Made by a program: the position numbers and the translations under genes | Shown: positions 1 to 64,000 of the stretch, piece by piece | Numbering within the stretch: position 1 is the first letter of the stretch | How the letters are laid out: every line of letters starts with the position of its first letter | Notes under the pieces: generated by a model | Seen by the model: only the letters and a program-made list of their open reading frames with translations | The model's database searches: none | What the model was told of the DNA's origin: nothing | Assembly: GCA_002307275.1 (NCBI GenBank) | Contig: DBTX01000068.1 | Location: 3,065-67,064 of the forward strand | Length of the DNA stretch: 64,000 nucleotides | Direction of reading: 5' to 3' | From: Hungateiclostridiaceae bacterium UBA1305 | GTDB taxonomy: Bacteria; Bacillota; Clostridia; Acetivibrionales; DTU013

Positions 1-279
1 TCCAGCTCAGGCGCCCAGGGCTTGATGCAGTTAATGCCGGATACTGCTGATTCACTTGGCGTCGAAAATCCGTGGGATATCAGTGAAAATATTGACGGTG
101 GAACAAGATACCTGAAGGATCAACTTGTAGCATTCGACGGCAATCTTGATCTGGCTCTGGCCGCCTATAACGCAGGCCCCGGCGCTGTTAGCAAGTATGG
201 CGGCATTCCTCCGTACACCCAAACGCAGGGTTATGTAAAAAAAGTGCTCGAAAACTATACAAATTATAAAAATAAGTAG
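1..279 (+). CDS. Lytic transglycosylase (SLT domain), C-terminal fragment; start lies upstream of the window
   Basis: Frame is open from nt 1. [17 protein letters not shown] and [18 protein letters not shown] are SLT-family catalytic-domain motifs. Confidence 0.75.
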
Positions 280-292
280 TTTTCGACACCTT

Positions 293-598
293 TAATCCAC
301 ATTATCCACACTCTTATCCACACAAGAAATTCCTACAATTTACGTGCTTTGTGCCATCTTTCCACACTATTCACAGGTCTGGTTTCGACATTATTCGCAC
401 ATTATTTAGTTTCCTATTTATTTATGTATACCTTGAAACACAGGTTATCATGTACTTCTAGAAATACATCAGATTATTGAACGCTTCTTCAGAACTTCCG
501 ACATTTTATTCCATTTGTCGTATTTTTCCATAACTGCCTATAAATTTAATTTATCCGCAAGTTATAAATTGATTGTGGAAAATAAAAAGTTATCCACA
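293..598. promoter_or_regulatory. DnaA-box cluster (non-oriC type) in the convergent slt/tsaD intergenic region
   Basis: Perfect TTATCCACA at 302-310, 314-322 and 590-598. One-mismatch boxes at 293-301 (TAATCCACA), 551-559 (TTATCCGCA) and 574-582 (reverse complement TTTTCCACA). Two-mismatch boxes at 358-366, 367-375 and 391-399. Confidence 0.7.
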
Positions 599-1618
599 GT
601 TTTTGTCGCCTAATCGCAGCCCGGGTTTGGCGTTTAAATCCAGTCCGGAGACATTGCCGCGCTTAAATTCATAATAAGCTGCTGCACCTATCATCGCAGC
701 ATTATCTGTGCAAAGGATGGGTTTAGGATAGTACATTTCCATTCCAGCTTTTTCTGCTGCCATCTTCATTGCACTTCTCAACTGGGAGTTTGCCGCCACA
801 CCGCCTGCCAGCGCTACACGAGCTACACCCTTTTGCCTGGCTGCCTTCAGTGTATTACTGACCAGAACATCAACCACCGCTTGCTGGAAGCTGGCACAAA
901 CATCAGGAAGATTGATTTCAAGACCTTTCTGGCTCATTCCGTTAAGATAGTTCAGGACAGCTGTTTTAAGGCCGCTAAAGCTGAAATCCAGACTTCCGTC
1001 ATTGAAATGAACCCTCGGAAAATCGACTGCTTTACTGTTTCCCTTTACCGCTTCAATGTCAATCAGAGGTCCGCCCGGGTAACCGAGACCCAACGCTCTT
1101 GCTATTTTATCAAAAGCCTCACCCGCAGCATCATCGCGGGTTTGTCCCATTATTTCAAAAATATTGTAGTCCGACACATGTACAACGTGGCTATGCCCTC
1201 CGGAGGCGACCAGACATACGAATGGCGGCTCAAGCGTCTCATTTTCCAGATAGTTTGCAGCAATGTGCCCTTCAATATGGTGTACTCCCACAAGTGGTTT
1301 ACCGGCGGCGAATGCAATTCCCTTGGCGGCCGAAAGCCCCACCAGCAGCGCTCCCACAAGTCCTGGCCCATATGTGACTCCTATCGCATCTACCTGCTCA
1401 AGTTTTACGGTTGCCTCCTCCAGCGCCTGGTTTATTACCGGCAGCACAAGCTCTACATGCTTTCGTGAAGCTATTTCGGGCACTACGCCGCCAAACTTTT
1501 TGTGTATATCTATCTGAGAGGAGATTATATTGGAAAGTATCTTCCTTCCATTGACTACCACCGCTGCAGAAGTTTCGTCGCAGCTCGTTTCTATAGCCAG
1601 TATGACCGTTTCACTCAA
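590..1618 (-). CDS. tsaD: tRNA N6-adenosine threonylcarbamoyltransferase TsaD (Kae1/Gcp)
   Basis: [18 protein letters not shown] and LVASGGHS motifs. The longest ORF starts at 1639 (TTG). TTG at 1618 has the better RBS (GAAGGTG, 6-nt spacing). Confidence 0.95.
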
Positions 1619-1767
1619 AAATAACACCTTCGCTTTCAATTACCTGCCACTTCTCTGCACGTAAAGTATCATTTGTAACCTATATAGTATGATAGCCCAA
1701 TAATCCCTTACTTTCAAGGCTGCATAATTATAAAGTATAATTATAAATGCATAATAATAAAAAAGCC

Positions 1768-1799
1768 AAAAAAAAACATGGAGTCTTTAAAGCTCCATG
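1768..1799 (-). terminator. Intrinsic terminator downstream of uppP
   Basis: On the minus strand, hairpin CATGGAG-N9-CTCCATG is followed by a T9 run (A9 at 1768-1776 on plus). Confidence 0.6.
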
Positions 1800-1935
1800 C
1801 TCCTAAATAGGAGAAACGCTAATGTTCTTTTTAATTATAACAAGAACATAGAGTAATTTACATAGTCCCTTATTACCCATTACGTAGCTTTCAAGACCTA
1901 TTTTACTAGTGCTGTGGTCCTATATTGTGATGTCT

Positions 1936-2721
1936 TCACCTTAAAAGCGCAATTAAAATGACAACAGCACCCAATATGCAACGGTATACCACAAATATAC
2001 CAAAGCCCTTGGTTTTCAGATAATTTAAGATGAATTTAATGCTCAAGGCGCCAACAATTCCGGACACTGCTATCGCAGCAATAAACGGAACAGCGTCAAT
2101 TGGTACGCTGACAAGGTCCTTTGCTTTATAAACACCACTCAGGAAGATAAACGGCGTTGAAAGCAGAAATGTAAACCTTGCTGCATCTTCCCTGCTTAGC
2201 TTGAAAATACGGCCGGCTGCCATCGTTATGCCTGATCGCGACACACCTGGAATCATTGCAATAGCCTGAGAAACACCTATCAGGAAGCTCCTTTTGAAGC
2301 CGATATCTTTGAGCACTACTTCTGATTCCGAAAGCTTATCGGCAGCATAAAGCAGGAAGCCCATCAGAATTAACATGATTCCGATCAGCATCGGATTTCT
2401 AAAAGTCGTTGACACCTTATCCTCAAAAAGCACTCCAAATATACCGCCGGGTATACATGCCAGCATGATATACCAGAAGAGGCGGCCATCCTTTGACCTG
2501 ATATCTGTAAAGCCCGCTCTGATAAGCCTGATCCAATCCTTCCAGAAGAAAATACCGACAGCAAGCAGAGTTCCCATATGAAGTGCGATATCAAATGCAA
2601 GTCCCGGGTCTTTCCAGCCGAACAGCCAGGGTGCCAGCGTAATATGAGCTGTACTGGATATGGGAAGGAATTCGCCCAAGCCCTGTATGATCCCATAGAT
2701 AATTGCCTGAAATAAATCCAT
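1936..2721 (-). CDS. uppP: Undecaprenyl-diphosphate phosphatase UppP (BacA)
   Basis: 261-aa polytopic membrane protein. EFLPISSTAH and PGVSRSG motifs are typical of BacA/UppP. Confidence 0.92.
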   Translation of the reverse strand: MDLFQAIIYGIIQGLGEFLPISSTAHITLAPWLFGWKDPGLAFDIALHMGTLLAVGIFFWKDWIRLIRAGFTDIRSKDGRLFWYIMLACIPGGIFGVLFEDKVSTTFRNPMLIGIMLILMGFLLYAADKLSESEVVLKDIGFKRSFLIGVSQAIAMIPGVSRSGITMAAGRIFKLSREDAARFTFLLSTPFIFLSGVYKAKDLVSVPIDAVPFIAAIAVSGIVGALSIKFILNYLKTKGFGIFVVYRCILGAVVILIALLR

Positions 2722-2807
2722 TTGAAATCCTCCAGATACATTTCTATTTAATAAATACCGCCAGTAAATCTGTTCACTATGTCATTCTTCGTTCCGATAT
2801 AAATAAA

Positions 2808-3533
2808 CTATGCGGCATCGTCAAGATACTGTGGAACATAGTATCCTTTTTCATTCTGGACGAATGGTCTTTTATTTACTGGAAGAGACCATAATCCCCT
2901 TTTATGCCGTATGGCATCCTCCTGAAGTCCCTCGAAATAATCTCTGTGAACCGTATTGGGCCTGACCATGTCAACCCTGGCATAACCCTGTTCCACCAGG
3001 AAAGCGTTTACACAGGTGCTGTCCTTTAAAATAACATAAGCCAGAAGACGGTCATAATTATCATATACATCCTTTTCAAATACAAGCGTTACCTTTTTAT
3101 TAAGAAGCATCTTCTTTATCTTCTCCGAGGCCTGCTTGCCATAAGGCTGCACTGATACCCCCTTCTTAACCGTTTCAGGCGTATCCATACATAGAAGTCT
3201 TATTTTATATTCCTCGTTTTTATACTCCGTCACGATCGTATCACCGTCGACTATCCTTGTTACTTTCGCGTGAATAAAGCCATCAGGAATAATGCCTTCG
3301 GTATCAGGGACTACGATTGGGCTTTCTGCAGCAGCCTTTGTTCCGCCAGTGTTGGATTTTGGCATTTCGCTGCTGCCGGTTTTTACATCTGTGATGGTAC
3401 CTGCTTCCACTGTCCTGTCAGTTGACGTTTCGCCTGAAACAGCTTTCTCACCTTGAGGATACAACAAATAGAACAGGGCGAAAATTATAACTGCAATTAT
3501 TATTCCTGCCAAAGCTGGAGCCTTTTTCTTCAT
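2808..3533 (-). CDS. Membrane-anchored thermonuclease (staphylococcal nuclease/SNase family)
   Basis: N-terminal TM helix followed by an SNase core (VDGDTI, IRLLCMDTPE, DRLLAYV). ATG at 3533 has a GGAGG RBS with 5-nt spacing; the ORF track starts at an upstream TTG (3545). Confidence 0.8.
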   Translation of the reverse strand: MKKKAPALAGIIIAVIIFALFYLLYPQGEKAVSGETSTDRTVEAGTITDVKTGSSEMPKSNTGGTKAAAESPIVVPDTEGIIPDGFIHAKVTRIVDGDTIVTEYKNEEYKIRLLCMDTPETVKKGVSVQPYGKQASEKIKKMLLNKKVTLVFEKDVYDNYDRLLAYVILKDSTCVNAFLVEQGYARVDMVRPNTVHRDYFEGLQEDAIRHKRGLWSLPVNKRPFVQNEKGYYVPQYLDDAA

Positions 3534-3801
3534 GGATTCCTCCAATGGCCATACATTGCTTACACACCAATAGATAATAACACATTATTACAAATGAGTA
3601 CACACTCCAGGAATAAAAACTGCAGCTAAGGCCGGAGTTGCGCCTTGCTGCATCATAAGATACCGGCATGCCAGTTATAAATATCAATTATGAATATCAG
3701 TTATAAATATTACCGCCAGACCGCAAATATTCATTTAATATCATGATCAACATCCTGTACATTTAAAAATATCGCAGGATTTCCTGATAATGCCGATATT
3801 T

Positions 3802-5496
3802 CTAAAATGCCTTCTCAATAGCAGAGGATGCTGCCAGAACTGGAACAGTCGGTATTTGCACAGGAATTTCCTCCTGTCTCCCCGCCTTATTGTTAAATGT
3901 AAGTTCAATGACCTGTCCAATATCATCGACAGGGATAACCTCTATTCCAATGTCGTTGAACATCTCCTGCCAGTTTTCCCTTGGCACAAGAACCCTGGTG
4001 ATACCTGCAAGCTTTGCCGCCTCCACTTTTGCAGCCACTCCGCCAACCGGTTTGACTTTGCCGCGTATTGAGATCTCACCTGTCATTGCGATGTCACTGC
4101 TTACCGGTATGTTCAATATCGCAGAGTATACCGCCGCAGCTATTGCAATTCCCGCGGACGGTCCATCAATTGGTATTCCGCCGGGAAAATTCAGATGGAT
4201 GTCATATTCCTTCGAATCGAGATTGAGGAATTTTTTCAGTACAGTGAGGACATTTTCCACAGAAGCCTTTGCTGAACTGGTCCTTTTAAGTTTCTGGCCT
4301 CTGCCGTCCATCTCCTCCTCTTCCACAATCCCTGTCACTTTGATGATTCCTTTACCTGCACTTGCTCTGCAGGCAGTAACTTCAATATCGATCACGATTC
4401 CCATTGCATTGCCGAAAACCGCGAGTCCATTCATACAACCTACCTGCATTTCGGAAGCGCAGACCTTCTTGTCGATCCGCGGACTGTAATGTCCGAATTC
4501 CACCACCCATTCTATATCCTTACGAGTGATCAGATTCCTTCCTTCGACTTGAACCACGCCGCCTGCGATCTGTATGATATTGACCGCGTCCCTGCCATTC
4601 TGGGCATACCGGGCAATGACCTCCTCTGTGCCATCCTCTACGCAGAAACCGCCCCTTATTGCAGCATTTCGCGCTATAACAGCAATCTCATCAGCAGTCA
4701 GCGGCCTGAAAAAGATTTCTACGCACCTGGAACGCAGCGCCGGCGGAAGATCTTCCGATTGCCGCGTTGTTGCGCCGACAAGCCGGAAATCGGCAGGGAG
4801 GCCTTTCTGGAATATCTCATGTATATGAACCGGAATGTTTGAGTCCTCAGAACTGTAATATGCGCTTTCAAGGAAAACCTTTCTATCCTCAAGGACCTTT
4901 AAAAGCTTATTCATTTGAATCGGGTGGAGTTCGCCTATCTCATCCACAAACAGTATTCCGCCGTGCGCTTTAGTCACTGCGCCCGCTTTTGGCTGCGGAA
5001 TTCCTGCAACGCCATATGCGCCCGCGCCCTGATATATAGGATCATGCACGGAGCCGATCAGTGGATCCGCTATGCCGCGCTCATCAAACCTGAGAATGGT
5101 CGCGTCTACTTCAACAAATTTGGCTTCCTTTTTGAATGGCGATATCGGAGCAAGCCTGGCTTCCTCGAGTATGACCCTTGCTGCGGCAGTTTTTCCGATA
5201 CCAGGCGGACCGTATATGATGACATGCTGCGGATTCGGTCCGCACAATGCCGCTCTTAAAGCCTTGATTCCCTGCTCCTGGCCGATGATATCCCGCAATG
5301 TTGCAGGCCTGGTTTTTTCGGATAAGGGTTCAGTCAATTTGATCTCTTTTAGCCTGCGAAGCTTTTCAAGTTCTTTCCGCGACTCTTTTTCAATAGCACT
5401 TTTGTTTCCCTGTTGAGATTTCAAAAGATTTAGGAAATAAAGTCCAATGATGATTGAAAAGAAAAATTGTATGATAAGAAAGGTGCTTGTGAGCAT
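3802..5496 (-). CDS. lonB: Lon-like ATP-dependent protease, LonB type (N-terminal TM, AAA+ and Lon protease domains)
   Basis: Walker A GPPGIGKT and Lon protease domain PIDGPSAGIA with a catalytic Ser context. Synteny tig-clpX-lonB matches Bacillus. Confidence 0.85.
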   Translation of the reverse strand: MLTSTFLIIQFFFSIIIGLYFLNLLKSQQGNKSAIEKESRKELEKLRRLKEIKLTEPLSEKTRPATLRDIIGQEQGIKALRAALCGPNPQHVIIYGPPGIGKTAAARVILEEARLAPISPFKKEAKFVEVDATILRFDERGIADPLIGSVHDPIYQGAGAYGVAGIPQPKAGAVTKAHGGILFVDEIGELHPIQMNKLLKVLEDRKVFLESAYYSSEDSNIPVHIHEIFQKGLPADFRLVGATTRQSEDLPPALRSRCVEIFFRPLTADEIAVIARNAAIRGGFCVEDGTEEVIARYAQNGRDAVNIIQIAGGVVQVEGRNLITRKDIEWVVEFGHYSPRIDKKVCASEMQVGCMNGLAVFGNAMGIVIDIEVTACRASAGKGIIKVTGIVEEEEMDGRGQKLKRTSSAKASVENVLTVLKKFLNLDSKEYDIHLNFPGGIPIDGPSAGIAIAAAVYSAILNIPVSSDIAMTGEISIRGKVKPVGGVAAKVEAAKLAGITRVLVPRENWQEMFNDIGIEVIPVDDIGQVIELTFNNKAGRQEEIPVQIPTVPVLAASSAIEKAF

Positions 5497-5672
5497 TCCG
5501 TCCCCTCCTTACGCTTATGCCAGCGTAACAAACATTTTAATCAGATATAGATACAGCACTCTGTTGCGAAAATAATTACTCCTTAACACAAATCTTTTTA
5601 GCAACATATATAGTATTAACCATATGGATGAATTTATCCGGCAACAGCATTGAAAAGTGGACGAACTCTCAT

Positions 5673-5724
5673 AAAAAAGAGCATCCCTCCTGCCGCGAAC
5701 TTCATGCGGTCTGGAGAAATGCTC
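5673..5724 (-). terminator. Intrinsic terminator after clpX
   Basis: On the minus strand, GAGCATTTCTCC...GGAGGGATGCTC forms a hairpin followed by TTTTTTAT. Confidence 0.6.
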
Positions 5725-5757
5725 CTGTTTTTATTATTTATCGGTTCATTTAGTTCC

Positions 5758-7053
5758 TTACGAAGCGGATTCCTTTTTAACTCTGGATTTCTTACTGGCG
5801 GTCTTCTTCAGCGGCTTCCTGTTGTCATTGATCACCAGTTGAGGAGTCACACGCGTTTCAATCGTTTCCTTCGTGACAATGCATTTCTCAATGTTGCTCG
5901 ATGATGGTATATCATACATTACATCCAGCATGATCTCCTCGATAATGGCTCGCAGGCCTCTGGCACCCGTACTGCGCGCCAAAGCCTTGTCAGCTATAGC
6001 TTCGAGTGCTTCCGGTTCGAATTCCAGCAGAGCGTCGTCCATTTCGAACAGCTTCTGATATTGCTTGACAAGTGCATTCTTGGGCTCCGTGAGTATCTGT
6101 ACAAGAGCCTGCCTGTCAAGTGAACCAAGTGTCACAATAACCGGAAGACGACCCACGAACTCGGGTATAAGACCGAATTTAAGCAGATCCTGCGGAAGGA
6201 TATGTGACAATATTTCTCCAATATCTTTTTCCTTCTTACTTTCTATTGTCGCACCAAACCCGATACCCCTTGTTCCGACTCTGTTCTGTATGAGTTTTTC
6301 TATGCCGTCAAATGCACCACCGCATATGAACAGAATATTGGTTGTATCAATTTGTATAAATTCCTGATGTGGATGCTTTCTTCCCCCTTGCGGCGGAACG
6401 GATGCCGTTGTGCCCTCAAGAATCTTCAAAAGTGCCTGCTGTACACCTTCACCGCTTACGTCTCTTGTGATGGAAGGGTTTTCCGACTTTCTTGCTATCT
6501 TGTCTATTTCATCGATATAAATGATGCCCTTTTCTGCTTTTTCAATATCGTAATCTGCAGCCTGAATGAGCTTGAGCAGAATGTTCTCAACATCCTCACC
6601 CACGTATCCGGCTTCAGTCAGTGATGTAGCGTCGGCAATCGCAAAAGGGACATTTAATACCTTGGCAAGTGTCTGGGCAAGTAGTGTTTTACCACAACCG
6701 GTTGGTCCAAGCATGACGATATTGCTCTTCTGAATCTCGACTTCGCTTGTTTTTATGTCTGTATTGATCCTTTTGTAATGGTTGTAAACCGCCACAGAGA
6801 GCGACTTTTTGGCCATTTCCTGTCCGATGACATATTGATCCAGTATCGCTTTTATATCCTTGGGTTTGGGTATTTCGTTAAGCTCGGAATCGGTTTTAGT
6901 CTCTTCAAACTCTTCCTCTATGATCTCAGAACAAAGTTCGATACACTCATCGCAAATGTATACGCCAGGGCCTGCTACCAGCCTTTTTACCTGTTCCTGT
7001 GTCTTGCCGCAGAAGGAGCATTTCAATTGCTTCTTCTCATCATATCTGGACAT
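5758..7053 (-). CDS. clpX: ATP-dependent Clp protease ATP-binding subunit ClpX
   Basis: N-terminal zinc ribbon CSFCGK...CDEC, Walker A GPTGCGKT and the overall ClpX sequence. Confidence 0.97.
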
Positions 7054-7066
7054 CGCTTCACCCCAT

Positions 7067-7651
7067 TTATGTCTTTCTGATCATGATTTCGTCAACGAGG
7101 CCATACGCTTTTGCTTCCTCCGCTGACATGAAGAAATCCCTTTCAACGTCCCTCTCAATTTTCTCAAGGGGTTGCCCGGTTTTTTCACTCAGTATGTTGT
7201 TCAGCTTGTTCTTTATTTTCAACAACCATTCCGTACGAATCTTTATATCTGTCGCTTGTCCCTGGGTCCCTCCCAGAGGCTGGTGTATCATGATCTCGCT
7301 GTTTGGCAGTGCAAATCTTTTTCCCTTCGCTCCTGCTGTGAGCAGAAACGCCCCCATGCTTGCCGCCATTCCCACACAAATCGTCTGGACATCCGCTTTC
7401 ACGTGCTGCATGGTATCGTATATTGCAAACCCTGATGTGATGGAACCGCCAGGGCTATTAATGTACAACTGGATGTCCTTGTCCGGGTCGACTGAATCAA
7501 GGTAAAGCATTTGTGCGACTACCAGACTCGCGGTAACATCGTTGACCTCATCGCTGAGCATGATTATTCTTTCCTTGAGCAGCATGGAGAAAATATCATA
7601 AGAGCGCTCTCCCCTGCTTGACTGTTCTACTACAATTGGTACCAGACTCAT
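7067..7651 (-). CDS. clpP: ATP-dependent Clp protease proteolytic subunit ClpP
   Basis: [23 protein letters not shown]-terminus and GMAASMGA active-site Ser context. ATG at 7651 has a GGGAGG RBS with 6-nt spacing. Confidence 0.97.
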
Positions 7652-7752
7652 AATATTCCTCCCTATCATTTATATATTATATTACGGCATAAACGCCTAA
7701 TTGTTTAGGCTTCTTTATCTTTTCCCATAAAAATCGCAATTTAAACTTCTCT

Positions 7753-9039
7753 TCAGGACAGCTTCGCGTTTTCCATCAGGAAATCTACGGTTTTTCTGGC
7801 AACCAGATTGCTTCTGATATATTCTATATCATCCGGCTTCAAATGTTGCCTGAAATCTTCCTCGCTCTGCTTATAACTTTCAGCCAGCTTCTTTATTTCC
7901 GCATCCGTGTCCTCATCTGAAGGCACAATAGCTTCAATAGCGCCTATCTTCTCAATGACGAGCTGTGTCTTTACTTCCTGCTCCGCCCTCTTTTCAAACT
8001 GATCCCTGAAGGTTTTCATGTCCATGCCCATGGCTTCCAGATATTTCTCAAGTTCCATTCCCTGATAACGGATCCTCATTGAAAAATCGTATACCAAGTC
8101 ATCCACACGCTTTTCAACCATGACGTGAGGAACCTCAATTAATGCGTTTTCAACGACTTTCTCAACTACATTGTCTTCATTTTCGTGATGAGCCTTGTGC
8201 TCGGCTTTCTCAACCATCTTCTGCCTCAGATCGGCTTTGTACTGCTCCAGTGTATCAAATTCGCTGACGTCCTTTGCGAATTCATCATCAAGAGCGGGTA
8301 GTTCCTTCAGTTTGATTTCTTTCACAGTGACCCTGAAGAGAGCTGGTTTACCGGCAAGCTCGGCACTGCCGTATTCTTCCGGGAAGGAGACATTGACCTC
8401 TTTCTCTTCTCCCAATGCTGCGCCGATAAGCTGATCCTCGAAACCGGGTATGAATGTACCGGAGCCTATAACCAAACTATGATCGGTACCCTTGCCGCCT
8501 TCAAACGGCACGCCGTCTATGAAGCCTTCAAAATCTATGATCGCTGTATCGCCTGATGCGACCGGTCTGTCTTCTACAGTCACCAACCTCGAATTCTTAT
8601 CCAGAACCTTCTCTATTTCCTTCTCAACATCCTCATCAGTCACAAGCGCATCCGCCTTTGTGACTTCAACGCCCTTATACTCTCCGAGTTCTACCTCGGG
8701 TTTGACTGTTACTTTTGCAGTAAATATAAAGGTCTGTCCTTTTCCGATCTGCTTTATATCAATTTCAGGCTTCTCCACCGGGTGAAGATCATTCTCTTCT
8801 ACAGCCTGATCATATTCGTCCGGGCAAATTGCATTGATTGCATCCTCATATAATACCTGATCGCCATAGAATTTTTCCACCATATATCTGGGGGCCTTCC
8901 CTTTTCTAAAACCAGGTATGCTAAATTTTCCTGCATTCTTCTGAAATGACTTTTGCATTCCTTGTTCAAACTTTTCCGCATCAACTTCTATTTCAAGCTG
9001 AACTATGCTTTTACCAACGTTTTCTACTTTTACCTGCAT
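7753..9039 (-). CDS. tig: Trigger factor
   Basis: 428 aa. GFRKGKAP ribosome-binding motif, central FKBP-type PPIase region and acidic C-terminal domain. Confidence 0.95.
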   Translation of the reverse strand: MQVKVENVGKSIVQLEIEVDAEKFEQGMQKSFQKNAGKFSIPGFRKGKAPRYMVEKFYGDQVLYEDAINAICPDEYDQAVEENDLHPVEKPEIDIKQIGKGQTFIFTAKVTVKPEVELGEYKGVEVTKADALVTDEDVEKEIEKVLDKNSRLVTVEDRPVASGDTAIIDFEGFIDGVPFEGGKGTDHSLVIGSGTFIPGFEDQLIGAALGEEKEVNVSFPEEYGSAELAGKPALFRVTVKEIKLKELPALDDEFAKDVSEFDTLEQYKADLRQKMVEKAEHKAHHENEDNVVEKVVENALIEVPHVMVEKRVDDLVYDFSMRIRYQGMELEKYLEAMGMDMKTFRDQFEKRAEQEVKTQLVIEKIGAIEAIVPSDEDTDAEIKKLAESYKQSEEDFRQHLKPDDIEYIRSNLVARKTVDFLMENAKLS

Positions 9040-9230
9040 TTTTTTTCAAATCCTCCTATACTCTTTCCTTTATAACGTATCGATTCAAATAAAATGTTTC
9101 GATTGCAGAAACATTTTATTACCGCTGCTGCGTTTCAACGAGGCAGGAGATATGCTAGCTGCCTGAACCCTAATCGGTATCTGCCACCTATAGAGGAGGG
9201 AGACATCTTTCACCTCGTTATAACTCGTAT

Positions 9231-9260
9231 ATTATAACAAATAGTTTTTATAAAGTCCAA
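9231..9260 (-). promoter_or_regulatory. Candidate sigma-A promoter for tig
   Basis: Minus strand reads TTGGAC-18 nt-TATAAT (-35 at 9255-9260, -10 at 9231-9236). This would give a ~185-nt leader. Confidence 0.4.
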
Positions 9261-9298
9261 TACAAATGGCCTTTTTGCCCTAAATATTGCCTGAGGGG

Positions 9299-9380
9299 GG
9301 CTGGTCGTTGACTGCGTCAACTGCTCGCCCATGCGTCCGTGGCTGGTCGTTGACTGTGTCAACCGCTCGCCCATACAGCC
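9299..9380. repeat. Two tandem ~41-bp repeats, each with a GTTGAC-N3-GTCAAC palindrome
   Basis: ggctggtcgttgactgcgtcaactgctcgcccatgcg (9299-9340) is repeated with a few substitutions at 9341-9380. Confidence 0.75.
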
Positions 9381-9401
9381 AGACTCCAGTGCCCATCACA
9401 C

Positions 9402-10103
9402 TCAAAAGAGCTTCATGGGCTTAAAACCAAGACGATCCGCCGCGACAAACTTGAAATCTATGCCGTTTATAATACCCTCCACTGCATTCCTGTGGGCTTC
9501 TCCATGAAGATGTCCATAGATACAAAGCTTGACATTATACTTTTGCATTATATCCAAAAAGCCTGAAAAAACACCTTTTGAATTAAAAACCGGGAAATGC
9601 ATGGCAGCGACAAGACAGCCGTCTTCAGGCAACGCCGCGCTTTTCAACGAAAGCTCCAGGCGCACAAGCTCCCTCTGATATATTTTCGAGTCTTCCGCAT
9701 TGAAGCCCTCCTCGCCAGGCATTGTCCAGCCCCTGGTTCCGCAGATAACAGCGTTTTCAACGGTATAGCTGTTGTTATGCATAAAACGGATAGATGAAAA
9801 TCCATTTTCACTGATAAATTTGTCCAACTTGTTTTTTGTAGTCCACCAGTAATCATGATTGCCTTTGGAAATAATCTTTTTGCCAGGCAATTTATCAATA
9901 AACCGGAAATCCTCATACGCCTGTTCCAGATAGGTCGCCCATGAGATATCACCCGGGATCAGCACATGGTCATTCTCGCCCACTGTTGAATTCCAGTTCT
10001 CCGCAAGTCTTTCCATGTAGTTCGACCATCTGGCACCGAATACATCCATCGGCTTATCGACACTAAGCGCGAGATGCAAGTCCGAGATTGCATAAATTGA
10101 CAT
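9402..10103 (-). CDS. Metallophosphoesterase (calcineurin-like phosphoesterase family)
   Basis: DLHL, GDISW, GNHDYWW and GHLH metal-binding motifs. The likely start is MSIYAISDLHL (ATG at 10103); the ORF track extends to 10175. Confidence 0.8.
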   Translation of the reverse strand: MSIYAISDLHLALSVDKPMDVFGARWSNYMERLAENWNSTVGENDHVLIPGDISWATYLEQAYEDFRFIDKLPGKKIISKGNHDYWWTTKNKLDKFISENGFSSIRFMHNNSYTVENAVICGTRGWTMPGEEGFNAEDSKIYQRELVRLELSLKSAALPEDGCLVAAMHFPVFNSKGVFSGFLDIMQKYNVKLCIYGHLHGEAHRNAVEGIINGIDFKFVAADRLGFKPMKLF

Positions 10104-10186
10104 CCTGTACAGTTCCTTTCCAAGAAGTCTGCCCGAAAACTCCTGCACGCATCTATTCGCCCATTGTTTCCGCACAAACTCCTAGC

Positions 10187-12118
10187 TTAATTGTTCTCCA
10201 GATATTCAAACAGCTTTTCTGCAGCGGTTCTGCTAATACCTTCCACAGCCTGCAGATCATCAATCCCTGCCTGCCTCATTCTGCTGACAGAGCCAAAATG
10301 CTTGAGCAGTGCCTTTTTACGTTTGGGTCCGATACCTTCTACTTCATCCAGCACGGACTTTGTATACCTCTTTGTCCTCAGCTTTTTATTATAGTCAAGA
10401 GCAAACCTGTGTGCTTCATCCTGTATCGATGTAACAAACCTTAATACCGTTAGGTTTTTGGATAAATCAATTTCTCTGTCCGGCAGGACAAGCCCTCTAG
10501 TGCGATGCCTGTCATCCTTGACCATGCCGCAGATCGGAATGGAAACACCCAGTTCAGTCAGCACCTCACTTACAGCGTTGACATGGCCAAGACCGCCATC
10601 CAGCATGATCAGGTCCGGCATTTTGGAAAACCCGGCCTTTCCGGCTACCTGTTTCTCTACTTCCTGCTTCTCTGCTTCCTGTTTCCTGTCTTCCTGTTTC
10701 TCTGCTACCTGCATCTCTGCTTTCTGTTTCTCTATTTCCTGCTTCTCGGCTTCTGCGTGCTTTAATCTTCTGTACAGAGTCTCCTGCATGCTTGCATAAT
10801 CGTTCTGCACCTCGGTTGAACGGATTTTGAAACGCCTGTATTCCTTCTTTGCAGGCATTCCCTGTTCAAACACCACCATTGATGCGACGATCTCGGAGGA
10901 ACCTGTATTGGATACATCGTAAGCTTCCAGCCTTTGAGGCAGCTGCGTAAGTCCAAGTGCTTCCGACATTCCACGCAGTCCTTCCTGCACTGGTCCTCCT
11001 CCTGCAAGCCTCTCATTGAATCTGGCAAGCTCCAGCTTCGCATTCTGTGAGACCATTTCCACCATGTGAAGCTTTTCTCCTCTTTGGGGCACCTTCACAT
11101 GCACTCTGCCGCCTCTTTTAGAACTGAGCCAGTCCTCAACGACATCAATATCTTCGAATTGCGTTTCAACGACTATTTCAGGCGGTACCATCGCCGCTGT
11201 GCTGTAAAACTGTTTAAGGAACGAGGACGCCAGTTCCGGAAGCTCTCCTTCACCCGTACCTTCTACAATAAAGTATTCCCTTCCGAGCAGCTTGCCGCCT
11301 CTTATGAAAAACACCTGAACGCAAGTGTCGGTTTTGCTCGCGGCAAAGCCTATGATGTCCTGATCGGAACCGGCAACGGAAAGCACCTTTTGTTCCTCTG
11401 TGATATGCCTCAGACTGGAAAGTTTGTCCCGCAGCGACGCCGCCTTTTCAAAATCAAGCGTTTCCGACGCAATCGCCATATTTTTCTCCAACTTTTGAAT
11501 GGTCGCCTCCTGCCTGCCATCCAGGAAAGAACAGATATCGCGCATCAATATACCGTATTCCGCCTTGTCCACATTTCCCGTACAAGGTCCGAGACACTGA
11601 TTGATGTGAAAGTTAAGACATGGCCTGCCTTTTCCTATATCGCGCGGCAACTCACGCTTGCAGGATTTTATGGGGAATACCTTTTTGATGAGATTCATCG
11701 TTTCCCTGACGGAGAATACATTGGAATAAGGCCCAAAATATCTGGCTCCATCCTTATCAACCCGTCTGGTCATGAACATCCGGGGATAATCCTCATACAT
11801 TGTTATTTTAATATAGGGGTAGTTTTTATCATCCTTGAGCAGGATATTGAATCTGGGTTTATGCTTTTTAATCAGATTGCATTCGAGAATGAGTGCTTCC
11901 AGTTCAGTATCTGTGACGATGTACTCAAACTCGCTGATTTTCGCCACCATGGCTGTTACCTTTGGCGAATGGTTCGCAGATGTCTGGAAATATTGCCTGA
12001 CCCTGTTTTTGAGCACCACGGCCTTCCCAACATAAATAATGGCGCCACTTTCGTCCTTCATAATATAAACGCCCGGTTTATCGGGCAGTTTTTTAAGTTC
12101 TTCCTGTATGTCGAACAT
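10187..12118 (-). CDS. uvrC: Excinuclease ABC subunit C (UvrC) with an E/K/Q-rich insertion
   Basis: GIY-YIG N-terminus (PGVYIM...IYVGKA), UVR domain, RNase H-like endonuclease domain and C-terminal HhH2. Confidence 0.95.
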   Translation of the reverse strand: MFDIQEELKKLPDKPGVYIMKDESGAIIYVGKAVVLKNRVRQYFQTSANHSPKVTAMVAKISEFEYIVTDTELEALILECNLIKKHKPRFNILLKDDKNYPYIKITMYEDYPRMFMTRRVDKDGARYFGPYSNVFSVRETMNLIKKVFPIKSCKRELPRDIGKGRPCLNFHINQCLGPCTGNVDKAEYGILMRDICSFLDGRQEATIQKLEKNMAIASETLDFEKAASLRDKLSSLRHITEEQKVLSVAGSDQDIIGFAASKTDTCVQVFFIRGGKLLGREYFIVEGTGEGELPELASSFLKQFYSTAAMVPPEIVVETQFEDIDVVEDWLSSKRGGRVHVKVPQRGEKLHMVEMVSQNAKLELARFNERLAGGGPVQEGLRGMSEALGLTQLPQRLEAYDVSNTGSSEIVASMVVFEQGMPAKKEYRRFKIRSTEVQNDYASMQETLYRRLKHAEAEKQEIEKQKAEMQVAEKQEDRKQEAEKQEVEKQVAGKAGFSKMPDLIMLDGGLGHVNAVSEVLTELGVSIPICGMVKDDRHRTRGLVLPDREIDLSKNLTVLRFVTSIQDEAHRFALDYNKKLRTKRYTKSVLDEVEGIGPKRKKALLKHFGSVSRMRQAGIDDLQAVEGISRTAAEKLFEYLENN

Positions 12119-12121
12119 TTT

Positions 12122-12391
12122 TTAAGCTATCTCACCTATACCGGAAAGCAAATATTTTTCCAGGTCAGCCGCTGCATCCGCTTCGTCTTCGCCTTCCACA
12201 GTGATAGCCAGCTTTGTACCCTGCCCGATTCCCAAGGATAATACACCCAGAAGGCTTTTGGCATTGGCTCTTCTCTCATCCCTGACAATCCATATACTGG
12301 ATTTATAATTGGAAGCCTTTTGAATGAATACCGCTGCGGATTTTGACTGAAGTCCCGCAGAATTTTTAATAACAACTTCCCTTACTATCAT
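12122..12391 (-). CDS. crh: HPr-like phosphocarrier paralog of the Crh type (Gln15, Ser46)
   Basis: With the ATG at 12391 (GGAGG RBS, 6-nt spacing), residue 15 is Gln (SAGLQSKSA) instead of the PTS His. The HPrK site KSLLGVLSLG places Ser at residue 46. Confidence 0.7.
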   Translation of the reverse strand: MIVREVVIKNSAGLQSKSAAVFIQKASNYKSSIWIVRDERRANAKSLLGVLSLGIGQGTKLAITVEGEDEADAAADLEKYLLSGIGEIA

Positions 12392-12500
12392 TTCCAACCT
12401 CCACGAAATTTTCGCTCCACATTCTCAGTTGTATTATATCAGATAGAAATAAAAATGGCTAGAATCATCTTACTATTGCCTGACAGCCGGAGCACTGTTT

Positions 12501-13547
12501 TCATTTATGCTTTTCATATATTTTCACCTGAAGAAATCTTTTGCCGACAGTCACCCGCAGCATAATGGGATATTTCCTGGTGTTGACAAACTTGAAATCC
12601 GCCCCTCCGTATGTCACCGTTGCATCTTTGCCATCGGGAACATAGAAGACATCATCCGAATGTTCATGTCTCTCCGTGACTTTTAACCCGCACTTCATTA
12701 CTGCATTGTATAATGTGGTTGAGACCTGGCATACTCCTCCGCCAGGAGCTTTTTTATGTTTTGGGCCTTTTGGGGTCCTTACAATCACAGTTGCGTTTTC
12801 ATAACCAAACTTTTTAGACTTGCTGCCCGTTGAAGCATTAAAGGAAAATTCCTGCCCGGGCAGTATTATCATTTTATCTAGTTTAGCTGAAGCAAGACGA
12901 ATATTCTTAATCCGTGATCTGCTTCTATCCAGAAATGGCGTACTAAACTTCGCAATAAGCTTAATTTTTCCTTTTAACTGCTTTGAAGCGATATGAGGTT
13001 GAACCCGGGAATACGAATATTGGATTACCTGGCCTTTCTTTGCAGAAAGAGCTGCTTTGACGATTTTATCCGCATTAAGCCTTTTTCCATATTTCCCTTT
13101 CTTCATATCCCAGGTCTTTTCATCATAGCTGGCATTTACAGCTGTAATATCCGTCTTTAGTGAAATCCCCTGCAGCATTGAAAGAAGCTCGGTTTCAGTC
13201 ATACCCCCGATTTTTTCTTTTCCCAGACGGACGTTTTTAGCAACACTCCTGACCGGCTCAATTTCCTGGACATTATTCAAAGGTGCGTTGCGGGTGCTTT
13301 CCGAAGCCAATTCCGATGAAGCTGCATCCTGCGGGGCTGTTTTCGGCGAAGTCGTGATCGTTGAAGCTGAATCCTGCAAAGTTGAATTCTGTAAAGGTAC
13401 ATCAGTCTTCGGCAAGTCTGTTCCTGACATAGTCACATCAGCCATTTTTTTCACATAATCCTGACCGCCATTGCCGGATGAGGTTCCACAGCCAGAAAAC
13501 ATTACAGCTATAAAAAACATTGCCATTGCATTAAAAAATAGCTTCAC
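12501..13547 (-). CDS. VanW-domain lipoprotein
   Basis: Lipobox MFSGC after a hydrophobic signal sequence. C-terminal VanW-like core (GGGVCQVSTTLYNA, ERHEHS, DATV, DFKFVN). The start is uncertain: GTG at 13547 or the upstream start at 13574. Confidence 0.7.
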   Translation of the reverse strand: MKLFFNAMAMFFIAVMFSGCGTSSGNGGQDYVKKMADVTMSGTDLPKTDVPLQNSTLQDSASTITTSPKTAPQDAASSELASESTRNAPLNNVQEIEPVRSVAKNVRLGKEKIGGMTETELLSMLQGISLKTDITAVNASYDEKTWDMKKGKYGKRLNADKIVKAALSAKKGQVIQYSYSRVQPHIASKQLKGKIKLIAKFSTPFLDRSRSRIKNIRLASAKLDKMIILPGQEFSFNASTGSKSKKFGYENATVIVRTPKGPKHKKAPGGGVCQVSTTLYNAVMKCGLKVTERHEHSDDVFYVPDGKDATVTYGGADFKFVNTRKYPIMLRVTVGKRFLQVKIYEKHK

Positions 13548-13656
13548 GTAATCACCCCCGCATAATTTAACCATGCTACATTATTATGAGTGAATTTCGT
13601 ATAGCTATTCGTTGTTAAATTTTCATTTATATGAATTTTTTTTATAACACTCCAGA

Positions 13657-14547
13657 TTACTTTTTCAAATACCGTTCTTCCATTTGTATGCCCAGGCCCA
13701 GTGAATAAATAAACAGGTCCACTATAACAACCAACGCCAGTCCAAGCAGTAGTTCGTCCTGCGGTACCATAAACAGCAGAAGCAGTTTCAGCAGGGTAAT
13801 CGAGACGAGTCCGGTTACGAACTCCGTATAAATACTGTTCTTCTGGCTGAATGTTCTAAGGATCAGTCTGCCGAAGTAGATGCTGGCTGTGACGGACGAT
13901 AGTACAAGAATGACAATATACAGCAACGGCGCAATCAGCGTCACAAGCAGCAGCAGCAGCAGTATGCTCGCGCTAAGGAGTGAAAGAACTCCGAGAAGAA
14001 GCTTTCTACCGATATCCTTTTCAATATGCTGCGATATTTTGTTGTATTTTTCTTTTGAAATTACGAGGATCAACAAACCGACGATCAGGACCGCAAGTGT
14101 GAACAGAATCATGATCGCGAGCCTTAGATATACAAAAGCGCTTATATCCAGGTTCATCGACTCGCCAAGTATCCTGACTTCCTGACCCTTGACCTTTGCT
14201 CCTTCATCTTTGGTGAGCGAACCAATCGTTATGACGTCGCCTCCAACTAATGCGTTTTGTGTCAGTATTGTATTGCCGAACACTGTCACAACCTGCCCCG
14301 ATACTTCCTCATTGACCGTTATATCCCCAAAGACTGCGACCACCTGGCCATTTATTTTGCTGTTCACCGAAACATTGCCAAGCACAGAAATGACATTGCC
14401 CATGACTGGTTTCGTTATTGATATATCATCTATAAGGCTGACTCTGTCACCATTTTCAGAAGAAATTACCACACCTTCAGCAAAGATGGGTATCGTTATC
14501 AGCATGAATACTGCAAACAGCAGAAGCAGCGAAAAGAGTTTTTTCAT
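13657..14547 (-). CDS. Membrane protein with an N-terminal bactofilin-like repeat region and four or more C-terminal TM helices; third gene of the ECF sigma operon
   Basis: Signal peptide, then repeats such as GNVISVLGNVSV, GQVVAVFGDITV, GQVVTVFGNTIL and GGDVITIG, followed by a hydrophobic C-terminal half. Its ATG overlaps the anti-sigma stop codon (ATGA). Confidence 0.6.
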   Translation of the reverse strand: MKKLFSLLLLFAVFMLITIPIFAEGVVISSENGDRVSLIDDISITKPVMGNVISVLGNVSVNSKINGQVVAVFGDITVNEEVSGQVVTVFGNTILTQNALVGGDVITIGSLTKDEGAKVKGQEVRILGESMNLDISAFVYLRLAIMILFTLAVLIVGLLILVISKEKYNKISQHIEKDIGRKLLLGVLSLLSASILLLLLLVTLIAPLLYIVILVLSSVTASIYFGRLILRTFSQKNSIYTEFVTGLVSITLLKLLLLFMVPQDELLLGLALVVIVDLFIYSLGLGIQMEERYLKK

Positions 14548-15122
14548 CTTACTTCCTCCCTGCTTTGTGTGCCTACATAGTTGAGCAGCTTCTGTATTGC
14601 AAACAGCATGACGACCAGTGCAAGAAATACATAATAATATGACTTGAAAATCGAGAACGCCACGTCCAATACTACAAAAAGCGCTCCGCCGATCAGTCTG
14701 AAAATATCGCTTACTACACCGAATACTGCGGATGTCGCACTGGAGAATGAGCTGAAGTAATCGCTTATTTTCTCAAAAGCATTAAATACACTTACCTGCT
14801 TCAGATCCGCTGCAAAAACCAGCAGAAGTATGATGGATATCACTGTAGCGGCGTTGTACAGGAGTACGATACGCTTCGAGTATGTTTCGCTGCGTTGTTT
14901 CTCAATAACACCGACCTTCTCCATCACCATTGCTTCAAAATTGGCCGGAGGTTCTACTTCTGTCTGTGTTTCAATTGCCTTGAAAATCTCTTCCATGCAG
15001 TTGAACTCATCATTACAACTGCTGCAGCTTTTTAAATGCTGCTTAAACTGAACATCTTCAATATCGTTACGTTCGCCGTCGAAATACTTCATGATATATT
15101 CTTTTGATAATTCACAGTTCAT
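14544..15122 (-). CDS. Anti-sigma factor (zf-HC2 type) with C-terminal TM helices
   Basis: H-x3-C-x2-C motif (HLKSCSSC) near the N-terminus and two predicted TM segments. The start overlaps the sigma-factor stop codon. Confidence 0.75.
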   Translation of the reverse strand: MNCELSKEYIMKYFDGERNDIEDVQFKQHLKSCSSCNDEFNCMEEIFKAIETQTEVEPPANFEAMVMEKVGVIEKQRSETYSKRIVLLYNAATVISIILLLVFAADLKQVSVFNAFEKISDYFSSFSSATSAVFGVVSDIFRLIGGALFVVLDVAFSIFKSYYYVFLALVVMLFAIQKLLNYVGTQSREEVR

Positions 15123-15724
15123 AATACCTCCTCCTTTCTATCCTGCATCAGTGCCTCCCTGAGCATCAATCTGGCCCGGTAAAGGCGGTTTTTTATAATT
15201 GTCATCGGTTCACCGAGTATCTTCGTCATCTCTTCATAGGATACGCCGTTCTGGTGAAAGAGGATGACCGGCGTTCGGTACTTTTCAGGCAAGGACTGTA
15301 TCGCCTTTCGGATCCTGAGCGTACGTTCCTTTTGAATGTAGCTTGATTCCGGTGTATCAATGCCATTCGAAAAGTCTTCTATCTCTTCGATCGGCGTGGA
15401 ATCCACTTTTTTCTTGCGATGCATATCAAGGCAAAGGTTTGTGGCTATTCTGACAGACCAGGTTGAAAATTTGTACTCAGGATTGTAACGGTCAAGTGCT
15501 TTGTAAATCCTGATGAAAACTTCCTGGGAGATGTCACTGACCTCATCTTTGTCATTCATCATATTATATACAACGCTAAATATCAACTTTTTATATCGTG
15601 TCACAAGCTCTTCAAAATACTCTTGCTGCCCTGATAAACACTTTTGTATCAGTTCATAGTCGGTCAGCTCCAATCGAGTCTCACCACCTTGCCTATAATG
15701 ATTATACGATAAAGCGGCTTTCAT
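15119..15724 (-). CDS. ECF-type RNA polymerase sigma-70 factor
   Basis: Region 2 (FEELVTRYKKLIFSVVY...DISQEVFIRIY) and region 4 (LPEKYRTPVILFHQNGVSYEEMTKILGEPMTIIKNRLYRAR). An alternative TTG start at 15673 has an AAGGTGGTG RBS. Confidence 0.9.
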   Translation of the reverse strand: MKAALSYNHYRQGGETRLELTDYELIQKCLSGQQEYFEELVTRYKKLIFSVVYNMMNDKDEVSDISQEVFIRIYKALDRYNPEYKFSTWSVRIATNLCLDMHRKKKVDSTPIEEIEDFSNGIDTPESSYIQKERTLRIRKAIQSLPEKYRTPVILFHQNGVSYEEMTKILGEPMTIIKNRLYRARLMLREALMQDRKEEVL

Positions 15725-15816
15725 GTCTTACGTTATTATAAAATTTTGCAGAGTTTTTTATATTCATGCCATAAATATCAAATAATGATAAATTGAAAGC
15801 CGTGTGATAAACCATG

Positions 15817-15825
15817 TGATATAAT
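15817..15825 (+). promoter_or_regulatory. Extended -10 promoter element (TGaTATAAT) upstream of the DUF192 gene
   Basis: tgatataat lies at 15817-15825, 69 nt upstream of the ATG. No good -35 box at 17-nt spacing. Confidence 0.4.
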
Positions 15826-15893
15826 GTAAAGAAACGTTGAAGCTTTCCAAATACGGGACACTTCGAAGCTGAAGATGAAGGGAGGCTCTTTTT

Positions 15894-16250
15894 ATGATAA
15901 TCAGGAATATTACACGCAATACAGTGTTAACAAATCAATGCGATCACGCACGAAGCTTCTTTGCCAGGCTCAAAGGCCTGCAGTTGAAAAAAGACCTTCC
16001 TGCAGGGAGCGGAATGCTTATCACACCCTGTAATTCAATCCATATGTTTTTTATGAGATTTCCTATAGATGCGATATTTTTGGATAAGGATCAGAATGTT
16101 CTGTATATCGAGGAAGATATCAAACCCTGGAGGATCTCGAAAGTCATAAAGAACTCCCGCAGCGTTCTGGAATTACCCGCCGGCACTGCGAAAGCCACAG
16201 GTACAATACTGTGTGACAGGCTGGAAATCAATCAAGCCGCTTCCACATGA
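15894..16250 (+). CDS. DUF192 family protein
   Basis: ARLKGLQ...GMLITPCNSIHMFFMRFPIDAIFLD pattern typical of DUF192/COG1430. Good RBS (GGGAGG). Confidence 0.75.
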   Translation: MIIRNITRNTVLTNQCDHARSFFARLKGLQLKKDLPAGSGMLITPCNSIHMFFMRFPIDAIFLDKDQNVLYIEEDIKPWRISKVIKNSRSVLELPAGTAKATGTILCDRLEINQAAST

Positions 16251-16761
16251 TTATCGCATCTTCATTGTTATCCGCGTAATATGCCTTTCGCATGCCGCCA
16301 TCCGCAAAGCCGAACTTTTTGTACAATGCCTGGGCAGAATAGTTACTGCGTCTTACCTCAAGCGTCAGCGCTATGATGCCAAGCTTTTCAGCACTTGAAA
16401 GCAATGCTTCCAACAGCGCGCTTCCGACGCCGTAATTCCTGAATTCCGGATGTACGGCTATATTGGTGATATGTCCCTCGTCCAGTATCTGCCACATACC
16501 TGCATAGCCTACTGCTTTACCGCCGATTCTACCAACTGTTTCACATCCTGCATTGCAATCATAAGCAACCCCGCATTCGGCTGCATGACTGTCGGAAATC
16601 TGACTGCCTGTCAGCGCACAGAAATAAATCGCAATCTTGTTTTCAAGAAGCTCTTCTACAATCGACTGCCTCGACCATGGTATTTTAAAACTTAGATTTT
16701 CAACGACTACGATATCATTAATATGTTCACGGCTGGCCGCAACAATTTCGATATCCTTCAT
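16228..16761 (-). CDS. rimI: Ribosomal-protein-alanine N-acetyltransferase RimI (GNAT) with a Cys-rich internal insertion
   Basis: GNAT motif A (IAVHPEFRNYGVGSALL) and position after tsaE-tsaB with overlapping stop/start codons. Confidence 0.85.
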   Translation of the reverse strand: MKDIEIVAASREHINDIVVVENLSFKIPWSRQSIVEELLENKIAIYFCALTGSQISDSHAAECGVAYDCNAGCETVGRIGGKAVGYAGMWQILDEGHITNIAVHPEFRNYGVGSALLEALLSSAEKLGIIALTLEVRRSNYSAQALYKKFGFADGGMRKAYYADNNEDAIIMWKRLD

Positions 16762-17489
16762 ATCTCCTCTGCCCCCGTCTGAGTCCCATTTCGTTTTTCC
16801 CCGAATTCCCTCTCTGCCTGAGACTGTCTGAGATAAAAAGGCTTCAGGTCGTAGCTGCTGACAGTCTCACCCCTCTGCATCTGAAGCAAGGCAAGATGAG
16901 CAGCTGATGCAGCCATATGCTGTGTCAGAAAGTCCGGTGCGAAAATACAGCGGTCTCCGAGTTCTATCTTAAGAAAGTCCCTGTGTTGTGCCACCGCATC
17001 ACCGGTAAAAAGGATTCCGGCGTTTTTATCTTCGATCAGGCTGACGAGTTCGGAAACATGCACTCCCATATAGCCTGAAGTGTTTTCCATGATTCCGTTA
17101 TGATATTTATATAACGCTGTATAGACCTGATTGTTCCTGGCATCAAGTATCGGGCAGACCAGTGTGTCCGCGGGTACTGGCAAAGCAGCTGCAAGCGCGT
17201 CCAGGGAAGGGATGCCCGCTGTTGGCTTCTGAGCCGCATATGCGATCGATTTGACGGTGGTAACGCCTATACGCAGTCCCGTAAAGGAACCCGGCCCGGT
17301 CACCGCTGCAAGGATATCCATATCGGCGACAGTCATTTTCAGGCTGTTCAATATCTCCTGCAGCATCGGAACAAGCTTTTGCGAATGAGTCTTTTTATCA
17401 TTGAGCATATACTCGGCCAAAAGACCTTGTTCATCTACAATCGCTATACCAGCCATGGTTGTTGACGTATCAACGGCTAGTGCCCTCAT
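16758..17489 (-). CDS. tsaB: tRNA threonylcarbamoyladenosine biosynthesis protein TsaB (YeaZ)
   Basis: LAVDTST...GPGSFTGLRIGV motif of the YeaZ family. Confidence 0.9.
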   Translation of the reverse strand: MRALAVDTSTTMAGIAIVDEQGLLAEYMLNDKKTHSQKLVPMLQEILNSLKMTVADMDILAAVTGPGSFTGLRIGVTTVKSIAYAAQKPTAGIPSLDALAAALPVPADTLVCPILDARNNQVYTALYKYHNGIMENTSGYMGVHVSELVSLIEDKNAGILFTGDAVAQHRDFLKIELGDRCIFAPDFLTQHMAASAAHLALLQMQRGETVSSYDLKPFYLRQSQAEREFGEKRNGTQTGAEEI

Positions 17490-17950
17490 TCGGTAAGCCT
17501 CCCTTCATAATCTGCGGACCTGAGTCCATGGAACTTCATTGTAATAAGCCTGCTGTCGGGCTTGTCTGTATTATCTTTTTCAATGAATACTTCGATCCGG
17601 TCAGGCGGCAGGATGTCCCTGATCAATTCGGCCCATTCTATGACAGTGATACCCTCGCCTGAAATATATTCATCATACCCGGTCTCAAACATTTCACCCG
17701 GATCGCCTATCCTGTAGACATCAAAGTGGTACAACGGCAAATCGCCTTCATATTCATTCACAATCGTAAACGTGGGGCTGGTTATGTAGCCTCCGATTCC
17801 AAGCGCTTTGGCAATGCCGCCGGTAAATGCGGTCTTTCCTGTGCCCAGATCACCTGTCAGACATACCGTGTCGCCTTTTTGAAGGATTACACCAAGCCGC
17901 CGCCCGAGCTCTGCAGTTTCCTCTGCAGAGCCTGCCTTGAATCTTATCAT
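17486..17950 (-). CDS. tsaE: tRNA threonylcarbamoyladenosine biosynthesis ATPase TsaE (YjeE)
   Basis: P-loop GDLGTGKT, SPTFTIVNEY and HFDVYR motifs. Confidence 0.92.
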   Translation of the reverse strand: MIRFKAGSAEETAELGRRLGVILQKGDTVCLTGDLGTGKTAFTGGIAKALGIGGYITSPTFTIVNEYEGDLPLYHFDVYRIGDPGEMFETGYDEYISGEGITVIEWAELIRDILPPDRIEVFIEKDNTDKPDSRLITMKFHGLRSADYEGRLTE

Positions 17951-19128
17951 AAACGTTTAACCACCTGACCGTTGATTATCGTATAAAGTACTTTCGTTTT
18001 CAAATCGAGCGGAGGCCCGTCCATAATAATAATATCCGCATCTTTGCCGGTCTCCAGACTCCCAACCCTGTCGGAAATTCCAGTTATTTCTGCCGCATTG
18101 ATCGTTATTGCCTTCAAAGCTTCCTGCTCATCCATTCCCTCTTTTACCGCAACAGCTGCACAAAGCGGCAGATACTGAACCGGTGTGCATGGGTGATCCG
18201 TCATGATCGCTATTTTCAAACCTGCTCTGGACAGTATACCCGGTGATTTGACGCTTTGATTCTTTAATTCGATTTTGGACCTGTCCGTCAGGAAAGGTCC
18301 AGTTATAACCGATGTGTTTTCCTCTAAAAGAATGTCTGTAATCAGATGGCCCTCCGTGCAGTGTTCTATTGTCACATGAATGTCAAATTCTTTTGCAATA
18401 CGGAGCGCTGTCAATATATCGTCAGCCCTGTGCGCATGCGCTTTTAGCGGCATTTCGCCCTTCAACACCCTCATCAGTGCTTCCAGCTTCATATCATAAT
18501 CCGGCTTGTCAAAATTTTCACTGTCACGTTCATAATCATCGAGCATCTGCCTGTATTCCTTTGCCTTCATGAGGCTCTCCCTCAGGATAGCCGCAGTTGC
18601 CATTCTGGTCATCGGTGACTGCCTTTTCTCATGATACACGGACTTGGGATTCTCGCCAAAAGCGATCTTCATTGCAACTGGTTCCTTCAGTATCATATCT
18701 TCAACACTGCGGCCATAAGTCTTGAGTGCTGCAAATTGTCCGCCGATGACATTAGCACTTCCCGGACCCGTTACAACTGTAGTGATACCGTTTTCCCTCG
18801 CCTCGACAAAAGCCCTGTCAGCATGATATATTCCATCGATCGCTCTGAGCTGGGGAGTTACAGGATCAGTCATTTCATTACTGTCTTCGCCTTCAAATCC
18901 GACCCCGTCTTCGCACATGCCAACATGGCAATGAGCATCAATAAAGCCCGGCAGCACATAGCAGCCCCTTGCATCAATCACCTCGGAACAACCTGCCGCT
19001 TCCAGTTTTTCCACTTCTGCAGCATCACAACCGAGTGCTGTTATTTTTCCCGCTTCTGCTGCAATGTATCCGTTCTCATATTCGCTGCCCGCCATGGTCA
19101 GCAGTCTGGCATTCTTTATTAATAGCAT
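17947..19128 (-). CDS. Amidohydrolase family protein (metal-dependent hydrolase)
   Basis: PGFIDAHCH metal-binding motif and C-terminal GSLETGKDAD. Its stop overlaps the tsaE start. ATG at 19128 follows a GGAGGG RBS. Confidence 0.85.
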   Translation of the reverse strand: MLLIKNARLLTMAGSEYENGYIAAEAGKITALGCDAAEVEKLEAAGCSEVIDARGCYVLPGFIDAHCHVGMCEDGVGFEGEDSNEMTDPVTPQLRAIDGIYHADRAFVEARENGITTVVTGPGSANVIGGQFAALKTYGRSVEDMILKEPVAMKIAFGENPKSVYHEKRQSPMTRMATAAILRESLMKAKEYRQMLDDYERDSENFDKPDYDMKLEALMRVLKGEMPLKAHAHRADDILTALRIAKEFDIHVTIEHCTEGHLITDILLEENTSVITGPFLTDRSKIELKNQSVKSPGILSRAGLKIAIMTDHPCTPVQYLPLCAAVAVKEGMDEQEALKAITINAAEITGISDRVGSLETGKDADIIIMDGPPLDLKTKVLYTIINGQVVKRL

Positions 19129-19144
19129 CTGACCCTCCAAAAAC

Positions 19145-19181
19145 CAAGAAAATACAGAAGGAACGGTGGTATACCGTTCCC
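19145..19181 (-). terminator. Intrinsic terminator after rpsI
   Basis: On the minus strand, GGAACGGT-ATACC-ACCGTTCC is followed by a T-rich tail. Confidence 0.55.
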
Positions 19182-19209
19182 TGTTTTGCTGCTATATTCG
19201 TTATTATTA

Positions 19210-19605
19210 TTATCTCTTTGAGAACTGTGGCGCCCTTCTTGCTTTTTTGAGACCGTATTTCTTTCTTTCTTTCATTCTCGGGTCTCTTGTAAGGAATCCG
19301 GCTTTTTTAAGCACAGGCCTTAATTCTTCATTCAGCTTGAGCAATGCTCTTGAAATACCGTGTCTGATAGCGCCTGCCTGGCCAGTGAAGCCACCGCCTG
19401 TGACTTTGCACAAGACATCGAATTTTTCTGCTGTATCCGTCAGCACTAATGGCTGCTTTACGATAACCTTGAGTGTTGCCAGTCCAAAATAATCGTCAAG
19501 GGTTCTATCGTTAATAAGAAATTTTCCTTCTCCAGGAACAAGCCTGACTCGTGCTACAGATTTCTTCCTTCTACCTGTTCCATAATACTGAATTTTAAGT
19601 GCCAT
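19210..19605 (-). CDS. rpsI: 30S ribosomal protein S9
   Basis: [14 protein letters not shown]...C-terminal [12 protein letters not shown]. Confidence 0.97.
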
Positions 19606-19625
19606 ATTATTGCTCCTCCCTCCAA

Positions 19626-20060
19626 TTAAACATTAATTTCCAAAATTTCGGGTTTCTGTGCCTGCTGCTCGTGTTCAGCACCCTTGTAAACCATGAGTTT
19701 CCTGTACATTGCACGTCCCAGGCTGTTATGGGGGAGCATTCCCTTTACGGCAAGTTCTATTACCTTCTCAGGTGTTTTAGCCATAAGCGTCCTTGCATTT
19801 ACTTCCTTCATTCCGCCTGGCCAACCTGAATGATGTCTGTAAATCTTCTGATCCAGCTTGTTGCCGGTCAAAACAACTTTTTCCGCATTAATCACGATTA
19901 CATGATCACCTGTATCAACATGAGGCGTATAGGTGGGTTTGTTCTTGCCTCTCAATACACTTGCCACTTCACTTGCGAGTCTTCCCAGCGGCTTACCGTC
20001 TGCGTCGACTACATACCATTTCCTGTTAACTTCTTCGACTTTTGCCATGAAAGTTTTCAT
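19626..20060 (-). CDS. rplM: 50S ribosomal protein L13
   Basis: [20 protein letters not shown]...RLAS..A..LRGK. Confidence 0.97.
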
Positions 20061-20155
20061 GTGTTACCTTTCCTCCTTGACTACCCTAACATATATACAT
20101 ATCATACCGGCCTTAAACACAGCATGAAACTTGCCGGTCTTTTTGGCACTTTTTA

Positions 20156-20185
20156 ATAATAATACAGAAAGCTCACCTCTGTCAA
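20156..20185 (-). promoter_or_regulatory. Candidate sigma-A promoter for rplM-rpsI with a ~90-nt hairpin-containing leader
   Basis: Minus strand reads TTGACA (20180-20185)-18 nt-TATTAT (20156-20161). The leader contains ACCGGC-N21-GCCGGT (20107-20139). Confidence 0.45.
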
Positions 20186-20359
20186 GAGCAAATTACGATA
20201 ATTTCAATTTATCTCTCATTATCTCTCCTTTATTACCTAAATATACTTATATCTCTGTGTTAATCGTCCGCCATATCACTTTTTATAAAATCCGTGTTTT
20301 CCGAATCTTTTTTCGTTATAACGCATCAGTCCAAAGAAAATTTTCCGAGCCGCTTTCAG

Positions 20360-21121
20360 TTATACGCCCTGCGTAGTAAAGCTGTCGTCATAATAGACCT
20401 CAACGAGATACAAGCCATGGGCAGGGGCTGTCCTGCCCGCCTTCCTCCTGTCAAGAGCAGTGATCATATCAGGTACGGTGTCCGGGTCCATTTTGCCCTG
20501 GCCTACTTCAACAAGCGTACCTGCGATTATGCGCACCATGTTATACAGAAATCCATTTCCCATTACTGTAAATGTGATCAGCTCGTTATCCCTTTCAACG
20601 CAGGCTTGTGTTATTGTCCGGACAGCTGTTTTAACACTTCCCCCTGTCGAACTGAATGAGGTGAAATCATGCGTACCAATGAAATATGCGGCAGCGCGGT
20701 TCATTGCATCAACGTCGAGCGGATAAAAAATATGATACGCTCTATGCCGTAAAAGCGCCGAGGGGAAGGTGGAATTATAGAAAAGGTAGCGGTATTTTTT
20801 CCCTTTCGTACTGAATCGCGAGTGGAAATCAGGGGCAACCTCTTCTGATTTCTTCACTGTGATGTCCTCGGGCAGCAGTGTATTTAGTGCAAATGCGAAC
20901 TTATCCGCCGGAATGGTTGTTTCAGTAAAAAAATTGCACACCTGACCAAACGCATGCACACCTGTATCAGTCCTGCTTGCGCCTGTAATACTGCTTTTTT
21001 CACGCGTTAATTTGCTCACGGCATCCGCTACGATGTCCTGGACTGTCTTTGCATTGATCTGGCTTTGCCAGCCGTGATAAACCGTTCCATCATATTCTAT
21101 TGTAAGCTTGATATTTCTCAT
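20360..21121 (-). CDS. truA: tRNA pseudouridine(38-40) synthase TruA
   Basis: YDGT.YHGWQ.Q and GASRTDTGVHA catalytic Asp motifs. Confidence 0.95.
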   Translation of the reverse strand: MRNIKLTIEYDGTVYHGWQSQINAKTVQDIVADAVSKLTREKSSITGASRTDTGVHAFGQVCNFFTETTIPADKFAFALNTLLPEDITVKKSEEVAPDFHSRFSTKGKKYRYLFYNSTFPSALLRHRAYHIFYPLDVDAMNRAAAYFIGTHDFTSFSSTGGSVKTAVRTITQACVERDNELITFTVMGNGFLYNMVRIIAGTLVEVGQGKMDPDTVPDMITALDRRKAGRTAPAHGLYLVEVYYDDSFTTQGV

Positions 21122-21139
21122 ATTCTCTCTTTGAAGCAG

Positions 21140-22453
21140 CTAGTTCAGCAAGCCTGCAATGGCAGTGCCGATCAGTGTTCCATTGTCCACCTTCGCGAAC
21201 TCGCAGTAAATGCCTTTCGCTTCATTCGTATAGGTCTTGATATAGTGATCCAGTTTTGTCCTGAAAAGCTTCGATTTATAGAAGGTCGAGCCATCAGCGG
21301 TAATACAGGCAGGCGCACAGGGATTCCTGCCCTTTCCGGTTTTTTCAAGCACGGCTGTCAGGCTGAATGCCACATACTTTGCCGCCCTTTCAAGCACACC
21401 GTCTATGAGGTGGTAGAGAACGGTCCGATCCTCCTCATTGCCTGAAGCGTTGCAGCATACCGCCAAAGTATTACTTCCGAATGGCCAGAACAGGAAATCA
21501 TCGATCTCTTTGGATGCCAGGCTTTGAATACGCTCAAACGCAGATGCGAATTTTGATGTAATTATCCCATCACAAATAGCTTTCTTCAATACCGTATAAA
21601 TCAGCGCACCTTGGTACGCTCCCGATATCGCCTTTTCAAAAGCATAATCGCCCGGGTTAACCGTTGTTCTGTCAAGTTCCAGGTCCATTACTCCCCGCGG
21701 AGCCTTACTATAACCACCTGACTCCATATTTATCAGCATCGTACCGTCATTATTCCTGAGTTCGGGAACTTTACCGATGTTTGAACATTTCTCCGCATAA
21801 CAGATATTCGTACCGGTCCCGAGTATGAAACCGATATAGCTGTCAAAAACCCTTCCCGGTGATGACGCCTTTCCAGCCAGCAGCGTTGCAACGGTATCGT
21901 TGAGAACGATGATGCTCTTCTGCTCTGTGCAGCCACGTTTTCTGAAAACCTTCATGAGGCTTTCCCCGAGATTTTCGCCCTCCACATCCCTGACCTTCAC
22001 CTCTTTGGTGAATCTTATCAGCCTGCCATCCCTGTTCGGTAAGATTTCGACGGGATAGGAAAAACAGAAGCTGATTTTGCTGCTTCTGTGAAGTACAGGT
22101 ATAATGTAATCCGCCATTGTTTCAAAAAATTCATCCTTGGAGATTTCTCCTTTTGTACCCGGCATGGAATAGTTCTGAAAATCTTCTATCACTACTTTGC
22201 TATTTTCATCAAAATGGATCACAGCGACCCTGAAGTTGGTACCGCCGGCATCGATTGCAATGACGGGTTCATTCAGCGGCAATTCCTTTTCAACGCCGAT
22301 ATAGGTCGGGATCATCAACAGTGAAGATGAGCCGTCCAGCCCGCTTTGCATTTCGTTGGCAAATGTCTGGCAATTCTGCTCAAAGTCTACATTTGCCGCA
22401 TCCATACCATATTTGCTGAAAAAGCTTTTTACCTTTTCCTTCAAATCACTCAT
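21140..22453 (-). CDS. Hexokinase-family sugar kinase
   Basis: AIDAGGTNFRV, FCFSYP, LNDTVATLLAG, GFILGTGTNICY and INMESGGY match the hexokinase_1/_2 domain motifs. ATG at 22453 has a GGGAGG RBS with 6-nt spacing. Confidence 0.8.
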   Translation of the reverse strand: MSDLKEKVKSFFSKYGMDAANVDFEQNCQTFANEMQSGLDGSSSLLMIPTYIGVEKELPLNEPVIAIDAGGTNFRVAVIHFDENSKVVIEDFQNYSMPGTKGEISKDEFFETMADYIIPVLHRSSKISFCFSYPVEILPNRDGRLIRFTKEVKVRDVEGENLGESLMKVFRKRGCTEQKSIIVLNDTVATLLAGKASSPGRVFDSYIGFILGTGTNICYAEKCSNIGKVPELRNNDGTMLINMESGGYSKAPRGVMDLELDRTTVNPGDYAFEKAISGAYQGALIYTVLKKAICDGIITSKFASAFERIQSLASKEIDDFLFWPFGSNTLAVCCNASGNEEDRTVLYHLIDGVLERAAKYVAFSLTAVLEKTGKGRNPCAPACITADGSTFYKSKLFRTKLDHYIKTYTNEAKGIYCEFAKVDNGTLIGTAIAGLLN

Positions 22454-22489
22454 TGCGAACCTCCCACAGTTCAAGTCTTCCTATATTTA

Positions 22490-23293
22490 TTAAAATAACT
22501 GCAAAATTAATACGGTGGAGAATATAAGGAACGTTGTCAGTGAGACTGCCAGATCTGCAGCTGTAAACCTCAGCTGTCTCATTCTGGTCCTTCCCGTACC
22601 GCCCCTGTAGCACCTTGCTTCCATAGCCGTGGCCAGTTCGTCGGCCCTTCTGAATGCACTTACAAACAGAGGCACCAGCACCGGAACAAAGCTTTTGGCA
22701 CGCTGTACCAGATTGCCCGTATCAAAATCGGCGCCTCTTGCCGCCTGCGCCTTCATGATCTTATCCGTCTCCTCAAGCAGCGTCGGTATGAATCTGAGTG
22801 CGATTGACATCATCATTGCAAGCTCATGCGCCGGAATCCCTATCCTCTTGAACGGATTCAGCAACTTCTCGATACCATCGGTCAGCAGGATCGGCGTAGT
22901 GGTGAAGGTCAGCAGTGATCCGCTGATGATGATCAGTGCAAGCCTCGTCGCAAGTTTTGCAGCTAATATCAGGCCCTCCCAGGTTACATATTTAAGTGGG
23001 ACAACATCAGAAACAGGTGTTCCGATAGTCGTAAACACATTAACGACGGCAGTGAAGACGATTATGAGCAGAAGAGGCTTCAGACCCCTGAGAGTATATT
23101 TTAGCGGCACTCCGGATATCTCAACGCTGAGAATGATGAAAGCCGTTACAGCCAAAAAGGTCCAGAAGGAGTTTAAAAGAAAAATCACCACCATAAATAC
23201 GAGGGATAATATAATCTTCGTTCTGGGATCAGCCCGGTGTATGACGGAGTCACCGGGTATGTACTGGCCTATTGTTATATTATTCATCAGCAT
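22490..23293 (-). CDS. ecfT: Energy-coupling factor transporter transmembrane protein EcfT
   Basis: Polytopic protein with ARG..F and FRRADELATAMEARCY coupling-helix motifs. Follows the two ecfA genes. Confidence 0.92.
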   Translation of the reverse strand: MLMNNITIGQYIPGDSVIHRADPRTKIILSLVFMVVIFLLNSFWTFLAVTAFIILSVEISGVPLKYTLRGLKPLLLIIVFTAVVNVFTTIGTPVSDVVPLKYVTWEGLILAAKLATRLALIIISGSLLTFTTTPILLTDGIEKLLNPFKRIGIPAHELAMMMSIALRFIPTLLEETDKIMKAQAARGADFDTGNLVQRAKSFVPVLVPLFVSAFRRADELATAMEARCYRGGTGRTRMRQLRFTAADLAVSLTTFLIFSTVLILQLF

Positions 23294-24144
23294 TTGCGCA
23301 CCTTGCCTTTCAGGTGCCTGAGAAGTTCATCCCTCGCTGCAGCTACCGTAAATGCCCTGTCATCAATCTCTGGAAGAAAATCCTTCAGGCCCTGCATCAG
23401 GTATGCCACCTGAGGAGCGGACAAGCCAATTGCTTCAAGCCTTTGAGTATCTGCAAACACTTCTGCCACAGTACCGTCAAGCTCTATCTGACCCTTGTTC
23501 ATTACAATGACTCTATTGACAAGCCTGGCGATATCCTCCATGCTGTGTGATACAAGAATTACAGTTATGCCCAATGTTTCGTGTATTTTTAATATATTGC
23601 CGAATATCTCGTCCCGACCTTTCGGATCAAGTCCGGCTGTCGGCTCGTCAAGTATCAGTATTTCCGGTTTCATGACAAGAACGCCTGCTATCGCGACTCT
23701 TCGCTTTTGGCCGCCTGAAAGTTCAAACGGTGATTTTTCAAGAATCCCGGCATCCAGGCCTACGGCTTCAATTACTCTCATTATTTCGCTGCGGATCTGC
23801 TCCTCCGGAATTTTCTGTTTGTAGAGTCCAAAGGCAATATCTTTATATACCGTTTCATCAAACAATTGATGCTCGGGATATTGAAATACGACACCAACGT
23901 GCCGCCTGAGTTCCTTCAGATTTTTCCCGGCAGTGTCGGCGCCGTTGATCAGGACACGTCCTGAAGTCGGCTTCAACAGCCCGTTGAAATGCTGTATCAG
24001 CGTCGATTTTCCGGAACCGGTATGTCCAATGATCCCGGCGAATTCACCATCATTTATAGTAAGGTTGATATCCTTCAATGCTGTTTTTTCGAACGGTGTT
24101 CCCTGCATATATATATATGAAAGATTTTCTATTATGATCGGCAT
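23287..24144 (-). CDS. ecfA2: Energy-coupling factor transporter ATPase EcfA2
   Basis: Walker A GHTGSGKST, signature LSGGQKRR and Walker B ILILDEP. Confidence 0.93.
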   Translation of the reverse strand: MPIIIENLSYIYMQGTPFEKTALKDINLTINDGEFAGIIGHTGSGKSTLIQHFNGLLKPTSGRVLINGADTAGKNLKELRRHVGVVFQYPEHQLFDETVYKDIAFGLYKQKIPEEQIRSEIMRVIEAVGLDAGILEKSPFELSGGQKRRVAIAGVLVMKPEILILDEPTAGLDPKGRDEIFGNILKIHETLGITVILVSHSMEDIARLVNRVIVMNKGQIELDGTVAEVFADTQRLEAIGLSAPQVAYLMQGLKDFLPEIDDRAFTVAAARDELLRHLKGKVRKC

Positions 24145-24239
24145 TTACTACTCCCTTATCCAATATGTCAACCCCTGGCCGCAGATATGTGACGCTTACC
24201 CTGGCGAATGCATCGGACGGCTTTTATGGGTACAATCAT

Positions 24240-24267
24240 ATTATAATAATACCGGGGATAACTGCAA
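24240..24267 (-). promoter_or_regulatory. Candidate sigma-A promoter for ecfA2-ecfT
   Basis: Minus strand reads TTGCAG (24262-24267)-16 nt-TATAAT (24240-24245). Confidence 0.45.
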
Positions 24268-24453
24268 GCTTTTTTTCTTGTATCCAGTGCGTAGAATTAA
24301 CAAATTTGAGCCTGCTTGTTTCAAAAAATCCCTTATGATATAGTTATGAATAGATTCCTTTGACAAAGATATCCTATTACAGCATACATATAGCCAAGGC
24401 CGTTTTGGGCTACATAACATTTTAATTATTCTGCAGGTCAGGAAGAGGCAATC

Positions 24454-25053
24454 ATGAACGAGCATTATTACACAGAACAACCGACATCGGAAATCAAGGA
24501 AAAGAATTTCACAGCAGAAATCAATGGCGTTGAACTATCCTTCACATCGGTCAGCGGGGTTTTCTCGCACGAGAGCAAGGTGGACAGGGCGTCCGAGTTG
24601 CTGATCGAGACCTTCAGTCCAACCGGAAAGTCCGTGCTTGACCTCGGCTGCGGATATGGAGCTGTGGGACTATTTATAAAAGCGCGGTATCAGGGGCAGA
24701 TCGTCTGCCTTTCAGATATCAATGAAAGAGCGGTGGATTATTCACGGCGGAATGCTTCGAAGAACAGGCTGGAGGTAAAAGCCGTCAAAAGTGACCTGTA
24801 TTCTGAATTTGAAGGAACAGCCTTCGATGATATTGTGACTAATCCGCCGATTGCTGCAGGAAAGACGCTCCTGATACAGCTGATCAATGAAGCATACGAC
24901 CACCTCAATCCAAAAGGTGCGCTTTGGCTGGTCGCCTTTCACAACAAGGGCGGTTCGACATTGAAGGGAATCATGAAGAATCGTTTCGGAAATGTGGAAG
25001 ATATGGAGAAAAGCGGCGGAATAAGGGTGTATAAGTCAATTCGAATTATCTAA
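24454..25053 (+). CDS. Class I SAM-dependent methyltransferase (RsmC/RsmD-like small-domain type)
   Basis: SAM motif I VLDLGCGYG and catalytic VTNPPI (NPPY-type) motif. Confidence 0.85.
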   Translation: MNEHYYTEQPTSEIKEKNFTAEINGVELSFTSVSGVFSHESKVDRASELLIETFSPTGKSVLDLGCGYGAVGLFIKARYQGQIVCLSDINERAVDYSRRNASKNRLEVKAVKSDLYSEFEGTAFDDIVTNPPIAAGKTLLIQLINEAYDHLNPKGALWLVAFHNKGGSTLKGIMKNRFGNVEDMEKSGGIRVYKSIRII

Positions 25054-25088
25054 AAACATAATATAAAATACAAGGAGAACGGTTCAAT

Positions 25089-25220
25089 ACAAAGGGGACG
25101 GTCCGAAACCACTGAAAAAGTACTGTTTCTGAAAAAATACCAACGAAGTTATGCGGGTTTCAAGCATCAAATTTCAGAAATAAGTGACTTTTTCAGCAAT
25201 CTCGAACCGTCCCCCCTTGT
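25089..25220. repeat. Long imperfect inverted repeat (~46-nt arms, ~37-nt centre) between the convergent methyltransferase and ecfA1 genes
   Basis: The left arm acaaaggggacggtccgaaaccactgaaaaagtactgtttctgaaa pairs with the right arm tttcagaaataagtgactttttcagcaatctcgaaccgtccccccttgt. Confidence 0.65.
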
Positions 25221-25280
25221 ACTTCTATGAATCCATAATCCCAGTAGAGTGCGTTGGAATCGTCCTTTATAAAATGAATG

Positions 25281-26165
25281 TTATGATTGCTGCTGGTTAA
25301 GGTACATAGTCAGGCACTGTATCGCCTCATCCACTGTGAGGATATCCTGCGGGAAATCGTAACCTGCTTTGTTCAGTTCATACATTAGTTCTGTCACCTG
25401 TGGGACATCAAGTCCCAGGCTTTTTATTTTTTCAACGTCTTTGAAGACTTCCTTTGGAGTTCCAAGCAATATGCCTTCACCGGAATCGATCACGAGGATT
25501 CTGTCGGCTTTACTGGCTTCATCCATATGGTGGGTAATATGAACGATTGTGATGCCCTCTTCCTTATTCAACTTCCTTAAGATGCACATAACCTCTTTCC
25601 TGCCGATTGGATCAAGCATGGCAGTGGCTTCATCAAGCACGATACATTTCGGCTTCATGGCCAGGATTCCTGCGATTGCGACCCTTTGCTTCTGTCCACC
25701 CGATAGCAGATGAGGAGCATGCTTTTTATATTCCGACAAACCTATCGTTTCAAGTGCTTCATCTACACGAATCCTGATCTCCAGAGGCGGAACGCCAAGA
25801 TTTTCCGGGCCGAATGCGACATCCTCTTCAACGACCGTACCGACGATCTGATTGTCGGGGTTTTGAAAGACCATGCCCGTAGAACTTCTGACATCCCAAA
25901 GCTGTTCCTCATTCATCGTATTGATCCCATTGACAATGACGGTCCCGACATCAGGCAGAAGCAATGCGTTAAACATCTTCGCCAGTGTGGACTTCCCGGA
26001 ACCATTCCTTCCAAGTATCGCAAGGAATTCGCCCTGTCCGATCGACAGGCTCACATCCTGCAGTGCAGTTACGTCATGCCGGTCCTCACTATGCGCTTTA
26101 TATACGTAGCTCACATGATTGACTTCAATTATGTTCTTTTCACCTGACACACCAGCATACCCCAT
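25281..26165 (-). CDS. ecfA1: Energy-coupling factor transporter ATPase EcfA1
   Basis: Walker [10 protein letters not shown], signature LSGGQKQR and Walker B CIVLDEA. First gene after rplQ, as in Bacillus. Confidence 0.93.
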
Positions 26166-26270
26166 TTCAAGATCCTAAAAGTGGTAATTCAAAGCAAGAA
26201 CCGTCCCCTCTTTGAATTTAGGTGAGCTTCTCCGGCAATGACTTTGCAGGAGTGTCACCTTTCCACATAC

Positions 26271-26309
26271 AAACAAAATTAGGGATTGTACCGTAAACGG
26301 CAATCCCTA
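26271..26309 (-). terminator. Intrinsic terminator after rplQ
   Basis: On the minus strand, TAGGGATTG-N12-CAATCCCTA is followed by ATTTTGTTTG. Confidence 0.6.
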
Positions 26310-26341
26310 TTATTGTAATACAATTTTTAGCCAAGCCTTTA

Positions 26342-26869
26342 TTATTTTGTAAGTTCAAGTATTGCGGCCTCAGCTGCGTCGCCTCTTCTTGGCCCGAGTC
26401 TGTAGATTCTTGTGAATCCGCCGTTGATATCCTTGAATTTAGGTGCGATCTCATCAAACAGCTTATCAACAATGTTGATATAGTTGCCTTTTTCATCCTT
26501 AATCCTGTATACCCAGTTCATAGCTCTTCTTCTGGCATTTAGTCTTGTGGGGTTGTCAACTGTTACCATGTCAGTCTTGATTTCCCTGTCGACTACTGAA
26601 TACTTCCTGCCATTCTTTGAAGTAGCAGCCTTGGTTAACTTCTTTCCCTTGCTGTCAACTTTCACTACGCTGATTTTGATTTGCTTGGACGTTATATTGC
26701 CGATTTCCTTGATAGCCATGGCAATGAGCTTCTCAGCAATTGCCGCGACTTCCTTTGCTCTTGCTTCGGTGGTTTCTATTTTACCGTTCTGAAGTAACGC
26801 AGTAACCTGACTTTTAAGCATCGCTTTTCTCTGATCGGTTGCACGTCCCAACTTCCTCTGTGTTGGCAT
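26342..26869 (-). CDS. rplQ: 50S ribosomal protein L17 carrying a ~55-aa internal insertion
   Basis: N-terminal [14 protein letters not shown] and C-terminal [16 protein letters not shown]17 motifs. 175 aa, versus ~115-130 aa typically. Confidence 0.93.
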
Positions 26870-26896
26870 TTTAACTTTACCTCCCTAAAAACTTTT

Positions 26897-27844
26897 TCAA
26901 TCCTCGCTTGGTGCGAGTGACAATGAAAGGGCATGAAGCTTCTGGAGTACTTCTTCAAGTGACTTTCTACCCAGGTTTCTTACCTTCATCATGTCTTCTT
27001 CAGTCCTGTTGGTTAAATCCTCAACAGTATTGATACCGGCTCTTTTCAAGCAATTATATGATCTAACGGAAAGGTCAAGTTCCTCTATTGTCATTTCGAG
27101 GACCTTTTCCTTTTTGGTTTCTTCCTTCTCAACCATTATTTCCGTATGCTTTGCGTGATCCGAAAGGTCTATGAACAGGTTAAGATGTTCGCTCAATATC
27201 TTTGCTCCGAGGCTTATGGCTTCATCCGGCTTTATACTGCCGTTCGTCCAGACTTCAAGAGTAAGCTTGTCGTAATCTGTAACCTGACCTACACGGGTAT
27301 TTTCCACCGTATAGTTTACTTTCCTTACAGGCGTATATATTGAATCAACAGGTATTATTCCTATTGGTTGTCCTGTCTGCTTGTTTTTTTCCGCCGGTAT
27401 GTACCCTCTGTTCTTATTGAGTACCAGTTCCATGTAAAACCTGTGTTCCCCGTTCAATGTACAGATATGAAGATCCGGATTGAGTATTTCCACATCGGAA
27501 TCCGCCTTGATATCCCCTGCTGTAACAGCGCCTTCACCATCCGCATCGACATAAACGATCTTCGGTCCGTCACTGAAAAGCTTCATCGACAGGTTCTTTA
27601 CGTTGAGAATGATTTCAGTAACATCCTCGATAACACCAGGGACAATAGAGAACTCATGAAGTACTCCATCAACCTTGATTGAGGTCACTGCCACGCCTGG
27701 CAGAGAAGACAAAAGTATTCTTCTGAGGGAATTCCCCAAAGTGATACCATAGCCTCTTTCCAGTGGTTCAATAACAAACTTTCCGTAGCCGTTGTCTTCC
27801 GTAGACTGTACACATTCGATTTTTGGTTTTTCTATTTCGATCAA
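26897..27844 (-). CDS. rpoA: DNA-directed RNA polymerase subunit alpha
   Basis: IEIEKPKIE...[11 protein letters not shown] and the C-terminal domain [19 protein letters not shown] at 27844 has a GGGAGGG RBS with 6-nt spacing. Confidence 0.97.
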
Positions 27845-28100
27845 CAAAAACCCTCCCTTAACTGGCAATTTTGTTTATATGAGGGCAACTGATTCGCAAT
27901 CCTTATATCATATTCAGTACTTGCCATTTAATACCCTGCTGCTAAATTCTGCGGTATAGTCAGTTGCTTGCCTGGCCATGAGGAGCGGAACTTTGGTCGC
28001 GCTCCTTCTGGCCTTGTTAACTGGTCATTACCGATGGACATCGTTTCGCAGCTGCGAAGCCGAGTCCCGATTCAGGTATAAATAGAGCGGTACTTTCCTA

Positions 28101-28727
28101 CTACTTGGAATACAATTCAACAATGAGATGTTCTCTGATCGGAAGATCGATCTCTTCCCTTGCAGGAAGCGACACAACCTTGCCGCTAAGATTCTCAGCA
28201 TCAAATTCCAGCCATTTCGGGACTACCTTGCCGCCTGCAATTTCAACAATAGATTTTACTTTCTCAGAACTCTTGAATTTGTCCTTTATAGCGACGATAT
28301 CACCGGGTTCAAGAAGTATGGAAGGTATATTTACCTTCTTGCCATTGACTGTGAAATGTGCGTGTGTGACAAGCTGTCTTGCCTCAGGTCTTGATGTTGC
28401 AAGACCAAGTCTGTATACAACATTGTCCAACCTGCTTTCAAGTATCTTCAAGAGGTTTTCACCAGTAATACCCTTTTGCTTGACAGCCATTCCGAAGTAA
28501 CCTCTGAACTGGCTTTCAAGAATTCCGTAGAACCTTCTTGCTTTCTGCTTTTCACGCAGCTGAATACCGTATTCTGACATTTTCTTTTTTTGTTGTCCAT
28601 GTTGTCCTGGAGCATATGCTCTTTTAGACACAGCACATTTGTTCGTATAGCACCTTTCGCCTTTGAGGAAGAGCTTTTCGCCTTCTCTGCGGCAAAGCCT
28701 GCAAGATGCATCAGTATATCTTGCCAT
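28101..28727 (-). CDS. rpsD: 30S ribosomal protein S4
   Basis: [26 protein letters not shown] zinc-type N-terminus and an S4 RNA-binding domain. Confidence 0.97.
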
Positions 28728-28746
28728 CTATTCTAACACCTCCATA

Positions 28747-29151
28747 TTACACTCTTCTTCTCTTGGGTGGCCTACATCCGTTATGGGGAATAGGCGTTAC
28801 GTCCTTGATAAGGCTCACATCGAGTCCAGCAGCCTGCAAAGCTCTAATAGCAGCTTCTCTTCCAGCGCCTGGTCCTTTTACATAAACTTCAACGGTCTTG
28901 AGACCATGTTCCATTGCAGCTTTTGATGCAGTTTCTGCAGCTGTCTGTGCAGCAAACGGTGTGCTCTTTTTTGATCCCCTGAAGCCCAAACCGCCTGCGC
29001 TGGCCCATGAAAGCGCATTTCCTGCTGTATCGGTGATTGTTACTATTGTATTATTAAATGATGAACGGATATGTGCAGCACCACGTTCAATATTTTTACG
29101 TTCCCTTTTTTTCCTGGTGACTCTCTTAACACCAGCAGTTTTTGTTGCCAT
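28747..29151 (-). CDS. rpsK: 30S ribosomal protein S11
   Basis: [18 protein letters not shown]...[14 protein letters not shown]. Confidence 0.97.
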
Positions 29152-29169
29152 TCGGTCGTCAACCTCCTT

Positions 29170-29547
29170 TTATACCGTTTTCTTTCTTTGAACTCCTACA
29201 GTCTTCTTAGGGCCTTTTCTTGTCCTTGCATTGGTCTTGGTCCTCTGACCCCTCAGCGGCAAGCCTTGCCTGTGCCTTCTGCCTCTGTAGCAGCCGATTT
29301 CGATCAATCTCTTGATATTAAGGGAAACTTCCCTTCTGAGGTCGCCTTCTACCTTGTATTCTTTGTCAATAGTTTCTCTGAGTCTGCTTATCTCATCATC
29401 CGTCAAATCCCTAACTCTTGTGTCTGGGTTTACAGCCGTCTTTTTTAATATCTCATTGGCTTTACTTCTTCCCAAACCAAAGATGTAAGTCAATCCAATT
29501 TCCACCCTTTTTTCTCTGGGCAGATCAACTCCGGCAATACGTGCCAT
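29170..29547 (-). CDS. rpsM: 30S ribosomal protein S13
   Basis: [29 protein letters not shown] at 29547 has a GGAGGTG RBS; the ORF-track extension to 29694 is non-homologous. Confidence 0.96.
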
Positions 29548-29892
29548 CTTGTCAAACACCTCCAAATTAATTCCTAAACCGCTTTTGCAACCTGAGCTGA
29601 ATTTACATTGTAAAATCAGCTGTAATGGTAAATTTGCTTCATATTGTTTCCGAGGCAATACACTCAAATCCGGCAAATACCTTTTAAAGTACATGCCCTA
29701 AGTATACGGGCCTTTTATTTATCAATCAACACCTGGATCATGTTTGGAAACCCGAACATGCAGCCGCTCCAAGGTGGTCAATTCAATGTCAGAAAGGGAA
29801 ATTGACAGTGCGCAGCGCGTACTCTATACAAGAATGCCACTTAACGCATATTCATTTACATGAATATCACTGAGACTGCAAATCAAGCCAAA

Positions 29893-29921
29893 ATTATATC
29901 ACAACATATTAAGTAATACAA
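29893..29921 (-). promoter_or_regulatory. Strong internal sigma-A promoter just downstream of rpmJ (alpha-operon promoter)
   Basis: Minus strand reads TTGTAT (29916-29921)-17 nt-TATAAT (29893-29898) with a TG extended -10 (TGaTATAAT). Confidence 0.55.
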
Positions 29922-29957
29922 GGCCTAATCCTTCCAACCATCAATTATCCATCTTTC

Positions 29958-30071
29958 CTATCCCTGTTTCTGTTTGTGCTTTGGGTTTTCACAAATTACC
30001 ATTACTCTGCCTTTTCTTCTTATAATCTTGCATTTCTCACACATAACTTTTACAGACGGTTTTACTTTCAT
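29958..30071 (-). CDS. rpmJ: 50S ribosomal protein L36 (zinc-binding form)
   Basis: Hand translation gives [37 protein letters not shown] with a GGAGGG RBS. Too short for the ORF track. Confidence 0.93.
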
Positions 30072-30090
30072 TTTAAACCCTCCTATAGAT

Positions 30091-30309
30091 TTATTTCGCT
30101 CTCCACGTTATTCTTCCACGGGTTAGATCATATGGCGACAACTCAAGTGTCACCTTGTCACCCGGTAAAATTCTTATGAAATTCATTCTGAGCTTGCCTG
30201 AAATGTGAGCAAGCACCTTGTGACCATTCTCAAGTTCTACCTGAAACATCGCATTAGGCAATGCTTCAACAATTTTTCCCTCAACTTCAATTACATCATC
30301 CTTCGACAA
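30091..30309 (-). CDS. infA: Translation initiation factor IF-1
   Basis: [41 protein letters not shown]. Confidence 0.97.
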
Positions 30310-30345
30310 AACTCAAAACCTCCTTTTAAAGCAACTGCCATATCA

Positions 30346-30621
30346 TTATTTATTTTGATGTATATCCAGGCCCGCAAGAGCTTTACGCATTTCAGCATTC
30401 GATACCCTTATGCCGCTCTTCAGTTTTTCCTCAACACTTTGCACCTTTTCATCCGTTGCTTTGAGATGCTTGATTTTCTTCTTTTTAGGTTTCTCGACCC
30501 TGCGAAGATCGCCATCCGAAATTTCCACAAAGAGATCATCGATCACTCTGATTACAACAAATTTTCTTCCAGTGTCCCTACCTGCCTGGGAAATAACTAC
30601 TTGACCTAAAGCTATACTCAA
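30346..30621 (-). CDS. KOW-domain RNA-binding protein (the small protein commonly found between map and infA in Clostridia)
   Basis: GQVVISQAGRDTGRKFVV KOW motif followed by a Lys-rich tail. The start overlaps the map stop codon. Confidence 0.75.
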   Translation of the reverse strand: MSIALGQVVISQAGRDTGRKFVVIRVIDDLFVEISDGDLRRVEKPKKKKIKHLKATDEKVQSVEEKLKSGIRVSNAEMRKALAGLDIHQNK

Positions 30622-31400
30622 AAACCCTCACCTCTGAGTTTTGTCAATATGAACGGTTCGTCATCTGTTATGCAAATCGTGTTTTCATAGTGCGCAGAAA
30701 ATCTGCCGTCTATTGTAACCATTGTCCATTTGTTATCGAGCGGTTTTACTTCATAACTGCCCAGATTGACCATGGGTTCTATGGCTATTGTCATCCCTGC
30801 TTCAAGTCTTGGGCCTCTTTCACGCGTTACATAATTGGGTATTTGGGGAGGTTCCCAAAGTTCTCTTCCTATGCCGTGTCCTACATAATCGCGCACAACG
30901 GAATAACCGACTTGTTCGGCACATTGCTGAACAGCTCTGGAAATATCCACAATCCGGTTCCCCTTCACAGCGTTTTTCATACCCTCACGGAAGCTTTGTT
31001 CTGTTACCTTAATGAGTTTCAACGCCTCCTCAGAGACTTTCCCGACAGGGAACGTCCTTGCAGCATCACCGTGAAATCCGCCATAACAGGCTCCTATGTC
31101 AACACTTATAATATCTCCATCTTTTAACTCTCTTAAACCCGGAATACCATGTATAACTTCATTGTTTACTGATGCGCAGATTGCAGCAGGAAAATCAATC
31201 CCGCCTCGTATTGCACATTTTACACCTTTGAAGGTAGGGGTGGCATTCTGGCTTAATATATACCGTTCCGCTATATTGTCAAGCTCCTTCGTAGTGATGC
31301 CGGGTCTTACCGCTTCTTCGATCCGCTTGAGCGTACCTGCTACGATCTCACCTGCATTGCCCATTAATTCAATTTCCGCTTTTGACTTTATCGATATCAT
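30618..31400 (-). CDS. map: Type I methionine aminopeptidase
   Basis: Metal ligands in the contexts GDIISVDIG, GHGIG and IEPM. Confidence 0.95.
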   Translation of the reverse strand: MISIKSKAEIELMGNAGEIVAGTLKRIEEAVRPGITTKELDNIAERYILSQNATPTFKGVKCAIRGGIDFPAAICASVNNEVIHGIPGLRELKDGDIISVDIGACYGGFHGDAARTFPVGKVSEEALKLIKVTEQSFREGMKNAVKGNRIVDISRAVQQCAEQVGYSVVRDYVGHGIGRELWEPPQIPNYVTRERGPRLEAGMTIAIEPMVNLGSYEVKPLDNKWTMVTIDGRFSAHYENTICITDDEPFILTKLRGEGF

Positions 31401-32047
31401 TTCTCCAAACCCAATACCTTATATACTTCCGTCTTGGTGTCCTCAATCCTGATCTTTCCCTCTGCTACCACCAATTTGCCTTTTGCCTTGTAATAGCCGA
31501 TCAATGGTTCTGTCTGGTTATGATAGGTTTTCAGCCGGTTGATCACCGTTTCTTCACGGTCATCTTCCCTCTGTACCAGCTTTGTTCCACAGACCAGGCA
31601 AATACCTTTTTGGGTTTCTTCCATGTAATCAACATGATAACTTGCATTACATTCAGGACAAACTCTTCTTCCTGAAAGCCTTTTGGTGATCACTTCATCA
31701 TTGACGGCAAGATCCAGCACGCAATCCAATGCTGTATCCATTTCAGCCAATATGTTATCCAGACATTCCGCCTGAGCTATTGTACGGGGAAACCCATCGA
31801 GTATGAACCCTTTTTTGCAGTCATCCTGCTGCAGTCTGTCTTTTACGATCCCTATCGTAACTTCATCTGGGACAAGAGCGCCCTTGTCGATGTACTCCTT
31901 TGCAAGCTTGCCCAAAGTTGTTCCACCTTTTATATTGCTTCTGAATATATCACCGGTGGAAATGTGGGGAACCTGAAGCTTCTCTGCCAGATTCACCGCC
32001 TGTGTCCCTTTACCCGCACCTGGTGCACCCAATATAACAAGTTTCAT
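31397..32047 (-). CDS. adk: Adenylate kinase (Zn-binding LID)
   Basis: MKLVILGAPGAGKGTQA P-loop and LID CPECNASYH...CLVCGTKL. The ATG at 32047 was chosen over the ORF-track start at 32095. Confidence 0.96.
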   Translation of the reverse strand: MKLVILGAPGAGKGTQAVNLAEKLQVPHISTGDIFRSNIKGGTTLGKLAKEYIDKGALVPDEVTIGIVKDRLQQDDCKKGFILDGFPRTIAQAECLDNILAEMDTALDCVLDLAVNDEVITKRLSGRRVCPECNASYHVDYMEETQKGICLVCGTKLVQREDDREETVINRLKTYHNQTEPLIGYYKAKGKLVVAEGKIRIEDTKTEVYKVLGLEK

Positions 32048-32206
32048 TTCACTCTCCCATAGGCATTTGTTGTCGGCAAAAGCCTTCCCGCGCAAATTTC
32101 GCTACGATTTCGCTTTACACGCAAATTTTGATGCAATATCGCGTGCATTAAAGCCGGTTCGGCAGCTATACCGAGTTGATATAACTGCTCGAGCCGATTA
32201 TATAAT

Positions 32207-33505
32207 TTATTCCAGGAATCCTTTGTAATGTCTCATCAGCATCTGTGATTCAATCTGCTTCACAGTATCGAGAGCAACGCCGACAAGAATCAGTACGGCC
32301 GTACCGCCAAACCACAGTCCTGATATCCCGGTTATATTACCGACTATAATCGGGAATATTGTAATTACTGCAAGGAACAAGCCGCCAAACCATGTGATTC
32401 TGTTAAGTACCTTGGAAATATAGTCGGAGGTGGCTTTACCCGGTCTGTAGCCCGGTATGAAACCGCCGTTCTTCTTCATGTTGTTCGCAATCTCAATCGG
32501 GTTGAACTGAATCACCGAATAGAAGAACGTGAAGAACATGATCATTAACGCATAAACTATAGCATAAAGCCAATTCTTTTCCGGATTTTTAAACAGGTTT
32601 ACAAACCAATTGTCCGAATTTGCAAAAAACATTGTAACAATCGTAGACGGAAACATCATGATGGACATGGCAAATATGATTGGAATAACACCAGCCAGGT
32701 TAACCTTGATTGGCAGATGTGTACTCTGTCCGCCATACATCTTTCTTCCAACGACACGCTTTGCATATTGGATCGGTATCCTTCTCTCCGCCTGTTGTAC
32801 CCATATGACGCCTGCAATGATGGCTACAAATACAGCAAGTATGAGTATGATAACGATGATCCCGAACACGCCTGTGCCGAAGTTGCCGAGTTTGTAGTTG
32901 TCAATGATCGATAGTGCACCCTGCGGTCCTCTTGAAACAATACCGGCAAATATGATCAGCGATATACCGTTTCCGATACCGAATTCGTTGATTTGTTCAC
33001 CAAGCCACATAAGGAACGCAGTACCTGCAGTAAAGGTAAGAACGATTGTCAGGAAGCTCCAAACAGAACCACCGTCGCTTACGCCTCCCTGAGCCTGCAA
33101 TGTGATATAAAGCGCAACAGCCTGCACGAATCCAAGTACGACTGTGCCGTACCTCACATACTGCTGTATGATCTTTCTCCCTTCGTCGCCTTCCTTCTGC
33201 AATCTTTCCAGTGAAGGGATGGCAACGGTCAACAGCTGCATGATAATTGACGAGTTGATGTATGGTGTAATACTCATTGCAAAGATTGTTGCAAGTTTGA
33301 AAGCGCCGCCTGATACGATATCAAGGAATCCGCCAAGTGAACCGGCCGAGTTAAGCAGATCGGAAAACTTCTGTGCGTCAATTCCAGGATTAGGTATATG
33401 TGAGCCTATCCTGTATACAATAAGCATTGCTACGGTGAATAGGATCTTTTTGCGCAAATCAGGGATTTTCCACGCATTACGCAGAGTCTCCAGCATTCCG
33501 CCCAT
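32207..33505 (-). CDS. secY: Preprotein translocase subunit SecY
   Basis: 10-TM protein with typical SecY sequence (GIMPYI-like ITPYINSSIIMQLL, PGYRPGK). Confidence 0.97.
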   Translation of the reverse strand: MGGMLETLRNAWKIPDLRKKILFTVAMLIVYRIGSHIPNPGIDAQKFSDLLNSAGSLGGFLDIVSGGAFKLATIFAMSITPYINSSIIMQLLTVAIPSLERLQKEGDEGRKIIQQYVRYGTVVLGFVQAVALYITLQAQGGVSDGGSVWSFLTIVLTFTAGTAFLMWLGEQINEFGIGNGISLIIFAGIVSRGPQGALSIIDNYKLGNFGTGVFGIIVIILILAVFVAIIAGVIWVQQAERRIPIQYAKRVVGRKMYGGQSTHLPIKVNLAGVIPIIFAMSIMMFPSTIVTMFFANSDNWFVNLFKNPEKNWLYAIVYALMIMFFTFFYSVIQFNPIEIANNMKKNGGFIPGYRPGKATSDYISKVLNRITWFGGLFLAVITIFPIIVGNITGISGLWFGGTAVLILVGVALDTVKQIESQMLMRHYKGFLE

Positions 33506-33506
33506 A

Positions 33507-33950
33507 CTATACCACCTCTACCTTTCCTCCTGCAGCTTCAATTTTCTCAGAAGCTGTCTTTGTGAATCTTGCTGCCTGAACAGTAAGCTTCTTTGTAAGT
33601 ACGCCGTTTCCAAGAACAGAAACGCCGTCATACAATTTCTTTGCCATTCCCTTTTCCTTAAGGAGTTCGCCGTTAACAACGGTACCATCCTCAAACACAT
33701 TCAAGGATGACACGTTTATTTCTTCATAAACATTTGCAAAGTCTTTATTGTTGAAGCCTCTCTTGGGTACTCTTCTATAGAGAGGCATCTGTCCGCCTTC
33801 GAAACCTGGTCTTACTCCGCCGCCGGCACGAGCATTCTGACCCTTGTGGCCGTGACCGCCGGTCTTTCCGTTACCGGAACCAACGCCTCTGCCTTTTCTG
33901 GTCGATGCTTTTTTCGCACCCGCTACAGGATGCAATTCATGTAGTTTCAA
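33507..33950 (-). CDS. rplO: 50S ribosomal protein L15
   Basis: [35 protein letters not shown]. Confidence 0.97.
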
Positions 33951-33964
33951 CTTCTACACCTCCC

Positions 33965-34144
33965 TTATATCTCTTCTACGGATACCAAGTGCGATACCGT
34001 TTTTATCATTCCTCTGATCTGAGGATTATCCAGTTGTTCAACTGAACTTCTGATCTTATGCAAACCAAGAGCCTTTACTGTTGCCTTCTGGTTTGCCTTT
34101 GATCTGTTAATGCTTTTCACAAGTATAATTTTAAGTTTAGCCAC
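33965..34144 (-). CDS. rpmD: 50S ribosomal protein L30
   Basis: Hand translation from GTG at 34144 gives VAKLKIILVKSINRSKANQKATVKALGLHKIRSSVEQLDNPQIRGMIKTVSHLVSVEEI with a GGAGG RBS. Not in the ORF track. Confidence 0.92.
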   Translation of the reverse strand: MAKLKIILVKSINRSKANQKATVKALGLHKIRSSVEQLDNPQIRGMIKTVSHLVSVEEI

Positions 34145-34156
34145 TATAGTATCCTC

Positions 34157-34657
34157 CTAACCCAGTATTTCTTCAACGGTTTTACCGCGAAGTCTGGCTA
34201 CCTCATCAACTGTTTTAAGCTGAGAAAGTGCCTGAATAGTTGCGTTAACCATGTTGATAGGGTTGTTGGACCCGAGTGACTTCGTCCTGATATCGTGGAT
34301 ACCAGCCAATTCGAGAACCGCCCTTACAGGGCCGCCTGCGATAACACCAGTACCAGGTCCTGCTGGTTTCAGAAGTACTCTTCCTGCGCCATACACACCG
34401 ATTGCTTCATGCGGGATCGTAGTCTCAACAAGCGGAATCTTTATCAGATTCTTCTTTGCATCGTCTATTCCCTTTCTGATAGCATCAGGAATTTCAGTAG
34501 CCTTGCCCATTCCGCTTCCGATATAGCCGTTTTCATCACCGACTACAACGAGAGCACTAAAACGGAAGTTTCTACCGCCCTTTACAACTTTGGTGACACG
34601 TCCTATTTTAACGACCTTTTCTTTAAGATCCAATGCTCCAGCATCAATACGCTGCAA
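34157..34657 (-). CDS. rpsE: 30S ribosomal protein S5
   Basis: [27 protein letters not shown]. Confidence 0.97.
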
Positions 34658-34689
34658 TTTTCATCCCTCCTCATTCAATTACTTGTTCC

Positions 34690-35058
34690 CTAAAAATCAA
34701 GTCCTGCTTCTCTTGCACCTTCAGCGAGCTCCTTGATTCTACCATGATACAGATAGCCGCCTCTGTCGAAAACAACCTGCTTAACGCCCTTTTCAACAGC
34801 CTTCTGAGCGATCAGTTTGCCGACTTCCTTGGCTGCTTCCTTGTTTCCGCCAGTGGCGAGTTTGCCCTTTAATGCTTCATCAAGTGTGGATGTCGCGACA
34901 AGAGTAGTTCCTGTCGTATCATCTATAATCTGCACGTATATATTGTTTAAGCTTCTGAAAACATTGAGCCTTGGACGCTCAGGTGTGCCCTCGATTTTCT
35001 TGCGCACCCTGTCATGTTTCCTCAGCCTGATTTCGTTTTTGTTAGGCTTGTTAATCAT
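34690..35058 (-). CDS. rplR: 50S ribosomal protein L18
   Basis: [32 protein letters not shown]...[24 protein letters not shown]. Confidence 0.97.
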
Positions 35059-35073
35059 TTTGTCAACTCCCTC

Positions 35074-35622
35074 CTACTTCTTGCCTTTGGCGCCGGTCTT
35101 ACCTTCTTTGCGCCTGATTACCTCGTAATCATACTTGATGCCCTTGCCCTTATAGACTTCAGGCGGTCTCTTAATCCTGATCTTCGCGGCAAATTCACCA
35201 ACCTCCTGCTTGTCACAACCCTTGACGATAAGCTTGTTCGGTGTGGGAACATCAACTGAAATCCCATCCGGCTCATCCATTTCTACCGGGTGTGAATAGC
35301 CAAGAGTTAAAACGAGTTTCTTTCCCTGCTTTTGAGCCCTATAGCCGACACCGTTTATTTCAAGTGTCTTTTCAAAACCTTTAGTGACTCCATCCACCAT
35401 GTTGCTCACCAGAGTCCTTGTCAATCCATGAAGGGATCTATGCATCTTGCTGTCGGAAGGCCTCTCAACGATGACCTTTGTGCCGTCTTTTTTAATTATC
35501 ATATCCTTGTGCAGTTCTTTTGTCAAAGTGCCCTTGGGACCTTTTACAGTCACAATGCTATCTTTTATATCGACATTTACATCTGCGGGTATTTCAATAG
35601 GCATTTTACCTATTCTTGACAT
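35074..35622 (-). CDS. rplF: 50S ribosomal protein L6
   Basis: [12 protein letters not shown]...VKGPKG...GVGYRA. Confidence 0.97.
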
Positions 35623-35683
35623 TTAAAGCACCTCCTGTTCTTAATATTACGAGCTCTTTCGAACCCTTTTCAGAATCTACTTG

Positions 35684-36082
35684 TTACCAGATAAACGCAA
35701 GTACTTCCCCGCCTACGCCTTCAGCTCTTGCTTTCTTATCCGTCATGATTCCCCTTGATGTGGAAATAACTGCGACGCCAAGTCCCCCAAGAACCTTCGG
35801 CAGTTCGTCCTTGTTCGCATAAACCCTTAAACCGGGCTTGCTGATTCTCTTGATACCAGTTATTACTTTCTGTTTGTTTGCAGCGTATTTAAGTGAAATC
35901 CTTATAAGTCCCTGCTTGTCATCTTCTATTAGCTCGACGTTTTTAACAAATCCTTCGTCCAATAATATACGGGCAATATCCTTTTTAATATTCGACGACG
36001 GGATGTCAACTGTTTCGTGCTTTGCTGAGCTGGCATTTCTGACTCTTGTCAACATGTCAGCGATAGCGTCTGTAATATGCAT
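35684..36082 (-). CDS. rpsH: 30S ribosomal protein S8
   Basis: [14 protein letters not shown]...GGEVLAFIW. Confidence 0.97.
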
Positions 36083-36107
36083 ATGTTTAACCTCCTTCCA
36101 AAGATTG

Positions 36108-36293
36108 TTACCAGCTGGCTTTCTTCACGCCAGGTATCTGCCCTTTATACGCCAGAAGTCTGAAGCACAAACGGCATACTCCGAACTTCCTCATGTACGC
36201 ATGAGGCCTACCGCAAAGCTTACATCTGCTATATGCCCTGGTACTGTATTTGGCGACTCTTTGCTGCTTAATTATCATTGATTTCTTTGCCAC
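36108..36293 (-). CDS. rpsN: 30S ribosomal protein S14 type Z (zinc-binding, 61 aa)
   Basis: [12 protein letters not shown]...[25 protein letters not shown] at 36293 has an AGGAGG RBS; the ORF-track extension to 36392 runs into the repeat array. Confidence 0.93.
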
Positions 36294-36311
36294 GTTTATC
36301 CTCCTTTCATC

Positions 36312-36524
36312 GGGGACATTCCTTGGTATGGACTTTGAAGGTGTGTCCCCATTCCTTGACCGACATTCCTTGGTATTGGACATCAGGGACATTCCTTGGT
36401 ATGGACTTTGAAGGTGTGTCCCTATTCCTTGTTAAGGTGTGTCCCCATACCTTGACCGTCATTCCTTGGTAATGGACTCATCTTCAGGGACATTCCTTTT
36501 TCAGGATCTTTGAAGGTGTGTCCC
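36312..36524. repeat. Tandem array (~2.5 units of ~88 bp) with three GGGACATTCCTT...AAGGTGTGTCCC hairpins, in the rplE-rpsN spacer
   Basis: Near-identical hairpins at 36312-36350, 36396-36432 and 36487-36524. They are interleaved with attccttgaccg(a/t)cattccttggta segments. Confidence 0.8.
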
Positions 36525-36548
36525 TGTACCTTGAATTCCCCTAACCTT

Positions 36549-37091
36549 TTAACCCTGAGTGAACGGCATTCCCATAAGTCTCAGAAGCTCTTTTGCTTCC
36601 TCATCTGTCTTGGCAGTAGTAACAAACACGATATCCATGCCTCTTACCTTATCTACCTTATCATACTCAATTTCCGGGAACATAATTTGTTCCTTCACAC
36701 CCATTGAGAAATTTCCTCTTCCGTCAAAGGAATTTACCGATATCCCCCTGAAGTCTCTTACTCTTGGAAGTGCTACATTGAACAGTTTGTCTACGAATTC
36801 ATACATTTTGCTGCTGCGAAGTGTAACCTTGCAGCCGATATTCATACCCTGTCTCAGCTTGAAGTTCGCGATGGATTTCTTAGCTTTCGTAATAACCGGC
36901 CTTTGACCCGTTATGATTGCCAGATCATTCACAGCTGCGTCCATTGCCTTCGGGTTGTCTTTTACTTCACCTACACCCATATTCAATACTACTTTTTCAA
37001 GTTTGGGTATCTGCATTGTGCTGCTATATTTAAACTTTGCCTGCATTGCAGGAATTACTTCCCCAATATATTTATCCTTAAGCCTGGCCAT
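36549..37091 (-). CDS. rplE: 50S ribosomal protein L5
   Basis: [16 protein letters not shown]...NMGVGE...RGMDI. Confidence 0.97.
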
Positions 37092-37122
37092 TAGACCTTA
37101 ACCTCCTTTCAAGAAGAATATC

Positions 37123-37470
37123 CTAGTCTTCTTTTGATTCTTTTTGTGTGTCAATGATCTCTCCGCATCTTTTACATACACGATCCTTCTGACCGTCTTC
37201 ATGCACAAGCTTGGAGATCTTGGTCGGAGCCTTGCACCTCTCGCATATCAACATAACCTTTGAGCTGTTGATCGGGGATTCCTGATGGATGATTCCGCCA
37301 GCCTGGTACCTGCTTCTGGGTTTCTTATGCTTTGTCGACATGTTTACGCCCTCTATGAGAACCATCATATCGGCCGGGTTGACTGAAAGCACCTTGCCTT
37401 TTTTACCCTTATCCTTGCCTGAGAGTACGTAAACATTATCTCCCTTTTTAACATGTATATTATTTGCCAA
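37123..37470 (-). CDS. rplX: 50S ribosomal protein L24 with a C-terminal CxxC...CxxC zinc-ribbon-like segment
   Basis: HVKKGDNVYVLSGKDKGKKGKV KOW motif. TTG at 37470 follows a GGAGAGGAGG RBS; the ORF-track extension to 37533 reads into the repeat array. Confidence 0.93.
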   Translation of the reverse strand: MANNIHVKKGDNVYVLSGKDKGKKGKVLSVNPADMMVLIEGVNMSTKHKKPRSRYQAGGIIHQESPINSSKVMLICERCKAPTKISKLVHEDGQKDRVCKRCGEIIDTQKESKED

Positions 37471-37487
37471 TTTAAGCCGCCTCCTCT

Positions 37488-37630
37488 CCTTGGATGTTTT
37501 AGAGGTAATTCGCGCCACTGTGGCGCTAAACATCCGCCTTGGATGTTTTAAATGAAATCCGCGTCATGGACGCTAAACATCCGCCTTGGATGTTTTAAAT
37601 GAAATCCGCACTATAAAGCGCTAAACATCC
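37488..37630. repeat. Three tandem ~47-bp hairpin units in the rplN-rplX spacer
   Basis: CCTTGGATGTTTTA...GCG-loop-CGCTAAACATCCG occurs at 37488-37536, 37537-37583 and 37584-37630. Each unit pairs GGATGTTT with AAACATCC. Confidence 0.85.
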
Positions 37631-37634
37631 TACC

Positions 37635-38003
37635 TTATAGAACTTCTGGTGCGAGTGACAGTATCTTCATATAATCCTTGTCTCTCAGCTCTCTCGCAAC
37701 AGGGCCAAAAATACGTGTTCCTTTGGGGTTTTTATCTTCTTTTATGATAACTGCAGCGTTCTCATCAAACTTGATATACGAACCATCAGGCCTTCTTACG
37801 CCCTTCCTGGTACGCACTATGACACATTTGACTACTTCACCTTTTTTTACAACTCCGCCGGGTGTTGCACTTTTAACCGAAGCAACTATTACGTCACCTA
37901 TATTGGCATATTTCCTCCAAGAGCCGCCAAGCACCTTGATGCACATCATTTCTTTGGCTCCTGTGTTATCTGCTGATTTTACCATCGACTGAACCTGTAT
38001 CAT
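37635..38003 (-). CDS. rplN: 50S ribosomal protein L14
   Basis: [18 protein letters not shown]... Confidence 0.97.
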
Positions 38004-38046
38004 GCCAGTACCTCCTTCCAGTTATACTTCACTTTGAAATCGGCTG

Positions 38047-38304
38047 CTATTTAGCCTTTTCTACGATTTCAACGAGCCTCCACCTTTTTTCCTTGCTAAG
38101 CGGGCGAGTCTCCATAACTTTAACTTTATCACCGTTCTTGCATTCGTTATTTTCATCATGAGCCTTCAGTTTGTAAGTCCTCTTGACGATTTTCTTGTAC
38201 AAGGGGTGTTTTACTCTTGTCTCTATAGCAACAACAATCGTTTTGTCCATCTTGTCGCTGACTACCTTGCCGATCCTGGTTTTCCTTAATGCTCTATCTT
38301 CCAA
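38047..38304 (-). CDS. rpsQ: 30S ribosomal protein S17
   Basis: [22 protein letters not shown]...[13 protein letters not shown]. Confidence 0.96.
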
Positions 38305-38368
38305 GCAGGATGCCTCCTTTCATCTAATAAAATCTCGGGAGCATCAAGCTCCTTTCGATTTTGGCCGG

Positions 38369-38572
38369 TTAAACTTTAACTGCCTTTATTTCTCGTTCCT
38401 TTATTATTGTTTTGACCCGAGCGATTGATTTCTTGCAATCATTTAACCTCATAGGATTTTCCAGTTGGTTCGTGACAAGCTGGAAACGTAGTTTGAACAG
38501 CTCGGATTTAAGCTCGCTCAATTCCTTCTGAAGCTCTTCCTGCGTCTTATCTCTCATTTCACTGGCTTTCAT
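38369..38572 (-). CDS. rpmC: 50S ribosomal protein L29
   Basis: [31 protein letters not shown]. The start at 38572 overlaps the rplP 3' end. Confidence 0.95.
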
Positions 38573-38999
38573 TTGCGTCACCACCCATTTCAGTATCGCG
38601 GGCTATGAATTTACACTTGATAGGAAGTTTGTGCATTGCAAGTCTCATAGCTTCCTTTGCCGTTTCCTCCGTCATTCCCGCAATTTCAAATAATACTCTT
38701 CCCGGCTTGACTACTGCCACCCAGTATTCAGGTGAGCCCTTACCACTACCCATGCGGGTTTCGGCTGGCTTCTTCGTAACCGGCTTGTCAGGGAATATTT
38801 TTATCCATACCTGACCGCCCCTCTTTGTAAAACGTGTCATTGCTATTCTGGCAGCTTCAATCTGATTACTGGTGATCCAGGCTGGTTCCATTGCCTGAAG
38901 TCCGAATTCTCCGTTTGATATGAAGTTGCCTCTGGAAGCAACACCTGTCATTCTGCCTCTGTGTACTCTTCTGCGCTTTACTCTTTTCGGCATTAACAT
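38559..38999 (-). CDS. rplP: 50S ribosomal protein L16
   Basis: [17 protein letters not shown]... Confidence 0.97.
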
Positions 39000-39670
39000 T
39001 ATCGATCGCCTCCTTCCGCTTTCTTTTCCTTCTTGACAGCGGGAAGAACTTCACCCTTATATATCCAGGCCTTGACACCGAGTTTTCCGTAAGTTGTATT
39101 TGCTTCGGCAAAACCATAGTCGATATCCGCCCTGAGTGTCTGAAGAGGTATGGTTCCCTCGTGATAGTGCTCTGTCCTGGCAATTTCAGCGCCGCCAAGT
39201 CTGCCGGCCACTGCGGTTTTGATACCCTTTGCTCCAAGCTTCATTGTCCTTGTCATTGCCTGCTTCATTGCTCTCCTGAAGGAAATTCTCTTTTCGAGCT
39301 GGCCGGCGATATTCTCGGCAACAAGCTGCGCATCCATCTCAGGTGACTTGATTTCAGTAATGTTTATAAGGACGCTTTTGCCTGTAAGTGCTTCAACTTC
39401 CTTACGAAGTTCTTCAATTCCGGCTCCGCCCTTGCCTATTACTAGACCGGGTTTGGCTGTATGGACATTTACCTTGATCTTGTTTGCAGCTCTTTCGATT
39501 TCAATCCTGGAAATGCCGGAAATATATAATTTCTTCTTAATGAACCTTCTGATCTTAACATCTTCAACCAAAAGATCACCAAAGTTTTTCTTATTGGCAT
39601 ACCATTTGGTGTCCCAGTCCTTGATAATTCCTATTCTCAATCCATGTGGATTTACCTTCTGGCCCATCAT
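38999..39670 (-). CDS. rpsC: 30S ribosomal protein S3
   Basis: [13 protein letters not shown], plus KH and S3 C-terminal domains. Confidence 0.97.
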
Positions 39671-39686
39671 CCAACCTCCTTCTGGC

Positions 39687-40169
39687 TTATTTTCTTTCCT
39701 TCAATACTACAGTGATATGACTTGTCCTCTTCCTGATCCTATTTGCGCTTCCCTTTGCTCTGGGCATAATCCTTTTCAGTGTCGGTCCCTGGGTTGCATA
39801 TGCTTCAGCTACAAAAAGCTCGTCTCTGTTGAGTCCTTTGCTTGGGTCGTTTGCTGCATTGGCCTCAGCTGATTTCAAAAGCTTCAACAATAACTCCGAA
39901 GCGGCCTTGGGTGTATATTTCACGATACCGTAAGCCTCGTCTATGTTTTTGTCTTTTATAAGATCCAGAACGATTTTAACCTTTCTTGATGAGATCCTGG
40001 CGTGGTTGAGCACTGCTCTTCCTTCATCCTTGCCTATTCCAAGCACCTTTTTCTCCTTTTTCGTCAGGAGAGCAGGCTTCTGAAACAGTCTGTGTGTCGT
40101 GTTAAAATCATCCAGTATTTGATCCTTTTCTTTAAGAAGTTCTTCTTTTGATCTTACCTTCTTTTCCAA
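39687..40169 (-). CDS. rplV: 50S ribosomal protein L22 with a ~45-aa N-terminal extension
   Basis: The L22 core starts near [24 protein letters not shown] at 40169 has an AAAGGAGG RBS with 8-nt spacing. Confidence 0.9.
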
Positions 40170-40243
40170 CTGGAATTCCTCCTTTCGGCATTAAGCTTGT
40201 TACTTGGCATGATGTGACCGTTTTGATTTCTCAAAGCCGGTCA

Positions 40244-40528
40244 TTACTTAAGAGTAGTGGACTTTTCCGTGTGGTGCCCATGTCCTCTGAATGTCCTTGT
40301 CGGTGCAAATTCACCAAGCTTATGGCCCACCATTTCTTCAGTCATATATACTGGTACATGCTTTCTGCCGTCATGTACTGCAATAGTATGTCCAACCATC
40401 TGAGGGTAAATCGTTGACGCTCTGGACCAGCTCTTCAGAACTCTTTTCTCATTGGTCTTGTTCATGTCCTCAACCTTCTTCAGAAGCCTCAGGTCAACAT
40501 ATGGTCCCTTTTTTAAAGATCTGCTCAT
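40244..40528 (-). CDS. rpsS: 30S ribosomal protein S19
   Basis: [12 protein letters not shown]...[10 protein letters not shown]. Confidence 0.97.
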
Positions 40529-40618
40529 TTGGTAGTAGTCCTCCTTTCCTTACTCCGGAAAGCACCTGCAGCCTGACTGACAATCTTGTCGATGCTGCTG
40601 ACCGTTCCGCAATGTTAA

Positions 40619-41452
40619 TTATTTCTGATTCCTTCTCTTGACTATGAACTTATCGGATTTGTTCTTCTTCTTCCTGGTCTTGTAACCAAGAGTAGGCTTG
40701 CCCCAAGGAGTCACCGGACTCGGCCTTCCTATTGGAGACTTGCCTTCACCACCACCATGCGGATGGTCTACAGGATTCATAACAACACCGCGTACCGCAG
40801 GTCTGACGCCCATCCATCTTTTTCTGCCCGCCTTGCCGATCTTGATATTTTCGTTCTCAATATTGCTTAACTGGCCGATGGATGCTTTACATAGCATTCT
40901 GATCATTCTTACTTCGCCTGAAGGAAGTCTTACCTGAGCATAATCGCCTTCCTTGGCCATGAGCTGTGCCGCATTCCCGGCAGCTCTGACAAGTTGGCCG
41001 CCTTTTGCAGGCTTGAGCTCTATATTGTGGATCAGAGTACCGACCGGAATATTGATCAGCGGAAGCGTATTGCCCGGCTTAATATCGGCGGCAGCCCCTG
41101 ATTCAACAGCGTCTCCAACCTTTAAGCCAACAGGCGCCAGTATATATCTCTTTTCTCCATCTGCATAGAAGAGAAGTGCAATATTTGCAGTCCTGTTAGG
41201 ATCATACTCGATGGCTGCAACTTTTGCCTTTACACCATCTTTATCTCTTTTGAAATCGATGATTCTGTACTTCTGTCTTGCTCCGCCACCGTGGTGACGT
41301 ACAGTGATCCTGCCGTAAGAATTTCTGCCGCCTGATTTATTTAATGTTTCCAACAGAGACTTTTCAGGCTCCGTTTTCGTAATTTCCTCGAATGTGGAAA
41401 CAGTCATGAATCTTCTTGCGGGAGTTGTCGGATTAAACTTCTTTACTGCCAT
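40619..41452 (-). CDS. rplB: 50S ribosomal protein L2
   Basis: [14 protein letters not shown]...HPHGGGEGK. Confidence 0.97.
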
Positions 41453-41513
41453 TTCTTCTCACTCCTATCTGAAATGCGTGATAAGCACTAACACATTCCT
41501 ATTTCACAAATTT

Positions 41514-41867
41514 TTATTGCGTTACGCCATACTCTTCGATGCTTGACTTATACTTCTTTGTGCTGGCTATTTCCTTGCCGCCCTTTGTCAAATAGAAATC
41601 TGTCTTGGGAGAAAGGTCTATCTTTACGACAGCCTTTTTCCAGTCCGGCCTCGGTCCTACATGAACGCCCTGTCTCTTTACTTTACCGTTGTAGTTCATT
41701 GTGTTGACCTGGAGTACCTTTACCTGGAAAAGCCTTTCGGTCGCCTGTCTGATTTCCGTCTTGGTTGCATTGACATCCACGATAAAGGTGTATTTGCCGA
41801 TTGCTACCTCAAGGTTGCTCTTCTCAGTAATAAACGGTCTGATGATAATATCTTCAGGTGTTCTCAT
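41514..41867 (-). CDS. rplW: 50S ribosomal protein L23
   Basis: IIRPFITEKS...YTFIVD. The C-terminal tail is longer than usual (117 aa). Confidence 0.93.
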   Translation of the reverse strand: MRTPEDIIIRPFITEKSNLEVAIGKYTFIVDVNATKTEIRQATERLFQVKVLQVNTMNYNGKVKRQGVHVGPRPDWKKAVVKIDLSPKTDFYLTKGGKEIASTKKYKSSIEEYGVTQ

Positions 41868-42490
41868 TACGCATACACCTCCTCGACTTTTTCGACTGCA
41901 TCCCTGGTAATGATGAATTTCTCATACTTCAGGATGTCAAATACGTTTATGGTATTGACAAATGTGGTCTTCACTCCGGGTATGTTCCTTGCGGATTTTT
42001 CAACTGCGTCATTCTTTGAATCAAGAACGATCAGTACGCTGGTTTCTACCTTTAATAAGCTAAGCACATTCGTCATTTGTTTTGTTTTGATGCTATCAAA
42101 ATTCAACACGTCAAGAACAAGAATTTCCTTCTCGTTGACTTTAGAAGTGAGAGCCGACTTGAGCGCCAGCTTCTTGAGCTTCTTCGGAAGTGTATAAGAG
42201 TAACTCCTTGGCTTGGGTCCAAGAACAATACCGCCCTTGATCCACTGTGCGGAACGTATGCTGCCCTGTCTTGCCCTGCCTGTACCCTTCTGTCTCCAGG
42301 GTTTCTTTCCTCCGCCTCTTACCTCACTCTTGGTTTTGGTAGACTGCGTACCCTGCCTTTTGTTTGCTAACTGATTCTGTACTGCGAGATGAACTGCATT
42401 TTCGTTGACATCTATACCGAATATATTATCATTCAGTTCAATTTCTCCGACTGTCTCGCCCTTCATATTGAATAAATCAACCTTTGGCAT
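41867..42490 (-). CDS. rplD: 50S ribosomal protein L4
   Basis: [33 protein letters not shown]. Confidence 0.97.
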
Positions 42491-42515
42491 AATCGCTTCC
42501 TCCTCCCTATCCGTA

Positions 42516-43154
42516 TTACTTGCCAGATTTGACAGTTTCCTTCACAACGACAAGACCGCCCTTTGGTCCTGGAACTGCACCTTTTATCAAAAGCAGGTTT
42601 CTTTCGCTGTCAACCCTGACTACTTCAAGGTTCTGAACTGTTATCTTATCGACTCCCATATGACCCGGAAGCCTCTTACCTTTAAAAACCCTTGCAGGGC
42701 TTGTATTGGAACCCATGGAACCCGGTCTCCTGTGGTACATTGAACCATGAGTTTCAGGTCCGCCTGACTGTCCATATCTCTTTATGGTACCCTGGAAACC
42801 CTTACCCTTTGAAATACCGCTTACATCAACCTTGTCTCCGTCACTGAACATGTCAGCAACCTTGATTTCCTGGCCGACTTCGTACTTTTCCACATCCTGT
42901 ATTCTGAATTCTTTGAGATATCTTCTGGATGAAACCTTCACCTTGGAGAACAAACCTTTCTCAGGCTTATTCAGCTTTTTCTCCGAAATCTCTTCAAAAC
43001 CAAGCTTTAATGCCGCGTAACCGTCGTTATCATCTGTCTTCTTCTGGACAACGGCACACGGACCGGCCTGAATTACCGTTACCGGCAGTGAAAGGCCTGC
43101 TTCATTAAATATCTGTGTCATACCTATCTTTTTTCCCAGTATGAACTTGCTCAT
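42516..43154 (-). CDS. rplC: 50S ribosomal protein L3
   Basis: [19 protein letters not shown] at 43154 has an AGGAGG RBS; the ORF-track start at 43208 is upstream. Confidence 0.96.
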
Positions 43155-43309
43155 TCCCTTACCTCCTAAAAATATCATTGGTTCACAATTTCTTATGAAC
43201 ATGATCACTCACTTAGCTGATATAGATTTATCGATTCCGGTAATTACAAATCGATTTATCGATTTCAGTCAACCACAATTGATGAAATCAATTGGCGGCC
43301 GTCCAGCAT

Positions 43310-43621
43310 TTACAGCTTTATCTCGATATCCACGCCAGCAGGCAGATCCAGCCTCATAAGTGCATCAACCGTCTTTGGTGTAGGCATCAATATGTCTATG
43401 AGTCTCTTGTGAGTCCTCATTTCAAACTGTTCACGCGCATCCTTATACTTGTGGGGAGCTCTCAGGATCGTCATGATCTCCTTCTGTGTAGGCAGCGGAA
43501 CTGGTCCCGAAACCTGAGCTCCGGTTCTCTTTGCAGTTTCTACGATCTTCTCGGCAGACTGGTCCAATACCTGATGATCAAATGCTTTCAGTCTGATTCT
43601 GATTTTTTGGTTGTTTGCCAT
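43310..43621 (-). CDS. rpsJ: 30S ribosomal protein S10
   Basis: [17 protein letters not shown]...RLIDI. Confidence 0.97.
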
Positions 43622-43644
43622 ACAATAACCTCCTGTCTAATGTT

Positions 43645-43700
43645 AGGGGACATACCTTTCTGAACATGCTGTATTCCTTTTGCGTTAAGGAATGTCCCCT
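43645..43700 (-). promoter_or_regulatory. 14-bp-stem hairpin in the rpsJ leader, immediately 5' of the RBS
   Basis: AGGGGACATACCTT (43645-43658) pairs with AAGGAATGTCCCCT (43687-43700). It has the same GGGACAT.CCTT core as the rplE-rpsN array. Confidence 0.6.
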
Positions 43701-43968
43701 TCTGATTTGTTACGTACAACAAGCGATTTTCTGTACACTATGCCGGGTGTTTCCTGTTTAGCTATTTTAAAACCCAGGATGCTTACAGTACCATAAGGCC
43801 TGTAAAACCTGGGCTGTACTTTACAAACAGACACATATTACTATGTGTTCGCAAAATGTACAGTGACTTGTCGCCCGGTTTCTCGAATCGGACATTCTCT
43901 GCGGAAGTTCCCTATTTCTAAGAATAGCCATCTCCCACTTCATCGTATGTCATGTCACAGCAAGTGAT

Positions 43969-43997
43969 ATTTTACTACAGAATGTACAACATTGCAA
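43969..43997 (-). promoter_or_regulatory. Sigma-A promoter of the S10 operon with an A-rich UP-like element
   Basis: Minus strand reads TTGCAA (43992-43997)-17 nt-TAAAAT (43969-43974), preceded by aataaataaaaaa. It predicts a ~340-nt leader. Confidence 0.55.
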
Positions 43998-44113
43998 GGG
44001 TTTTTTATTTATAAACAAATTTATTATATTGTTTATTGTTTATATTGTTTTATTATTGTCCGCTTTATTATATTGTAGCCTATTATATTGTAGTGTTATA
44101 ATAATCGTACTCT

Positions 44114-44389
44114 CTATTCTCTAACTCTGCCTTTTGTCTTGTTATTTCCATCATAACCCTGGGCTGATTCATTATAACTTCCTGAAGTAGCGGTAGAATT
44201 ATTTTCTTCCTGGCGCATGAGCTTTTCCAACTCCAATTGGTTCCTGGCTCTCACTTCCTCAGTTCTGACAAGCGCATCCGCACGGATCTGTTCAACCTTA
44301 ATCCTATACTTGGTGATTTGGGATATAACTGTAATAACCAATCCTACTGCAATTGCAAATATAGGTATCAGATTTTCATTAATATACAT
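44114..44389 (-). CDS. Small hypothetical membrane protein (one TM helix plus a charged coiled-coil-like tail)
   Basis: 91-aa ORF with a GAGGTGG RBS. TM segment LIPIFAIAVGLVITVISQI. No family recognised. Confidence 0.5.
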   Translation of the reverse strand: MYINENLIPIFAIAVGLVITVISQITKYRIKVEQIRADALVRTEEVRARNQLELEKLMRQEENNSTATSGSYNESAQGYDGNNKTKGRVRE

Positions 44390-44585
44390 CGTTCCACCTC
44401 GTGCTACTTCATTTGATATAAGATTAACATGTTCTCATCTCGACAGGTTTGTCAAGTTGACCGGAGAGACATGCCGTTCACTATTATATCATCACAAGTA
44501 TAAAACTACCAGTTCAATTGTGATAGTTTAGTTGCGATAAGTCAAATATTAGATACTATTCACAGTCACTTTAAAAGGGTACAAG

Positions 44586-44611
44586 AAAAAGGCTAATGTT
44601 TTAGCCTTTTT
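44586..44611. terminator. Bidirectional-looking intrinsic terminator
   Basis: AAAAAGGCTAA-TGTT-TTAGCCTTTTT. Confidence 0.6.
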
Positions 44612-44640
44612 CTTGAGTGTGTAGAGTTTTATCAAACTTG

Positions 44641-44781
44641 TGGTGGGTGTAGGAGTTCATTTAGGCTTATCGGATTCCCCCTGCAAAGCCGAAGTAGCGC
44701 ATAGAACACATTAATACCATTTCTGTAGCATGTCTCAAGATATGATTTGATGTTCGCATAGAAGAACGCTGTGAATATTAA
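44641..44781 (-). pseudogene. Possible transposase C-terminal remnant (IS66-like)
   Basis: A 46-codon minus-strand frame reads LIFTAFFYANIKSYLETCYRNGINVFYALLRLCRGNPISL. From memory this resembles the IS66-family ...LIETCK.NGINPFEYL... tail. It is bounded by a stop codon upstream. Confidence 0.3.
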
Positions 44782-44829
44782 CTAAGAAGGTTTTAGAAGC
44801 TACGCAACAATTATTTAATGCATACTGCC

Positions 44830-44870
44830 AAAAAAGTGCAATAGACACATTTTCTGATCCATTGCACTTT
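44830..44870 (-). terminator. Intrinsic terminator at the end of the polysaccharide operon
   Basis: On the minus strand, AAAAGTGCAAT-N18-ATTGCACTTTT is followed by a T run. Confidence 0.65.
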
Positions 44871-44921
44871 TACATTTAATAGTTCTTAGCACAGCAGTCT
44901 ATCAATAACAGAGCCTATTGC

Positions 44922-46421
44922 TTACCCAGCTTGCTGTTCCCCTGTCGCAGTTTTGTTATTATCAGGTCCGGATACTGCATTCTTTAATAAGACAAGAACT
45001 ACGGCAGTAAAAGCAGCAAGTATGGTTAATACAATAACCGCCAGTGCAGGTATTTTTACATTCGATATAAAAGAGGATTTGTACTGCGCAGGTACCGGTA
45101 TTTTCACTGCATTATTAAATACTTCCGTTTCAAAATACTCTTCTACCGTCTTATTCGTTATATCAACCCAGTTATTCATCTTTTTAGAAATACTCACTAC
45201 CATAGAATCTACTTCTTTTGAGTATTTTTGCCTGAGGATCTCATCTACAACAGTCCCATTGATTTTTTCAAGTATCTTCGTATAGTACTCAATCTCACGT
45301 GCATCTTCAGAAGCAGTTACACCAGCATCGACCGACCTTCCCAGCAATTGGTCATAATATTCATTCTTCTGGTCAAACTCCGTTGTCCCGGCTGTTTCTC
45401 CATTTGAACCTGGCATCATGATTAGATTTTTATCCTTCTGATACGCTTTTACAGCAGCCTGCGCCATCTGCGCCTCATCCTGTTTCTTACCCATTTCAAG
45501 CTGATATTGCTCAATACGGTATTGATACAGTGACAACAGCCTGTCTTTATCCTTTGTAAGATTATAGCTGTAGATTAAAGAATTCATCCTTGATATATCC
45601 ACATCATTGATGATGTTCAAATACGATACGATATCTCCAAAGGACATTTGAGTCGTTTTGGACCGGAAATCCGGTGAGACTTTCTTTTTATCACTGATAT
45701 AGCTCGTGATAATGTCTATCTGACCCTTCATAATCCTTGCTACCTCCGGGTAGTCATATTCATCGTAATTCAATTCTCCGACTGCTATCGAAAGAACATT
45801 TTTATCTCCATAGGTCTCAATAAAATAATTTTTGTACTCCTTAAGAAGCTCATTAACTACTTTATTGGCTTCATCTCCATCTAAACCAAGCTTCTTTTCA
45901 TTCTTAAAAGTAACCATAAACTGTGTCGGGTGATACTCCAATTCATTCAGTTCTTCAAGCTTTGTGACATCCTTCTCAGCCATCTTGTTTATCGTAAGGA
46001 TTTTATTTATTACATCATCAGGAATTACACCCTGTATATCAATATTCTTTCTAATGTCCTCCGTTGTCAGCTTCCGGCCGTATAAATTCATGGTATCCAT
46101 TACCTTGTCGACAACCACAGGAGCTTTTAATTTATCTATATCAAAGGTCTTCCCATGAGGATCCAAACCCTTGTCAATACCATCAAAGTTAAACGAAATC
46201 AAGGCTTGCACCGAGCCGGATGATTGCTGAATAAATAGCATATAAACTGACACTGCAAGAATAGAAAGGATAAACGTAACACAAGTAAACATTACAATAA
46301 AACGTTTACAACTTAATAAAATATTGAAGATATTCTTAAGCGATATTCTCTCTCCATTATCTTCCTCTTGCTTGATTACCAAATTGATCGTATCTTTTTT
46401 CTCAAGTTCCAATTTCTCCAT
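44922..46421 (-). CDS. Wzz-like polysaccharide chain-length determinant (polysaccharide co-polymerase topology)
   Basis: N-terminal and C-terminal TM helices flank a ~400-aa coiled, charged extracytoplasmic region. No kinase domain. Last gene of the glycan operon. Confidence 0.6.
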   Translation of the reverse strand: MEKLELEKKDTINLVIKQEEDNGERISLKNIFNILLSCKRFIVMFTCVTFILSILAVSVYMLFIQQSSGSVQALISFNFDGIDKGLDPHGKTFDIDKLKAPVVVDKVMDTMNLYGRKLTTEDIRKNIDIQGVIPDDVINKILTINKMAEKDVTKLEELNELEYHPTQFMVTFKNEKKLGLDGDEANKVVNELLKEYKNYFIETYGDKNVLSIAVGELNYDEYDYPEVARIMKGQIDIITSYISDKKKVSPDFRSKTTQMSFGDIVSYLNIINDVDISRMNSLIYSYNLTKDKDRLLSLYQYRIEQYQLEMGKKQDEAQMAQAAVKAYQKDKNLIMMPGSNGETAGTTEFDQKNEYYDQLLGRSVDAGVTASEDAREIEYYTKILEKINGTVVDEILRQKYSKEVDSMVVSISKKMNNWVDITNKTVEEYFETEVFNNAVKIPVPAQYKSSFISNVKIPALAVIVLTILAAFTAVVLVLLKNAVSGPDNNKTATGEQQAG

Positions 46422-46607
46422 TATAAGAATCCTCCCTTTATTAAGCTTTGTAAAATCATAGTATAATAATACACTTTAACCTTTTGGATCTTTTCATTTT
46501 CTTGTTAAATGCTCTGATCACATTGCTTATAAATTATCCTTATTACGACTATTTATATTTTTCTACAGATTAGGATTTTCATCTATTTAATATATCACTA
46601 TTCTAAC

Positions 46608-46892
46608 TTATCTTTGCCGTTTTGTCTTCTCTATAGTATTTTCTATAAACCGCTCCTGTTTCACCTTGATACGCTTCATAATCCCCTGAATGGAAGAAAA
46701 CCTGAAATTGTCCGAATTCATCTTCATGGCAAGGCAATAAATGTCAACTATCTGCTTATTGCGATTCGCTACGTAGGGAGTACTGTTTGAGAAATTGTCA
46801 CCAAGGACAAACTCGTAGGCAGAATTAAGTAATTCCACCGTGATATTTGAGCCAATATAGCCTGTGTAACCAGTTAACAAAACCGAATTCAT
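46608..46892 (-). pseudogene. Chimeric gene ghost: N-terminus of an NAD-dependent epimerase (GalE-like) fused to a C-terminal piece of UDP-glucose 6-dehydrogenase
   Basis: VLLTGYTGYIGSNITVELLNSAYEFVLGDNFSNS is a Rossmann GxxGxxG epimerase start. IYCLAMKMNSDNFRFSSIQGIMKRIKVK matches the Ugd motif ...MKSGSDNFR.SSIQGIMKRIKAKG. Confidence 0.6.
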
Positions 46893-47130
46893 GTTATCTC
46901 TTTAACCCTTTGAGATTTCTGTAAATAAGTATAATTCTTGTTTTCAAAATATCGAGGCAAACATTGCAGTCTGTTATTATGAAAATTCGCAAGCAAATAA
47001 TCGAAACACAAATAACAGTTAGTATCGAATATAAAATCCAGGCACCGTAGCCATCCAATGTCGACATAAAATTGCGTATTAAATCAATATCGGATGTTAT
47101 CATACAATCAGAATTATTGCGTTTTAAATG

Positions 47131-47646
47131 TCATCTCTCAACTTCGGTAATACCATAGTGCATAAGAACTCTGCTCCAGAGCTCATACTGATTCAAAAAA
47201 TGCTCCATGATATCCCTAACGGCACCGTCACCACCTTTTTTCGATGATACAAAGCTAGATATTAAACGAATTTCTTCCGCAGCATTGGAAGGGCAACCCC
47301 TTATTCCACACATTTTCATGGCTACGTAATCGTTTAGGTCATCGCCAATAAAGAGAACTTCGCACAAGGGAATATCTTTATTGTTGCAGATTTCCTTTAG
47401 CGCAAAAACCTTATCCACAGTATTACCAAAAACTTCACACCCAAGTTCGGCACCTCGTCTGGAAACCGCTTCAGATCTGCGACCGGTAAGGAATATTACA
47501 GGCAAGCCTATTACCTGCATAGCCTTGATTGCCAGACCGTCCTTGATATCGAAAGACTTTAATTCCGTTTCACCGGAGCCATATGTAATTTTTCCATCAG
47601 TCAATGTCCCGTCGACATCGAGTACAATCATACTGAGTTTAACCAT
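47131..47646 (-). CDS. HAD-IIIA phosphatase of the KdsC family (ulosonate-phosphate phosphatase type)
   Basis: LDVDGTLTDGKI motif I, LTGR motif, and GDDLNDYVAM motif IV. The length (171 aa) is typical of KdsC and Kdn-9-P/Neu5Ac-9-P phosphatases. Confidence 0.8.
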   Translation of the reverse strand: MVKLSMIVLDVDGTLTDGKITYGSGETELKSFDIKDGLAIKAMQVIGLPVIFLTGRRSEAVSRRGAELGCEVFGNTVDKVFALKEICNNKDIPLCEVLFIGDDLNDYVAMKMCGIRGCPSNAAEEIRLISSFVSSKKGGDGAVRDIMEHFLNQYELWSRVLMHYGITEVER

Positions 47647-47684
47647 AATTCTAACCCTCTGTTTTATAGACCAGTCGCCACCAT

Positions 47685-49265
47685 CTACTGATACAACGAT
47701 TTAGTCAAAAAGCTCACAGTAACTTTTTCAGCTACTCTGGCAATCAAGTCCTTATAGAATTCATTTCTCTGCTCTGCTTGTTCCTCGGTTACCGGTCGCC
47801 GTAAAGTAGTATTATAATAGTTCTCATTAATATTAATAGAGAATCCATCAAAACCAGCAAGGATAATCTCTCTTGCACCAAGTTCTTCAAGTAGCTTTAA
47901 AGCAATAACACTCGATGAATCATAGGTTTTTTCATCAACAATTATCCACTTCTGGTAGTCAACTACATAAACCAAATCGGTACAGGTCTGTGTCAGCCGC
48001 GATGGCACAATAATGGCTTTTCCTTGTTCTTTTGCTTCGGCAAATATTTCTGCACGTGTGGTTAAAACATAATCCGTATTAAATTCAAAGTTGTTCAAAC
48101 TGATAGAGAATATATCTACTTCCGACAAGAGCGCGTTAATTTTTCTCGCGGCATCCTTTATGCTCTTGCCAGGTGCCACCAAAAGAACCTTTTTACCCTC
48201 AACGCATTCTTTAAGCTTCTTTATAACCTCGGCGTCATCAAAAGTCTTGCTGGCATTGTATTTCAAATATAGGTTCTCCGCGTATTGTCTGTCGAAAGAA
48301 TTTTTCTTTTCTTCGTCAATCATACCTAGCAGTTCGGCTACCTGATCAATCGGTAGCATATGTTTATTGTAGAAATGCCCCGCGTAGCTTGGCGTACAAT
48401 GATTGACTGAAGACAAATAGTATTCAGCAGCATAACCCCAATACAATTCTTTATGAATCGTGTTTATTACCTGATCAATTAACTCAAGAAGCGGGGTGAT
48501 TTTGTAATGCTTCCCGTAATAAAGGTTTAAATGCTCCAACAGTAATTCCGTGTTCAAATTACCCGCGCCCTTGCCCATGCCCATGACGGAAGCATCAAGT
48601 ATTAAATTCCTGATGGTCGGAAAGTTGAGTAACTCCATAGCATTAGAATAGGAAAGCTGCAAATTATTATGAGAATGGAATCCTAGCGAGATACCAGGGT
48701 TCAAATTGTTGTCTACCAGATGCATGAGACGGGTAACGTCCGTACCACGCATTTCACCAAAACTGTCAACAATATAAAAGCCTGCTGCATCAGATAGTGA
48801 TTCATTAACAGCCTTTATAAGCTCAAGCAACTCCATATCGGAATACCGCATCGTAAGCATCGGCTGAACATAGAACTGGTACCCCTTGTCAATTACCTTC
48901 CGTCCGAGGGTTATAACATCCTTCCAATTCTTCTTGTGGAAGGCAAGCCGGATACCGTCAATACCATTTTCCTGCCTGTCCTGAAACTTGCCGACATCAA
49001 ATGTACCATAATCCATCATCGCTACATAAGTTTTGCCGAGCTGCTTATGCTTTAAGAAATTTGTCGATATTACCTGCTCATTGGAGAATTGCGTACGCCC
49101 GGAATCAGAGCCGCTTTTCTCATTAATGTATCCGAGTTCGATAAAGTCAACGCCGGATCGTTCCAACGATTGTAAGATTTTATCCATATAGTCCTGACCG
49201 AAATTAAAGTCGTTGACGCATCCACCATCACGAAGAGTTACGTCCAATACTTTTATGGAATTCAT
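47685..49265 (-). CDS. Fusion protein: N-terminal HMGL-like (DRE-TIM metallolyase/aldolase) domain plus a C-terminal DUF115/MptE-like domain
   Basis: N-terminus VLDVTLRDGG...HSHNNLQL (metal ligands) as in DmpG/HMGL-like enzymes. The C-terminal part has KKVLLVAPGKSI...DYVLTT...EIILAGFDGFS, resembling the DUF115 pattern GNGPSL...D...G.D. Confidence 0.65.
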   Translation of the reverse strand: MNSIKVLDVTLRDGGCVNDFNFGQDYMDKILQSLERSGVDFIELGYINEKSGSDSGRTQFSNEQVISTNFLKHKQLGKTYVAMMDYGTFDVGKFQDRQENGIDGIRLAFHKKNWKDVITLGRKVIDKGYQFYVQPMLTMRYSDMELLELIKAVNESLSDAAGFYIVDSFGEMRGTDVTRLMHLVDNNLNPGISLGFHSHNNLQLSYSNAMELLNFPTIRNLILDASVMGMGKGAGNLNTELLLEHLNLYYGKHYKITPLLELIDQVINTIHKELYWGYAAEYYLSSVNHCTPSYAGHFYNKHMLPIDQVAELLGMIDEEKKNSFDRQYAENLYLKYNASKTFDDAEVIKKLKECVEGKKVLLVAPGKSIKDAARKINALLSEVDIFSISLNNFEFNTDYVLTTRAEIFAEAKEQGKAIIVPSRLTQTCTDLVYVVDYQKWIIVDEKTYDSSSVIALKLLEELGAREIILAGFDGFSININENYYNTTLRRPVTEEQAEQRNEFYKDLIARVAEKVTVSFLTKSLYQ

Positions 49266-49303
49266 GAATGATTGCCTCCCTTGAAATTTGTTCCTAACTT
49301 TTT

Positions 49304-49948
49304 TCAGATCTCAAAATTCAGAAGAGCCTCCGCCAAACGGAAATCTTCGGGATTGTTAATATCGACAGCTTCTTTGAAAGTGACCTCCTTTACGAATGGG
49401 TTTAGCCCGATACGACGGTGGTACTTGCTATATGATTCTTTTGTAAATACATAAACTCCGGAAGTTTCGCGATAAATAGGTTTTAGGTCCTGACTGCGCG
49501 GCACATTGGTAGCATCAAAGTTGAGCGGTTCCCCATCCTTCCATAGATAGTCTTGAATCTTTGTAGCGCAGAATGCAGAGTCATATTCGCCCGTTTGAAC
49601 TGCATAAATGCACTGTTTCATTGTCTCTACTGTAATGAAGGGCGCTGTAGCATGCGCATAGACATAAATATCAGAATCAATTTCTTTCATAAAACAGTCG
49701 AATATCTGCGTGAAATTCGATGTGGGCAAATCAAGATATTCGGGCCGCTTGATAAACCTCACACCTGCTGATAAAGATTCACATACGGCTTCATTACTGC
49801 AATAAACATTTACGCTATCCAGCATTTCGAGCAATAGGAGGTTGTCCAGTTCATATTGCAAAAGCGGCTTCTTACCTAATAGTTTTGTATTTTTGCCCGG
49901 TAAGCGTTCATTGTTCAGTTTTATAGGCATTATTGCAACGATTCTCAT
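49304..49948 (-). CDS. Acylneuraminate cytidylyltransferase family protein (NeuA/KdsB/SpsF-like CMP-sugar synthetase)
   Basis: IMPIKLNNERLPGKN N-terminal nucleotide-binding motif, PRSQDL...YRETSG, and C-terminal VDINNPEDFRLAE. Confidence 0.8.
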   Translation of the reverse strand: MRIVAIMPIKLNNERLPGKNTKLLGKKPLLQYELDNLLLLEMLDSVNVYCSNEAVCESLSAGVRFIKRPEYLDLPTSNFTQIFDCFMKEIDSDIYVYAHATAPFITVETMKQCIYAVQTGEYDSAFCATKIQDYLWKDGEPLNFDATNVPRSQDLKPIYRETSGVYVFTKESYSKYHRRIGLNPFVKEVTFKEAVDINNPEDFRLAEALLNFEI

Positions 49949-49985
49949 AATAAGTACTCCTTTTGAATTATACTTCCGAGTTTTT

Positions 49986-51446
49986 CTACTTGAAGATAAA
50001 GCCCAACATAAATTTCAACTTGCCAAACGCAAAAAGCGATAGTATAAATAATACCCCAGAGATAAGAAGTTTTATAGAGATACTGAGGTATTTATTCCAC
50101 TCTGGCAAAAAACTAACACTCAAAACAGAAACAGTGAAGTACACAGCAAACAATAGAAAATCCGTAGCTAGTCGTCGGGCAAAGTCAGAGAATTTAACAC
50201 CAAAGCATTTTTTAATCAACCAGTAAAAAGTAACATAAGTATTCGATGTGTACGCAATAGCAATAGTGACCGATAGAGTATAAATACTTCCGGCAATTAG
50301 TCCGATTACGGTCAATAAAACAGTAATCACTGTATTAATAATTCCAGTTTGTAGTAATAACTTTGTATCTCCCAAACTCTGAAATACTGCAACTGTTGTG
50401 GCATAGATCATTTGCATACAAATAGATAGGCTTAATATCTTAAAAGCAAGAATTGAGTTCTCCCATTGCTCGCCAAAGGCAATAAGAATCAATTCATCGG
50501 ATGAAAGATAACAAAACGTGGTAACAAAAACACTAACCAATAATGTGAATCTTACTAATCTTACATATTTTTCAAAAATATACTTCTTGTCGTTCTGGAA
50601 GTCTGAAAGTATAGGATGCAATACGGACGCAATTATTACAGAGAAATTGTTAAGCGGAAACATGGTTAGTTTATATGCTTTGTCATAATAACCAAGCGCG
50701 TTTGCTCCAAAAACCTTGCCTGTCAAAAGATTATCCGTGTTCCGCGCGAAATAATTAATTATTTTAAAGACAAATAAACTAGATGAATATCCATAAATCT
50801 TTCTTATTGCTCCTTTATCAACCTTTACCTTAAATCTCGGTTTCGTATTCAGATAATTCCAAATGCAATTAATAAAAGCACTCACTATCGACAGCAAAAC
50901 AAGAGAATAATACGAAAGTCCACGATAAGCAGCTATTATTGCCACCAGACTTCCGATTAAAGTTGAAACAAGAAGCCGAACACCTATTAAAAGGAATTTT
51001 TTATCTCTTCTTAAAATGGCATCTGGTACAACAGTCCAAACGTTAAACAAAATAGAAATCGAAAGTGCAAAACAAATAGGTATATATATTGAATTACCAT
51101 AGAAAAAAGATATAGGAAAAGCAAGCATGACAAAAATTACGCATATTACAAACCCCATATAAATAGAAACCGAAAAAATGGAGTCTACATCATCCTTTGT
51201 TAAATCCTTTACTTGTATTACTGCTGCGCCTATGCCCAAATCAGATATTATCGTAAAAAATGTAGTGAAAACATTCACAACAGCAACGATACCATATTCG
51301 TCTGGTGTTAGCAATCGTGCTAATATCATGTTTAGTATAAATTGCAAAACAACCGTAGCGTATTTGAATACTGTTGTTGTAATTACCGCTCTTTTCAACG
51401 ATGTAGGCTGTTGCTTTTTTTCCGGATTCAATACGAGCTTTCTCAT
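49986..51446 (-). CDS. wzx: Wzx-type polysaccharide flippase (MOP superfamily)
   Basis: 486 aa with ~12-14 TM helices. Typical N-terminus (...TTVFKYATVVLQFILNMILARLLTPDEYG). Confidence 0.85.
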   Translation of the reverse strand: MRKLVLNPEKKQQPTSLKRAVITTTVFKYATVVLQFILNMILARLLTPDEYGIVAVVNVFTTFFTIISDLGIGAAVIQVKDLTKDDVDSIFSVSIYMGFVICVIFVMLAFPISFFYGNSIYIPICFALSISILFNVWTVVPDAILRRDKKFLLIGVRLLVSTLIGSLVAIIAAYRGLSYYSLVLLSIVSAFINCIWNYLNTKPRFKVKVDKGAIRKIYGYSSSLFVFKIINYFARNTDNLLTGKVFGANALGYYDKAYKLTMFPLNNFSVIIASVLHPILSDFQNDKKYIFEKYVRLVRFTLLVSVFVTTFCYLSSDELILIAFGEQWENSILAFKILSLSICMQMIYATTVAVFQSLGDTKLLLQTGIINTVITVLLTVIGLIAGSIYTLSVTIAIAYTSNTYVTFYWLIKKCFGVKFSDFARRLATDFLLFAVYFTVSVLSVSFLPEWNKYLSISIKLLISGVLFILSLFAFGKLKFMLGFIFK

Positions 51447-51616
51447 GTAACTTCATCCTGAAATTTTTTAGAGTTACACATATCATCACATAGGTTAATA
51501 GCGGTCATCTCATCAAGTGCATATTTCAACAGCGGTTTTCCTCCTAGATGTCAATTGTTTTTTTGGAATAAATGTTCATTATTTAATTTGATGGGCATTA
51601 TCGAGGGGATTTTCAT
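51443..51616 (-). pseudogene. Ghost of a second cytidylyltransferase gene (N-terminal ~57 codons, in-frame stop)
   Basis: Minus strand reads MKIPSIMPIKLNNEHLFQKNN*HLGGKPLLKYALDEMTAIN..., parallel to MRIVAIMPIKLNNERLPGKNTKLLGKKPLLQYELDNL of the 49304-49948 gene. It ends in an ATGA overlap with wzx. Confidence 0.7.
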
Positions 51617-51619
51617 TGA

Positions 51620-52183
51620 TCAGACCTCATTCAAAATATACTCATCAGTAGCATGATCGTTTGATAGTATCCTACCTGGATTGCCCAAAACAATCGAATT
51701 ATCAGGCACGTCAAAATTCACCATCCCCCCCCCCGCAATTAGTACATTATTCCCAATTTTAATGTTTCCAACCACTATTGAGTTAGGACCTATCCAAACA
51801 TTTGATCCTATTTGAGGCGCGCCTTTTCTAAACCCTCTATTTTCTTGGCCAATAGTCACGCCTTTTGTTATATTAACATTATTGCCGATTATTGTATTCT
51901 TGTTAATTGTGATAGCTCCATAATGTGTGATTTTAAAACCTTTTCCAATCTCTACTTGCCAAGGTATCTCGATTCCCGAATAAACAGAATATCTGTATAG
52001 TTTATACCTAAAAAACATAAATAAGGGTTTATACCTTCTAGCCCAATTTGTAGCACGATGTATAACCATGAATTTGAATCCAGGACATAAAAAAAAGTGT
52101 TTTAGAAAATACCGTATGGATTTGTTCCTTTCGTATCGAAACAGGTCTGCTTTTATCAAAGAAACGAGTAGTTTAAAATTCAT
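51620..52183 (-). CDS. Hexapeptide-repeat O-acetyltransferase (serine acetyltransferase/WcaB-like)
   Basis: Left-handed beta-helix repeats IGNNVNITKGVTIG, IGSNVWIGPNSIVVGNIKIGNNVLIAGGGMV. N-terminal helical region as in the CysE/WcaB family. Confidence 0.85.
   Translation of the reverse strand: MNFKLLVSLIKADLFRYERNKSIRYFLKHFFLCPGFKFMVIHRATNWARRYKPLFMFFRYKLYRYSVYSGIEIPWQVEIGKGFKITHYGAITINKNTIIGNNVNITKGVTIGQENRGFRKGAPQIGSNVWIGPNSIVVGNIKIGNNVLIAGGGMVNFDVPDNSIVLGNPGRILSNDHATDEYILNEV
51725..51734 (-). repeat. Homopolymeric G10 tract (C10 on plus) inside the O-acetyltransferase coding sequence
   Basis: Minus strand reads CTA ATT GCG GGG GGG GGG ATG GTG, encoding LIAGGGMV. The reading frame is currently intact. 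Confidence 0.95.
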
Positions 52184-52201
52184 TGCTGTTACCCCACTTA
52201 T

Positions 52202-53032
52202 TTATTCGTATAAGTCATATGGAAAAGTTGCGAACAGGTTCTGCTGAAGCGTTTCCAAATTTGGAACTTGGATAGGAACTCTGCTAAACGCTTCCTCCTC
52301 AGTACCACAGAATTCTATATTCAATCTTCTTGTGCTCATGAAATAATCATAGTATTTAAATAGCAACTGTTTTTTTGGTAACAGTGGGATTACTGGTATG
52401 CCATATGCTTCTGCAATAATTATTCCGTGTAAGGAAGACGAAATGATTATCTCGCACTTGTTAATTTCATCAATGACGCATAGGGGGTTTTCGTTTCTTG
52501 GATTGATTACTCTCGCTCCCATCTTGACTTTCCAATCATTTTCCGCGTAATGATTAATGATCCCGAATTTATTTTCCTTGCTAACATTAGGTTTGTAAAT
52601 TTTTGGCATTAATATAGCGGGATCTCCATACAATTCGGGTACTTCATGTCCGGCTGATTTCAAAAATTCCTTTGTTAATGGACCGCGAATCATTCTTATA
52701 TCAAGCTTTCTGTATATTTTCATCAATGACGTAAGATGCCCAAGTATTCCGCTCCCCCAAACCGTTGCGTTCTGGTATCCTAAATCCAGAATGCTTCCAC
52801 ATGCATAAAGATGTTTTGTCGTTATCGTTTTTTCTATTCCAGTTATTCCTTTTTGATACAGCAAATGCTTCACTATTATTGGTGATAATAAGTCTCCAAA
52901 ATTTTTGTTCCTATATGCAGTTTTTGAGGCATAATGCAGATTAACTCTATTCTGGATGGTATGCCTGCTTGGATCGTCAAGAATAATTCTGTTTCTTAGT
53001 AGGTAACTTGTCGCAATTCTTGATATATTCAT
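52202..53032 (-). CDS. Polysaccharide pyruvyl transferase (ExoV/GumL/CsaB family)
   Basis: NFGDLLSP, GSIL, VWGSG, RGPLT, GDPAILMP and SSSLHGIIIAEAYGIPV match the PS_pyruv_trans motif series. Confidence 0.8.
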   Translation of the reverse strand: MNISRIATSYLLRNRIILDDPSRHTIQNRVNLHYASKTAYRNKNFGDLLSPIIVKHLLYQKGITGIEKTITTKHLYACGSILDLGYQNATVWGSGILGHLTSLMKIYRKLDIRMIRGPLTKEFLKSAGHEVPELYGDPAILMPKIYKPNVSKENKFGIINHYAENDWKVKMGARVINPRNENPLCVIDEINKCEIIISSSLHGIIIAEAYGIPVIPLLPKKQLLFKYYDYFMSTRRLNIEFCGTEEEAFSRVPIQVPNLETLQQNLFATFPYDLYE

Positions 53033-54322
53033 TTACTTTACCAATCTCTTTCTAATTATTGATAAAGACATTCCCACACATATTGATAAAATAATTCCTT
53101 CATTCATTATGTAAATTGGGAAACTAACCATACCATGAATGAGGAATGTAATACACACCATCAGTGAAAAAAGTGACATCGGCAGCAGTTCCCTGTAGTA
53201 TTTGCAAACTTTAACTGCCTTGAAACATATTATTAAACAACAAATGAAAAAAGAAAAATATAACACTGATCCAACCAGCCCTGTTTCGGCCAATAATTGC
53301 AAATACATGTTATGCGCTTCGTTAACACTACCTTGCCCATATAAACTATTTAGGTTGGAGAAACTACCTAATCCGTTTCCAAATATTGGCTTTTGTTTGA
53401 ATAGTTGGATAGCATATTGCCAAAGATCTAACCGACCATTTAAAGTCGAATAATCATTTAGTGAAGTAAACCTCTGAATTGTAATATTTGCCTGTGGGAC
53501 AAAGATCAATATAGCAATGGTAATAATTGAGAAGATCAAAAAAAATCGAAGAATACTCTTTCTGATTTTTCTATCACTTAGAAAAAACAACATAATAAAA
53601 ACAACACAAACAATAATTATCACTTGACTTCGCTGACCAGTGCATAGCATTGCAGCAAAACATATCGTGCAATACACCATTTGTTTAAGCTTAATTTTTC
53701 CTTGTGATAGTATACCTGATATAAAATAACACATCGCAATATTCATTGAGGCTGCAGCTAAGCCTCTTGCACCATTCAATCCAGAATACTGGCCAGCACT
53801 GTATTCGTGCAGCAACCTACCGACATTTGTAAAGTAAAAATCAAAAATAGTAATGAAATTGTTTTTCAGAATGCTTGATACAATGATAAATGCTGCGTAA
53901 AATAGAGCAACTGGTTTAATTATGTTGTATGTACTTCTGTACAAACTTAATCGAACAGGCAATAACGTTATTATTCCGTACAATGAAAACTGGAGAATAG
54001 TATCAAGGATATTTGCATTGCTTACGTTAATAGCTGTCATTTGTATCGCTATAAAAGCAATATAAATGATTAAAGAACCATAATATATACGCGGGTTACT
54101 TTTCAATTCCATATTAGCAACGCAGCACAAAATGTATATAATTATGTAAACAAATGCACAATTGGAGTATATTGTAAATCCCTTAGACCCCCCTAGGCAG
54201 AAAAATACCAAGAGTAAAATCGCTAAATTAACAATAGTACTCTTAATACTGAGTTTCTCATTAAAATGCTGTCTCCAAAATTGACTAAGATAAGTCTCAT
54301 TTATTATTACATTAATCTCCAT
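53033..54322 (-). CDS. wzy: Wzy-type O-antigen/polysaccharide polymerase (O-antigen ligase-like family)
   Basis: ~10-12 TM helices, with a large loop carrying NEAHNMYLQLLAETGLVG (Wzy_C-type motif). Confidence 0.8.
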   Translation of the reverse strand: MEINVIINETYLSQFWRQHFNEKLSIKSTIVNLAILLLVFFCLGGSKGFTIYSNCAFVYIIIYILCCVANMELKSNPRIYYGSLIIYIAFIAIQMTAINVSNANILDTILQFSLYGIITLLPVRLSLYRSTYNIIKPVALFYAAFIIVSSILKNNFITIFDFYFTNVGRLLHEYSAGQYSGLNGARGLAAASMNIAMCYFISGILSQGKIKLKQMVYCTICFAAMLCTGQRSQVIIIVCVVFIMLFFLSDRKIRKSILRFFLIFSIITIAILIFVPQANITIQRFTSLNDYSTLNGRLDLWQYAIQLFKQKPIFGNGLGSFSNLNSLYGQGSVNEAHNMYLQLLAETGLVGSVLYFSFFICCLIICFKAVKVCKYYRELLPMSLFSLMVCITFLIHGMVSFPIYIMNEGIILSICVGMSLSIIRKRLVK

Positions 54323-54468
54323 ATTTGTTCCTTTGTAATAGATCTATGTCCACCCTTAGAATCGTATCCAGCAAAGCACCACACTCTACATTATATACAT
54401 TCACACCTACTTCATCGCAAACACACCTGTTTACGCTCATCGATAAAGGGGCTCTTATTGCCGATGCT

Positions 54469-55326
54469 TTATTCATTATTCTCTACAACCTCATCTAAAC
54501 ACTGTCTCTTAAAGGCTTCCAATTTTCCACCTCTAGTGCAATTAATAATTCGTATACTATGGGTTTCGGCAAACCTCTCAGCTGTTCTATATGCAGTATC
54601 TGCAATATTCTTGTTTTGAATGTTGTAAGTTGTTGTTTTTACATCCCCAAAGTAATCTCTTATTTCTCGATTAATAATTAATTTGCCTTTCTCATCTATG
54701 CTCTGCGAATAGTTGTGATCAATTCCCAATAGATAAATCTCTGTGAATCCCATGTATACAGCTATTTGTATTGCGTTATATACTACCGTTTCTCCAGCTT
54801 CGGTTGCAGTACATATATCTGAACTGAATCTGATAAACGACCTAGGTTTGTATTTCTTAAGGTAAAATGGTTGACGATTATATACATAGAAAATTTTGTT
54901 TGATTTTTTTATACCACAATGTTGGCCGAATAATGAAACAAAACAAGTTGAGTCGGTAGATATGCTCTCAACTTTGTTGCTTATATCCGATAAAGTCTTT
55001 TCTTCTACACACATCCAAAAATTTGGGCGCCAATCCGTTTTATCGTAAAGCTGAAAGATTCGATTACAGCCAAATGTGACCTCGTTCTTTATCATTTCCA
55101 AATCTTCAGTCCGAAGGCTGGGACCGTTGCCGATTATAAAACAACGTTTGCCCTTATAAGCGTCTTTAAAACTTGAGAGTTCTTTGGCGCTTTCACTATG
55201 AGCAAATTTCAGATCTGACATCAATATTTTAAGAGCAAAGTACGGATATACTATGGTTCTGATGATCAAGTTATTATTCAAAAGATTTCTGGTTAATATT
55301 TTGATATCTGAAAAGTTATATCTCAA
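54469..55326 (-). CDS. DUF115 (MptE/Maf-like) protein, putative ulosonic-acid transferase
   Basis: GKRCFIIGNGPSL...GCNRIF...DWRPNFWMCVE...IYLLGIDHNY follows the DUF115/MAF_flag10 pattern. Confidence 0.65.
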   Translation of the reverse strand: MRYNFSDIKILTRNLLNNNLIIRTIVYPYFALKILMSDLKFAHSESAKELSSFKDAYKGKRCFIIGNGPSLRTEDLEMIKNEVTFGCNRIFQLYDKTDWRPNFWMCVEEKTLSDISNKVESISTDSTCFVSLFGQHCGIKKSNKIFYVYNRQPFYLKKYKPRSFIRFSSDICTATEAGETVVYNAIQIAVYMGFTEIYLLGIDHNYSQSIDEKGKLIINREIRDYFGDVKTTTYNIQNKNIADTAYRTAERFAETHSIRIINCTRGGKLEAFKRQCLDEVVENNE

Positions 55327-56323
55327 TTCTACACCTCTTTAACCTGCTCTTCTGAAGAAGCGGCCTTACTATTCCATGTAAAATGCCAATCAATCTAATA
55401 AAAACGAAGCGTAGTATTATTTTACTCGCTAACTGGATTAATTTTCTGCTCTTGGTCATGCTGGTAGGACGTAGCGGTGTATTACCCCAAGCGGTCTTAC
55501 CTCTGTATTCGAGGTAGGTTTGTGTCATCTTATGATCGCAGTTTTGCATCCAGGGACGTCCATTTACCATAAAAAATGTATCGAAATGAACAATACAAGG
55601 GTTATGCAAAGAGGAATTCACCTCGGCTTCGGTATAAAGAAACTGCGGCCGCCTGGCTGAAGAAATTTCACGGTAACTACACATGTAGAATAAAGAAATT
55701 ATGTTAAATCGCAATGGAAAATAGAAAATATCATCTTGCAAAATTTTACAAATGATATCGTTGTCCGGGAATTCGAGCAAACCGTTATATTCCTTTATCG
55801 CTTTAACCAGAATCTGTTGCCAGCCGTTTTCCCGGTATTTATTCAAATCAATAACCAACATTCCACTATTAATATAGTAACTTGTATCCTTGATGCCCAA
55901 GTTTCGATTATACCTAATATTTCTACAGTCCCTAACGGCTCCCAGAGTTTTGCCTTGAAAATTTTGTTTCCATAGCGACATCATTGAATCAAGAATTAAT
56001 GTATCGCAGTCGATATATATCACTCGCTCAATTTCTGTAGGTAACAACGTTCCCAGCAATATCCGGGAGAACATACTCTCGGAATATCTTTTTATATCAA
56101 CTGTTTCTCCTATGATATTAGAAATGTCAGGCATGTTAATAAAATAAATATCACATTGATAATTCGAAGTTGAAGATTCTATTCTTGTTTTGTTATCGTC
56201 GGAAATATTCTGAGAAATAATGTACACATTAACTAATTGACCCTTATTGTTCTCAAGTAGCGATACAAGCGATACTGTTAATACTTCTGCAAAATTATTG
56301 TCTGATGCGTATACGATGTTCAT
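55316..56323 (-). CDS. Glycosyltransferase family 8
   Basis: MNIVYASDNNFA...VIYIDCDTLILD (DxD)...YINSGMLVIDL, typical of GT8 retaining transferases. Confidence 0.85.
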   Translation of the reverse strand: MNIVYASDNNFAEVLTVSLVSLLENNKGQLVNVYIISQNISDDNKTRIESSTSNYQCDIYFINMPDISNIIGETVDIKRYSESMFSRILLGTLLPTEIERVIYIDCDTLILDSMMSLWKQNFQGKTLGAVRDCRNIRYNRNLGIKDTSYYINSGMLVIDLNKYRENGWQQILVKAIKEYNGLLEFPDNDIICKILQDDIFYFPLRFNIISLFYMCSYREISSARRPQFLYTEAEVNSSLHNPCIVHFDTFFMVNGRPWMQNCDHKMTQTYLEYRGKTAWGNTPLRPTSMTKSRKLIQLASKIILRFVFIRLIGILHGIVRPLLQKSRLKRCRIEI

Positions 56324-56780
56324 TTATTGGCACTCCCCGATTTATACTTCTTACAGAACAACTCAATGTCCGTAAATTCCGAGACTCTATCTTTTATTAT
56401 ATCTTCAGTCCAATTCCACCATTGTATTTCCTGCAATAACTCGATGATATCTTCATTAAATCTTATTCTTGCTAGCTCCTTAACGTATACACAGGCTTTA
56501 ATTGTGTCTTTTCGCCCGCGCAAAAGAAGTATCGCTTGTTTATTCCTTTTCAATTAATCCATGTTCTTATGCCCTGGAATCTATTTACCGAACTATTGAT
56601 TTGCATTCAATTAAACGTGCATATCTTTTTATATCTTCAATTTGTAAATAAAAATTCATATCCGATATAGAATTTCCGTACATTAATGTAATATCAAATA
56701 TCTCTTTTTCAGGCCAGGAATTAAATCCATAATATTCCATCTATCACCGTTTCCCATAGTTTCAGCGATCAACAATAGTT
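56320..56780 (-). pseudogene. Decayed hexapeptide xenobiotic-type (Vat/CatB-like) acetyltransferase
   Basis: The 77-aa ORF (56320-56553) ends in RFNEDIIELLQEIQWWNWTEDII, matching the conserved Vat/CatB C-terminus (RF....I..LL.I.WWNW). Upstream frames give broken pieces (GNGDRWN; ARLIECKSIV) separated by stops and frameshifts. Confidence 0.5.
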
Positions 56781-56828
56781 CTACTTTTATAATACTCTCC
56801 CCCAAATCACAATTTGCATATTAGTATA

Positions 56829-58250
56829 CTAATAAGCATTCCCGTTCACAAACCCCTTAAACACCGTCATAAACATAATCTTCACATCCATAAAAATGCT
56901 CCAATTACGTATGTAGTAGTTATCACACTTGATCCTTTCCTCTATAGATGAGTCACCACGCCAGCCGTTCACTTGCGCCCAACCTGTGATGCCGCTTTTT
57001 ATGTAATGCCTCATCATGTACTGGGGTACTTCTTCTTTAAACTTTCCGACCCAGTAAGGCCTTTCAGGTCTCGGGCCGACTATACTCATATTTCCGAACA
57101 ATACATTGAATAGCTGGGGTAATTCATCAAGACTTGTCTTTCTGATGAACGATCCAAATACAGTCTTTCTGGGATCATTTGCTGTAGTCCACTGCACCTT
57201 CTCTTCATTCTTGTCCTGGATTCTCATGGATCTGAATTTATACATCATGAAAGGCTTATTACTGGCTCCAACTCTCTCTTGTTTATAAAGTATCGGACCT
57301 TTTGATGTTAACTTTATTCCTATTGCCACCAACAACATGATTGGCATGAATATTAGAATAAATATTACTGAAACGAGTATATCGAATGATCTTTTTATCA
57401 ATATGTTGTGTATATGATCCAGTGGAACTTCCCGCACGTGTATCACCGGCATACCTTCTATTTCTTCGACTGTCACACAAATGTCTTCAGAATAAGCCGG
57501 TAAAATATTTGTTCGTATACCTTCTTTATCACAGATATCAATGATATTTTTTATCAAACCATATTTTTCAATTGATAAAGCGATTACTACTTCATGGACG
57601 TCATTAGTATCAATGATCGTTTCAAGATCCTTTATCTGTCCAAGTATCGTTAATGCGTTTTTATCCGCTGTATTGCTTACATCATCCAGAAATCCAATAA
57701 CATTGCTTCCCCATAGTTTGTATTTTTTAATTCGTTCAAAAAATAGCTTTCCAATATATCCGGATCCAATAATTAAAATATTTTTTGAATCCAGATATCT
57801 TTTATTTGATTTTGAAAGCAAAAGCATTAATAATTTTATAAGTATTCTAACTGCAATAAGTGATACTGTTGCAACAGAAATAAATATAATAAGAAAAAGC
57901 CTGCTTAAATTTGTGTTATGTAAGAAATAAAGTATGCCGCTCAAAATTGCAAAGCCCATAGAGTTCGCAAAAACGGGTTTTAACAGTGTGGAAAATATAG
58001 ATTCTTTTTTCTTAATGAATGTGTATGATCTCGTTATGTAAAAACTTATTGGCCAAATTGCTGCTATTACAGCCAGAATCCATAAATATTCATTAAAATT
58101 AGTCATAAGCTTATATTTCAGGCTATAAAAAGTATTACGCAAGGCATAGGCTGCAAAATAAGAATCAATTACCATTGTCAAATCCACAATCAGTACAATT
58201 TTTTGAACAAACTTAATTTTACTGGTCAACATATGTTTAGCTCCTAACAA
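56829..58250 (-). CDS. Undecaprenyl-phosphate sugar phosphotransferase (WbaP/EpsL-type initiating enzyme)
   Basis: N-terminal TM bundle, a CoA-binding-like region, and the bacterial sugar transferase domain KRSFDILVS...YKFRSM...DELPQLFNVLFGNMSIVGPRPERP. Confidence 0.92.
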   Translation of the reverse strand: MLGAKHMLTSKIKFVQKIVLIVDLTMVIDSYFAAYALRNTFYSLKYKLMTNFNEYLWILAVIAAIWPISFYITRSYTFIKKKESIFSTLLKPVFANSMGFAILSGILYFLHNTNLSRLFLIIFISVATVSLIAVRILIKLLMLLLSKSNKRYLDSKNILIIGSGYIGKLFFERIKKYKLWGSNVIGFLDDVSNTADKNALTILGQIKDLETIIDTNDVHEVVIALSIEKYGLIKNIIDICDKEGIRTNILPAYSEDICVTVEEIEGMPVIHVREVPLDHIHNILIKRSFDILVSVIFILIFMPIMLLVAIGIKLTSKGPILYKQERVGASNKPFMMYKFRSMRIQDKNEEKVQWTTANDPRKTVFGSFIRKTSLDELPQLFNVLFGNMSIVGPRPERPYWVGKFKEEVPQYMMRHYIKSGITGWAQVNGWRGDSSIEERIKCDNYYIRNWSIFMDVKIMFMTVFKGFVNGNAY

Positions 58251-58277
58251 TAGCGAACAATACGTATTTGAAGATAA

Positions 58278-58856
58278 TTAGTCATCCATATATTTCTGAT
58301 ACAAGCTTTGTATCGTCTCAATTTCTTCCGGTGTGAACCGCTGGTACATGATTTCCTTGGCACGCTTTTTCTCTGCAGCATCTACTCCGCCCGGCAGCAT
58401 ACTTTTCAATTCGTTGATGTCTGCGGTGTTCAACCGTTTTATTAGTAATGCGGCTGAACTGATTTTGTCCACAGCCGTAACTTTTTCTTTTACTTCATTC
58501 ATTTGTTCTACTGTATATTGAATCTTTTGGTCATTGGAATTTGAGGTTTCAGGTTTTGATATGTTTGATTCCGGGGTTTCAGGTTTCTGATCAGAATTAC
58601 CACTCGGATTGGTTATTTCATCAGTTATATTGCCTGAAGGCTGTTGAGAAAGCTTATTTCCTGAAGCGGACCCGGTTTGTTCATTTGCATTGGGAGACAT
58701 GTTCTGGGAAGTTGATGGCTCTTCTACTAAAAGGTCATTGATTTCACTATCGATCACAGTATTTAACATTTTATCTCCGATATAATACAATACTGTTACA
58801 GCTGTTCCTGACAGAAGCAATAAAATAACGACAGCAATGACAATTACCTTCTTCAT
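58278..58856 (-). CDS. Hypothetical membrane-anchored protein with an S/N/P-rich linker
   Basis: MKKVIVIAVVILLLLSG TM anchor, a low-complexity linker and a ~90-aa helical C-terminal domain. ATG at 58856 has a GGAAGGGA RBS; the ORF-track start at 58988 is unlikely. Confidence 0.55.
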   Translation of the reverse strand: MKKVIVIAVVILLLLSGTAVTVLYYIGDKMLNTVIDSEINDLLVEEPSTSQNMSPNANEQTGSASGNKLSQQPSGNITDEITNPSGNSDQKPETPESNISKPETSNSNDQKIQYTVEQMNEVKEKVTAVDKISSAALLIKRLNTADINELKSMLPGGVDAAEKKRAKEIMYQRFTPEEIETIQSLYQKYMDD

Positions 58857-59031
58857 ACAATTCCCTTCCTGTACCAAATTATTTGTGTAGGATATAATCA
58901 TAGCTTCGCCATGGCATGCATTTGATGAATAAATGCAAACCTCTATACGGGAGCTATGACCTCCTGATCTTCTACAGGGCCGAAACACCTGCTGCAGACT
59001 TCAGATTTTATCAACTATAGTAAAAATAGTA

Positions 59032-59544
59032 TTATGCCGGTTCAAGCAGTGAAACTCCTAACTCGACTACTCTTTCTTCCCCTAAAAAGCTGAGTACCAC
59101 CTTTGCTCTGCCCTTACGGGTGTTAATATCTTTTATAATTCCTTCCATGGAATATAGCGGCCCTTCGATGATACGGATATTGCCATTCTCTATCAGCAAG
59201 GAGGATATCCCTATTTCATCTTCATTACAGACAAGCTTGGAGAGCGTATTCATTTCACCTTCAGTGATACTTGCTAATTCATTTCCGGTTTTTAAATGCC
59301 GTATAATTCCTGGAATACTTTTCATGTCGTAATATGTCTCGGCATCAATATTCCCTTTTAATATGACATACCCGGGGAAAAGGACTCTTGTTCGGTAATA
59401 CCATGAACCATTCTTTCTCTCCCTAAGCTTCCGCTTGGGTACCATTATCCTGAATTGATCTTTGAATCGGTATTGTAGACGTTCCTTTACTTTGTCTTCT
59501 CCACCGGTAAATACGAACAAAGCATGCCATCCTGGATTAGGCAT
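59032..59544 (-). CDS. NusG paralog (LoaP-like processive antiterminator), first gene of the polysaccharide operon
   Basis: NGN domain WHALFVFTGGEDKVKERL...FPGYVILKG and KOW domain IIEGPLYSMEGIIKDINTRKGRAKVVL. 170 aa. Confidence 0.8.
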   Translation of the reverse strand: MPNPGWHALFVFTGGEDKVKERLQYRFKDQFRIMVPKRKLRERKNGSWYYRTRVLFPGYVILKGNIDAETYYDMKSIPGIIRHLKTGNELASITEGEMNTLSKLVCNEDEIGISSLLIENGNIRIIEGPLYSMEGIIKDINTRKGRAKVVLSFLGEERVVELGVSLLEPA

Positions 59545-59564
59545 TATTTTCCATGTCCCCCTCT

Positions 59565-59610
59565 AAAAAACTTGAAATTATCCAAGCATATCTACCTGGA
59601 TAATTTCAAG
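59565..59610 (-). terminator. Intrinsic terminator between the SLH gene and the NusG-paralog gene
   Basis: On the minus strand, CTTGAAATTATCCA-N12-TGGATAATTTCAAG (perfect 14-bp stem) is followed by TTTTTT. It lies 20 nt upstream of the ATG at 59544. Confidence 0.7.
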
Positions 59611-59645
59611 TATGAAGTTGATATCAGTTATTATTTTAATATGTC

Positions 59646-61763
59646 TTAGCCAAATATGACGGTAATGATATGATCAGCATTATTAGGGCTGCTTGCTTTT
59701 ACTTTGACTGTTGTATGCTTAGTCTTCAAATCCAAAAGTGTAACCGCATTAATCCCTTTGCCTACCTGTGATGCCAGGTTCTGTAGTATTACCAAATTAT
59801 CTTTTGTATAACTGGAGTATGAGTCACCGCTTGTTCCAACTGCCACGCCACTGTATACATATCCCGCAGGCACGGTAATCATATCGACAAGAAGCTGGTA
59901 GAATTGTCCTCCTGTCAAAACAGACTGACTCTCTTTACCCGATTTTAAAGTAGCTGTAATTGTTCCGCTTGCTGCTGAGACAGAATAGCAATTGAGCAGA
60001 CTCTGAGTACCCAGCGTGTCACCTGCGGAAACTTTAATAGTAAGAGTTATATCCTTTAACTTGGTAGTTCCACTATATACGGATACATTTCTTGTTATAC
60101 TGCCGCTCAATATGCTCTTGATCGTCTTGACACTGACATCACCGTCAAATACGAATCCTGCGCCAAAGAATGCTTCAATAATAGAGTTGTTGCCTCCAAA
60201 ATCAAATGTACCATTCGAACCCGTTACCGGATTGGTGGCATCACTTATGACTAGTTTTGTAGCTGCGAGAGGACTTGTAACCTTCAAGCCATTGATATAT
60301 ACAGCATCACTGACACCACTTAAATCAACTGTATAGGTGGTTCCACTGACAGTAGCATTGATCGCCCCGCCGCTTTTTGTCGTTAATGCAATAGATGTAA
60401 TGCTGGTGTCTGTATTGTTGTTATTATTGTTATTATTATTTGTTGTTGTTGTTGTCGTTGTTGTTGTTGTATTTGATGTCAACGATGTACCGCTAACTAT
60501 AGCAGTTATTCCAGCAGCTATGACCGTATTGGTCGGCTTCATCACAATAACAACGCCTGCAGCATTAATATTAGCTGTTGTAATGCTTCCCTGACCGGTT
60601 ACCTGAACACCCGCATTAGCAGTTAAAGTAGTTATTGAAGCACCGGATCCTAAATTTATACCTGCATTCGTTGCGCCTGCACCGACTACCAATGTCCCAA
60701 TATGTCCATCCGAAATTTGAACTGCCGTGTTAGGAGCGTTTATTGATACTTCATCGAAGTCACCGTCCAGATTAATCGACTGGCCCGGGGCTATTCTCAT
60801 AATCGTTACATTGCCAAAGCCTAATCCGGTTAAGCCATTCTCTTCAAGCCGTGCGCCGGAGTTGAGCAGAACGCTGTTTACCTCTGATGATCCTTCAGCG
60901 ACAATCCTTATTTTCCCATCCACTTTAATAACAATTAATGTTCCTGTAAGTGAAGTATTTACAAGATCGATGCTGTTCTCACCGCCGCCCATAACTATGG
61001 TTTTTCCCTTTACCTTGACGTTGTCAAGGGTGACATTGCCATCACCAATACCCGGTGCAAGGAATAAGTCTCCATTGATAACCATATTTTTAAGAGTTAC
61101 ATCTTTGGTATTAACCATAAGATTCTTTTCAATAGTTCCTGTATATACACCAGCTAAATTTTTTAGTTCTTGAACTGTATTATCAATTATTTTCACTGCT
61201 TCAGCACGTGTTACATTTTCTTTGGGAGCAAACAAGTTTCCAGGTCTGCCTGACATATAGCCTTTCTCTGTAACAGCACTGACAGCAGCCTTTGCCCATG
61301 CTGCTATGTCCTTGGCATCAGTGTACTTGTCTGCAGTGCTTGCATTGGCACTCAGCATAAAAGCTCTGGAAAGCATTACAGCCGCTTCCTGCCGGCTTAT
61401 GGATTCTGTCGGCCGGAATTTGCCCTTGTCACCAACGATAACTCCTGCTGAAGCCGTTTTTGAAACAATCTTTGAATACCATGAATTTTCAGAAACATCT
61501 GTGAATTTTGTGCTTGATAGGTCTACGTAATTAAACAATTTACACAGCATGCTTGAGAATTCCGCTCTGGAAATTGCCTTTTCCGGAGCATATGTACCAT
61601 TTGGATTACCATTGATAATCCCTTTTTCAACCCACTTGCTAATTTCTGCAGCCGCCCAATTCCCGTTAGTATCGGAAAACTGAGCAAATGCAGGTACTGT
61701 TATTATAAACAGCATTAATAAAACTACACCTAAAGATATGGATTTCTTTAAACCCCTTTTCAT
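59646..61763 (-). CDS. Surface protein with a signal peptide, three N-terminal SLH domains, a beta-helix-like repeat region, a poly-Thr/poly-Asn linker and a C-terminal domain
   Basis: Three SLH repeats (FSDTNGNWAAAEISKW..., FTDVSENSWYSKIV..., YTDAKDIAAWAKAAV...), the T10N9 linker, and a signal peptide ending in PAFA. Confidence 0.9.
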   Translation of the reverse strand: MKRGLKKSISLGVVLLMLFIITVPAFAQFSDTNGNWAAAEISKWVEKGIINGNPNGTYAPEKAISRAEFSSMLCKLFNYVDLSSTKFTDVSENSWYSKIVSKTASAGVIVGDKGKFRPTESISRQEAAVMLSRAFMLSANASTADKYTDAKDIAAWAKAAVSAVTEKGYMSGRPGNLFAPKENVTRAEAVKIIDNTVQELKNLAGVYTGTIEKNLMVNTKDVTLKNMVINGDLFLAPGIGDGNVTLDNVKVKGKTIVMGGGENSIDLVNTSLTGTLIVIKVDGKIRIVAEGSSEVNSVLLNSGARLEENGLTGLGFGNVTIMRIAPGQSINLDGDFDEVSINAPNTAVQISDGHIGTLVVGAGATNAGINLGSGASITTLTANAGVQVTGQGSITTANINAAGVVIVMKPTNTVIAAGITAIVSGTSLTSNTTTTTTTTTTNNNNNNNNNTDTSITSIALTTKSGGAINATVSGTTYTVDLSGVSDAVYINGLKVTSPLAATKLVISDATNPVTGSNGTFDFGGNNSIIEAFFGAGFVFDGDVSVKTIKSILSGSITRNVSVYSGTTKLKDITLTIKVSAGDTLGTQSLLNCYSVSAASGTITATLKSGKESQSVLTGGQFYQLLVDMITVPAGYVYSGVAVGTSGDSYSSYTKDNLVILQNLASQVGKGINAVTLLDLKTKHTTVKVKASSPNNADHIITVIFG

Positions 61764-61932
61764 TTTCTTACCCCCCTGTTAATATTTTGTTTCCAATTGG
61801 ATACTTCGCCCTTATTAAAATTTTAAATTCTTTGGCATCTCGGTCCAATAACAGTAAACTGTTCATTAAATTACATATTTATCCTTAGAAAATAAAAGTA
61901 TTTTTAGCACTGTTATATTAAACAACATTTCA

Positions 61933-61961
61933 ATTATAAGTATATAAATTTTGGATGTCAA
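61933..61961 (-). promoter_or_regulatory. Perfect-consensus sigma-A promoter of the SLH protein gene
   Basis: Minus strand reads TTGACA (61956-61961)-17 nt-TATAAT (61933-61938). It predicts a ~160-nt leader. Confidence 0.65.
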
Positions 61962-62269
61962 TTACATTTACAGAAATGTCAAATATTTTATATGATTTAC
62001 CAGAATATACGTTATGATTCTGTAGATTATGTCAATTCTTCAGCTCCGCAACAAACTCAACCCTATACCCTCTTTACTAAGCTATATTCTCAAAATACAA
62101 AAATATTTTACTACATTTTTCTGCATAATCATAGCAAATGGACTGTAGAATTGTTAATTGGGGAAGGATGAAACTGCTGATATGGGCTTTTAAATGTCAA
62201 TTATGCCTTCAAAAGTTTGTTTTAAACAAACTTTCACAGGCATAATTATGTAGTACATAAAGAAACCCG

Positions 62270-63091
62270 TTATTTTGAAAGCCAGGCATTGATCAATTTT
62301 CTTGCCACACTTACATTCGAGGGCAGGTCAGGTAGATTATCCCTGGAATACCAGTTTGCATCTGTTATTTCCTTATTATCTATCCTGATATCACCGGACT
62401 CGTATTCTGCCGTGAAGGCGATCATCAGTGAGTCCGGATAAGGCCAGGGCTGGTTTGAGAAATAGCGTATATTCCTGACATACAGGCCGACTTCCTCCAT
62501 GATCTCACGCTTTACACATTCCTCCAGCGTCTCACCCGGTTCGACAAAACCGGCGATAACACTGTACATCTGTCCGGAAAACTTCGCAGCATGTGCCAGC
62601 AGAATCTGATCCCCTTTTGTAATGGCAACAATAACAGCGGGGGAGATCCTTGGATATACAATGTTTCCGCACTTGCTGCAAGTCATTGCCACTTCATCCT
62701 CAGACACGTGCATGGCTTCACCACAGCTACCGCAATACCGGTTTTTCTTTTTCCAGAAAATTAGATGGCAGGCTCGGTTGGCAAGCCAATACCAGTCGTC
62801 CTCCATGCTGCCAAACAGTTTCCGGAGTCCTATGAAAACATGATCCTTCAGTGATAATTTCTCTGATAATGACGCAATATAGCTATCCTTTCCGTCAACA
62901 AGCCCGAGGTATTGAATATCGGAGAAGCTGGCGCGAAGACTTTTAATATCGTTCATAAACGGTATGTGACTGCTGGATTTATCACCAACTGATACCAGGA
63001 GTTCATCATGATAGAAAATAAACCAATAAGCCGGTTCCAGCTCTTCTTTAATTGCTTTAGTACCAGATGTAAATATCATTGTGAAATACAA
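62270..63091 (-). CDS. nudC: NAD+ diphosphatase NudC (Nudix hydrolase with zinc ribbon)
   Basis: CGSCGEAM...CSKCGNIVYPR zinc ribbon, Nudix box GFVEPGETLEECVKREIMEEVG, and SQPWPYP-like NQPWPYP. The start is ambiguous (TTG 63091 or ATG 63079). Confidence 0.88.
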   Translation of the reverse strand: MYFTMIFTSGTKAIKEELEPAYWFIFYHDELLVSVGDKSSSHIPFMNDIKSLRASFSDIQYLGLVDGKDSYIASLSEKLSLKDHVFIGLRKLFGSMEDDWYWLANRACHLIFWKKKNRYCGSCGEAMHVSEDEVAMTCSKCGNIVYPRISPAVIVAITKGDQILLAHAAKFSGQMYSVIAGFVEPGETLEECVKREIMEEVGLYVRNIRYFSNQPWPYPDSLMIAFTAEYESGDIRIDNKEITDANWYSRDNLPDLPSNVSVARKLINAWLSK

Positions 63092-63154
63092 CCCCTTCTA
63101 CTGCACCAACCTGTAAGTGGTATGAGTGTTCTTATTTGTCATGCTATTGTGATT

Positions 63155-63183
63155 AGTTTAAATCTGCAGTACAGAAATGTCAA
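63155..63183 (-). promoter_or_regulatory. Candidate sigma-A promoter of nudC
   Basis: Minus strand reads TTGACA (63178-63183)-17 nt-TAAACT (63155-63160). Confidence 0.5.
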
Positions 63184-63353
63184 TTATGTTCAGCAGTACA
63201 ATTTACAATTTATCTGTAGTACTGGTACACAACTCAGTGAATTCACCGGGTACATTCTCCCGTTTGCTCTGTCAGGATCTGCACGGCATGCGGCAGTACA
63301 GGCAGGATCGCCTCACCGGGCTATCAGCATGCGTAAACTCCACATGCTCCATA

Positions 63354-64000
63354 CTAGCCTCCGATTTCATTCATTTTTCTACTGGAAACGAAATTGTCCT
63401 CGAAACTGTTCCTTTCCGGCTTTTCAAATACCGTTCTGGAGATCATAGCCTTTAGGCCTTCAGGATCATCGAGCAATTCCACAATGTCGACTTCCCGGTT
63501 ATTGCCCAGGCACGGCTTTATTTTACCGTCGCACGTCAGCCTGATCCTGTCACAGCAGCTGCAGAAGCTGCTGCTGATCGGACTTATGAATCCGATTCTT
63601 CCCTTATAACCATCCACTGTGTAATATCTTGCAGGTTCACTGGAATTCCCGGATTCGACAGGCACAAGCTCAGGGTGTGCAGCGATAATCCCGGAATTGT
63701 ACACGATTTTGCCACGGTTCTCTTCACCGAATTCACCTACCGGCATTAGTTCGATGAATCTCACGTCCAGCTCCATGTCCCTTGCGAGTCCGAAGAAATC
63801 GTCAATTTCATGATCATTCAGACCTTTGATTAGTACCGTATTTGTCTTTACAGGAACCAATCCATATATCACCGCCTTCCTTATTCCGTTCAATACATCG
63901 TGCAGCTTGTTAACACCCGTGATCTTCCGGAAATTGTCCTCATTCAGGGAATCAAGACTTACATTGACTCTGGTAAGCCCTGCATCTTTGAGTCTATGAA
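63354..64000 (-). CDS. moaA: GTP 3',8-cyclase MoaA, C-terminal part (the 5' end lies beyond the window)
   Basis: VKTNTVLIKGLNDHEI, RFIELMP and the C-terminal cluster FCSCCDRIRLTCDGKIKPCL. The frame stays open to nt 64000 (…AGLTRVNVSLDSLNEDNFRKI). Confidence 0.9.
   Translation of the reverse strand, partial: HRLKDAGLTRVNVSLDSLNEDNFRKITGVNKLHDVLNGIRKAVIYGLVPVKTNTVLIKGLNDHEIDDFFGLARDMELDVRFIELMPVGEFGEENRGKIVYNSGIIAAHPELVPVESGNSSEPARYYTVDGYKGRIGFISPISSSFCSCCDRIRLTCDGKIKPCLGNNREVDIVELLDDPEGLKAMISRTVFEKPERNSFEDNFVSSRKMNEIGG

Follow-up and report, generated by a model that had tools for sequence, protein, structure and literature searches.

Directly behind tsaD, in the spacer that separates its 3′ end from that of a convergent cell-wall hydrolase gene, the window (the whole 64-kb stretch of DNA analysed) holds three perfect, three one-mismatch and five two-mismatch DnaA boxes within positions 280–598. 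The boxes are in large statistical excess, are conserved in relatives and keep their position and orientation relative to tsaD. Such box statistics, together with purifying selection and fixed position and orientation, make a predicted DnaA-binding cluster of the kind known in Bacillus subtilis as DBC[gcp-ydiF] a well supported reading of the spacer. Probably 280–598 is the clostridial counterpart of that non-oriC cluster and acts as a sink for ATP-DnaA. That DnaA binds at the window site, and that its binding has an effect on initiation, is what we infer by analogy with B. subtilis.

Box statistics and anatomy of the spacer

The gene at whose end the boxes lie, tsaD (gcp/ydiE; 590–1639, − strand), encodes the tRNA t6A37 threonylcarbamoyltransferase subunit (Pfam TsaD, E = 5.6e-98), and its product is 54.5% identical to TsaD of B. 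subtilis. Its convergent neighbour has an SLT domain (lytic transglycosylase-like) and is truncated by the window edge, with its 3′ end at 1–279 of the + strand. The full-length orthologue of this SLT-like gene, ~210–240 aa, is the kept convergent neighbour in relatives.

The perfect boxes, TTATCCACA, are all on the + strand, at 302–310, 314–322 and 590–598, and all boxes of the module but one (574–582) share one orientation. An initial sequence-only reading of the window had located the perfect and the one-mismatch boxes, and every one of its coordinates was borne out; its count of at least three two-mismatch boxes was also right, there being five, all +, starting at 280, 358, 367, 391 and 524. 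Boxes with at most one mismatch number 29 in the 64 kb. Six of these are in 310 bp of the spacer; at the density of the other 63.7 kb, which has 23, ~0.11 would be expected. Perfect boxes number four in the window against 0.71 expected, and none of 100 dinucleotide-preserving shuffles reaches four. Comparable box density at other sites of the window was looked for and none was found: the maximum for any other 310-bp stretch is three boxes (at most one mismatch), and the stretches with that many overlap the tsaD spacer. With its boxes packed so far above background, the spacer classes, by its sequence, as a putative DnaA-box cluster outside oriC of the B. subtilis DBC type.

The fourth perfect box, at 47411, is an isolated match, apparently in coding sequence, and being solitary there it was dismissed as a second site.

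Starting from the SLT-like gene, the first element is a two-mismatch box, TTTTCGACA (280–288, +), which directly abuts the stop codon of that gene, reads TGTCGAAAA on the − strand and is within a conserved GGTGTCGnAAA. The predicted high-affinity core is the triplet TAATCCACA, TTATCCACA, (ctc), TTATCCACA (293–322, +), which starts 13 bp past the same stop codon, has start-to-start distances of 9 + 12 bp and has the one-mismatch box TAATCCACA (293–301, +) as its first member. Read in the tsaD direction (322–293) it is TGTGGATAA-N3-TGTGGATAn-TGTGGATTA, with 12 + 9 bp spacing, and 20 close relatives show no variation in either the boxes of the triplet or their distances. Then comes a conserved spacer of 35 bp (323–357), reading AAAG-C.CGTAAAaTGTAGGAwTTTCTTG on the − strand, a G+C patch followed by an A/T-rich stretch, with 70–100% column identity in 21 sequences. 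On its other side are two weak boxes back to back, CTTTCCACA and CTATTCACA (358–375, +), in the orientation of the core and with their starts 44 and 53 bp from it. This weak pair is nearly invariant in the 21 sequences and, among 46 genome loci, a box matching at least 7/9 is present at offset −44 in 80% and at −53 in 59%. A further weak two-mismatch box, TTATTCGCA (391–399, +), is of moderate conservation.

The palindrome ATGTAyTTnnnnAArTACAT at 449–470 is specific to the sub-clade of the window. It has one copy in the window and exactly one per locus, always within the module, in 16 relatives, and the changes seen in it are not consistently those expected of paired RNA, whichever strand is considered. 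As a regulon operator the palindrome was rejected, since neither the window nor ~1 Mb of related loci has a second good copy.

A terminator-like hairpin, CGACA...TGTCG (499–520) and then a T-run (499–527 in all), is on the sense strand of the SLT-like gene. In the window its stem is weak (−4.6 kcal/mol) and the terminator scan did not flag it. In six relatives (L008, L009, L010, L016, L018 and L022) compensatory extensions lengthen the stem and bring it to −7 to −12 kcal/mol, in L009 it is flagged as a terminator, and three species have it in symmetric form, preceded by an A-run and followed by a T-run. From these features it is read as the intrinsic terminator of the SLT-like gene, putatively bidirectional in some species. 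If so, the triplet, the weak pair and the palindrome are within the 3′ untranslated region of that gene. The hairpin also explains the conserved TGTCG motif at 516–520. This matters for sites of another kind, as the 0A box TGTCGAA has two perfect copies in the window, both on the − strand (281–287 and 381–387). As Spo0A-binding sites these were rejected: relatives keep only TGTCG, at two positions, and one of the two is half of the hairpin.

The weak two-mismatch box TTTTCCATA (524–532, +) overlaps the T-run of the hairpin and, like the weak boxes at 358–375, is conserved. The one-mismatch box TTATCCGCA (551–559, +) is not: its alignment columns are variable, and it may be lineage-specific or a chance match. 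Closest to tsaD is an inverted pair. One member is the one-mismatch box TTTTCCACA (574–582, −), inverted relative to all others, ~90–100% conserved and at offset +8 in most relatives; its partner is the perfect box on the tsaD end (590–598, +). The − strand of the latter reads TGT GGA TAA, Cys-Gly-stop, so that the box consists of the final two codons of tsaD plus its stop. The overlap had been pointed out in the sequence-only reading, and indeed the TAA is the complement of 590–592. A perfect box at this offset (−8 from the tsaD stop) is present in ~20 related species. From it to the inverted box, in the tsaD direction, is 7 bp.

In the aligned tsaD-downstream regions of relatives the boxes are 90–100% conserved and the intervening DNA 30–60%, which argues that selection acts on the boxes. 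Judged by the alignment, the whole ~300-bp spacer is a conserved module and more than a set of scattered boxes.

Replication direction and readings as origin, promoter or RNA

Every 2-kb bin of the window has a negative + strand GC skew, and almost every gene is encoded by the − strand, which implies that forks run through the window from right to left and meet tsaD before the cluster. By the same skew, tsaD is transcribed in the direction of replication. The S10-spc-alpha ribosomal-protein cluster (rplB, secY, rpoA) is at ~25–43 kb, on the leading strand. Since this cluster is usually origin-proximal in Firmicutes, its presence suggests that the window is also origin-proximal, with oriC to the right.

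Box density alone would speak for the site being oriC, a second origin or a chance pile-up of boxes. However, the skew is uniformly negative over the 64 kb, and in 35 of 36 relatives its sign is unchanged across the module. Neither dnaA nor dnaN was seen in the window, either with a dnaA probe (this and the tsaC probe used below served as tblastn baits only) or on the gene map, and no run of DnaA-trio repeats beside the boxes was seen on reading the sequence by eye. Chance is excluded by the shuffles and by the 0/1584 background windows described below. With no skew switch and no dnaA/dnaN adjacency the identification as oriC was rejected, and the whole set of origin and chance readings is scarcely credible. 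The sequence-only reading had proposed a secondary cluster instead of oriC, on the grounds that dnaA and dnaN are missing, and had held the clustering to be beyond chance; on each of these points the analysis agrees with it. The idea of a dif/Ter or terminus site, which came from the convergent genes, is excluded, as the skew keeps its sign.

It is very improbable that the spacer has a promoter or operator under DnaA control for some unannotated small RNA or peptide of its own, comparable to the activation of sda by DnaA in B. subtilis. There are weak −35/−10-like matches inside the module, a conserved A/T-rich TAAAAT element is just upstream of the triplet, and the clade-specific palindrome could be an operator. 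But the matches are only 9/12 and no commoner than in shuffles; the pair TGGAAA-16-TAAAAT in the 323–357 region is flagged, at 9/12, in L009 only, and the scan of the window itself did not flag it. The candidate peptide fares no better, since the only spacer ORF of any length, 20 codons at 469–531 (−), is cut short by a stop at its fourth codon in L001, the relative nearest to the window, and was rejected. Nor is there a good candidate RNA. Rfam at a permissive threshold gave chance-level matches only in the spacer (best E = 0.26), and RNAalifold gave −12.3 and −3.8 kcal/mol for the two strands with covariation near zero, the exception being the short terminator-like hairpin. With no Rfam match and no covariation, a structured RNA, riboswitch or sRNA was rejected.

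Conservation in related genomes and in metagenomes

A genome scan with the window TsaD as query, restricted to one genome per GTDB species, gave 80 loci (62–91% identity), of which 78 were usable. The nearest are in uncultured Bacillota MAGs, and next come Hungateiclostridiaceae MAGs, Ruminiclostridium cellobioparum and R. hungatei (75–79%). These neighbours place the window among Ruminiclostridium/Hungateiclostridiaceae-like Clostridia. If a cluster is defined as three or more boxes with no more than one mismatch, one or more of them perfect, in the 500 bp that follow the tsaD stop, 47 of the 78 related genomes have a cluster directly behind tsaD, compared with 0 of 1584 other 512-bp windows from the same loci. 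The orientation is also strongly biased: of the boxes in positive loci, 207 have the TGTGGATAA sense when read along tsaD and 44 the opposite one. Nearly all loci whose TsaD is at least 67% identical are positive. Further positives are L052, L064, a Thermohalobacteraceae MAG of the class Tissierellia (L075) and Fervidicella metallireducens of the Clostridiaceae (L078), and the triplet is present in all four of these as well as in Ruminiclostridium-type loci. In the Ruminiclostridium sub-clade the internal sequence differs, and what is kept is the proximal inverted perfect box, the phased weak boxes and the triplet.

The cluster is missing in 31 of the 78 sampled genomes, including every named Clostridium species sampled. 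In most of the negatives a co-directional gene begins 0–90 bp after tsaD, leaving no spacer.

When the triplet alone (TGTGGATAA N3 TGTGGA N3 TGTG) was used for a metagenome scan, at least 120 loci were found. Among the matches listed, tsaD ends 50–300 bp upstream of the triplet in at least 17 loci and the orientation is the same in 17/17; the TsaD of these loci is 50–77% identical to that of the window, and their contigs are 36–60% GC. The commonest single neighbour of the triplet among the 120 matches listed is tsaD. Others among the same 120 are jag/khpB and trmE (8), a GyrB-family gene (5), dnaA-dnaN spacers (3) and several metabolic genes. That the triplet is found at tsaD, at jag/trmE, in dnaA-dnaN spacers and elsewhere implies a general design of DnaA sites for which tsaD is a favoured address. 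A link of the triplet to tsaC was considered and found no support, since in tblastn with the tsaC probe tsaC is adjacent to none of the 120 matches listed.

The Bacillus subtilis counterpart and possible roles of the complex

Stable DnaA binding in vivo was mapped to eight intergenic regions of B. subtilis, gcp-ydiF among them (Ishikawa 2007, PMC2533591). The site there is between the 3′ ends of convergent genes and is thus unlike a transcriptional regulator, and the cluster downstream of gcp was described as ‘highly conserved’ in Bacillus, Geobacillus and Oceanobacillus, its role being unclear (PMC2533591). In vitro, gcp-ydiF (~10 sites) has a Kd of 0.15 µM for ATP-DnaA and 0.33 µM for ADP-DnaA, and at 55 nM DnaA the preference for the ATP form is 16-fold (Smith & Grossman 2015, PMC4447404). 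What the sequence-only reading said of a B. subtilis cluster next to gcp/ydiE, i.e. tsaD, was therefore right, with DnaA binding the gcp-ydiF spacer both in vivo and in vitro (PMC2533591, PMC4447404). A 2026 review has nothing newer on this cluster. For Bacillaceae, both this type of element and its link with gcp are thus already on record; among the papers searched, none links DnaA boxes with tsaD in Clostridia or Tissierellia, and none describes the 12 + 9 triplet or the extended module.

The B. subtilis locus was fetched with a TsaD probe 99% identical to the database protein. After tsaD it has three boxes of one orientation at +26, +37 and +48, the last of them perfect, and then eight opposite, TGTGGATAA-sense boxes from +61 to +242, which include a back-to-back 9-bp pair. 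The boxes are between two hairpin terminators, that of ydiF flagged by the scan and that on the tsaD side visible on reading. What this locus has in common with the window is considerable: the spacer directly follows the tsaD stop and is flanked by convergent genes, boxes number ~10 with perfect ones among them, the majority have the TGTGGATAA sense when read along tsaD and the inverted box or boxes are tsaD-proximal, there is a back-to-back 9-bp box pair, and tsaD is co-directional with replication. However, nothing aligns beyond the boxes, and the exact 12 + 9 bp triplet, the weak pair at 44 and 53 bp and the palindrome are absent from the B. subtilis locus. The neighbour there is the ABC-F gene ydiF, in place of the SLT-like gene. 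And whereas the B. subtilis boxes are flanked by terminators, in the window one box is on the tsaD stop and the only terminator-like hairpin is inside the module.

The suggestion that the tsaD neighbourhood is common to Bacilli and Clostridia holds up, position and predominant orientation being the same in B. subtilis and clusters being present in Clostridia and Tissierellia. The ancient origin which the sequence-only reading also suggested for the tsaD-linked cluster is plausible: tsaD-linked position and orientation are common with B. subtilis, and the 12 + 9 triplet is common within Clostridia and Tissierellia. But the distribution is patchy, with 31 of 78 genomes and many intermediate lineages lacking a cluster, and repeated gain is possible.

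Other known clusters resemble the window site less closely. DBC[thdF(trmE)-jag] of B. subtilis is alike in that the same 12 + 9 triplet is beside jag/khpB and trmE in 8 of the 120 metagenome matches listed. It and the other B. subtilis clusters outside oriC, gcp-ydiF apart, are in promoter regions and at some loci regulate the adjacent gene, whereas that of the window is between two 3′ ends. In E. coli, datA (with DARS1 and DARS2) is also a non-origin DnaA-box cluster that modulates the pool of active DnaA, a role which the window site would share by analogy. It too has strong and weak boxes with an extra protein-binding element between them (IHF in datA, putatively the palindrome in the window). 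However, the mechanism of datA is IHF-dependent hydrolysis of DnaA-bound ATP, that of DARS is nucleotide release, and B. subtilis is without IHF, Hda, datA and DARS (2026 review). The oriC-proximal cluster of Streptomyces coelicolor (cited in PMC3245932) is similar in being outside oriC, in a Gram-positive, with a reported influence on replication control; it differs in phylum and in the context of its box consensus, and it is not known to be linked to tsaD.

On the favoured reading, as an ATP-DnaA sink, DnaA (preferentially ATP-DnaA) would dock on two high-affinity anchors, the triplet at 293–322 and the inverted pair at 574–598, from which binding would spread cooperatively over the weak boxes of the same orientation at 358–375, 391–399 and 524–532. 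A large nucleoprotein complex could so be built in the spacer with no need for a promoter. Its most likely global effect would be through the share of cellular ATP-DnaA held at the cluster, which may be one of several sinks that jointly delay initiation at oriC and whose capacity would double after fork passage.

For the B. subtilis gcp-ydiF cluster itself a role in titration or replication control is weakly supported. Deletion of all six non-origin clusters leads to early initiation (Okumura 2012, PMC3245932). Single deletion of DBC[gcp-ydiF], though, leaves oriC/terC at 0.99 of the wild-type value and, when it alone is put back in the six-fold deletion, there is no rescue (1.35 vs 1.37), while DBC[yydA-yycS] does rescue (PMC3245932). 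That these genetics are weak, and that a pure sink could sit anywhere, weakens the sink as a full explanation: titration gives no reason for the cluster to keep to the 3′ end of tsaD when the gene on its other side varies.

A local role in cis has also to be weighed, in which DnaA at the tsaD stop codon and beyond it would be a roadblock or insulator that shapes 3′-end formation or read-through at both tsaD and its convergent neighbour and couples t6A capacity to initiator status. This is possible though not the expected outcome, and the same degree of doubt applies to its corollary, that titration would be incidental. In three Bacillota classes, with differing neighbours (SLT-like, ydiF, co-directional genes), the cluster keeps to the 3′ end of tsaD, and its orientation to tsaD is the fixed one noted for the metagenome loci listed. 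The perfect box with which the tsaD reading frame ends, two codons plus the stop, in ~20 species points the same way, and the terminator scan gave no strong intrinsic terminator for tsaD in the window spacer. Most of the module, being between the SLT-like stop and the terminator-like hairpin, is probably transcribed. There is also another gene of the t6A pathway to consider, tsaC, which in B. subtilis is ywlC. DnaA of B. subtilis binds at ywlC and represses it (PMC2533591). It is the positional constancy across three classes, the stop-codon box and this repression that keep a local role alive. Against it, B. subtilis has the ydiF terminator (from the scan) and the tsaD-side hairpin (by reading), tsaC does not adjoin the triplet in any of the 120 metagenome matches listed, and an effect of DnaA on gcp-ydiF transcription was undetectable owing to weak expression (PMC2533591).

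A bolder form of the same thought is that a position-locked, ancient DnaA complex on the tsaD 3′ end couples initiator status to synthesis of t6A37, a universal tRNA modification, and is not primarily a sink. It is doubtful, and tentatively it could rest on DnaA being at both tsaD and ywlC, on the trmE-jag cluster being beside other tRNA-modification genes, and on the tsaD link extending across Bacilli, Clostridia and Tissierellia. On equally speculative grounds, the clade-specific palindrome would then bind an accessory factor, as IHF does at datA.

The complex could alternatively be an architectural anchor that organises the origin-proximal domain, for instance with ParB/SMC, instead of buffering DnaA; this is improbable. 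The S10-spc-alpha cluster, with its usual origin-proximal location, is 25–43 kb away on the leading strand, but parS-like or other architectural motifs are absent from the module, and the B. subtilis site is ~0.63 Mb from oriC. It was proposed as an alternative in both B. subtilis papers (PMC3245932, PMC2533591), and the six-fold deletion is synthetic with deletion of spo0J (PMC3245932).

The sink reading remains the probable one, and its interest is in what the clostridial loci may add to it. DBC[gcp-ydiF] is among the eight strongest DnaA-binding regions of B. subtilis and prefers the ATP form, yet its single deletion is without measurable effect; its presence at the same place and in the same orientation in Clostridia and Tissierellia argues for selection on the position itself. 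The conserved module provides a comparative handle on which boxes, spacings and partners are indispensable, and Ruminiclostridium species are tractable anaerobes in which titration, local and architectural models could be told apart. Origin predictors that go by the density of boxes can also be led astray by clusters like that of the tsaD spacer. For replication specialists such a site is unsurprising, but it is a useful comparative lever on a strongly bound DnaA site.

The DnaA-box triplet and the box at the tsaD stop codon

The three same-orientation DnaA boxes at 293-322 form a unit that is not peculiar to the tsaD neighbourhood. The exact triplet, TGTGGATAA-N3-TGTGGAnAn-TGTGnATAA (12 + 9 bp spacing), is present at many unrelated addresses, and among the metagenome matches listed (L083-L202) its neighbours include jag/trmE, a GyrB-family gene, dnaA-dnaN, prfC, pta, a YitT-family gene and an O-acetylhomoserine sulfhydrylase-like gene. 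On some contigs among these listed matches two copies are 76 bp apart. The triplet looks like a general high-affinity docking unit for DnaA.

The box at 590-598 is also coding sequence. It constitutes the final codons of tsaD, TGT GGA TAA, and it is because of this that TsaD ends Cys-Gly-stop, as it does, encoded by the same box, in about 20 related species. The DNA-binding site appears to dictate the C-terminus of the protein.

The B. subtilis gene ywlC is tsaC. Several strong DnaA sites outside the origin adjoin genes for modification of the tRNA anticodon loop, namely tsaD (gcp), ywlC and trmE/mnmG (B. subtilis literature and L083-L202). The function of gcp and ywlC was not yet known in 2007, the year in which the DnaA sites were mapped (Ishikawa 2007, PMC2533591), and in the literature searched no publication takes up a connection of DnaA with t6A synthesis.

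Other elements between the convergent genes

On the + strand at 499-527, some 220 nt past the stop codon of the convergent SLT-like gene, a hairpin (CGACA...TGTCG) is followed by a T-run and looks like the intrinsic terminator of that gene. If so, the box triplet and a conserved mid-module palindrome lie within its 3′ UTR. At three tsaD loci of related genomes (L008, L010 and L018) an A-run precedes the hairpin and a T-run follows it, flanks which suggest a bidirectional terminator there.

The palindrome, ATGTAyTTnnnnAArTACAT (20 bp, 449-470), is confined to the sub-clade of the window and present once per locus; outside the module, neither the window nor the related loci hold a further copy. 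It is probably a binding site for a dimeric protein. Two perfect copies of the Spo0A-type heptamer TGTCGAA are also within the module, on the - strand at 281-287 and 381-387; they are probably not Spo0A sites, since the heptamers are not kept in relatives.

The wider gene neighbourhood

Between 44000 and 58000 the GC content is low, at 34-37% versus about 44%, and the genes there serve the synthesis of polysaccharide: they encode a Wzx-like flippase, a Wzy_C ligase/polymerase, a family 8 glycosyltransferase and a Bac_transf priming transferase. This stretch, which a gene for an SLH-domain protein (59646-61763) adjoins, is probably an island of variable genes for cell-surface glycans. At 21140-22474 (- strand) a 444-aa protein has both Pfam Hexokinase_1 and Hexokinase_2, a family much more characteristic of eukaryotes than of Clostridia.

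The S10-spc-alpha ribosomal-protein/secY/rpoA cluster and tig-clpP-clpX-lonB are on the leading strand (25000-43500, - strand). That they share the window with the DnaA cluster suggests an origin-proximal position on the replichore.

Follow-up and report, generated by a model that had tools for sequence, protein, structure and literature searches.

Inverted repeats of TIRYT genes share the motif GGGG[AT][CG]A[CG], abbreviated GGGGWSAS (PMC3733652; PMC6006769), and intergenic copies of the TIRtron/TIRYT repeats may stand alone, in pairs or in clusters (Di Nocera, De Gregorio and Rocco, 2013; PMC3733652). For genes of TnpA-Y1 subclass 2.1, no REP-like repeats have been reported nearby (Quentin et al., 2018; PMC6006769). 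The REP/BIME and REPIN-RAYT elements of Enterobacteria and Pseudomonas are short imperfect palindromes, dispersed in many copies and strictly extragenic, that often lie between co-directional or convergent genes, are transcribed within operons, occur clustered or in tandem, and combine a strand-specific single-strand fold with a short, conserved tag that stays unpaired on the 5′ side of the stem. The REP stabilisers between malE and malF of Escherichia coli may serve as an analogue within an operon, being intercistronic hairpins that could block 3′ exonucleases and shift the output of neighbouring genes. Structured RNA in the spc transcript near rplE and rpsN is represented by the S8-mediated control site of the E. 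coli spc operon and by the ribosomal protein leaders of Rfam, which are single-copy, operon-specific and conserved within clades. We know of no description of REPs inside the essential spc operon directly before a ribosome-binding site (RBS).

In the window, that is, the whole 64,000-nt stretch of DNA analysed, which belongs to a genome of 3.8 Mb (43% GC, 95 contigs) and carries the ribosomal genes of the spc operon on its minus strand, the spacer between rplE and rpsN is filled by a hairpin array (Table 1). This array is probably a REP/TIR-like palindromic element (GGGGWSAS, TIRYT-related), orphan, locally amplified and passively co-transcribed. Its family shares with the TIRtron/TIRYT repeats an arm that starts with GGGGACAC and the GGGGWSAS end motif, the occurrence of single, paired and clustered copies between genes, and, in relatives of the host, long Y1 genes framed by inverted GGGGAC repeats. 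It differs from them in that the two ends stand head to head in one hairpin of 37–52 bp with no gene inside, in that it spans many Bacillota classes with near-invariant arms, and in lacking, in the searches described below, both a Y1 gene in the window's genome and any gene with exactly these arms. All the features of REP/BIME and REPIN-RAYT listed above recur here, but the tag is AGGWAWG instead of GTAG or CGTC, the arrays run head to tail and do not alternate as in REP/BIME, copies number in the tens and not in the hundreds, and the host is a low-GC anaerobic member of the Bacillota. Unlike the ribosomal protein leaders, the hairpin is dispersed, variable in copy number and absent from most relatives.

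Table 1 Features of the rplE-rpsN spacer and other repeat copies mentioned in the text (positions in the window unless a contig is named; sequences of the array in mRNA sense)
Feature	Position	Strand	Evidence or folding energy
rplE (L5), 180 aa	36549..37091	-	ORF list; L5 70–100% identical in 31 genomes
rplE-rpsN intercistronic spacer, 255 nt, filled by the hairpin array	36294..36548	-	sequence
Hairpin 1, 38 nt: GGGACACACCTT-CAAAGATCCTGAAA-AAGGAATGTCCC	36487..36524	-	-13.2 kcal/mol, z -2.1
Linker 1, 41 nt: degenerate 3′ element half (GTCCATTACCAAGGAATGACGG) and 5′ tag of the next copy, CAAGGTATG	36446..36486	-	sequence, direct-repeat family D2
Half copy: left arm GGGACACACCTT, AAC and truncated right arm AAGGAATA	36423..36445	-	sequence
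Hairpin 2, 37 nt: GGGACACACCTT-CAAAGTCCATACC-AAGGAATGTCCC	36386..36422	-	-12.6 kcal/mol, z -2.4
Linker 2, 36 nt, 93% identical to linker 1	36350..36385	-	repeat comparison
Hairpin 3, 37 nt, same sequence as hairpin 2	36313..36349	-	-15.8 kcal/mol, z -2.9
rpsN Shine-Dalgarno sequence GGAGG, unpaired beside the hairpins	36300..36304	-	sequence; GGAGGATAAAC-GTG conserved among relatives
rpsN (S14), 61 aa, four-cysteine type, GTG start 36293-36291	36108..36293	-	ORF list, sequence
Second, unrelated hairpin repeat, three tandem copies of 42–44 nt, GGATGTTTAGCGCC..GGCGCGRATTTCCNCTAAAACATCC	37492..37630	-	rplN-rplX spacer
Family copy of the 52-nt subtype between S10 leader and rpsJ Shine-Dalgarno sequence	43647..43698	+	-18.8 kcal/mol in mRNA
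Two family copies between rpoB and rpoC	G000:C28:31074-31182		
Family copy between rpoC and the L7Ae-like gene at the head of the str cluster	G000:C28:27374-27410		
Family copy between NuoF-like and [FeFe]-hydrogenase genes	C69:23547-23583		
Family copy upstream of a gyrB/parE-like gene	C67:28176-28212		

In mRNA sense, the rplE stop codon TAA (36551-36549, minus strand) is followed by a tag, hairpin 1, linker 1, the 23-nt half copy, hairpin 2, linker 2, hairpin 3 and CGAUGAAAGGAGGAUAAAC-GUG, with 8 nt between the end of hairpin 3 and the S14 Shine-Dalgarno sequence. The three hairpins of 37–38 nt and the half copy amount to 3.5 copies of GGGACACACCTT-loop-AAGGAATGTCCC. As RNA, each hairpin reads GGGACACACCUU, a loop of 13–14 nt and AAGGAAUGUCCC, and is held by 7 + 4 base pairs flanking a fixed 2×2 mismatch, CA opposite AA. 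The arm GGGACACACCTT occurs four times and AAGGAATGTCCC three times in the spacer, compared with 0.07 and 0.32 occurrences expected by chance in the entire window. A repeat finder reported a 51-nt unit in three copies that start 73 and 102 nt apart, as well as a family of conserved 44-nt linkers, and Tandem Repeats Finder reported a 23-nt repeat at 36411-36454, covering the region of the half copy. Elsewhere in the window, the latter program marked a 15/45-nt periodic repeat of 7.3 copies and an 18-copy TTG run (10644-10753 and 60415-60470, respectively).

A sequence-only reading of this DNA had described an unusually long spacer holding an inserted tandem hairpin array with a conserved linker, through which an ORF reads as a false extension of a zinc-type S14 gene. 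The results showed that this description was correct: the 255 nt compare with 13–27 nt in relatives whose site is empty, the linkers form a repeated family, the gene after the spacer is of the four-cysteine type, and the ORF through the spacer (36108-36392, 94 aa) led the ORF finder to extend rpsN falsely to 36392. The array itself was found where that reading had put it, although the second hairpin, given as 36396-36432, was placed 10 nt off. The proposed 'about 2.5 units of 88 bp' was not borne out; as the distances between starts are 73 and 102 nt, 88 bp is their average and not a real period. The reading had also called the three stem-loops strong. Folded singly, they reach -12.6 to -15.8 kcal/mol with z-scores of -2.1 to -2.9, whereas the fold of the whole spacer was no better than that of shuffled sequences (z -0.77), so that the hairpins stand and the word 'strong' is somewhat overstated.

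Neither a promoter-like site nor a terminator-like site, the latter in the sense of an intrinsic terminator or attenuator with a GC-rich stem and a U run, was found in 36294-36548; the hairpins are followed on their 3′ side by CUGAAG, CUGAUG and CGAUGA, not by a U run. Several known kinds of element were also considered and rejected. A CRISPR array was set aside as the linkers themselves are repeated and other arrays of the family have constant linkers too. Compared by eye with consensus structures, the CA/AA internal loop is not that of a K-turn or an 11-nt tetraloop receptor, the T-loop of a tRNA-like minihelix is missing, and the toxin gene that would go with a type III antitoxin repeat does not follow. 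The inverted repeats of the Tn3 family do not apply, the whole element being shorter than two 38-bp inverted repeats. The likeness of AAGGAAUG to a CsrA site and the possible pairing of CACCUC with GAGG, as in anti-Shine-Dalgarno mimicry, may be regarded as resemblances only.

The array lies in a repetitive region, and a short-read assembler might have mis-expanded a single hairpin into a tandem array, the more so as the contig of an independent short-read assembly breaks inside it. Over the first 156 nt of the spacer, this contig (Logan, SRR5325151) is an exact match; it contains hairpin 1, linker 1 and the half copy, and ends within hairpin 2 after covering most of it. Furthermore, the units are not identical, as hairpin 1 has its own loop, the linkers are only 93% alike and the half copy is unique. 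A JGI record with the same gene order, in which rpsN is uncalled and a gap of 466 nt separates L5 from S8, has the same L5-to-S8 distance as the window, though it possibly represents the same assembly. An exact-protein look-up for strain variants led to two places only, one of them without DNA. Given the differing units and the matching contig, we regard an assembly artefact as very improbable.

The sequence-only reading had proposed a genome-wide motif search. With up to two mismatches allowed, 39 hairpins were found at 23 loci in the window's genome, all of them between ORFs, while a reversed control pattern gave one match. Exact arms were present in 23 of the 41 relatives, some belonging to other families of the order, while control matches were absent, and at more than 118 loci in named records from several Bacillota classes (Peptococcaceae, Desulfotomaculaceae, Syntrophomonas, Tissierellia, Sedimentibacter, Eubacterium, Oscillospiraceae and Clostridiaceae); among viral contigs, only four had them. 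A search of Rfam 15 at permissive thresholds, covering 30-48 kb of the window and eight hairpin-rich loci, returned no family that covers the hairpin, and a literature search with the arm sequences returned unrelated primer matches only. The family consensus is an imperfect hairpin of 37–52 bp with the arms GGGGACACACCTY and RAGGAATGTCCCC and the conserved 2×2 mismatch (CA opposite AA). The subtype seen in the spacer is 37 nt long and has a plain loop, another is 48–49 nt long and has an inner stem, and the one seen before rpsJ is 52 nt long and has the interior GGTATTCCTTTTGCGTT. Tandem, nested and directly abutting copies are common, and tandem arrays with constant linkers occur elsewhere in the window's genome as well. 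A four-hairpin array about 2 kb before the start of the window (G000:C27:965-1217), directly after an ORF of 157 aa, has three copies of the 49-nt subtype that recur every 69 nt with the same 20-nt linker between them, and a fourth copy with a different, 46-nt interior.

These findings do not agree with the earlier view of the array as a device specific to the spc operon and S14. A platform dedicated to S14, either an autoregulatory site for a ribosomal protein or a zinc-linked control before the four-cysteine S14 gene, would explain why the array lies immediately before rpsN, and a protein could recognize the internal loop, which is conserved and non-canonical (CA/AA). However, identical hairpins stand beside unrelated genes (in the rpoB-rpoC spacer, in a hydrogenase operon, at a gyrB/parE-like gene and at others) and in unrelated contexts in distant Bacillota, the hairpin is missing from most genomes with the same type of S14, and no Rfam leader family matched, which makes such a platform a highly improbable explanation. 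Because the repeat is scattered through the genome and through many other Bacillota, it is better seen as an ordinary selfish palindrome in an unusual place than as a dedicated S14 regulator.

Four of the 23 loci fall in the RNA polymerase and ribosomal protein clusters, namely between rpoB and rpoC, between rpoC and the L7Ae-like gene, in the rpsJ leader and between rplE and rpsN. A rough post hoc binomial estimate of this enrichment is about 6e-4, if about 1.6% of the intergenic spacers are taken to lie there, and the clustering could be due to selection and not to chance or a preferred target.

Strand and orientation of the copies were analysed next to their flanks. Among 204 distinct copies, interior folding was stronger on the sense strand, read from left arm to right arm, in 147 and on the other strand in 42 (p = 3e-20), implying that one particular strand is the folding strand, a property expected if the substrate is single-stranded and strand-specific. 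In other genomes, crude ORF calls placed 44 copies in sense and 36 in antisense to co-directional flanking genes, showing no bias, and this near-random orientation is likewise at odds with a device specific to spc or S14; in the window's genome, equally crude calls gave 9 sense and 2 antisense, a sense majority that counts against the reading as a mobile element. The 5′ flank A-G-G-W-A-W-G was present before the stem in 75–92% of 152 non-tandem copies. Taken together, the strand-biased fold, the near-random orientation, the 5′ tag and the nested or abutting copies are more suggestive of single-stranded DNA as a strand-specific substrate than of a cis-regulatory RNA.

The left arm GGGGACAC fits the GGGGWSAS motif, and the right arm, read inward as GGGGACAT, matches 7 of its 8 positions. 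The window's genome is 94% complete; an HMM search there gave no match to PF01797 (Y1_Tnp), and tblastn with five TIRYT proteins of relatives gave no match either, implying that the hairpin copies there are orphans. Y1_Tnp matches were found in 32 of the 41 relatives, many of them in long ORFs of 225–360 aa, among them proteins of 225–330 aa with the Y---NP signature, and the five proteins that were extracted all have the Y1_Tnp domain, most with the Y---NP signature. TIRYT genes framed by inverted GGGGAC repeats, none with the exact family arms, were found in six relatives (G001, G022, G031, G008, G149 and G156); loci with such a frame are L202, L182, L195 and L268. In the sister species G001 (L202) the flanks of the gene are GGGGGACGCTTCTCAAAA ... 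TTTTGAGAAATGTCCC. In G031 they are GGGGACATTTCTCAAAA ... TTTTGAGAACTGTCCCC, where GGGGACATTTCTCAAAA has one mismatch to the right arm of the family. In G156 they form a perfect 17-bp inverted pair whose left end is preceded by AAAGGTAAGGAAAGGTAAAAAG, and at L270 the left end carries, besides its repeat, a AAGGTAAG-type tag. By eye, the gene-proximal left end at L202 and L182 closes in S (GGGGACGC / GGGGACAG), like the left arm of the family, and the right end is AATGTCCCC, like the right arm.

No Y1 gene flanked by both exact arms was found in the hairpin-rich relatives and external genomes, where the flanking repeats had at least one mismatch in 13 positions, and none of the 118 external hairpin loci had a Y1 gene within 8 kb. 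In a rough tally of the 41 relatives, 17 had both Y1 gene and repeat, 6 the repeat only, 9 the gene only and 9 neither, a weak correlation. The resemblance of the ends suggests that the hairpin family works like TIRYT ends and is probably derived from them; since no gene has the exact arms, none lies within 8 kb and the correlation is weak, its membership of the TIRYT class is putative.

The rplE-rpsN site was compared in 30 relatives. In all other families of the order the spacer is 14–18 nt long, and where the site is empty the sequence is stop-AAGGAGGATAAAC-GTG. In the window's own family the spacer measures 13–27 nt in six genera and 48–156 nt in the rest. Each of the two sister species has a single hairpin there, the spacers being 81 and 60 nt long, so the number of units does vary among close relatives (3.5 here), a comparison that the sequence-only reading had also suggested. 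The genus g5 has a copy of the 37-nt type; in G008 the copy has an interior of the 52-nt type, while its congener G018 is empty; and G011 and G005 have copies with other interiors. Only remnants whose arms are no longer matched are left in G012, G004, G015 and G009. Among the filled sites, those at L015, L017, L019 and L021 are decayed. A hairpin directly before the S14 RBS is present in 8 of 149 genomes of the order, all in the window's family. The pattern appears to be that of a permissive or preferred site with repeated gain, decay and loss, and the 3.5 copies here are presumably a species-level amplification. Site content that differs among relatives and is empty outside the family again disagrees with a device specific to spc or S14, and this variation and absence fit a neutral selfish repeat, the outcome that the sequence-only reading had itself named as contrary to its proposal.

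The site history also bears on a different explanation, in which a former repeat is now kept in the spc (and rpoBC, str and S10) transcripts as a useful RNA element, possibly by blocking 3′ exonucleases, by offering a processing site to an endonuclease, by decoupling S14 output from L5 or as a landing pad with many Shine-Dalgarno-like AAGGA words. In every genome with a copy at rplE-rpsN, all copies there are in mRNA sense and end a few nt before a free RBS; the hairpin is retained at the site in G001 and G002, which have very few other copies; compensatory changes in G002 keep the 7-bp stem, the CA/AA mismatch and three further pairs; and the clustering of loci in the RNA polymerase and ribosomal protein clusters, rough and post hoc as its estimate is, would be in line with co-option. 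In E. coli, REP hairpins stabilise upstream mRNA segments according to work cited in PMC6006769. On the other hand, no repeat occupies the site in several genera of the window's family or in any other family of the order, several filled sites are too decayed to form a hairpin, copy number and subtype vary between close relatives, and orientation across the family is near random. We therefore think co-option as an RNA element unlikely, and the two further repeat-bearing sites in the ribosomal operons, described next, contribute one point on each side.

A hairpin core near the rpsJ RBS had been noticed in the sequence-only reading. This copy is present, but it is of the 52-nt subtype and its sense strand is the plus strand of the window, so that it is inverted relative to the rpsJ mRNA; its orientation, opposite to that of the rplE-rpsN copies, argues against a retained RNA element. 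It is absent from both sister species, which have the clean site GTAACAAATTAAGGAGG; copies in the same spot and orientation are found in G013 and G015, and degenerate ones in G006, G010 and G033. The S10-Clostridia leader of Rfam was matched at 43868-43952 with 35.3 bits against a cut-off of 35.1. A block upstream of rpsJ, CCUGGGUUUUAAAAUAGCUAAACAGGAAACACCCGGCAUAGUGUACAGA..CUUGUUGUACGUAAC at about 43711-43778 (minus strand), is conserved in most examined relatives across the order; as it lies outside the Rfam match, the S10 leader may extend further 3′ than the model. Between the S10 leader and the rpsJ RBS of the relative G003 (L232), a remnant of the GGGGAC family stands beside a copy of the GGATGTTTAGCGCC family, implying that the site upstream of rpsJ also collects both repeats.

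The GGATGTTTAGCGCC family is the second, unrelated hairpin repeat of the window. Its outer stem is GGAUGUUU/AAACAUCC, its inner stem GCGCC/GGCGC covaries, and it has a conserved bulge of 11–12 nt, GRAUUUCCNCUA. It was not found elsewhere in the window's genome, occupies the rplN-rplX spacer of at least eight examined relatives in 1–5 copies, and is dispersed in the genus g5 with 17–31 copies per genome. Through this repeat, L24 acquires a false N-terminal extension (136 versus about 115 aa), and the JGI record calls L24 at 136 aa, matching the extended ORF. The recurrence of a second, unrelated repeat in this spacer in many genera is the point in favour of co-option mentioned above. Judging from these two families, ribosomal operons in the window's family seem to accumulate small palindromic repeats, with at least two kinds represented, possibly through target preference (for example for single-stranded DNA exposed in highly transcribed regions), through tolerance or through a benefit.

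Under the reading of the array as an orphan REP/TIR-like element, the hairpins would have spread as single-stranded DNA hairpins through a TIRYT-type Y1 transposase acting in trans, and one copy would have landed in the gap that separates the rplE stop codon from the S14 RBS. It may then have grown to 3.5 copies by slippage or unequal recombination between the arms, or by insertion beside its own kind. The array would be transcribed passively in the spc mRNA, with three predicted hairpins of -13 to -16 kcal/mol and the S14 RBS left free. At most, it might uncouple S14 translation from that of L5 and slow the 3′-to-5′ decay of the upstream segment, and the roles suggested by the sequence-only reading, as a stabiliser, processing site, translational uncoupler or protein platform, are possible as side effects of the hairpins. 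A more far-reaching proposal, which we consider quite unlikely, is that the GGGGACAC hairpins are dispersed partners of TIRYT/subclass 2.1 Y1 transposases with their own AGG-type 5′ tag, that they land or are kept preferentially in intercistronic spacers just upstream of RBSs in the most transcribed operons (rpoBC, str, S10 and spc), and that they have been co-opted there at the RNA level, where they control the stability of segments and decouple S14 translation, the second family doing likewise for L24.

For annotation, the consequences are the false extension of S14 caused by the array, and a public record in which rpsN is missing and L24 is called at 136 aa. The essential and tightly packed spc operon tolerates several hundred bases of intercistronic repeat DNA. 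The family would link a near-invariant hairpin of the Bacillota with TIRYT-type HUH transposases, a class that is poorly understood, and a gap in the literature exists here. If the clustering of copies in RNA polymerase and ribosomal protein clusters is real, it raises the questions of whether single-strand transposases target highly transcribed DNA and whether such hairpins tune the stoichiometry of ribosomal proteins.

Follow-up and report, generated by a model that had tools for sequence, protein, structure and literature searches.

A 42-base hairpin repeat family placed between stop codons and Shine-Dalgarno sequences in one uncultured Clostridia family

Intergenic stem-loops have known roles in clostridial operons. 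In Ruminiclostridium cellulolyticum, GC-rich intergenic stem-loops that are not terminators direct endonucleolytic cuts beside the stem, and the stem-loops of selective RNA processing and stabilisation (SRPS) protect the processed segments of operons, one of them ribosomal (PMC4423207, PMC10311766). The element described here resembles the SRPS system (Xu et al. 2015, PMC4423207; Wang et al. 2023, PMC10311766) in that its hairpins are operon-internal, lie between a stop codon and the next ribosome-binding site and lack a U-run. Also shared are the GC-rich stem, similar folding energies and a setting in ribosomal and housekeeping operons of a related Clostridia lineage. SRPS, however, are individual, gene-tied stem-loops, neither repeat copies nor tandem arrays, and their sequence is not conserved between sites; SRPS are further defined by a mapped processing site next to the stem-loop and by an effect on the stability of the flanking segments.

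A second point of reference is provided by the REP, BIME and REPIN sequences of Enterobacteria and Pseudomonas. These too are short imperfect palindromes, extragenic, co-transcribed and found in many clustered copies, and they are able to stabilise upstream mRNA. With a 42-nt unit and up to 68 units per genome (4 in the source genome), the present element agrees with the REP/REPIN definition of a multi-copy palindrome of 20-40 nt. In contrast to REPINs, we found no RAYT association, the units stand head-to-tail and not in inverted pairs, and the conserved 5' GTAG tetranucleotide is absent. REPs lie mostly 3' of genes, whereas the present element is strictly sense, sits immediately 5' of a Shine-Dalgarno sequence (SD) and keeps one consensus across 13 genera. 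Terminal inverted repeats are shared with MITEs, but target-site duplications and clean empty sites are not.

The boxB module of Streptococcus pneumoniae is about 45 nt long. BOX elements (boxA-boxB(n)-boxC; PMC3184786) offer a tandem module of similar size that is intergenic, transcribed and predicted to form RNA structure, and they are reported to modulate the expression of neighbouring genes. The present arrays differ in that they begin and end with a unit, with locus-specific flanks in place of A and C modules; BOX elements have no fixed relation to the SD, and their sequence and host are other ones. Neisseria REP2 and the Borrelia IR (PMC3184786) are also tied to an RBS, but they are 120-150 bp long, carry their own promoter, RBS and ATG, and are neither operon-internal nor tandem 42-nt hairpins. 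The heptamer GGGNATC repeats of Xanthomonas and Nostoc (Rehm et al. 2015, PMC4692102) and the cyanobacterial STRR likewise lie preferentially between co-oriented ORFs near stop and start codons. The heptamer repeats are transcribed and vary in unit number; they differ as simple 7-nt tandems that form G-quadruplexes or long-arm hairpins with no conserved internal loop (PMC4692102). Thus, the element resembles co-transcribed palindromic repeats (REP/BIME, BOX, ERIC) and SRPS but fails membership of each. In the literature we found analogues only, and no described SD-abutting repeat in Clostridia. What is new is a family not described before, whose placement is unusually strict, always sense and next to the SD, and whose sequence is conserved across genera.

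Three hairpin units between rplN and rplX

The window, by which we mean the whole 64,000-nucleotide stretch that was analysed, carries on its minus strand rplN (ribosomal protein L14; 38003-37635, identified from the ORF list and its translation) and, downstream, rplX (ribosomal protein L24; 37470-37123). The rplX start codon, a TTG at 37470, is kept in relatives with and without the repeat. Between the two cistrons lies a 164-nt spacer (37471-37634, minus). An earlier note on this DNA had claimed that the spacer is filled by three head-to-tail hairpin units, and this is borne out by the letters and by the predicted folds. Tandem Repeats Finder reports 37488-37630 as a repeat of period 47 with 3.0 copies, 85% matches and a score of 182. 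The pattern GGATGTTTWR-N15-35-TAAACATCC has three matches in the 64-kb window and none in 100 shuffles.

Read along the mRNA, the rplN stop TAA (37637-37635, minus) lies 4 nt before the first hairpin. These four nucleotides read GGTA (37631..37634, minus), and GGTA or GGCA is the flank common to occupied sites of other genera. Unit 1 (37630-37588, minus; 43 nt; GGAUGUUUAGCGCU-UUAU-AGUGCGGAUUUCAUUUAAAACAUCC) scores 60.4 bits (E ~1e-10) against the covariance model R1, which we built from 98 distinct units; its predicted fold has an energy of -12.6 kcal/mol, and its inner stem contains a G-U pair as well as a compensatory U-A pair. A linker, AAGGC (37583..37587, minus), which is an SD-like purine run, leads to unit 2 (37582-37541, minus; 42 nt; GGAUGUUUAGCGUC-CAU-GACGCGGAUUUCAUUUAAAACAUCC), for which R1 gives 63.0 bits and the predicted fold -12.9 kcal/mol, again with a compensatory U-A pair in the inner stem. 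After a second AAGGC linker (37536..37540, minus) comes unit 3 (37535-37492, minus; 44 nt; 63.6 bits), which adjoins rplX and is the nearest of the three to the family consensus. The rplX Shine-Dalgarno region, AAGGAGAGGAGG (37480..37491, minus), directly abuts its 3' end, with the core GGAGG at 37484-37480 and 9 nt from there to the TTG.

The unit boundary had also been read as a mimic of an RBS plus ATG. This reading is not upheld: the linker is the start of an SD-like purine run, and the frame of a mini-ORF is broken by units of 42, 43 and 44 nt. A conserved mini-ORF (AUG UUU AGC ... UAA in 42-nt units) was rejected on the same grounds. Unit 3 does contain an ATG (37533-37531) in frame with rplX, and a mechanical ORF call accordingly runs over 37123..37533 (minus) and yields a 136-residue L24. 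The 21-residue N-terminal extension in this call is false; conservation places the start at the TTG (37470). At its other end, L24 carries two CxxC pairs (CERC...CKRC; 37123-37250, minus), which suggests, from the sequence, a zinc-ribbon C-terminal extension. The nearby S14 is of the short zinc type.

The same operon houses a second, unrelated palindromic family, GGGGACACACCTC...GAGGAATGTCCCC, with forms of about 57 and 43 nt that are often in tandem with CTTTTGACGCTAAAGCAA linkers. The earlier note had pointed to a sequence-unrelated repeat family here, and it is confirmed in the rplE-rpsN spacer at 36293-36548 (minus); further sites lie at about 43645-43700 and at both ends of contig C27. 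In addition to the rplE-rpsN spacer, the second family occupies the rpsJ leader, where it ends just before the SD (…AATGTCCCCGATGAAAGGAGG-7 nt-GTG). This family is abundant in the source genome: a loose GGGACA...TGTCCC pattern has 78 strand matches (about 39 loci), most but not all of which carry the second-family consensus. In another genome of the family (G003), upstream of rpsJ, the sequence GGGGAAATAGTAATGTCCCC stands just before a unit of the first family (L120:6440-6485) and is like the termini of the second family (GGGGACA). The two families may, to judge from these letters, stack at the same junctions.

Range and placement of the family

In the 3.8-Mb assembly of the source genome, R1 finds four units, three at rplN-rplX and one at rpmI-rplT, and the exact pattern, short-word BLAST and R1 together add just this one further copy. 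The fourth copy, of the GGATGTTT family, lies between rpmI (L35) and rplT (L20) on contig C83 at 75823-75863, with a stop codon 4 nt upstream and AUGAAGGAGG-11 nt-AUG downstream. At least seven further genomes of the family carry the element at the rpmI-rplT junction as well. Wide dispersal within the source genome was dropped as a reading.

The dispersal is seen in relatives. A BLAST search of 40 related genomes with the spacer gives matches at many unlinked places, and an exact-pattern scan of the GTDB species representatives finds 76 loci, all in uncultured Clostridia-type MAGs; the contigs that could be matched belong to genomes of the same Clostridia family. Within this family, 26 of 38 genomes, from 13 of 15 genera, have R1 matches, at 1-68 units per positive genome (one genus has 42-68, another 25 and the rest 1-17). 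R1 detects none in 111 genomes of other (sister) families of the order. Rfam 15, searched over 36000-38500 with E up to 10, returns no family, only two chance snoRNA matches of 14-15 bits. The plasmid and phage collections hold no match to the element, and an origin from either was rejected on this account. The named genomes are all metagenome assemblies and some arrays reach contig ends, so unit counts may be underestimates. Contigs start or end inside arrays at L056, L077, L093 and L099 (G023) and at L054 and L091 (G050). Arrays therefore disrupt short-read assembly, and the true unit number may exceed the maximum seen, which is 6.

The three units are copies of a true repeat family, not described before, that has a 42-base unit and is confined to one uncultured family of Clostridia; their membership in a family with the placement rule set out below is close to certain. 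That the units might prove to be neither found elsewhere nor conserved is contradicted by the copies elsewhere and by conservation above that of synonymous sites.

For the placement rule we grouped the R1 matches of the 76 GTDB loci and three related loci into 80 arrays, with gene calls in relatives made by a simple ORF heuristic. A start codon with its SD lies downstream on the same strand in 72 of the 80 arrays; the remaining eight either reach the end of their contig or precede truncated units. No array among the 80 is antisense to its neighbour. Because only 76% of the genes in those loci share the element's orientation, replication-strand bias alone cannot explain arrays that are exclusively sense. 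In 61 of the 72, 11-24 nt separate the end of the array from the start codon and the array adjoins the SD, a placement expected for about 3.4% of random intergenic positions and orientations (P ~1e-78). Of 65 distinct 3' flanks, 63 open with an A, which leads directly into the SD, and AA[AG]GGAG occurs in 35% of unit 3' flanks versus 11% for other genes.

The upstream side is similarly constrained. At 49 arrays the unit lies close behind the end of a co-oriented ORF, with 4 nt as the commonest gap, and the four nucleotides before the unit vary (GGTA, GGCA, AGGA, GAAG and others). At six arrays (L064, L065, L056, L071, L081 and L040) the upstream ORF stops at the TAG within GGAUGUUUAG (GGATGTTTAG), so that the element encodes the last two or three residues (…E-D-V) and the stop. 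Within an array, the units follow one another head-to-tail on one strand. A total of 39 different genes lie downstream, and they are of the ordinary housekeeping kind, including those for L24, L20, AspS, PheS, Era, MurC, FabG and V-ATPase B, as well as [FeFe] hydrogenase, deformylase, FlgD and ABC permeases. Ten of them were checked against Pfam; the others were named by eye. Such functionally unrelated genes do not form a single regulon. The earlier note had suspected a general propensity behind the two families in one operon; in relatives the first element indeed fills dozens of stop-to-SD gaps, other ribosomal-protein junctions included.

Unit number, fold and sequence constraint

Comparison of the rplN-rplX site among relatives, which the earlier note had called for, gives between 0 and 5 units at this one site. 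The element is present there in 10 independently assembled genomes, and unit numbers are 0, 1, 1.5, 2, 3 or 5. Within genus g1, the source genome (G000) has three units, G001 two and G002 none. Two species of g14 have three and two, three species of g5 have two each, G005 (g4) has five and G014 (g13) at least two; G004 (g3) and G024 (g7) hold degenerate remnants, and 18 other genomes, 10 of them within the family, have none. On a tree of the flanking genes the occupancy is patchy. Orthologous sites other than rplN-rplX show differences of 1-4 units.

Several features bear on how arrays come and go. The empty spacer of G012, GGTAGGAAAGGAGG (UAAGGUAGGAAAGGAGG), retains the GGUAGGA flank typical of filled sites and looks, from its letters, like a deletion footprint of the kind that deletion between GGA-containing ends would leave. 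Among the relatives occupied at rplN-rplX, units are most alike within one array. Read by eye, the loop sequences of g5 look conserved position by position along the rplN-rplX array, which points to long residence. In G003 (OW818679.1), a complete metagenome-derived chromosome on the deepest branch of the family, rplN-rplX is empty, and a variant with the 3' end AAACAUUR occurs before rpsJ, at rplR-rpsE (two units) and at rpmD-rplO (three units); every one of these copies abuts an SD. This pattern implies that the element entered different junctions of one ribosomal-protein cluster in different lineages and stayed long at some. Arrays probably grow and shrink by slippage or by unequal recombination between the GGA-containing ends (...GGAUG 5', AAGGAGG 3'), and spread to many junctions could reflect an insertion process directed at SD-like purine runs. 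Array flanks carry no consistent target-site duplication: AAGGA is often found on both sides, yet many copies lack it. In the one filled and empty pair examined, upstream of apt, the insertion is not clean, and target-site duplication was set aside as a signature.

The sense-strand consensus of the family is GGAUGUUUAGCGCC-loop-GGCGCGRAUUUCCNCUAAAACAUCC, followed by A and the purine run, with the half-sites GGATGTTTAGCGCC at the 5' end and GGCGC..AAACATCC on the 3' side. The 5' GGATGTTTAGCGCC is mirrored at the 3' end as terminal inverted repeats, interrupted by the internal loop of 11-12 nt. In the predicted fold, each unit has an outer stem of 8 bp (GGAUGUUU/AAACAUCC) followed by one unpaired A, and a GC-rich inner stem of 5 bp that closes a variable loop of 3-5 nt. 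Between the two stems lies a one-sided internal loop of 12 nt, GRAUUUCCNCUA, a feature absent from the earlier note. That note's view that variation is concentrated in the terminal loop holds as far as this loop is variable, but compensatory changes also affect the inner stem, where units 1 and 2 have U-A in place of the consensus C-G. The entire rplN-rplX spacer is predicted to fold at -54.4 kcal/mol (z = -2.9). In arrays, the minimum-energy fold joins the 3' arm of one unit to the 5' arm of the next, and the resulting unit-junction hairpins place the purine linker in a loop of 5-6 nt. No U-run lies 3' of the hairpin, where the sequence past the stem reads AAGGAG..., and an intrinsic terminator was rejected for this reason. 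Two other structural readings were also dropped. K-turn consensus requires GA next to the stem, and the strand beside the inner stem reads UA, not GA. A mimic of the 16S rRNA 3' end (a hairpin, then GGAU..CCUC) is not sustained, as the CCUC part is, by eye, not conserved.

Across 112 distinct units, 98.3% of stem cells are paired, and double-sided changes affect 4 pairs (7 cells) versus 0.6 (0.7) in shuffles. Single changes on the sense strand give 19 G-U versus 8 A-C, a weak bias among tandem copies that are not independent. The double changes and the G-U bias support a hairpin that is read on the sense strand. Between genera, the 39 non-loop nucleotides at rplN-rplX are 85% identical (up to 97%), versus 55% for the four-fold degenerate sites of rplN and rplX, a yardstick that is already conservative because both genes are highly expressed. 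Within the internal loop, the CCUCU part varies freely among units. Hairpins needed for stability alone are expected to drift in sequence with covariation. The stem letters are near-invariant beyond the needs of a structure-only role, so that a sequence-specific factor or recent spread fits better than a purely structural role.

Possible roles in the mRNA and rival explanations

Placement and fold lead us to give about an even chance to a role at the RNA level, in which the element would act on the mRNA as a hairpin that serves as a segment stabiliser, a processing mark or an insulator of the SD. Under this reading the element would be co-transcribed in the polycistronic mRNA, with each unit forming a two-step hairpin. 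Co-transcription is inferred from the missing U-run and the position inside operons, and transcription should read through because a hairpin without a U-tract does not terminate it. Acting much like the intergenic SRPS stem-loops of R. cellulolyticum, the hairpins would probably shield the rplN segment at its 3' end and the rplX segment at its 5' end once an endonuclease has cut the mRNA. They would also hold the strong rplX SD single-stranded: in the predictions, the native unit leaves the SD core unpaired with a probability of 0.73, a composition-matched shuffle with one of 0.53, and this modelled difference fits an insulating hairpin that frees a strong SD. With the spacer stretched from about 20 to 164 nt, independent initiation should replace termination-reinitiation coupling. 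The modulation of translational coupling or mRNA decay proposed in the earlier note would agree with the placement and the predicted folding. Counter to an SRPS-like role, L14 and L24 are needed equally, and differential stability of their segments would have no obvious purpose. In addition, G002 of the same genus lacks the element at rplN-rplX, as do about 20 other genomes.

Another reading takes the element to be a mobile repeat that is selfish or neutral, a very small non-autonomous insertion sequence that targets SD-like purine runs in one orientation and has no host role. It would be tolerated since stop, SD and read-through stay intact. We regard this as a tentative possibility, one that deserves to be kept in view. 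It would account for the different junctions occupied in different lineages, for 0-68 copies per genome within one family and for the patchy rplN-rplX occupancy on the tree; near-identical stems with little covariation would be the outcome of recent copying. The occasional rewriting of the upstream gene's last codons, with provision of its stop, is in keeping with such a repeat, as is the second unrelated family in the same niche of the source genome. A transposase partner, however, is not seen among the Y1/RAYT genes examined. PF01797 (Y1/RAYT) does not track the copies, with no match in G000, G023 (58 units) or G051 (42 units) and matches in element-free genera, and no units flank the six Y1 genes checked; a RAYT/IS200-type partner was dropped for want of both correlation and adjacency. 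The inconsistent target-site duplication, the unclean empty site and the lack of plasmid or phage matches also argue against a selfish repeat, and the position-specific loops of g5, read by eye, point to long residence. Together with long residence, the conservation of the units, far above that of four-fold sites, speaks against neutrality in particular. That conservation, which covers the stems and part of the internal loop over 13 genera and exceeds structural need, would be explained if the element were an operator for a sequence-specific trans-acting factor, a family-encoded RNA-binding protein or endoribonuclease that reads the stems and the GRAUUUCC loop and sets translation or cleavage at each element-bearing junction. 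The fixed position beside the SD and the display of the purine linker in a 5-6-nt loop of the predicted array fold are compatible with such an operator. CsrA is one candidate: GGA motifs mark the 5' end of the unit, in many cases its internal loop, and again the SD, the unit-junction hairpins would display AAAGGA in a loop, and RGGAUGU matches part of the SELEX consensus reportedly obtained for CsrA. Yet 30 of 38 genomes have csrA, whether they carry the element or lack it, and two high-copy genomes gave no csrA match; co-occurrence of CsrA with the element was rejected across the 38 genomes. The downstream genes have no common function, no candidate factor was identified and tandem arrays of up to 6 units would be unusual for an operator, which we therefore consider rather unlikely.

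The internal loop has been given one further part, that of an anti-SD switch. Its pyrimidine-rich stretch AUUUCCUCU would pair with the downstream SD once the outer stem is opened, for instance by a ribosome terminating 4 nt upstream, so that upstream translation gates the downstream gene. The consensus loop AUUUCCUCU can indeed form a predicted 9 bp with GGAGGAAAU, and the consensus unit followed by AAAGGAGGAAAU folds with a 9-bp loop-SD helix (-18.1 kcal/mol) at the expense of the outer stem. Loop-SD duplexes average -6.1 kcal/mol versus -3.7 for shuffled loops. But cognate and non-cognate loop-SD pairs are equal (-6.09 versus -6.10, permutation p = 0.53), the reversed loop does as well, and the CCUCU part of the loop is free to vary. 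In the predicted fold of the source genome's proximal unit the SD is unpaired, and overall the native unit raises predicted SD accessibility, which makes a switch of this kind very improbable. Chance similarity, or an assembly artefact limited to the source contig, is in turn refuted and has next to no probability left. Assemblers can collapse or expand short repeats, and arrays of several relatives lie at contig ends. Nevertheless, the same junction is filled in 10 independent assemblies, dozens of other junctions are filled too, and the shuffles give no matches; only the exact unit count of three could be wrong.

An extension of the RNA-level role would turn the element into a mobile post-transcriptional cassette: a 42-nt module, read by a putative dedicated endoribonuclease or RNA-binding protein of the uncultured Clostridia family and copied into dozens of stop-to-SD gaps, several ribosomal-protein junctions among them, that sets mRNA cuts and the strength of downstream translation. 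We hold this to be doubtful. If it were true, operons would be under a genome-wide layer of control that is addressed by sequence and was spread as the repeat proliferated.

At a practical level, the in-frame ATG and TAG within units mislead gene callers. More broadly, small interspersed palindromic repeats are usually viewed as junk that gathers after genes, and the rule followed by the present family is much stricter. Its sense-only wedging between stop codon and RBS holds even in the most conserved operons, with a sequence kept across 13 genera. If this placement reflects targeting, it would point to an insertion mechanism that reads Shine-Dalgarno-like sequences. If it reflects function, the family would constitute a natural, portable intercistronic insulator or processing part, and the spread of repeats could rewire operon expression.

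Follow-up and report, generated by a model that had tools for sequence, protein, structure and literature searches.

How could a CMP-activated keto-sugar acid be made from a locus in which a KdsC-like phosphatase gene and a CTP_transf_3 cytidylyltransferase gene flank a 526-aa aldolase fusion, with no KdsA or NeuB synthase in sight? The question was raised by a preliminary description of the 64,000-nucleotide stretch of DNA analyzed here (the window), which proposed a pathway of aldol condensation onto a sugar phosphate, dephosphorylation, CMP activation and transfer by DUF115 enzymes. This interpretation was found to be partly supported. The open reading frames on which it was built (47131-47646, 47685-49265, 49304-49948 and 54469-55326) all exist on the minus strand, and the motifs VLDVTLRDGG and HSHNN were located at residues 6-15 and 197-201 of the fusion. 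The phosphatase, fusion and cytidylyltransferase genes are co-directional with 37-38 bp between neighbours. The features are:

47131..47646, minus strand: KdsC/YrbI-family HAD-IIIA phosphatase, 171 aa (TIGR01670)
47685-49265, minus strand: 526-aa aldolase fusion, DRE-TIM/HMGL-like plus C-terminal domain (PF00682)
48366..49265, minus strand: N-terminal DRE-TIM (HMGL-like) domain with helical extension, residues 1-300 of the 526-aa protein
47688..48260, minus strand: C-terminal MptE/DUF115-fold domain (remote relative), residues 336-526 of the 526-aa protein (hhalign, Foldseek)
49304..49948, minus strand: CTP_transf_3 (KdsB/NeuA/PseF-family) cytidylyltransferase, 214 aa (PF02348)
49986..51446, minus strand: Wzx-type flippase (Polysacc_synt_3, E 1.7e-76)
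51620..52183, minus strand: hexapeptide-repeat O-acetyltransferase (Hexapep; EpsC-/WcaB-like)
52202..53032, minus strand: polysaccharide pyruvyl transferase (PF04230, E 4.6e-17)
53033..54322, minus strand: Wzy-type polymerase (Wzy_C, E 1.1e-22)
54469..55326, minus strand: stand-alone DUF115/MptE-like protein, 285 aa (PF01973)
55316..56323, minus strand: GT8 glycosyltransferase (Glyco_transf_8, E 1.3e-34)
56829..58250, minus strand: initiating undecaprenyl-phosphate glucose phosphotransferase, WcaJ type (TIGR03023)

A Wzx/Wzy Locus without KdsA or NeuB

The low-GC locus is of the Wzx/Wzy type, as had been described. It encodes an initiating phosphoglycosyl transferase of the WcaJ type (TIGR03023, 471.5 bits against a cut-off of 410.75), a flippase (Polysacc_synt_3) and a polymerase (Wzy_C), together with a GT8 glycosyltransferase whose gene overlaps that of the 285-aa DUF115 protein by 11 bp. 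The claim that KdsA and NeuB are missing was confirmed: neither NeuB (PF03102) nor KdsA (DAHP_synth_1, PF00793) domains were found in the 16 locus proteins and 10 further window open reading frames of plausible size. Dehydratase, aminotransferase and epimerase genes had also been reported absent; none is intact in the locus, but a 94-aa remnant is present. The O-acetyltransferase gene is missing from the otherwise syntenic locus of Desulfosporosinus orientis, and other loci, too, repeatedly have pyruvyl transferase genes close to the cassette. Full-text literature searches, short of an exhaustive review, returned no paper describing the cassette.

The N-Terminal Domain of the Fusion Protein

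The N-terminal half of the fusion is a DRE-TIM/HMGL-like domain and neither NeuB nor KdsA, in agreement with the preliminary description (HMGL-like PF00682, 55.9 bits against a gathering score of 29). Judged by sequence, its nearest characterised relatives are the DmpG-type class II pyruvate aldolases. The best NCBIfam models were those of DmpG-type 4-hydroxy-2-oxovalerate (HOA) aldolases, which matched the aldolase domain with E-values of 1e-24 to 1e-26 but all remained below cut-off (TIGR03217, 85.8 versus 286 bits; NF006049, 91 versus 229 bits). In the PDB the domain matched the putative aldolase 3DXI (E 2.8e-27) and DmpG-type aldolases (E 3e-13 to 2.7e-7).

Residues R12, D13, H197, H199, N200, N201, D224, N236 and E240 were conserved among 118 divergent members of the family, down to 32% identity, the R12-D13 pair and the H197-S-H199 metal site being 98-99% conserved. 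The catalytic histidine of DmpG, which follows RDG(S/M) (DmpG His21, BphI His20), corresponds in position to Cys16; this residue is Cys in all members of the window's subfamily (A-type) and Tyr in all members of the sister subfamily (B-type). A set of basic residues (R57, K88, R140, R173, H302, R/K404 and R489) was conserved in A-type and lacking in B-type proteins. As the KdsC-type phosphatase is also an A-type-only feature, a phosphorylated acceptor is supported. We propose that the domain is a pyruvate- or oxaloacetate-dependent ulosonate-phosphate synthase.

The Phosphatase and the Cytidylyltransferase

Both flanking enzymes belong to the classes previously given. The 171-aa phosphatase has a Hydrolase_3 match and exceeds the cut-off of the KdsC/YrbI model TIGR01670 (116.5 versus 106.95 bits). 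It was below the equivalog cut-offs for Kdo-8-P phosphatase (E. coli KdsC) and Kdn-9-P phosphatase (NF007019 and NF058599; 100 versus 208 and 113 versus 180 bits), and its top PDB matches were KdsC (4UM5, E 2e-27) and the Kdn-9-P phosphatase BT1713 (3E81, E 3.7e-27). The 214-aa cytidylyltransferase matched CTP_transf_3 with 61 bits (gathering score 22.6), missed the equivalog cut-offs for PseF (58.5 versus 205.7 bits) and KdsB-type enzymes (25-27 versus 193-255 bits), and had the CMP-Kdn synthetase PpNeuA as best PDB match (9T4Z, E 2.4e-10). We propose that they act as a ulosonate-omega-phosphate phosphatase and a CMP-ulosonate synthetase, respectively. Since the equivalog models for HOA aldolase, KdsC, Kdn-9-P phosphatase, PseF and KdsB were all below cut-off, no specific substrate is transferable by homology.

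Two Proteins Related to DUF115

The preliminary description had likened both the 285-aa protein and the C-terminal half of the fusion to DUF115/Maf modules and had assigned transfer to them. For the 285-aa protein the likeness stood. It matched MptE-like/DUF115 PF01973 with 60.6 bits (gathering score 34.6) and, weakly, the model of the WaaZ Kdo-III transferase. The AF2 model (pLDDT 93.6) had a Maf glycosyltransferase as top Foldseek match (5MU5, E 2e-8), with MptE at E 2e-4. The family profile aligned with Campylobacter jejuni Cst-II (GT42) over 185 positions, GNGPSL and G-x-D motifs included, at a borderline E of 0.007-0.012. Compared to the Maf transferases, which attach nonulosonic acids to flagellin and share PF01973 with it, the 285-aa protein is far shorter; PF01973 was the only domain found by Pfam, Maf_flag10_N being absent, and the setting is Wzx/Wzy and not flagellar. 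Unlike Maf and Cst-II it would act in a lipid-linked repeat-unit pathway. Maf_flag10_N appears only in other loci, e.g., in a 602-aa protein of locus L086. To our knowledge, the characterised glycosyltransferases of the DUF115/Maf-like and polysialyltransferase-like families use CMP-ulosonic acid donors. Companion transferases from such families fit a CMP-keto-acid sugar, and we propose that the 285-aa protein is a CMP-ulosonate-dependent glycosyltransferase.

For the fused C-terminal domain the likeness was limited to the fold. The C-terminal half had no Pfam match and thus did not reach the gathering score of PF01973. By hhalign it was related to the 285-aa DUF115 family (80.6% probability, E 1.3e-5) in an alignment that pairs the nucleotide-loop and G-x-D-G motifs of the two, and a SteA model weakly matched residues 333-471. 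The domain can therefore be described as a remote MptE/DUF115-fold relative, with the same fold, one known from nucleotide-binding enzymes, but outside the family at the Pfam threshold. Foldseek matches of its AF2 model (pLDDT 94.5) were led by the archaeal 6-hydroxymethyl-7,8-dihydropterin pyrophosphokinase (HPPK) MptE (8SBU, E 1.2e-6) and SteA (9HMZ, E 8.6e-5), followed by the sialyltransferase ST8SiaIII (E 3.4e-4), while Maf was absent from the top 50. On the predicted structure, the domain thus looks closer to MptE and SteA than to Maf. It has the N-terminal glycine-rich loop motif in common with MptE and SteA, but similarity in sequence is marginal (E 0.03-0.12), and it differs from them in being joined to an aldolase and in lacking a pterin or folate context. 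Residues G366, N391, S422, D449, G471, D473, G474 and N501 were conserved, as was the domain itself across the fusion family.

Conservation of the Gene Set

The aldolase/C-domain fusion family comprises more than 6,200 clusters at 90% identity, and the four-gene module is conserved and widespread in gut and environmental bacteria. Linkage was counted in 82 non-redundant loci, 51 of them A-type. A cytidylyltransferase gene was present in 73 of the 82, mostly adjoining the fusion gene. A CMP-sugar-type transferase (DUF115, Maf or polysialyltransferase-like, the latter being GT38-like A-2_8-polyST proteins) was encoded in 66 loci, and 50 of the 82 had a homolog of the 285-aa protein no more than 10 kb from the fusion gene. 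In 16 of the 82 no separate transferase candidate lay that close, but several of these loci are truncated. The co-occurrence that the preliminary description had called for is wide, except for the KdsC phosphatase: 33 of the 51 A-type loci have it, and none of the B-type. B-type cassettes often carry a KDG-kinase-like PfkB gene right after the fusion, for an enzyme whose specific substrate is a 2-keto-3-deoxy sugar acid, and we count this in favour of a keto-sugar-acid donor.

Compact four-gene islands were found in L049 and L053, with no other glycan genes nearby, and in L036 in Bacteroidales. Natural fusions join the aldolase and C-domain to CTP_transf_3, CTP_transf_3 to the aldolase (aldolase and CTP_transf_3 are fused in P0142, P0193 and P0241) and the aldolase to HAD, as in the HMGL-HAD phosphatase fusion P0213. 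Recurrence of the gene set in dozens of unrelated genomes places the arrangement far beyond chance. In aldolase-only relatives IspD or LicD is fused to the aldolase, so that some members may feed CDP- or phosphodiester chemistry and not CMP-glycosides. On the points of the preliminary description that could be followed by computation (the class of the N-terminal domain, the fold of the C-terminal domain and the co-occurrence of the genes) nothing was found to contradict it.

A Proposed Pathway

The identity of the domains, the conservation of their catalytic residues, the linkage of the genes and their fusion in some organisms were observed directly. From these we infer the substrates and every chemical step of the following pathway, which we hold to be probable though by no means certain: the phosphatase, the aldolase fusion, the cytidylyltransferase and the 285-aa DUF115 protein would form a self-contained module that makes a CMP-3-deoxy-2-ulosonic acid and adds it to a Wzx/Wzy repeat unit. 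The DRE-TIM domain would bind pyruvate (or oxaloacetate, with decarboxylation) on a divalent metal held by D13, H197 and H199, with R12 stabilising the enolate. Attack of the enolate on a phosphorylated aldose drawn from central metabolism, at its aldehyde group, would give a 2-keto-3-deoxy-aldonate omega-phosphate, this aldol step replacing the PEP-dependent KdsA/NeuB reaction. Removal of the terminal phosphate by the KdsC-family phosphatase would pull the reversible aldol reaction forward, and the CTP_transf_3 enzyme would form the CMP-beta-glycoside of the ulosonic acid. The Maf/GT42-like 285-aa protein would then transfer the sugar acid to a lipid-linked Glc-(Gal/Glc) unit made by the WcaJ-type transferase and GT8, and the repeat unit would be pyruvylated, O-acetylated, flipped and polymerised. 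As a rough ranking of the sugar, we place a KDG/KDGal-type hexulosonic acid derived from glyceraldehyde-3-P before a Kdn-type C9 acid from mannose-6-P, and the latter before a C8 or C7 acid.

Counting against the pathway are the replacement of the DmpG/BphI catalytic His by Cys16 (Tyr in B-type) and the lack of a phosphatase gene in 18 of 51 A-type and all B-type loci. Neither the strongly conserved fused C-domain nor the KDG-kinase-like partner of B-type has a place in the simple scheme.

Alternative Explanations

The product could be an already known sugar, with the cassette replacing KdsA/NeuB non-orthologously and ending in CMP-Kdo or CMP-Kdn; the synthase step alone would then be new, and not the sugar. 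This is a special case of the pathway above and no true alternative to it, and we give it a minor but appreciable chance. The phosphatase matches KdsC and Kdn-9-P phosphatase equally well, among solved cytidylyltransferases a CMP-Kdn synthetase comes closest, the source annotations read KDO-8-P phosphatase and CMP-NeuAc synthetase, and mannose-6-P is a ubiquitous possible acceptor. However, every equivalog model was below cut-off, the B-type partner is a kinase of KDG type (C6), and an arabinose-5-P isomerase (KdsD/KpsF) was not noted among the annotated recurrent neighbour families. A more distant reading starts from the DRE-TIM enzymes, which include Claisen-type synthases and lyases too; those in view here are isopropylmalate, citramalate and homocitrate synthases and HMG-CoA lyase. 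The HMGL-like domain would then make a non-sugar hydroxy-acid decoration that is nucleotide-activated and attached. Weaker NCBIfam and PDB matches to homocitrate and isopropylmalate synthases agree with this, as do the annotation of the D. orientis ortholog as isopropylmalate/homocitrate/citramalate synthase and the IspD and LicD fusions. We nevertheless regard it as improbable: the E-values of DmpG-type aldolase models and structures are better by 10-15 orders of magnitude, the position of the RDGEQ motif typical of Claisen enzymes reads RDGGC/Y in the fusion family, and the KdsC-type phosphatase, NeuA/KdsB-type cytidylyltransferase and sialyltransferase-like partners point to a keto-sugar acid. 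A reading of the 526-aa protein as a standard catabolic 4-hydroxy-2-oxovalerate aldolase, which its source annotation and best NCBIfam matches would suggest and which would place it in a polysaccharide locus by chance, is hardly credible. Its 86-91 bits compare with cut-offs of 229-286, another residue takes the place of the catalytic His, the family has kept its extra C-domain, and no DmpF-type acylating acetaldehyde dehydrogenase is found among the locus genes. In 73 of 82 genomes the gene is embedded in a glycan operon beside that of a cytidylyltransferase, and this genomic context effectively refutes the catabolic role.

The fused C-domain might itself be a CMP-sugar glycosyltransferase, giving the locus two ulosonic-acid transferases. 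Its remote DUF115 homology with aligned motifs, its structural likeness to ST8SiaIII and the 16 loci without a separate candidate are consistent with this, yet we consider it unlikely. The domain is only ~190 aa, its top structural matches are MptE and SteA where the 285-aa protein matches Maf first, and a dedicated transferase gene is nearly always separate (66 of 82 loci), so that transfer is probably not the task of the fused domain and this part of the earlier proposal needs correction. Fusion to the first pathway enzyme, and sometimes also to the cytidylyltransferase, is more in keeping with a part in synthesis than with one in transfer. Our best guess is that the domain binds a nucleotide and assists synthesis, either by supplying or trapping substrate or by sensing the end product.

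Comparison with Known Pathways

The CMP-Kdo pathway (KdsD, KdsA, KdsC, KdsB) shares with the cassette a KdsC/YrbI phosphatase and a CTP_transf_3 enzyme, and the same logic of joining a C3 unit to an aldose phosphate, dephosphorylation and CMP activation. Its condensing enzyme is the PEP-dependent KdsA (DAHP_synth_1), whereas that of the cassette is an HMGL-like DRE-TIM metallo-aldolase with an extra MptE-fold domain; the cassette lacks an arabinose-5-P isomerase and is found in a Gram-positive host in a Wzx/Wzy context. The Kdn pathway of Bacteroides thetaiotaomicron (Kdn-9-P synthase BT1714, Kdn-9-P phosphatase BT1713, CMP-Kdn synthetase) and the animal NANS/NANP/CMAS route follow the same order, with a synthase acting on a sugar 6-phosphate, a phosphatase and a cytidylyltransferase. 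BT1713 and CMP-Kdn synthetase are the close solved relatives noted above; animal NANP is not known to be a KdsC-type HAD phosphatase. The Kdn and NANS synthases are NeuB-type and PEP-dependent, while the cassette has no NeuB domain and would use a pyruvate-type aldolase in place of the usual KdsA/NeuB synthases.

With the class II pyruvate aldolases DmpG and BphI the fusion shares the fold and the Arg-Asp and His-x-His metal/enolate residues. It differs in its distance from the equivalog cut-off, the Cys in place of the catalytic His, the lack of a DmpF partner, the proposed biosynthetic direction, the glycan context and the C-terminal MptE-fold domain. NanA, Kdo aldolase and Eda/KDPG aldolase catalyse the chemistry proposed here, the reversible joining of pyruvate and an aldose (phosphate) into a 2-keto-3-deoxy acid, but the characterised enzymes are class I (Schiff-base) aldolases of unrelated sequence families, catabolic and uncoupled from CMP activation.

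Genes of the Polysaccharide Locus

A co-directional block of genes on the minus strand extends from 44.9 to 58.3 kb and adjoins the S10 ribosomal-protein operon. Its G+C content is 34-38%, compared to 43-47% in the flanks.

Genes of the locus as assigned by Pfam and NCBIfam profile scans (position, strand, product).
56829-58250, -, WcaJ-type undecaprenyl-phosphate glucose phosphotransferase
55316-56323, -, GT8 glycosyltransferase
54469-55326, -, 285-aa MptE-like/DUF115 protein
53033-54322, -, Wzy polymerase
52202-53032, -, pyruvyl transferase
51620-52183, -, hexapeptide acetyltransferase
49986-51446, -, Wzx flippase
49304-49948, -, CTP_transf_3 cytidylyltransferase
47685-49265, -, 526-aa HMGL-like protein (aldolase fusion)
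47131-47646, -, KdsC/YrbI-family HAD phosphatase

The genes for Wzx, the cytidylyltransferase, the 526-aa protein and the phosphatase are separated by just 37-38 bp. No NeuB or KdsA domain was found by profile scans in the locus or in the other suitably sized ORFs of the window. The preliminary description of these genes, including the absence of NeuB/KdsA, was thus right throughout.

The 499-aa protein at the end of the locus (44922-46421, minus strand) is hydrophobic in stretches close to each terminus, matches no Pfam family and may be a divergent chain-length regulator. A 94-aa ORF (46608-46892, minus strand) is a gene remnant: over residues 4-50 it matches the N-terminal end of NAD-dependent epimerases, and the whole ORF groups with UDP-glucose dehydrogenases of other loci upon BLAST clustering. 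Desulfosporosinus orientis carries an ISL3 transposase fragment, a 330-aa ORF and an epimerase at this position, and the 330-aa ORF shares a BLAST cluster with UDP-glucose dehydrogenases.

A gene for a 170-aa NusG paralog (59032-59544, minus strand; PF02357, E 2.5e-13) precedes the polysaccharide operon and is co-oriented with it; the paralog may be an operon-specific antiterminator of the LoaP/UpxY type. The 705-aa protein encoded just upstream of the locus (59646-61763, minus strand) has three S-layer-homology (SLH) domains and contains 11 consecutive Thr and then 9 Asn. SLH domains bind pyruvylated cell-wall polymers, and since the locus encodes a pyruvyl transferase its product could be the SLH anchor.

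The Aldolase Domain

A DRE-TIM/HMGL-like barrel makes up residues 1 to ~290 of the 526-aa protein. Among solved structures 3DXI is nearest (E 2.8e-27); it covers the N-terminal domain of a "putative aldolase" from Bacteroides vulgatus, an uncharacterised protein. The next PDB matches are 4-hydroxy-2-oxovalerate aldolases of the DmpG type (E 3e-13 to 2.7e-7), while homocitrate and isopropylmalate synthases match at only E ~1e-3. R12, D13, H197 and H199, the residues for metal binding and enolate stabilisation, were 98-99% conserved in 118 homologs with identities down to 32%.

In public annotations the cassette proteins appear as "4-hydroxy 2-oxovalerate aldolase", "CMP-N-acetylneuraminic acid synthetase", "KDO 8-P phosphatase" or "hypothetical". 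The catabolic 4-hydroxy-2-oxovalerate (HOA) aldolase annotation of the 526-aa protein was rejected, because the protein scores far under the NCBIfam equivalog cut-offs for HOA aldolases and because Cys16 aligns with the catalytic His that follows RDG in the DmpG-type enzymes. Judged from its sequence, it belongs to the DRE-TIM/HMGL-like superfamily and is related to the class II pyruvate aldolases, but it is not an HOA aldolase.

The C-Terminal Domain and the 285-aa Protein

The C-terminal domain of the fusion (residues 336-526) gave no Pfam match, and it was not significantly similar to the 285-aa protein by pairwise BLASTP. A relationship between the two was visible only by profile-profile and structure comparison. 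A C-domain profile built from 32 divergent sequences matched the DUF115 family profile of the 285-aa protein with a probability of 80.6% (E 1.3e-5), with the glycine-rich loop (GKxVLLxAPGKS/GxRCFIIGNGPSL) and the motifs LAGFDG/LLGVDH in register. The AlphaFold model of the C-domain (pLDDT 94.5, pTM 0.90) had the archaeal pyrophosphokinase MptE (E 1.2e-6) and SteA (E 8.6e-5) as its best PDB matches and also matched the human sialyltransferase ST8SiaIII (E 3.4e-4); Maf was outside the top 50. The top match of the 285-aa model (pLDDT 93.6) was a Maf glycosyltransferase (E 2e-8), and its family profile aligns with Cst-II of C. jejuni (E 0.007-0.012). According to these models the MptE/DUF115 fold is common to both, with the 285-aa protein looking like a transferase and the fused C-domain like a minimal nucleotide-binding core. 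Conserved residues of the C-domain are G366, N391, S422, D449, G471-x-D473-G474 and N501, and some aldolase-only relatives lack the domain.

The C-domain had previously been likened to DUF115/Maf modules and proposed as a DUF115-type transferase. The likeness holds for remote DUF115 homology and for the fold, with MptE and SteA closer than Maf. A role as the pathway transferase was judged unlikely, since MptE and SteA are matched first and a separate transferase is encoded in 66 of 82 loci with fusion homologs. We favour a nucleotide-dependent accessory to synthesis or an end-product sensor, although this is the weakest part of our account.

Distribution and Gene Linkage

Homologs of the fusion make up more than 6,213 clusters at 90% identity, and the best 120 of these were all full-length. 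There were 659 clusters at 50% identity with E < 1e-30, and in most of them the two domains stayed together, at identities as low as 32%. Scanning one genome per species gave at least 582 confirmed matches, and the matches listed include Clostridia, Bacilli, Erysipelotrichaceae, Bacteroidales and Treponema. The nearest relative is from D. orientis DSM 765 (85% identity), where the locus is almost syntenic. Other carriers that can be cultured include Lacrimispora algidixylanolytica, Gottfriedia acidiceleris, Sporolactobacillus spathodeae and Clostridium aestuarii. The low-G+C island (44000-60000) is inserted beside the S10 operon; its base composition and the occurrence of the cassette in different phyla suggest horizontal acquisition.

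For gene linkage, ORFs of 87 fetched loci and the window locus were called, clustered and searched with HMMs. Partner genes within 10 kb of the fusion were counted on 82 non-redundant loci, which fall into two subfamilies, A-type (n = 51, including the window) and B-type (n = 31, including 3DXI). A CTP_transf_3 gene, mostly adjoining the fusion, was found in 73/82 loci (A-type 46/51, B-type 27/31), and a DUF115-, Maf- or polysialyltransferase-like transferase in 66/82 (40/51 and 26/31); the polysialyltransferase-like proteins match PF07388. A KdsC-type phosphatase was present in 33/82 loci, all of them A-type (33/51, compared to 0/31 for B-type). The cassette genes proposed in the preliminary description do therefore co-occur in other genomes.

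Two loci (L049 and L053) carry the four genes as an island that is free of other glycan genes in its surroundings, and in a Bacteroidales locus (L036) the genes run HAD, cytidylyltransferase, fusion, DUF115. The linkage is reinforced by natural fusions of aldolase, C-domain and CTP_transf_3 (proteins P0193 and P0241), of CTP_transf_3 and aldolase (P0142) and of aldolase and HAD (P0213).

When 1,466 ORFs from 87 loci were clustered, no precursor-supplying isomerase, NeuC-like epimerase or dehydratase was conserved among the recurrent neighbour clusters that were annotated. These were generic glycan genes only: GT2, GT4, Wzx, ABC transporter, acetyltransferases, DegT, UDP-glucose dehydrogenase and LicD.

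A-Type and B-Type Fusions

Residues that distinguish the two subfamilies (position, A-type, B-type).
16, Cys, Tyr
291, Thr, His
404, Arg/Lys, Asn
450, Ser, Asn

The basic residues R57, K88, R140, R173, H302 and R489 are conserved in A-type and missing from B-type proteins, which would fit a phosphorylated acceptor for the A-type enzymes. In nine B-type loci (L054, L058, L061, L064, L070, L071, L077, L083 and L087; e.g., L058:11581-12603) a PfkB kinase gene lies directly downstream of the fusion. The kinase is KDG-kinase-like: it scores 217 bits with a KDG/KDGal kinase model and 500 bits with the kinase part of the KDPG-aldolase/kinase fusion model. This is independent evidence that the pathway intermediates of the family are 2-keto-3-deoxy sugar acids, and the B-type kinase points to a C6 acid.

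A KDG-kinase-like gene in a phosphatase-free CMP-sugar cassette is outside any scheme that we constructed. Four B-type loci (L055, L066, L069 and L072) have two or three tandem CTP_transf_3 paralogs upstream of a single aldolase fusion.

A Proposed Pathway

From family membership and gene linkage the following steps can be proposed. A pyruvate (or oxaloacetate) enolate on the barrel metal would add to an aldose phosphate, and the KdsC-type phosphatase would render the condensation irreversible. The CTP_transf_3 enzyme would form the CMP-glycoside, after which the 285-aa Maf/GT42-like enzyme would put the acid sugar on the Glc-initiated repeat unit, to be pyruvylated, O-acetylated, flipped and polymerised. 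This logic is the same as in the CMP-Kdo pathway and the Kdn-Neu5Ac 9-phosphate pathways of Bacteroides and animals, whereas the condensing enzyme is from an unrelated superfamily and has an extra domain.

In general terms, it is somewhat probable on the sequence evidence that the genes are a CMP-ulosonic acid cassette. Its sugar could not be named from equivalog models, as every one scores under cut-off. The phosphatase matches Kdo-8-P and Kdn-9-P enzymes equally, and the nearest solved relative of the cytidylyltransferase is a CMP-Kdn synthetase at only E 2.4e-10.

To our knowledge, all described de novo routes to ulosonic acids use a PEP-dependent NeuB- or KdsA-type synthase. Full-text literature searches found no published description of the cassette; the SugarBase preprint on CMP-sugars concerns a different system. 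The cassette may represent a third, unrecognised route to nucleotide-activated ulosonic acids, in which a DRE-TIM metallo-aldolase with a fused MptE-fold domain would replace NeuB/KdsA in several hundred species or more, belonging to Clostridia, Bacilli, Bacteroidales and spirochaetes. The product would be an uncatalogued CMP-sugar, e.g., CMP-3-deoxy-hex-2-ulosonic acid, and the fused domain would have a catalytic or sensing function new to its fold. Taken jointly, we give these proposals slightly under an even chance.

Recognition of bacterial surfaces, evasion of immunity and susceptibility to phages depend strongly on ulosonic acids such as Kdo and sialic, pseudaminic and legionaminic acid, and genome surveys for these sugars search for NeuB/KdsA-type genes. 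If the cassette has the function that its parts suggest, such surveys overlook a large group of acidic sugars on the surface of gut Firmicutes and Bacteroidetes. It would also imply a thermodynamically different, pyruvate-based biosynthetic logic with the pull provided by the phosphatase, and a new role for the MptE/DUF115 fold. 3-Deoxy-hexulosonic acids are reported in a few polysaccharides; we know of no biosynthetic genes for them, and the cassette would supply candidates. Its enzymes could serve in chemo-enzymatic synthesis of CMP-keto-sugars.

Variant Loci

Other natural fusions join IspD and aldolase (P0195), aldolase and LicD (P0251), and an HpcH/HpaI aldolase with aldolase and C-domain (P0171). 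Decorations that are CDP-linked or phosphodiester-linked may be supplied by some branches of the family, and some may perform two successive aldol steps. In three Bacillus/Gottfriedia loci (L073, L082 and L085) the cassette is followed by a HAD_2 phosphatase, a metallophosphoesterase and an LCP (LytR-CpsA-Psr) ligase, which suggests that the polymer is attached to peptidoglycan, like a teichulosonic-acid-like wall polymer. Distant aldolase-only relatives (25-29% identity) were found in giant-virus metagenome bins of IMG/VR (L090, L091 and L092), and a full-length B-type fusion was found once (n = 1; L088), on a 32.7-kb viral contig.
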